Of a stretch of 19,212 bases of DNA, positions 1-19,212 are shown piece after piece. The DNA comes from a bacterium (GTDB lineage: Bacteria; Hinthialibacterota; Hinthialibacteria; Hinthialibacterales; Hinthialibacteraceae), in the NCBI GenBank assembly GCA_963663405.2, contig CAXXSM010000064.1, forward strand, positions 1-19,212, read 5' to 3'. Position 1 is the first letter of the stretch. Each line of letters starts with the position of its first letter. Below the pieces are notes generated by a model that worked only from the letters and a program-made list of their open reading frames with translations, did not search any database and was not told the DNA's origin. A program made the translations under genes and the position numbers.

Positions 1-47
1 AATTTTTTTGGGGGGACCATTTTGAGCTTAATTATTATTGTAAGATT

Positions 48-2601
48 CTACGTGTGGGAAGCGCCTAAAACGGCGCGTATTTTAATGAGTAGATTTTCAG
101 GTGTGAACGGTTTCTGGAGAAAGGTGATGCCTTCTTCTAATATGCCTTGATGCACAATGGCATTCTCTGTATATCCGGACATGAAAATGACTTTGATTTT
201 CGGATAAGCCGATTGAATACGGTTCGCCAATTCACGCCCGTTCATTTCCGGCATAATCACATCCGTCAGCATCAACTGAATCCGGTCTTTGTTTTGTTCG
301 CAAATCGCGTGGGCTTCGTTTCCATTTCCGGATTCAATGATCGTATACCCAAATTCACGCAACGAACGACAAATGGTATTACGAACCATCGTTTCATCTT
401 CCACGACCAGAATGGTTTCCGATCCGTACAGGGATTCTTGTGGAATTTTCTCTTTTTCTTCTTGATCCTTATTTTCGATGATACGGGGGAAATAGATCTT
501 AAATGTGGTTCCCTTATCCAATTCGCTGTATACCCAGATATGTCCTTGGCTTTGTTTTATGATACCATAAACAGTGGCAAGTCCCAGACCGGTTCCTTTT
601 CCCGGTTCTTTTGTCGTGAAGAAGGGTTCATAAATATGGGAGAGGGTTTTTTGATCCATCCCGCAGCCCGTATCGCTGATAGCCATCATCACGTATGGAC
701 CGCTTTGCATTTCATAGTGGGTTTGAATGTAGTTTTGATCCAAAAAAACATTCTCCGTTTCGATGGTAAGTTTTCCTCCATTTGGCATCGCATCACGCGC
801 ATTGACCGTGAGATTCATGATGATTTGTTCGACTTGTCCCGGATCGGCATTAATCATACCCTTGTTCGGAGCGGGGCGAAATTTAAAGTCAATGTCTTCC
901 CCAATCAATCGTTGCAGCATTTTGCTGCTATCGGTTATCAATTCATTTAAATTGATTAATCGGGGCTGCAGAATCTGCTTGCGGCTGAAGGCCAGCAGTT
1001 GATGGGTCAAACGCCGCAGTCCGATCCGCGGATTTTTTCACTTCATCGATATCTTGCCGGGCGGGACTTTCGGAGGGAATTTCTTTCAGGGCAAAATCAC
1101 AATATCCCTTGATAGCCATCGCTAGGTTATTAAAATCATGGGCGATTCCTCCCGCTAACCGACCGACCGCTTCCATTTTTTGGGACTGGCGAAGTTGTTC
1201 CTCCAATAACCTTCTTTCCGTATTGTTAAAAATATACGATCGGATCGCCTCCATTTCTCCATTTTCATTGAAGATCCCGATATTATTTTCGATGGTATAC
1301 ATGACTTTTTCATCTATACGACGCATTTCCTTCTCGATACCGAGAATCTGCTTTTTTTCTTGGAGCGACTGAATAAATTGATCACGGGATTGAAGTGATT
1401 GATAAAGGTTGGTTATATTGGAGCTAAGAGCGTCTTCTTTGTAATTGAAACCAAACATCGTGATGAAAGCAGGATTACAATCCAGAATTTGTCCATTGAT
1501 GGAAGAAATGACATCGCCGGTCAAGTCATCTTCAAAGAATTGGCGATACTGTTGTTCACTCTTTTTTAGCGCTTCTTCCGCTTGTTTCTCCTTTGTGACA
1601 TCCCAAAAGATTCCTTGGATTCCTATAATAAGACCATTGTCGTCAAGAACCGGTGTTTTGATTGTTTGAGTAATAAACTGTTTTTGATCTGGTGTATGAT
1701 ATTCTTCTGTCGTTTCAAAGATCCGGCCGGTTTCCACAACGTGTTGGTCGTCCTTTCTATATTTATCCGCCAACTCCGCTGGAAAGAAATCATAGTCTGT
1801 CTTGCCGAGTATTTCTCCTGATGTTATTCCTAATTCTTCATAAAATCGTTGATTCATAAATTGATAATGTCCATCCAAATCTTTCCGAAAGATATTCTGC
1901 GGAAGGGTTTCGACCAAGGAATGATAGAGCGCTTCCGATTCGCGCAACGCTTTTTCCGCTTGTTTGCGTTCGGCGATCTCATTCATCAGAGCGGCGGTTC
2001 TTTCTTTGACCTTCAATTCCAACTGGTCATTCATTTGCTGTAATTCGTTACGCGCATCATTAAGCTCGTTATTTTTAGCCACCGCTGTTTCATAGGTGGA
2101 GAGAAGCAGATCCAGGATTTGCTGGCGTTCTGAATTGATCAGATATTTCTCCCCGGCAAAGATGATTTCCACACCCATGCCGGTGTGTTCATGTTTCCGG
2201 ATGGTTCGATTGGCTAAAATGACTTGAATCCGGGAAAGCAGATATTTATCGTCGTAGGGTTTGGTAATGAAGTTATCGGCGCCGCATTGCAATCCTTTGA
2301 TAACGTCGATCGGATCGGCAAGAGAAGTCAGCAGGATCACCCCAATAGATTTGAGTTCTTCTTCCTGCTTGATGGAGTGGCAAAGTTGATACCCGTTTAT
2401 CTCCGGCATCAAAATATCGCTGATAACCAATGTCGGCATCAATTCCCGAGCCATCTCCAGGGCCTGTTTTCCATTAGCGGCCGAGAATACTGTGTAGCCA
2501 TATTTTTCGAGAAGGAAGGCCAATCGCGCCGCCTGGGTTGGACTATCCTCGGCAATTAAGACCTTAACTGGATTTCCATCGAAATCAATCTGGATATTCA
2601 T
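48..2601 (-). CDS. Hybrid sensor histidine kinase/response regulator (REC-coiled coil-PAS-PAS-HisKA-HATPase_c-REC), ~850 aa after fixing one frameshift at ~1009-1011
   Basis: ORFs 943..2601 and 48..1010 join by removing one A from the A3 run at 1009-1011 (ADRTAA-L-THQLLAFSRKQ). Motifs: N-terminal REC (LIAEDS, SDILMP), two PAS-like segments, H-box GGIAHDFNN, N-box NLTVNARDAM, DTGCGM, FFTTK..GKGTGLGL, C-terminal REC (VVEDE, TDVIMP, KPF). Confidence 0.93.
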
Positions 2602-3676
2602 ATTTCAATCCTTTTTTCTCGACTAATTGTTCTAGTTTGTTAGCGATTTTCTCTGGGGGAAGCACGTACTGCGCCGCTTGTAGTTTCACGGCTTCACCCG
2701 GCATCCCAAAAATTACGGAACTATCCTCGTCCTGCGCTATGGTGATTGCGCCTTGTTCTTTCATTATTTTCAGTTCTTCCGCCCCATCTCTGCCCATCCC
2801 GGTCAATAAAATTCCCACCGCATTCGGTCCATAGGCGGCATTGACCGAACGAAACAGATAGGATACCGATGGGCATATCTCATGCGGTAGTTCCTTCCGG
2901 CAAAGCTGAATTTGTCCTTGGTGATTAACCCCCATCTGAAATCCATCTGGAGCGAGGTAAATATTCCCTCCTGTAATTATATCTCCAGGCGCCGCAATAT
3001 GAATAGGAAGTGTAGTGGACTCGGAAAGCCATTTCGCAAAACCAGGCAGAAAACCGGGAGCGATATGTTGAACCACCAGGATCGGCAAGGGAAAATTTTC
3101 CCCTAGTTGGGATAAAATGGTCTGCAAGACCAACGGGCCGCCGGTGGAAGCGCCGATGGCGACGATCTGGATTTCCCTCGATAGCCAGTGATCTTTCCTT
3201 TCTTCGATTGGAGGTATTTGAAACGGGCTAAGATTCGCAGATTTTTTTTCTATCAGGCTAGGCCAACGCCGGACCACTTTCATCTCGGACATAAATTTCA
3301 CCATCTGGATCAGTTCTTTCGCCATAACTTCGTGATCCGGATGACCGATACCGCTGGGTCGAGGAAGAATGGCCAACGCGCCAGCTTCCAAAGCCCGAAA
3401 AGTGGTCGCTACTTCCACCGTGTTCCAACTCCCGCTGACGATTACAATCGGAAGCGGACAGGTCTCCATAATACGGCGAGTGGCTTCAAATCCGTTCATA
3501 CGCGGCATGTTGATGTCCATAGTGATCACATCCGGTCGTTGGCTTTGCAAGAACTTCAGCGCTTCTACACCATTGTTCGCGGTTCCTATAACATCAATCT
3601 CCGGATCGCTTTTGAGAATATGAATCATAAATTCCCGGATAACCGGCGAATCTTCAACAATAAGAACTCGGATCAT
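2585..3676 (-). CDS. cheB: Chemotaxis methylesterase CheB with N-terminal REC (WspF/FrzG-like)
   Basis: REC (IVEDS, MDINMP) plus methylesterase motifs GASTGGP, VVQHI, LLTGMGRDGA and FGMP. AAGGAGG RBS upstream. Overlaps the start of the downstream kinase. Confidence 0.96.
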   Translation of the reverse strand: MIRVLIVEDSPVIREFMIHILKSDPEIDVIGTANNGVEALKFLQSQRPDVITMDINMPRMNGFEATRRIMETCPLPIVIVSGSWNTVEVATTFRALEAGALAILPRPSGIGHPDHEVMAKELIQMVKFMSEMKVVRRWPSLIEKKSANLSPFQIPPIEERKDHWLSREIQIVAIGASTGGPLVLQTILSQLGENFPLPILVVQHIAPGFLPGFAKWLSESTTLPIHIAAPGDIITGGNIYLAPDGFQMGVNHQGQIQLCRKELPHEICPSVSYLFRSVNAAYGPNAVGILLTGMGRDGAEELKIMKEQGAITIAQDEDSSVIFGMPGEAVKLQAAQYVLPPEKIANKLEQLVEKKGLKYEYPD

Positions 3677-3695
3677 TACCGTATTTAAGCCTCCT

Positions 3696-6033
3696 TCATA
3701 TCAATCTCTGAATCACTTCGAGTAGATTGCTCTGATCGAAACTGCTTTTAACAATGTAAGCGTTCGCGCCGACATCGATACCGTGTTCCCGGTCTTCTCG
3801 CGACTGGAGCGCCGTCACCAAAACCACAGGCAATTCAGCCAATTTGGGATCCCGGCGGATTTTTCCCGTCAATTCAAAACCGTTCAGTCTGGGCATATCG
3901 ACGTCAGAGACCACCAGATCAAATTCCGCGGTGTGTAGATGGGTTAATGCGTCCATTCCATCCACCGCCGTTTTGACTTCATAACCGGCCGTTTCCAGAA
4001 TATTTTTCAGGAGAGTCCGAGACGTAATGGAATCTTCCACCACCAAGATCGATTGCTGTGCAGCGGTTCTTTCCCCGGGAATAGTTCCGACACCCGATTG
4101 AGATGGAACCGTCCGTCGACGCATAGCCGATTTCATTAAATCCGAAACGTTGAGGACCGGGATTACCTTGCCTGCTCCCAAAACTGTGGCGCCGTCGATG
4201 TTTTTCACTTGCTTCAATTGAGGCCCTAAATTTTTAACGAGGACTTCTTGTTCCTGGAGTATCTCGTCAACCTGAAAGGCGATCCGGTTCCGGTTCTCAT
4301 GAAGAAAAAGAATCGGAAAGGGATCGGATGCTGGAGCGGTTGATTGGGAAGGCGTTTCCAATACATCGCTGAGACGCACAAGAGAAATCACTTTACCCTT
4401 CAATTCAACGGTTTCTTGGTTTTCCACGGTCCGGATCGCGTCGGGAAGGATTTGTTGTACCCGTTCTACGTGGTTTGTGGGGATCACATAAAATCGTTCA
4501 CCCACTCGAACTGTGATTCCCCGATACGTGGCCAGCGTTCGAGGCACGACAATTCGGAACGTGGTTCCCTCATCCGGTCGGGAATGGATTGAAATGGAAC
4601 CACCCAAACTCTCTACCTTTTCCCGCATAATCGCCAGTCCAAGGCCACGGCCGGATATATCGGTGATGACCGGACTGGTCGAAACGCCGGAGTGGAAAAT
4701 CAGCGAATGAATCCCGGATTCGTCAAGCGTTTCCGCGGCTGACGAGGATAGGATCCCCAGTTTTATTGCGATGTTCTTGACTTTGGCGTGGTCGATACCG
4801 GCTCCATCATCGGATATACACATCTCGACCTTGCCGCTGCCAATTTGTGAAATTGAAAGAGTGATTACTCCCCGCAAGGTTTTGTTTTTCCGCTTTCGTT
4901 CTTCCGGTGTTTCAATGCCGTGGTCGATGCAATTCCGCACAATATGAAGGAAGGGATCTTTGATCTCCTCAATGATTCGCCGGTCAATTTCTATTTCCCC
5001 TCCCGCAATTTTCAGGTCCACCTCTTTTCCGCAATCCCGTGATAGATCGCGCACAAACTTGGGAAAAATTTCCAGCAAGGATTGAACCGGGAACATGGCT
5101 GTCTGTTTCATATCCTCCAGGAGATTATCGATCATCCGGCCAAGGACGAGATGATCATGATCAAACTCCTCCTTTAGAACCGCCACCCGGTTTTCCAGGT
5201 CATTGGCGTGTTGGTGGTTCCAGTCGAGAAATTCTTGCAGTTTGGCTAATTGACGTTTTCCGGATGAGTTCCCGACATTTGTTTTTTCCAATCCCTTCAG
5301 GAAGGTCGGGAGATCGGAATGGATTTTGATCCACTCCTTTTTCCAATCGGCTAACAGACCATGAATCGCACGCAATTCCGCACCATGCCGAGTGGCGGCA
5401 ATTTTCGCAAAAATCAGTTCTTCCACTTGGAGGAGAAGAGAATTCAAACGAGTTGTGGAAATGCGCACGTTTTCCGTCAGCGCGGGCTTCGGCTCGTCGG
5501 CGGGTGGTTCGCTTTCCGCTTGTGTGGGCTTCGGCTCGCTGGTGGGTGGTTCAATTTCCGCTTGCGTGGAAGGAAGAATTTTCACTTCCTCCTTGGATGT
5601 CGTTTTCTCACCAGCAGACAAATTCCCCTGCGCCGCCGCTTCCAATTTGTGGAGTATCCCTCCCGGAAGAATCCTTTCTCCAACGGCGGATTCATCGGAA
5701 AATTTGAGCAGACTGTCCAGAACATCCACCGCCTCGTGCAGAATGTCGAACAAGGAGGGTGAAAGGGGGATAAAATTACGTTTCAAGGCTGAAAACACGT
5801 TTTTCAATCGATTGGCATAGTGTCTCGATTTCTCCAAAATTGACCGCGCGCGCCGCTCCCTTCAGGCTGTGTGTTTCTCGATAAGTGGTCTCAATGATTT
5901 CTTTTTGTTTCTCGATCGCCGGGATTTTCTCCAAATCCAGGAGACCGGATATCATCGTCTGCCGGTGTTCGGCTGCTTCGATCTTAAACGTAGCCAGGAG
6001 TTTTTTGAAAAACTCTTCGTTGTTGACATTCAT
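3696..6033 (-). CDS. cheA: CheA-type histidine kinase with C-terminal REC (WspE/FrzE-like), ~778 aa after fixing one frameshift at ~5800-5804
   Basis: The Hpt domain (RETHSLKGAAR) in ORF 5776..6033 joins ORF 3696..5837 by removing one T from T5 at 5800-5804 (CQSIE-NVFSALK). Also HIVRNCIDHGIE, DDGAGID, SGRGLGL, a CheW-like domain and REC (VVEDS, SDVDMP). Confidence 0.95.
5484..5567. repeat. Two tandem copies of a 42-bp unit in the CheA linker
   Basis: 5484-5525 versus 5526-5567 are identical at 36/42 positions. They encode TQAEIEPPTSEPKP and TQAESEPPADEPKP. Confidence 0.85.
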
Positions 6034-6042
6034 GGAGTATAT

Positions 6043-7680
6043 TTATACCTCATACTGCAAGACCAGTTGTTTAAGTTTCTGCCCCAGCTCATTCAGGTTT
6101 TGCGCGGCGGTCTCCACCTGTTTGGAACTGGTCACGTTCAGGGCGCTGGCTTGATTGATATTTTCCATAGCCTGGGCGACCTGATCGACGCCGATTAATT
6201 GTTGTTGAATGGAAGCGGATATTTGAGTCGCGTTCTGAAAGGATTCGGTGACGTTTTCCGCTAACAACCGAATCACATCCCCGCTCTCTTTCGCATATTT
6301 CTCACCTCTTTCCACTGCCTTGGTCCCCTGCTCGGTAGCCATCGCTGTTTGGCTTACGGATGTAACGATATTGTTCAATATGGCGCGCACTTGTGTTGTC
6401 GCCTGTTTGGATTGTTCCGCCAATCGACGGATCTCCTCCGCCACCACGCCGAATCCTTTTCCCTGATCGCCTGCTTTCGCCGCTTCGATAGCGGCATTGA
6501 CAGCCAGGAGATTCGACTGATCCGCCAAATCACTGACCACCGCTATGATTTCTCCGATGGTTTGGCTCTGTTCGCTCAGACGCAGGATATTCTCATTAAT
6601 GGATTCCATTTGTTCCCGGATGTGATTCATTCCTTCGATGGATTCCTCCACCGCTTTCTTCCCGGTCTGGGAAGTCTGTACGGTTTTCTGCGCGCTGTCG
6701 GATACATTCTTGGCTTTTTGAGTGGTGACTTGGGCGGTCTGTTTGACTTCTTCAACCGTGGAAGTCGTTTCATTGACCGCGGTCGCGGTTTCCACCGCCG
6801 CAGAGGCTACCTGGGAACTCGCTGTCATTATCTCTGACGCTGAAGTTCCGAGTATGTTGACGCCTTCAACGATTTCACGGATTATTTTTTGAAATTTCTC
6901 AATCATATTTTTAAATGTATTGAGTAAGATTCCCATTTCATCCGCTCGTGTCTCCGTCCTGATTTTCATGCGTAGATTTCCTGCAGTCACTTGCTCCGCT
7001 ATATTGGAGATTTCTTTGAGCGGATCAGCAATAATCCGATTCATGAAAAGAACTATTGAGATTCCCAACAAAAGGGCAATCCCCGCGATGATCAAAAAGA
7101 GGAAATTAGAAATTCTCGCCTTAGTAGTGGAGTCATCCATTAGACGCTGCGCGTTGGTTATGGCGTCATCGACGAGTTCTAGCGAAATATCCCGAAAGTT
7201 ATCATAATTATCGTCCTGTATACCTAGGGATAAATCTTTAGCTTCCTCTAGTTTTCCCTCTTGAATCAAAGGGATAACTTGTGTATCTCGGATTTGAGAA
7301 TAGGTTTCATGGATAGTATCCATTTTTTCAAATTTCTTGTACAATTCCGGCTCTTTTTTTAATAAATCAAGGAGAGTATTTATCCGTTCATCAATATTTT
7401 TCTTCACTTGTATGGTGTCTTGAATTATTTTTTCTTGATGTGTTTTGTCGGTTGATAACAATAATTCGAGTACAGCAACCCGCGAATGATTTATATGAGA
7501 TTTAAGTTCGATCAGATTGACGGAAAACATGAAATTACTCTCGAATAATGTTTTTTGTGATTTGTGCATAAACAGAATAACCGAGTAAGACACTCCAATT
7601 AGGATGGCTATAAGAAGAATCATGGATCCGAAACACAAGTAGAATTTCGAACGGGTTTTAAGATTTAGAAACCATTTCAT
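6043..7680 (-). CDS. Methyl-accepting chemotaxis protein (two TM helices, periplasmic four-helix-bundle-like sensor, HAMP, signalling domain; WspA-like)
   Basis: Two hydrophobic TM segments, HAMP (PLKEIS...DEMG) and the signalling hairpin QSNLLAVNAAIEAAKAGDQGKGFGVVAEEIRRLA. AAAGGAG RBS. Confidence 0.96.
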   Translation of the reverse strand: MKWFLNLKTRSKFYLCFGSMILLIAILIGVSYSVILFMHKSQKTLFESNFMFSVNLIELKSHINHSRVAVLELLLSTDKTHQEKIIQDTIQVKKNIDERINTLLDLLKKEPELYKKFEKMDTIHETYSQIRDTQVIPLIQEGKLEEAKDLSLGIQDDNYDNFRDISLELVDDAITNAQRLMDDSTTKARISNFLFLIIAGIALLLGISIVLFMNRIIADPLKEISNIAEQVTAGNLRMKIRTETRADEMGILLNTFKNMIEKFQKIIREIVEGVNILGTSASEIMTASSQVASAAVETATAVNETTSTVEEVKQTAQVTTQKAKNVSDSAQKTVQTSQTGKKAVEESIEGMNHIREQMESINENILRLSEQSQTIGEIIAVVSDLADQSNLLAVNAAIEAAKAGDQGKGFGVVAEEIRRLAEQSKQATTQVRAILNNIVTSVSQTAMATEQGTKAVERGEKYAKESGDVIRLLAENVTESFQNATQISASIQQQLIGVDQVAQAMENINQASALNVTSSKQVETAAQNLNELGQKLKQLVLQYEV

Positions 7681-7710
7681 TATCTCTCTCCTTTATAGAA
7701 CTTTGATAAA

Positions 7711-8342
7711 TTATTCCTTATTTTCCATCAGCGAGATTTTGGAATCTCGCAAGATACTTTCCGCATGGAGTACGATTAATCGTTCTGACGTCACACCCCG
7801 CAAATAGTCGGCGTGGATTCCGGTCAAGGTGGACGGCGCTGGTTGTATGGTCATGACCGGTACTTGAGAAACACCAAGGATGACATCGGCGAGAACGCCG
7901 AATTTCATGGATTCATTTTCAATCACAATCACTTTATTGAGATCGGTCAGTCCCTTCTCCGGCAAATCAAAGAATTTTTTCAGATCGATAACCGACAGAA
8001 TTTCTCCCCGGACATGGATGATTCCAAGGACGAAAGGTGGCGTGGCGGGTAAAGGAGTGAATTCCCGTAAAAGAACGACTTCTTGCACATACGCCATCTC
8101 GATCGCGTAAGTTTCATTGGCCAACAAAAATGCCACCACATGCAACATTTCCTGGCCGGGTGAGTCGATCTCTTGGGATTGTGACAACAGTTGCGCCCGG
8201 CGCCTGTAGGATTCTCTTCTTTTCTTCGGGGGTTGGGCTCTCTCCCCATTCGAGCGCCTTCTGCGCCGATGCAATCCGTTGATGAATCTCGCGCCAATCC
8301 ATGCCAGGCCAATTCGTTTAAATCGTCTGCCGGTTTATTCAT
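7711..8342 (-). CDS. cheW: CheW adaptor with N-terminal helical extension (WspD-like position), ~209 aa after fixing two frameshifts
   Basis: The ATG at 8342 overlaps the repaired cheR stop (ATGA). Removing single bases at ~8309-8310 and ~8199-8200 gives MNKPADDLNELPGMDWREIHQR...ILQARAQLLS... continuous with the CheW core (YAIEMAYVQEV, PPFVLGIIHVRGEILSVIDL). Confidence 0.88.
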
Positions 8343-9863
8343 CCTGATTTCTCCGTCCAGATGGTGGATCGAATGATTTCCTCTAGTCTTCCGGCGGTCA
8401 ATCCCATCGGATTCTGGGAGAAGATCGTTCGGTTGATAATCCTCCAGCAAAGAAAGCGCGTTGGAATAATACTTATTGGACTGATTGATTTTTCCTTGCC
8501 GCCGCGTAAGATTGCCCAGGGTAAAATGCCCAAGAACAAATTGGGAATCGAGATAGAGCGCCCGTTGCAGTGACGCCACGGTTTCCTCCAGGTTTCCCAG
8601 TTCCTGAAAAATAATGGCTTGCAGATAATGCAGTCCCGCATTCAGCCGGCCGGCTGACAAGGCTTTTTCACACCACCCCAGCGCCTCTTGGAACTTGCCT
8701 TGGTTGGCGCAGATTCGTGCGAATAGAACCAATTCCTCCACTTTGCCTTGATGAAGTGATAACCGGTCCAAAAGCGCAGTCTCCACATCCTTGTAACGGC
8801 CAAGTTTATACAGCCGCAGGATTTCGTCAAATGAAGGAGGAGGCGGCGCCGGAACAACCGGTTCTTCAATCTTTTGCGGCGGATCTTCGATCGTTTCTAA
8901 AGGAAAATCGAGTTCGGGTAATGATTCAATGGGTTGATCCAACGAGAGAAAATCCACCGCTTTCGTTTCTTCCACTATTTTATCGGGGATATATTCTATC
9001 GTTCGCGCTGGTTGATTGTCCTTCCGGTACAAAGTTGTGTCAGTAAAACGAACTGACTGAAATTGAGAAAAAAGGTCCATGGATAATTCGCAAGGACTGA
9101 CAATCAGCCATCCCCCTTCGATCAGGGAAAGGTATAGATTTCGAATGACTTGTTTCACGATTTTGGGGCTGAAATACATCAGGACATTCCGGCAGAAAAT
9201 AATATCCATGGCGTTGGTGTTATTCGACAATGAAGGAAACGGATCTTTGGCCAGATTTAAATAGGAGAAGGTGACCCATTTTTTCAAGAAGGGAAGAATG
9301 TTAAAATGGGTATCATCTATTTTTTCAAAATATCGTTCTTGAATCCCTTCCTGCGTATTCCGAAACGACCAATTCCTGTAACAACCTTGCTCTGCCTTTT
9401 TCAGAAAATGTGGATTAATATCTGTGGCCAGAATCGTAATGTTCCAATCCCGCCAATTTGGGATGAATTGGTTTAATAAAATCGCGATGGAATACGGTTC
9501 TTCTCCCGTACAGCAGCCAGCGCTCCAAATTCGCACTCGCCGATCGTTTCTCGAGCGGGTATGAATCAATTCCGGAAAAATATGCTTTTCAAGAACATCG
9601 AAAGTTCTTTTTTCGCGGAAGAAATAGGTTTCCCCCACTGTCAGATGACTGGCCAGTGTTTCGATTTGTTCCTGGGTCAGCGGCGCTGACATCAACCACT
9701 GGATAAAAGTGCCGATCTCTGCATAACCAAATTGTTTAGCAATGGAAAAAATTCTGCTCTCGAATTCATGGTGTCGTTCTTTCGGATAATAAAGACCGAT
9801 TTGAGCGGCTACAAATTCGTTGAATTGACATAGCAGAGAGTCAGACAAGCGATTTACCATCAT
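8339..9863 (-). CDS. cheR: CheR-type methyltransferase with C-terminal TPR repeats (WspC/FrzF-like), ~507 aa after fixing one frameshift at ~8403-8405
   Basis: Motifs LTVGETYFFRE, RIWSAGCCTGEEPYS, ILATDIN and DIIFCRNVLMYF, plus TPR-like helices (ANQGKFQEAL, LQRALYLD). The true end PESDGLTAGRLEEII...SG* is recovered by removing one C. The ORF-track extension to 7980 is a frameshift artefact. Confidence 0.93.
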
Positions 9864-9868
9864 CTTGC

Positions 9869-10330
9869 CTATCCGTTGCTCAATAAGGCGACGGTTATAC
9901 CTTTCTCCTCTTCCAAGGATAGAAATTGATCAATGTTGTGAATCAATATGAGATCATTTTTTAGTTTGATCACCCCTTCCACATACTCTAAACCTGGAGC
10001 TATTTTCTCAGTTGAGATGATCGCGCTTTCCGTATAATCGATGATTTCCACAACCTTGTCTACGACCATCGCCACCATTCGGCTTTTCGTATGGGCGATA
10101 ATCATTTGATCATTTAAATCGATATCTCGTTCGGGCAAACGAAACCGGCGGCGAATATTGAGGACGGGAATAACAATTCCCGATAGATTTACCAATCCAA
10201 TCACGATATCCGGCGCTTTGGGTAACTCGGTCAGATCAACCGCCCGGATGACTCTTTCCACGATGGGCAGATGAAGAGCATAGCGATGTTCATCCAGTAG
10301 AAAGATCACCAAATGTTTCGTGTTGTTCAT
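9869..10330 (-). CDS. cheW: CheW adaptor (WspB-like position), 153 aa
   Basis: YALHLPIVERVI, LPKAPDIVIGLVNLSGIVIPVLNIRRRF and GVIKL motifs. Start at 10330 chosen because a GGGGAGAAGG RBS precedes it. Confidence 0.93.
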   Translation of the reverse strand: MNNTKHLVIFLLDEHRYALHLPIVERVIRAVDLTELPKAPDIVIGLVNLSGIVIPVLNIRRRFRLPERDIDLNDQMIIAHTKSRMVAMVVDKVVEIIDYTESAIISTEKIAPGLEYVEGVIKLKNDLILIHNIDQFLSLEEEKGITVALLSNG

Positions 10331-10585
10331 TTTCGCCTTCTCCCCCCGATACATAAGCATCGGCTAAACAATGCGCCTATTGAAATACGGTCGTTTCCCC
10401 CAACACTGCTCCCATTGATTTAAAGCATATTGCAACCTACTTCGGGTACATTCAATTTATAGAGAAAAAACACTCATTCAGAGACAATTCTCTGCGCTGA
10501 TAAATTGCGATTATCCATGTATTGTCTCTCTCTTGCAAATTCTAGTGCTAAATCGATATTTTACTACGTTAAAATGAAAAATAAA

Positions 10586-11601
10586 GGTTCATCCGGTAAG
10601 TGCGTACTTGCAGGTATGAAGCCCCAATATCTTGAGTTTAAAGAATTCTTGATCTCTATATCCATATGCTTGGCGTTTCAGTGTTTTGATTTTATTGTTG
10701 GTTCCTTCTAAAGGGCCCGTAGTAATAGGGCAGAGATGATAGTTCAAGAGACCCTGACGATGTTTTTCCAGCGAATAGGCCATATCTTCAATCAAACGAA
10801 CCTTGCTGCCCTTTGCATCCGCGATCCATTGATCTAAAAAGGTTTCCGCTTCTTCATATGTTTCACAATTCCAAAAGATTTCCCGTAGAGACTCTTTTAG
10901 ATAGTAGCCAGTTGCTAGCGATTGGTTGGCAGCCAAAGCTTCTTCAAGCCGTTTGGGTTCATCATAATCTTCATTCAAGTTTTCAGGATTTTTGAGCAAT
11001 AACCAACGGCTACCCTTCAGCATATCCCGCATCGTTTTATCTTTCATTTGGGTATAAAGTTCCCGTCGCAGACAAGAGAGATAGTGATTGAAGAGTTTCA
11101 TAACATGAAAACGATCATACACCATCACAGCTTTAGGAATGTTCTTTTTCACCGCCGAGGTATAGGCTGGAGACATATCCAGCGCAACGGCTTCGATTTT
11201 AGCGTGTGATGCTTTCAGCCTTTTCCAGAAGGGCTCTAAAGCATCAGCGCCTTTTCCATCCCCGACAAAAACGATGGCTCCACTCTTTATATCCATCACC
11301 ACGGTGAGGTAACGGTGACCTTTCTGAACCGCGATTTCATCGATTGCAATTCGGCGAAGTTTTTTAAGTTTGGGGCGGGCAAAACGTCGGTGCAAATACC
11401 GCTTTTCAATATCTTTTACCGTATCCCAGCTTACATCTAAATGGTTGGCGACTTCCAGCATCGTCACGTGACGACATAACTCTATAACTTGACGCTCGAA
11501 TGGGCGCGTGAACCTCTTATGAGGGTCGGCAAAGGGAATTTTAACTTGGCGCACGTCACCACATTCTTTGCATTCGATTCGTGGAATCCCGCAGATCAAA
11601 T
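10586..11601 (-). mobile_element. ISL3-family insertion sequence remnant, 5' part removed at the IS21 junction
   Basis: The transposase C-terminus ends ...GGATGAACC at 10586, a typical ISL3 right end overlapping the stop, next to an AT-rich flank. The other end is cut by the IS21 terminal TG at 11602. Confidence 0.85.
10589..11601 (-). pseudogene. ISL3-family transposase lacking its N-terminus
   Basis: Zn-finger half (CKECG), HTH (VANHLDVSWDTV), IAIDE, ALDMS, YDRFHV and LEGTNNKIKTLKRQAYGYRD. The first ~19 aa of ORF 10589..11659 are read from the IS21 terminus and are not transposase. Confidence 0.9.
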
Positions 11602-11648
11602 TGCTGACGGCGGTCGAAAAGTGAGCTTGCGGCGGTCGAAAAGTGCGG
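11602..11648. repeat. IS21 right-end (downstream of istB) terminal inverted repeat with a second transposase-binding repeat
   Basis: CGGCGGTCGAAAAGTG occurs at 11608-11623 and again at 11630-11645. Multiple subterminal repeats are characteristic of IS21 ends. Confidence 0.9.
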
Positions 11649-12084
11649 ATTTTTTCCAAGAATAATCGACTCCATTGTGAGTTGTCAATAGATGCTGAGC
11701 ATTATTTAATTGAAAGTCATGGTATTTAGTTTTTCAGTTACCATCCGATGATTGTACTACCAAGTCAAACGGAGATTGGCTCTGCTGGAGAACCCCCAAT
11801 CAAGGGATAACTTGGCGCAAGTGCGACGGATTGTCGTCAAGGGGACGATGAATGAGACTCGTCCCCTTCATCTTTTTGGCCAACGACAATCTTGAGCATT
11901 TGCCTATGCCTTAAAAAACTCTGGGGGTTTGGGGGCAAAAGCCCCCAATTTGGAGTAAACGGGTCGCTTGTGCCCGCTCGACTGAAATTCCAAGGACGCT
12001 CCATTTTTTATTCCCCTTCAAAAGATCATCTTCTGAGAGCCCAATTTTTTCGAATTCATTGGCCAACGACAGCCGGGGAACTCC

Positions 12085-12870
12085 TTAAGATTGAGAAGAC
12101 TCTTTTTTAGGGCGCTGTTTCAGCCGTTTTTTGGATTCCTTGAGCCGGTAACTTTCTCCATTGGCTTCCAGGATGTGCACTCGATGAGTCAATCGATCCA
12201 GGAGGGCCCCAGTTAAGCGCTCACTTCCCATCACTTCCGTCCATTCCTCGAAAGGTAAATTTGTCGTCACGATGAGACTGGTCCGTTCATAAGCCTGGCT
12301 GACCACATCAAAAAGAAGTTCCGCTCCCGCTTTGGAGAACGGAACATAGCCAAGTTCATCAATTAAAATGAGATGATGACGAGTCAGTTGGTTTTGGAAT
12401 TTTTCTAACGAGCGTTCTTCTCGTTTTTCGAGCAAGTGGGTGACTAAGGCGGTTGCCGTGTAAAAACGGACTTTGTAGCCTTGCGCGCAAGCGGCGAATC
12501 CCAAGGCACAAGAAATGTGAGTTTTCCCAGTCCCCGGATTCCCGATTAGGAGCAAATTCTCCCGTTTTTCGATATATTCCCCTTGGAGCAATTCACGGAC
12601 TAAGGGTTCATTAATCGACGGCTGAGCGGTGAAATCAAAGGTATCGATTGTTTTGACCACGGGGAATTTGGCTGCTTTCACTCGCCGATCCGCCGCCCTC
12701 TGATCCCGTTCGATCGATTCCAATTCAACCAGCCGAAGGAGATACGTGGTAAAATCAGAGCGGTCGGCGCGGCACTTAGCCGCCATGCTTTTATACTCGC
12801 GCAAGATCGTCGGCAGTTTTAATTTTTTTAAATAGTATTCCAGTAATACGTTCGATTGGGAGGAACTCAT
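12085..12870 (-). CDS. istB: IS21 helper AAA+ ATPase IstB
   Basis: LKKLKLP N-terminus, Walker A GNPGTGKT, Walker B LILIDELG, TTNLPF.EW, ALLDRLTHR and GESYR. Confidence 0.96.
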   Translation of the reverse strand: MSSSQSNVLLEYYLKKLKLPTILREYKSMAAKCRADRSDFTTYLLRLVELESIERDQRAADRRVKAAKFPVVKTIDTFDFTAQPSINEPLVRELLQGEYIEKRENLLLIGNPGTGKTHISCALGFAACAQGYKVRFYTATALVTHLLEKREERSLEKFQNQLTRHHLILIDELGYVPFSKAGAELLFDVVSQAYERTSLIVTTNLPFEEWTEVMGSERLTGALLDRLTHRVHILEANGESYRLKESKKRLKQRPKKESSQS

Positions 12871-14376
12871 AGCGCCCCTCCTTTCAGCATCCCCTGATAA
12901 GCGGACAAGTCAGGCGAATCGACTCGGACATACCGTAAATGGTCCCGGCCATCCAGACGGAATTTCTCCAGTCCTTCCCCTTCAGCCCCGTAGAGGTATT
13001 GCGCCACCACATCCCGCGTACAACCGCCCACGCGCAGCGTTTTTTTCCACGGCCCGGCTCAGTTCGGGTAATGAACGGGTTCGCAAGAGCTGAAGCACTC
13101 GAATGTATTCCCGAACGCCTTCTCCTCCTTCGAACTCATTTTCCAGCCGGCGGCGTAAAACCGAAAAACACGGGGGGAGGCGCCACTCGGTAAAAGGTTT
13201 CCCGTGATCCAGAGCGCCGGGTCTGGACGTGAGAAGAGGCAAGTAGTGCTCCGGTTTCAACGCCACTTGTTCCTTCTCCCAAATCCGCTTATGCTCCGCG
13301 ATCACTTTCTCTTGATAACAAAATACGACTCGATCGATATAGCCTTTGGCCACCAGGAGATGATGGGCGTACTCTATCGGGACCGAATAATCGTTACAGT
13401 CAAACCGGCCCAGAGACAAGGAACTGGCATGGACCTCGTCTTTCCGGCAGGCGTCAAATGGGGAAGGAGGAAGGGGCAAGAACGCCGATTGATCGGCCTT
13501 CAGCAACTCTTCTTTCGTTCCGGACCGGCCTCGTAACTTACGCTTCAAATTCTCCCGGCAATTCGCCTCCAATTTCTCATTCAATTCCTCCAACGTTTGC
13601 ACTTGAGGGACCGGGACCATGAAATTCAACCGCGCATATTTCACCGTTCCTTCCACTACCCCTTTTTCGTTGGGACGGCGGACGCAGCAAAAATGCTCTT
13701 CGAACAAATAATGACTTTGCAATTGCAGAAATCCATACGTTAATTTTCGTTTATGCGCTCCGATGATCTTGGACACCGCGACCCGGCTGTTGTCATAGGC
13801 GATTCGTCTCGGAACCGCGCCCCAAAAATGAAACGCTCTCACATGCCCTTCCCAGAACGTTTCCGTGCATTCCCGCTCACTGGTCATCACAAAGATCGCA
13901 TCGGAGTGAGGCAAGGTCATGACAAAAAAGGCCACTTTCTTTAACTCGCCCGCCAACTTCACCAACGCAAATCCGAAATCGACCTGCGCTTCACCGGCCG
14001 GATGAGTCAACGGAATGAACACATCCTTGGTATGCTTCTTCCATTCCCGCACCGCCTCTTTCACCTGGGTATAACCACCCTGGTAGCCTTCTTCTTTGAT
14101 CCGTTCAAAAATCCTTTGGGCGGTATGTTTCTGCTTCCGAGGGATCGCGGGATCTTGATCCGATTTCAGGATTTCGTGGATTCGGGACAGATAGGGGCCT
14201 AAGACGGGCTTCGGGCGGGCTTGCTTCATCCGGTAGCCGGGCGGCTCGGGATGGGTTAGAATCTTCTCCAAGGTCTTCCAATGCATCCCTGTCTCTTCCA
14301 AGATCTCGCTCTTCTTCTCCTCCTTGTTTCTTACTCGTATTCGGATATCAGTCCATTCTTTCATCTCGGTATACAT
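12867..14376 (-). CDS. istA: IS21 DDE transposase IstA, ~502 aa after fixing one frameshift at T7 13040-13046
   Basis: AQVDFG, YDN and NEKGVVE catalytic motifs. Removing one base gives ...VEKTLRVGG...PDLSAYQGMLKGGAL*, whose stop overlaps the istB start (ATGA). GGAGG RBS upstream. Confidence 0.94.
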
Positions 14377-14452
14377 CCTTTCTACCTCCGGAAGAAACTC
14401 GTCCGCTGAATTCTGACTTGAACGATTTCTTCCAGGTATCGGCTTTTATATA

Positions 14453-14514
14453 CCGCACTTTTGGACCGCCGTTTTTACGCCGACTTCTCACTCACTTTTC
14501 GACCGCCGTTTACA
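14453..14514. repeat. IS21 left-end (upstream of istA) terminal inverted repeat with a second repeat
   Basis: CACTTTTCGACCGCCG at 14493-14508 and CCGCACTTTTGGACCGCCG at 14453-14471 are reverse complements of the repeats at 11608-11648. Confidence 0.9.
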
Positions 14515-14855
14515 AGAATGTATTCAAAGATATGAAAGATCGAGATATAGGGAGCTGGTGGCCACTGCATCATTGGACCGACTCGAAAATCAAAGTTCAC
14601 GCTCTTTATTGTACAATTGCTATTCTATTACGATCTCTAATGATGTGTAGAATACGAAAAGCGGGTCTTTCTCTTTCAACCAAAAGAATTCATTCTGAAT
14701 TGAACGCGATTCGAGAGGTGATTAATATATATCCCCGTACACGTCGCAAGAAAACGGAACGAAAGCATGTAGTTTTGTCCAAAATCTCAGAATTACAGCA
14801 ACAATTGATTTCCATTCTTTCTCTTGATGAAATGGATTTTCAGGATTTAGGGTAA
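14515..14855 (+). pseudogene. C-terminal fragment of an IS1634-like (IS4 superfamily) transposase
   Basis: NVFKDMKD...WWPLHHWTDSKIKVHALYCTIAILL resembles the region following the catalytic Glu in IS1634-type transposases. The first ~32 aa of ORF 14418..14855 come from the IS21 end. Confidence 0.75.
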
Positions 14856-14927
14856 GATCTTGCCCTTCACATCATCCTGAAGATTCTTAAGATACGAATG
14901 CTTTATTTTATAAGTAGGAAACTCGGG
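14515..14927 (+). mobile_element. IS1634-like element remnant, right end only
   Basis: Transposase fragment followed by a probable terminus ...GGAAACTCGGG (14917-14927) then CTAG, at the point where the minus-strand secreted-protein ORF degenerates. The exact end is inferred. Confidence 0.6.
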
Positions 14928-15151
14928 CTAGGGACCAGATTCGTCCCGGATGTCCCATCGTTGCTCCATAAAATCTCACCGGTGGAAGTCACGATCGCAA
15001 ACTTGAAAAGCCCCGTCCCATCGAACGGCGATCCATCCACCATCACTCGTCCCTGGTACCCGATGATTCCCGGCACCGCTGCGCTCGCAAAAGATGTAAA
15101 AAACACGGAAACTAACAATACTGTGGTGAAACGAATCGTTCTCTCTAACAT
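14928..15151 (-). pseudogene. N-terminal fragment of a secreted/surface protein truncated by IS insertion
   Basis: GGAGG RBS, a signal-peptide-like N-terminus (MLERTIRFTTVLLVSVFFTSFASA-A), then VPGIIGYQGRV.VDG.PF.GTG.FKFAIV...LWSNDGTS, which resembles N-terminal modules of large secreted proteins. The ORF stops a few codons after entering the IS end. Confidence 0.7.
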
Positions 15152-15195
15152 GAACAGCCTCCTTGATTATGGAATGTCAATTTTTATTGAAACAT

Positions 15196-15236
15196 AAAAA
15201 AACCGGGCAGCCTACAAACTCACTCAGGCGGCCCGG
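15196..15236 (-). terminator. Intrinsic terminator forming the riboswitch expression platform
   Basis: Minus strand CCGGGCCGCCT-loop-AGGCTGCCCGG followed by T7. The 5' arm overlaps the 3' strand of the aptamer. Confidence 0.85.
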
Positions 15237-15303
15237 CTGTCTCTTTACAAACAAGACCCGCAGCTTTCCGTCCCTGTCTCACAACAGGTTTGGCTTTATC
15301 TTA
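15224..15303 (-). promoter_or_regulatory. Cyclic di-GMP-I (GEMM-I) riboswitch aptamer
   Basis: Minus strand reads GATAAAGCCAAACCTGTT-GTGA-GACAGGGACGGAAAGCTGCGGGTCT...AGACAGCCGGGCCGCC. This matches the GEMM-I consensus (CAAACC, GNRA-capped P2, GGGACG.AAAG, P3, GCCGGG..GCC). It lies in the 5' leader of the 15151 gene. Confidence 0.9.
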
Positions 15304-15688
15304 TGGAACAAGCAATATCCCCCAACTCCACAATACAGAATCACAGAACAGCAAAATTACCCAGTATAAATCAGTAGGAATTCTATCATAACAATCAATT
15401 CTACGCAATAGATTATACCTTATTTTATACATAATTGCAAAAGATCGTTACAAATCTTTCCGGACTATATTTTGTAATTCTGTTTGATGGAAAAATATCA
15501 ACTTTTTCTTGTTCAATTTTACCAGTTAGCGACTGCGCAAACGTTTCCAACTCTGATTAACCATTGTTTCAATTCCTGGATTTCCCGATCTTTTTCCTTT
15601 CCTTTTCCTCCACTAAAATGGCAGTAAAGTTTGGCCGGGTTAGAGCGTTCAAATCCACGTAAATGGTATGTTCTGTCAAACAGCGGCT

Positions 15689-17295
15689 CTAATCGTCCGA
15701 TCCGTCGTATCGCACGTTCAGCCGTTCCAATTGATTCGACAAGGTTTGGTAATTATTAAACCCCAACAATTTCGCCGCTATGGTTTTCGAGCCGCGCGCT
15801 TCGGCCATCGCTCTCTGTAAGTAAATCCGTTGGATATCATCCAACAACAGGGATAGTTTAAACCCATCGCCCAAGGGTTGATCCAGCAGACTTCCTTGAA
15901 AACTCGGCATCCTCCATGATGGCGGCGGCGAAATCGTTTTCCTTCAACACCGAACCTTCCGCCATCACCATCGCCTGTAAGATCACGTTATACAACTCTC
16001 GTATATTCCCGGGCCAGGGTTGTTCTTTGAGAAATTTTTTGGCTTTGTCAGAATTTTTTTTCTTTTTATACCCCGGTTCATCGGCGGTCGTGAATTGCTG
16101 ATTCATTTCCTCTAAAAAATGTTGGGCCAGCAGGAGAATGTCGTCTCGCCGTTCCCGCAACGGAGGCAGTTTGATCGCGATCACCGCCAACCGGTAATAC
16201 AGATCCTCTCGGAATTCACCGTTCACCACCGCCTGCAATATATCTTTATTGGTCGCGGCGATGATCCGCACATCACTTTGGATCACTTTCTCGCCGCCGA
16301 CGGGAGAGAATTCCCGGCGCCAGGGAGTCTGGAGATCGAGCGGCTGCAAAACGCGCAGCAGTTTCACTTGGAGTTCCGGCGCCAATTCCCCGATTTCATC
16401 TAAAAACAAGGTCCCGGTATGCGCGGTTTTGAAGGCGCCATCCTTATCCTTGTGCGCGCCGGTAAACGCGCCTTTCACGTGTCCGAACAATTCCGATTCG
16501 AGTAAATCCTTGGGGATCGCTCCCACAATTGATGGCGACAAAAGGATTCTCTTTTCGATGACTGGTTTGATGTATCGCCCGGGCGAACAGTTCTTTCCCT
16601 GTGCCGCATTCCCCCAACAGAAGCACGGGCACATCACGCATGGCCGCTCTCTTCGCCCGGCCGGCCGCGTAACGTATGCTCTTGCTATTCCCCACAATAC
16701 GTTGAAATCCTTCTATTTCCTGTGGACTTTTACTGGCCAGACGCTGCCAATACGCGTCCGGCTTCCGCAGCAGTTCCGGGACGAAATCCACCGCGAGATC
16801 AAACGGGATTTCGGTCTCCCAGTACCGGTCTCGATGCGTCTGGTAAAACGTGGCGGGATACTTGCTCTTCCCCAACAGCACCCAGACGGCGGCCATCGCG
16901 GGCGTGCCGGGACTGAGATGGATGCACAACTCCGCATCGGCGTTCGTCCGTTCATTCAGGGACCGTCCCCAATTCCTGGTCAACCACGGTGAAAATCCCC
17001 TTGTAGTCCGTGGGATTGGCAATCTTCACCGGATGCGCGATCGCATTCGATCCAAGCCACCGGCAGAACTGGCCGGTCAATTTGGCGCCGCAGTTGCTCA
17101 ATAAATGGATTGCGTCGAACGAGACCTGATCCACCAAGACCTTGATGGGGCTTTGAATCTCATCCAATGGAGGACCGGGTGGACACGCGTCCAGCACGGC
17201 TTGTTGTTTCTTGGGCGGAAGTGTTTTGGCCAATCCCCCGAAGGTCGTTATGGCCGATCCAGGCGAACAACAGTTTTCCGATGAGTTTTTTCCAT
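15689..17295 (-). CDS. Sigma-54 enhancer-binding protein with RtcR/PspF-like CARF-type N-terminal domain, AAA+ core and Fis-type HTH, ~533 aa after fixing five frameshifts
   Basis: Stitched from pieces with single extra bases at ~17286-17291, 17235-17239, 16959-16961, 16522-16524 and 15911-15912. N-terminus [11 protein letters not shown] ... [17 protein letters not shown] (CARF-like motifs), Walker [50 protein letters not shown], and [13 protein letters not shown]. Confidence 0.88.
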
Positions 17296-17478
17296 GATAG
17301 AACCAGATTTATATTTTTATAAATATTCTTATTCACCGGGCGGGTGTCTGTCTACCCTTCCGACATTTGAAAATTATTGTATTTCTGCACGAAAACATCA
17401 ATATCCCCTTTATTTAAAGGGAATTTCCTACATTCGATCCAGCGGCGCCACCATCACCAGGACGACAGGCAAAGAGAT

Positions 17479-17494
17479 TGGCCTCTAGTTTGCA
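17479..17494 (+). promoter_or_regulatory. Sigma-54 (-24/-12) promoter for the JAB-E2 operon
   Basis: TGGCCTCTAGTTTGCA shows exact GG-N10-GC spacing against the consensus TGGCACG-N4-TTGCW. It lies 50 bp upstream of the 17544 ATG and divergent from a sigma-54 activator gene. Confidence 0.8.
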
Positions 17495-17543
17495 GAAGCA
17501 CACCCCAAGAGGCACAAAACAATTTGTTTGCTGTCTTTAGCCT

Positions 17544-18614
17544 ATGATGGAAAGGATCCGAACCTTGAATCCAGCGCCGGTCAACAATATCAATCATGTT
17601 CTCACCATTTACGAGTCGGAACTGCGAGTGATGGGCGGGTTGGCCTTACGAGGCTATCCGTTCGAATGCGGGGGCAATCTGTTTGGCTTTTACACCCGCG
17701 ATCGCTATCCCGTAGTCTCCCTGCTGACAGGCCCCGGCCCGAACGCCACCTGTGAACGTTTTCCATTTCGCCCAGGATTATGCGTTCTTCCTGCGCGCCA
17801 ACCAGTTCTTCCATGCGGAATTTGGAATCGAGTGGATTGGCGATTGGCATTCGCATCCCCATCCCGGCGCCAATGAGCCCCAGCCGGGGCGATTTGAATC
17901 AGGTTATGACGCTTACCCGCCGGAATCCCAACATCGATCGCTGGCTCGATATTATCGTCAGTTTTGAACGGAACCGCGCCCACAACCGGTTCTTTCCCAC
18001 CAGTGTACGCTCGGAACCCAGCGCCGTATCCATAAACGCGTTCCTGTATCCCGAGCCACAACAGGGACGGGCTTTACGGACGCCTCTCCGGGTCTTACCT
18101 GGAATGAGCCCGTTGCGGTCGGCGCTGGCCTCCAGGAACTCTCTCCAGCTATGCCATCCTGGCTCCTCCGTTCCGCAAGCGCCCATGGAACGGATTCGCT
18201 GCGAATCGATCGCGGACACAACAGAGCGATTTCATCACCGAAGCGTGGAGAATGACATCCTGGCAAATCAAATTCGCGATCTTCCCGAATCGGCGCAACA
18301 GGCGATTGAGATTGGGCGCGCGCTTGGCCTTCTGATCCTGACCATCCCCCATTACAGCCTCTTACATCGCGGTGATTGGTTTGAAGGAAAACGATCCCGC
18401 CTCCATTCTCAAGATCCTTATCAAAGATAACACGACCGATGAAACGCGGGATCTCACCTCCGCGTATGGCGCGAACGGCCGTTCGATCCGGCTAGGGACA
18501 CTCTATGAACGGCTTCACGCCCAAGCGGCGCGCCAACACAACGTGGATACCTGGTCGAAACTGCGGCCGCTAATAACGAGGTTCTGGCGGCCGTGGAGCG
18601 CCGTGCAATCCTAA
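17544..18614 (+). CDS. JAB/JAMM (MPN+) metallopeptidase domain protein with an unassigned C-terminal region, ~355 aa after fixing three frameshifts
   Basis: ORFs 17544..17876, 17752..17967, 17780..18430 and 18372..18614 join by removing one base each at T4 17759-17762, C4 17878-17881 and C5 18346-18350. This gives E-CGGNLFG, TGPGPNA and IGDWHSHPHPGANEPSRGD, the full JAMM signature E...HxH-x7-S-x2-D. Confidence 0.85.
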
Positions 18615-18671
18615 ATCCAATTCCCATTTGGGAAGGTACACCAAATGAACTTTGTAAAGGAGACCTAAACG

Positions 18672-19120
18672 ATGTGGACACAACAACAGAGAACGCGGTT
18701 GGCGATCGAAGAAAAATTACTGCAAAAATACATGCCCGATTTCAAGTTTTACGACCGGACCCAAAACACGTATATCGCCGGGATCGTCAACGGGCCCCAG
18801 GTAACGCAGGACTACACCGTCATGATCCCTCTCCCACTGGATTTTCCCTTCAGCAAACCGAAGGTGTATATCATCCGACCCGAGATTCTTCGGCTTTTTG
18901 GCGGCCAAGCGACCGTCAATTCCCTCTCCACATCCCACGATTTCCACACGTTGGAGAACGGGCCCAACGGCGTCGTCCAAATTTGTTATCTATCCATTGG
19001 GACGCCTCGATCACCTGCGTCAAAGCGATTCTCATGGCCCGGTTATGGCTTGTGGCCTACGAACAGCATCTTCTGACAGGCGAACCGGTCGCGCGGTATC
19101 TTGGCAAGCCGGAATCGTGA
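18672..19120 (+). CDS. Ubiquitin-conjugating enzyme (E2/UBC)-like protein, ~149 aa after fixing one frameshift at ~18994
   Basis: AAAGGAG RBS. N-terminal helix RTRLAIEEKLL (cf. UBC RL.KE), YTVMIPLPLDFPFSKPKVYI (cf. P.dYP..PP.v), H...G.VQIC (candidate active-site Cys), then after restoring one base W-DASIT (cf. W.p..t) and C-terminal helices ...LWLVAYEQHLLTG. Confidence 0.75.
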
Positions 19121-19188
19121 CAACGAAACGAGTGTGAATCCAAGACCATTGTTTACGATGGATCTTTACCCATGCAAAGGAGAACATC

Positions 19189-19212
19189 ATGTCAATGACG
19201 GAAGAAGAACGA
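19189..19212 (+). CDS. Start of a third operon gene (MSMTEEER...), truncated by the window edge
   Basis: AAAGGAGA RBS at 19176-19183 with an ATG at 19189. Open to the end of the window. Only 8 codons are visible. Confidence 0.6.

Follow-up and report, generated by a model that had tools for sequence, protein, structure and literature searches.

The window, that is, the whole stretch of 19,212 nucleotides analyzed here, ends (positions 15689-19212) with a minus-strand activator gene facing a plus-strand -24/-12 promoter, a JAB gene, an E2 gene and the start of an E1 gene. Every element of the layout proposed in the initial annotation, i.e., an activator, a sigma-54 promoter and genes for a JAB peptidase, an E2 and a third protein, was found in its place. 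The features are as follows:

15689-17295, minus strand: activator, an RtcR-like bacterial enhancer-binding protein (open reading frames, Pfam, PADLOC match of the intact paralog)
about 16725-17295, minus strand: CARF-like N-terminal domain of the activator
15689-15910, minus strand: Fis-type HTH of the activator
17403-17424, no strand: palindrome ATCCCCTTTA-TT-TAAAGGGAAT, an inverted repeat (90% complementary) about 55-75 nt upstream of the -24 element
17479-17494, plus strand: sigma-54 type -24/-12 promoter TGGCCTCTAGTTTGCA (TGGCCT-CTAGT-TTGCA), 65 nt before the JAB ATG
17544-18614, plus strand: JAB/JAMM metallopeptidase with a C-terminal UEV/RWD-like domain, in three frames (355 aa in the intact copy)
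18672-19120, plus strand: E2 (UBC-fold) protein, in two frames (149 aa in the intact copy)
19189-19212, plus strand: first 8 codons (MSMTEEER) of an E1 (ThiF-type adenylating enzyme) gene, the contig ending within the gene

IS elements flank this copy, with ISL3, IS21 and a transposase fragment lying directly upstream, beside a truncated neighbor gene.

A second copy in the same genome, located on contig C110 (8704-12260), is 95% identical at the DNA level to window positions 15649-19212; its genes from the activator up to and including p221 are intact. Relative to this paralog, the window carries nine indels within 3.6 kb, eight extra bases and one missing base. Single-base insertions at 15911, 16522, 16959, 17232 and 17278 break the activator, which is spread over four open reading frames, and three more (17759, 17878 and 18346) interrupt the JAB gene, while the E2 gene is without one base at 18994, just 3' of the Cys codon.

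The HSHPHP motif is visible in the JAB open reading frames of the window, and Pfam Prok-JAB (cut-off 25) matches the intact copy with 34 bits but the window fragment with only 16.4 bits. Residues E41, H102, H104, S113 and D116 are invariant in 12/12 homologs. A Foldseek search with the JAB model returned 222 matches at E ≤ 1e-3, including Rpn11 (5u4p) at 6e-8, and VIA-align gave Z scores of 15.7-15.0 to DSY2949, the Caldiarchaeum Rpn11 homolog, Cap3 (15.1) and PfJAMM1. The only significant match of the JAB profile among PDB sequences was Cap3 (9ild), at 2.9e-5. Residues 233-331 aligned to the FANCL central domain (Z 8.2), the Tsg101 UEV (7.4), the GCN2 RWD (6.7) and Ubc9 (6.5); as modeled, the C-terminal domain is UEV/RWD-like, i.e., an inactive E2-like domain.

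The E2 protein was matched by the PADLOC E2 model PDLC00858 (9.8e-10). No match was obtained with Pfam (UQ_con), phmmer found nothing in PDB, and a profile search of PDB returned weak E2 matches only (E 0.02-1). With the AF2 model (pLDDT 93.1), the best 50 Foldseek rows were all E2 enzymes (probability 1.00, E about 1e-3), and all 50 VIA-align rows were UBC, UEV or RWD domains, the best being CdnG-E2 (8hsb, Z 10.1). C105, in the context V-Q-I-C, is invariant in 15/15 sequences and is the predicted catalytic cysteine; a motif H-x-F-H-T-x-x-N-G-P stands in place of the canonical HPN. The protein identities claimed in the initial annotation are thus confirmed, with a JAB fold and its E..HxH..S..D motif, a UBC fold with an invariant Cys, both folds being obtained by Foldseek as well as VIA-align, and an RtcR-like activator of predicted CARF-AAA+-HTH architecture.

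The eight codons at 19189 are identical to the start of a 497-aa C110 protein that matches Pfam ThiF at 8.6e-33. The earlier claim that any E1 must lie past 19212 was therefore correct, as the intact paralog places it just beyond the contig end. In an alignment of 14 E1 sequences, G212 and G215 of the GxGxxG nucleotide loop and C346/C349 and C465/C468 of two CxxC zinc motifs are invariant; the stretch from the first CxxC to the conserved EPGLS contains no invariant Cys in this alignment, and Y374 and D376 are invariant there. Comparison of the E1 with PDB sequences yielded generic ThiF/E1 entries only.

On C110, the operon encodes, in this order, the JAB-UEV/RWD fusion, E2, E1, a HerA-like ATPase, a pair of helical proteins and, finally, WD40 and Ser/Thr kinase proteins; the genes of the last two are split in this copy. 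The conserved core consists of JAB-UEV/RWD, a Cys-type E2, a ThiF-type E1, a HerA/FtsK-like ATPase of ~920 aa (Walker A GxxGxGKT; 2348 cluster representatives match its profile at E ≤ 1e-30), a 170-aa coiled-coil protein, a helical protein of ~220 aa that ends in a conserved C-terminal L-x-S-L-G-P tail, a WD40 propeller of ~620 aa and a Ser/Thr kinase with TPR repeats. A further copy, C141, is without the activator and the 5' end of the JAB gene, has indels of its own and adjoins an McrB-like fragment. As for the suggestion that a ubiquitin-like gene would lie beyond 19212, no Ubl family match was found among the operon proteins in sequence-profile searches of Pfam, NCBIfam and PADLOC. The possibility, raised earlier, that the arrangement matches an already named system was also checked: a PADLOC search with the operon proteins gave no whole-system match, and none of PADLOC, Pfam and NCBIfam has a name for the core system.

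The same order of core genes was seen again at 28 further loci, spread over several phyla and comprising G000:C1 (same genome), G033, G017, G032, four genome contigs labeled Planctomycetota, Bacteroidales, Deltaproteobacteria and Phycisphaerae, and 20 metagenome loci. Homologs of the three genes had been expected to co-occur. This holds for JAB and E2, which recur together with E1 and five more genes, but not for the activator, which was found at 0/11 other loci with at least 0.6 kb of sequence upstream of the JAB gene. When the activator was used as a query in five other system-bearing genomes, generic AAA+ parts were matched and the CARF part never was. The pairing of activator and ubiquitination machinery was seen only in this one genome, in the window and C110 copies. 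Since the activator is absent beside the core elsewhere, the CARF/sigma-54 link is specific to this lineage and not a feature of the system.

On the activator fragments in the window, Pfam identifies HTH_8 (24.3 bits against a cut-off of 22), AAA_lid_14 and, split in two, Sigma54_activat, and the GAFTGA loop is legible in the open reading frame at 15858-16697. The intact C110 activator of 533 aa matches PADLOC PDLC01995 (RtcR_PspF2--CARF_AAA_HTH) at 2e-168 over its full length (residues 7-526, profile positions 2-480 of 481) and Sigma54_activat at 3.7e-66. Its best NCBIfam match is RtcR (328 bits, 1e-97, profile positions 74-513). Identity with RtcR proper (equivalog NF038308) was rejected, as the score lies below the cut-off of 650 bits and JAB, E2 and E1 genes adjoin the activator instead of rtcA/rtcB. 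The N-terminal domain was matched by the PADLOC models CARF1, Csx1/Csm6 and CARF4 at 2e-7 to 3e-6, CARF1 and CARF4 covering residues 86-144 and Csx1/Csm6 residues 7-159; Pfam Cas_Csm6_CARF scored 13.9 bits, under its cut-off of 27.5, and no match was found among the sequences of solved structures in PDB. The assignment as a CARF domain is thus a prediction from HMMs. Four other PDLC01995 members are present in this phylum (2e-118 to 1.6e-196) and all of them adjoin defense genes, namely hsdR/M/S in one case, type III CRISPR-Cas loci in two and an NsnB/AriA-like ATPase pair in one. The RtcR_PspF2 activator family is defense-linked in this phylum. In a relative, a promoter of the -24/-12 type, TGGCATACGTTTTGCA, is located between the family member and hsdR/M/S.

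We consider that the end of the window is best explained, with a probability of about 0.6 for the explanation as a whole, as one copy of a large, as yet unnamed ubiquitination-type system that is present four times in this genome. The ubiquitination-type system is real, probably serves in conflict, and stands here, in one lineage, under a defense-type sigma-54 switch; from our analysis the most likely role of the system would be in conflict or defense. A possible but unlikely alternative is that E1/E2/JAB, HerA, WD40 and kinase make up a signaling or protein-quality pathway of large-genome bacteria that borrows a stress switch and does not serve defense. The WD40 and Ser/Thr kinase-TPR proteins are typical signaling parts, four copies per genome are unusual for a defense system, and upstream of JAB in other loci we found an ECF-type sigma factor, an XRE-HTH protein and a TPR protein and no known defense genes; the result of the whole-system PADLOC search also fits this alternative, and no phage link of the system was seen. 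However, the distribution is sparse and patchy: the JAB query matched 6/35 genomes of the window's own phylum, and in a 401-genome sample of the phylum of G038 (labeled Phycisphaerae) the only full-length match was in G038, the genome on which the sample was centered. In addition, the activator family adjoins defense genes in 4/4 other cases, the C141 copy has the McrB-like fragment next to it, and the characterized bacterial E1/E2/JAB operons named in the available part of the Bub preprint are all antiphage (bioRxiv 10.1101/2024.11.21.623953).

The nine frameshifts bear on whether the window copy is functional. It might be a dying pseudogene in an IS-rich, rearranged region, with only C110, if any copy, working; the density of frame-breaking indels, the insertion sequences beside the truncated neighbor gene, the 5'-truncated C141 with its own indels and the split genes of C110 would all agree with this. 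Nevertheless, we regard decay as rather improbable, as each of the nine indels shifts a homopolymer run by one base, eight of them being insertions. Logan contigs from 4 runs in 3 studies cover the frame-preserving length at every indel site, and none of the nine indels is carried by any independent read contig. One X1 read contig is letter-identical to window positions 18450-19073 (625 nt) except that the missing E2 base is restored. Read evidence is specific to the window's own allele at this 1/9 indels only; the X1 contig that spans the five indels of the activator represents a C110-like allele with 42 substitutions, a point in favor of decay. In X1, the frame-preserving length accounts for a depth of 4.5 of 12.1 at 16522 and 6 of 10 at 18346. 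The dN/dS values between window and C110 (0.12 for the activator, 0.27 for JAB and 0.08 for E2) also argue against a pseudogene, and rpoB is intact in the assembly, indicating that errors cluster in multi-copy regions. As the single-base homopolymer differences are absent from independent read contigs, the frameshifts are probably uncorrected errors in a multi-copy region and not gene decay. Such frameshifts in this assembly need a read check before pseudogenes are called.

Sigma-54 control of the operon had been claimed in the initial annotation. The loose pattern TGGC-N8-TGC does not occur above chance (3 found, 1.7 expected; 44/200 shuffles reach 3), whereas the strict pattern TGGC-N7-TTGCW does (3 found, 0.30 expected; 0/200 shuffles). 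The other two strict matches are inside the activator gene, at 16851 and 17083, which shows that coding sequence can give rise to the motif. Window and C110 share 96% identity across the intergenic region. At C110, the promoter TGGCCTCTGTTTTGCA is likewise at -65 from the JAB ATG and retains the GG and GC elements, the differences being confined to the spacer. The palindrome at 17403-17424, a candidate activator binding site, is mostly kept in C110. The promoter is present in 2/2 loci with the activator and in 0/11 loci without it (counting those with at least 0.6 kb upstream of the JAB gene), which supports the claim of sigma-54 control here. Use of sigma-54 by the organism is indicated by 36 Sigma54_activat matches in its genome (G000) and by rpoN, which was found in 33/35 genomes of the phylum; it was not found in the organism's own assembly, which is 82% complete. 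That the activator is a mere neighbor regulating something else, the match before JAB being due to chance or unused, would fit its absence from all other instances of the system, the frequency of the loose pattern and the strict matches within its own gene, but is very unlikely given that the motif is intergenic, correctly oriented and ahead of the first gene with no other plus-strand gene downstream, is kept in the paralog though the spacer varies, accompanies only the activator, and has counterparts between activator and defense gene in relatives.

For the ubiquitination-type system under sigma-54 control, we infer the following working. The operon copies of the window and C110 would have acquired the sigma-54 promoter together with the divergent RtcR-like activator, whose gene may be transcribed from its own sigma-70-like promoters. 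The CARF domain would bind a small nucleotide or RNA-end signal, which would release the AAA+ ring and let it open the -24/-12 promoter, and the E1/E2/JAB machinery and its partners would be produced only under such stress. E1 and E2 would next attach the C-terminus of a protein to targets, and JAB-UEV would process or reverse this conjugation. Since the searches revealed no beta-grasp gene, one of the operon's own proteins may supply the C-terminus that is conjugated, as happens in type II CBASS. More speculatively, and in our view doubtfully, the operon could represent an undescribed class of ubiquitination-type conflict system that works without a beta-grasp modifier, in which E1 and E2, acting jointly with the HerA-like protein as a motor, the WD40 protein as a sensor and the kinase, conjugate the JAB-processed L-x-S-L-G tail (then Pro and a variable tail) of a helical protein; in this lineage, the whole would be silent until damaged RNA ends or a cyclic nucleotide are sensed through the RtcR-type CARF domain. 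If true, this would be the first link of RNA-damage sensing, sigma-54 and protein conjugation.

Bacterial E1/E2/JAB pathways (CBASS Cap2/Cap3, Bil and Bub) have recently been recognized both as immune systems and as forerunners of ubiquitination. The locus adds to them a larger operon family with no evident ubiquitin-like gene, and would extend the known cargo of RtcR-like defense regulators from nucleases to protein conjugation. Its sigma-54/CARF switch offers an experimental handle and leads one to expect no transcription of the pathway before a nucleotide or RNA-damage signal arrives.

With regard to regulation, the locus resembles RtcR/rtcBA of E. coli and Salmonella in the CARF-like N-terminal domain, the sigma-54 AAA+ domain and the HTH of the activator, which is divergent from a -24/-12 promoter. 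It differs in an activator score (328 bits) that falls short of the cut-off (650), in the lack of adjoining rtcA/rtcB, in its E1/E2/JAB target and in having RtcR_PspF2 as the best PADLOC model. Control of E2 and JAB genes by a CARF-type sigma-54 activator had been thought uncharacterized. Indeed, the combination of an RtcR-like activator with ubiquitination-type cargo was not found in the literature searched; the 2020 CARF classification (Makarova et al., NAR), which lay outside this search, may list such neighborhoods. The more general idea of RtcR-like control of defense operons is already in print, the available parts of the two papers describing such activators (RtcR_PspF) beside restriction-modification systems and CoCoNuT superoperons (Makarova 2014, PMC4012209; Bell 2024, PMC11090510). 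There as here, a regulator of the same family stands next to a conflict-type operon; the ubiquitination-type cargo distinguishes the present case.

With regard to the conjugation machinery, the CBASS-derived JAB, E2 and E1-E2 models of PADLOC gave the best defense-library matches, with weak scores, and Cap3 (9ild) and CdnG-E2 are the nearest matches to the JAB sequence and the E2 fold, respectively. Membership in type II CBASS was rejected, as the PADLOC search revealed no CD-NTase among 8 operon proteins, there is no CBASS-type effector, and E2 and E1 are unfused. The Bub (6E) systems share an inactive E2-like (RWD-type) domain alongside JAB, as described for type 6e (Iyer 2006, PMC1779556), and VIA-align related the E2 model to BubB (Z 9.1) and the JAB model to BubCD (Z 11.0). 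Membership in this class was also rejected, since the E2 has an invariant Cys and not Ser, and no DUF6527/BubE was found in Pfam scans of the operon proteins. The regulators reported in the available part of the Bub preprint are CapW/BrxR and CapH+CapP, with no sigma-54 activator there (bioRxiv 10.1101/2024.11.21.623953). From Bil (BilA Ubl, E2, JAB, E1; type 6d of Iyer 2006), the system differs in that no Ubl gene was found with sequence profiles, in the JAB-UEV/RWD fusion and in having at least five additional conserved genes, which encode the HerA-like protein, the pair of helical proteins, the WD40 protein and the kinase. As in Bil, a gene of its own encodes each of E1, E2 and JAB. The E2 uses a Cys that is mostly followed by His (VQICH), as noted for type 6d (PMC1779556), and VIA-align places the JAB model on the Bil deubiquitinase (8tyy) with Z 12.3.

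The last 3.5 kb of the 19.2-kb contig G000:C64 of the source genome (G000), positions 15689-19212 of the window, contain all the parts that the initial annotation had claimed for this locus, as judged from open reading frames (ORFs), Pfam matches and motifs:

15689-15910, 15858-16697, 16444-17022 and 16952-17233, minus strand: four overlapping ORFs that jointly represent a sigma-54 enhancer-binding protein (the activator)
17479-17494, between the divergent genes: -24/-12 element TGGCCTCTAGTTTGCA, with the JAB ATG 65 nt further on
17544-18614, plus strand: JAB peptidase in three pieces, with an HSHPHP motif
18672-19120, plus strand: 149-aa protein (E2) in two pieces
ATG at 19189, plus strand: third gene, which leaves the contig at its end

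Pfam assigns HTH_8, AAA_lid_14 and Sigma54_activat to the activator ORFs, the last as two halves, and the GAFTGA loop is legible. An Rfam scan of 15689-19212 gave no match. The loose promoter pattern TGGC-N8-TGC was found three times against 1.7 expected, which is not above chance; the strict pattern TGGC-N7-TTGCW was also found three times, against 0.30 expected, a count reached in none of 200 shuffles. The other two strict matches, TGGCGGGATACTTGCT at 16851-16866 (+) and TGGCGCCGCAGTTGCT at 17083-17098 (+), lie inside the activator gene, on the strand opposite to it, and are directed at the JAB operon; they may reflect coding constraint or additional sigma-54 sites.

The proposed divergent arrangement is borne out by a paralog on contig C110 of the same genome, where positions 8704-12260 are 95% identical to window 15649-19212 and intact throughout. 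The C110 operon encodes a 533-aa activator, a 355-aa JAB protein, a 149-aa E2 and a 497-aa ThiF/E1, and further a DUF87/HerA-like ATPase of ~920 aa, a 170-aa protein (p170), a 221-aa protein (p221), a WD40 protein and a Ser/Thr kinase. The E1 gene had been expected beyond 19212, and the last 8 codons of the window indeed match the opening residues of the 497-aa ThiF/E1. A third copy, on C141, shares 98.8% identity with window 17781-19212 and runs on for 13 kb, without the activator and the 5' end of the JAB gene; in their place (G000:C141:34713-35423) lies a putative McrB-like AAA fragment, its motif spotted by eye. The fourth copy, on C1, is diverged. For more than 30 kb, G000:C110:8000-40000 is collinear with G000:C141:6775-34705, at 88-94% identity and with numerous short indels. 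Duplication of a large segment, or the binning together of two related populations, could explain this, and it affects how the term 'four copies' is to be read.

Relative to C110, eight bases are added in the window and one is lacking, every change altering a homopolymer length by one. These frameshifts are either uncorrected homopolymer errors in a multi-copy region or the mark of a recent pseudogenisation of the window copy. Since rpoB is intact in G000, the assembly is not full of errors overall. Logan contigs from four public sequencing runs (X1-X4; three studies) were aligned to the region, and the frame-preserving length was present at all nine indel sites. In X1, the entire depth is frame-preserving at seven of these sites; the two exceptions are 16522 (4.5 of 12.1) and 18346 (6 of 10). 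One X1 contig (record 8) shows zero substitutions against window 18450-19073, where C110 has 12 differences, and restores the missing E2 base; this is the one indel site at which reads settle the window's own allele. At the five activator sites the X1 contig carries a C110-like allele (42 substitutions, against 47 differences between window and C110), and the covering contigs of X2-X4 show several differences from the window, the extra bases being absent from all of them. Between the window copy and C110, dN/dS is 0.12 (activator), 0.27 (JAB) and 0.08 (E2). We put the probability of uncorrected homopolymer errors at about 70%, with recent pseudogenisation as the less probable alternative. An alternative genetic code or programmed frameshifting was rejected, because the indels are length differences against an intact, closely similar paralog.

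Elsewhere in the window, a CheW ORF (7711-8274, minus strand) and a CheR-TPR ORF (7980-9863, minus strand) overlap by ~295 nt in different frames, which may be due to a mis-called start or a further indel. Between a chemotaxis gene cluster at 48-10360 and the activator locus, three mobile-element remnants lie in a row at 10589-14855 (an ISL3 transposase, IS21 istA/istB and a transposase fragment), pieces of which are also found on C141, C55, C7, C28 and C36. A truncated gene for a secreted repeat protein (14903-15151, minus strand) has a c-di-GMP-I-GGC riboswitch in its leader (Rfam RF03167, 15223-15303, minus strand; 68.2 bits, E 1.6e-14); a full 518-aa homolog is present at C110:7003-8559.

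The intact activator matches the PADLOC model PDLC01995 (RtcR_PspF2--CARF_AAA_HTH) from end to end (2e-168), and CARF models match it at 2e-7 to 3e-6 (CARF1 and CARF4 at residues 86-144, Csx1/Csm6 at residues 7-159). Since the top NCBIfam model, RtcR (1e-97), scores 328 bits, below the equivalog cut-off of 650, and no rtcBA operon was found near the gene, the activator is classed by sequence as RtcR-like, but not as RtcR. Its CARF-like N-domain gave no meaningful match to PDB sequences. A search of 35 genomes of the phylum with this domain identified homologs in five other genomes; the best four are all PDLC01995 members (2e-118 to 1.6e-196) and all lie beside defence genes. One neighbours hsdR-hsdM-hsdS, with TGGCATACGTTTTGCA separating activator and hsdR, two belong to type III CRISPR-Cas loci (Csm3/Cas7 fusions, CARF-HEPN, Cas1, Cas2), and one accompanies a pair of NsnB/AriA-like ATPases with a -24/-12-like motif in front. 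In the loci L067 (G015:C8) and L068 (G021:C108), the RtcR_PspF2 activator sits inside a type III CRISPR-Cas locus with CARF-HEPN adjoining; small vWA-domain genes come after it, and -24/-12-like motifs are close by in L068. These neighbourhoods are consistent with two papers that report RtcR homologs next to restriction-modification systems and CoCoNuT superoperons (Makarova 2014, PMC4012209; Bell 2024, PMC11090510). Of the 35 genomes of the phylum, 33 carry rpoN; none was detected in G000, whose assembly is 82% complete and gives 36 Sigma54_activat matches.

The gene order JAB, E2, E1, HerA-like ATPase, p170, p221, WD40 protein and kinase is widely recurrent: it was found on G000:C1, in the genomes G033, G017 and G032, in four further genome records labelled Planctomycetota, Bacteroidales, Deltaproteobacteria and Phycisphaerae, and on 20 metagenome contigs, many too short for all genes. 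Some loci contain three additional conserved genes. The HerA-like profile matched 2348 cluster representatives at E <= 1e-30, and the ten looked up were unnamed metagenome proteins; an ESM Atlas search with the HerA N-domain yielded nothing beyond 'hypothetical' clusters and DUF8128. The system occurs sparsely: among 401 genomes sampled from the phylum of G038 (labelled Phycisphaerae), a sample centred on G038, a full-length match was seen in G038 only.

No sigma-54 activator was detected by tblastn in any of these recurrence loci, and when five other genomes that carry the system were queried with the activator, the matches were confined to AAA+ parts. Where 400 nt of sequence precede JAB, the window and C110 have the -24/-12 motif and none of the 11 other loci does; the upstream neighbours of JAB in other loci encode an ECF-type sigma factor, an XRE-HTH protein or a TPR protein. 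Promoter and activator are thus either both present or both missing, a pattern that speaks for a functional link between them and shows that one lineage acquired both. Sigma-54 control, as proposed in the initial annotation, is plausible; a conserved 'CARF-controlled ubiquitin-like system' was an overstatement.

Twelve homologs of the JAB protein all keep E41, H102, H104, S113 and D116. Its AF2 model (pLDDT 75) matched Rpn11 in Foldseek (6e-8; 222 matches at <=1e-3), and VIA-align aligned it to Cap3 and archaeal JAMMs at Z 15, to the Bil deubiquitinase at Z 12.3 and to BubCD at Z 11.0. A word-index homolog search with the protein retrieved only itself. Residues 233-331 reached middling Z values (FANCL central domain 8.2, Tsg101 UEV 7.4, GCN2 RWD 6.7, Ubc9 6.5), yet every match belongs to the UBC superfamily, and on this model-based ground we read the region as a putative inactive E2-like domain. 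A hidden Ubl in the C-terminal region of JAB, suggested by a weak profile match (E 0.89) to 1zkh, the ubiquitin-like domain of SF3A1, was set aside because the fold search places it in the UBC/UEV/RWD superfamily. The E2 gave no Pfam match and no PDB match by phmmer; its model (pLDDT 93) retrieved E2 enzymes throughout the best 50 Foldseek matches and UBC/UEV/RWD folds in 50 of 50 VIA-align matches, the best being CBASS CdnG-E2 (Z 10.1), and all 15 sequences compared keep C105. The E1 matches ThiF (8.6e-33) with an invariant GxGxxG loop and two invariant CxxC pairs; the homolog alignment shows no invariant Cys in the crossover region.

Ubl families from Pfam, NCBIfam and PADLOC matched none of the operon proteins. 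The helical, ~220-aa p221 (C110:16995-17660) ends in a conserved L-x-S-L-G-P followed by 3-17 variable residues, and a hydrophobic residue, Gly-Pro and such a tail recur in 10 of 13 aligned homologs; from its sequence, this motif looks like a processing or conjugation site. The p170 tails carry GG within the final 8 residues in six of 17 sequences. By analogy with CBASS, the p221 or p170 tail may be the moiety that is processed by JAB and activated by E1. An ESM Atlas search with p221 gave no usable match, and the predicted complex of E1 and p221 scored 0.00 (mark 0.32) with an uncertain fold for the partner, a result that counts neither for nor against an interaction.

No description of this gene combination was found in the literature searched, which covered few subscription journals, and an earlier mention is possible. 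The E1/E2/JAB-HerA-WD40-kinase operon family appears undescribed in the libraries and papers searched, whose coverage is incomplete. The principle of regulation proposed for it in G000, by an RtcR-like activator, is already known for other defence cargo.
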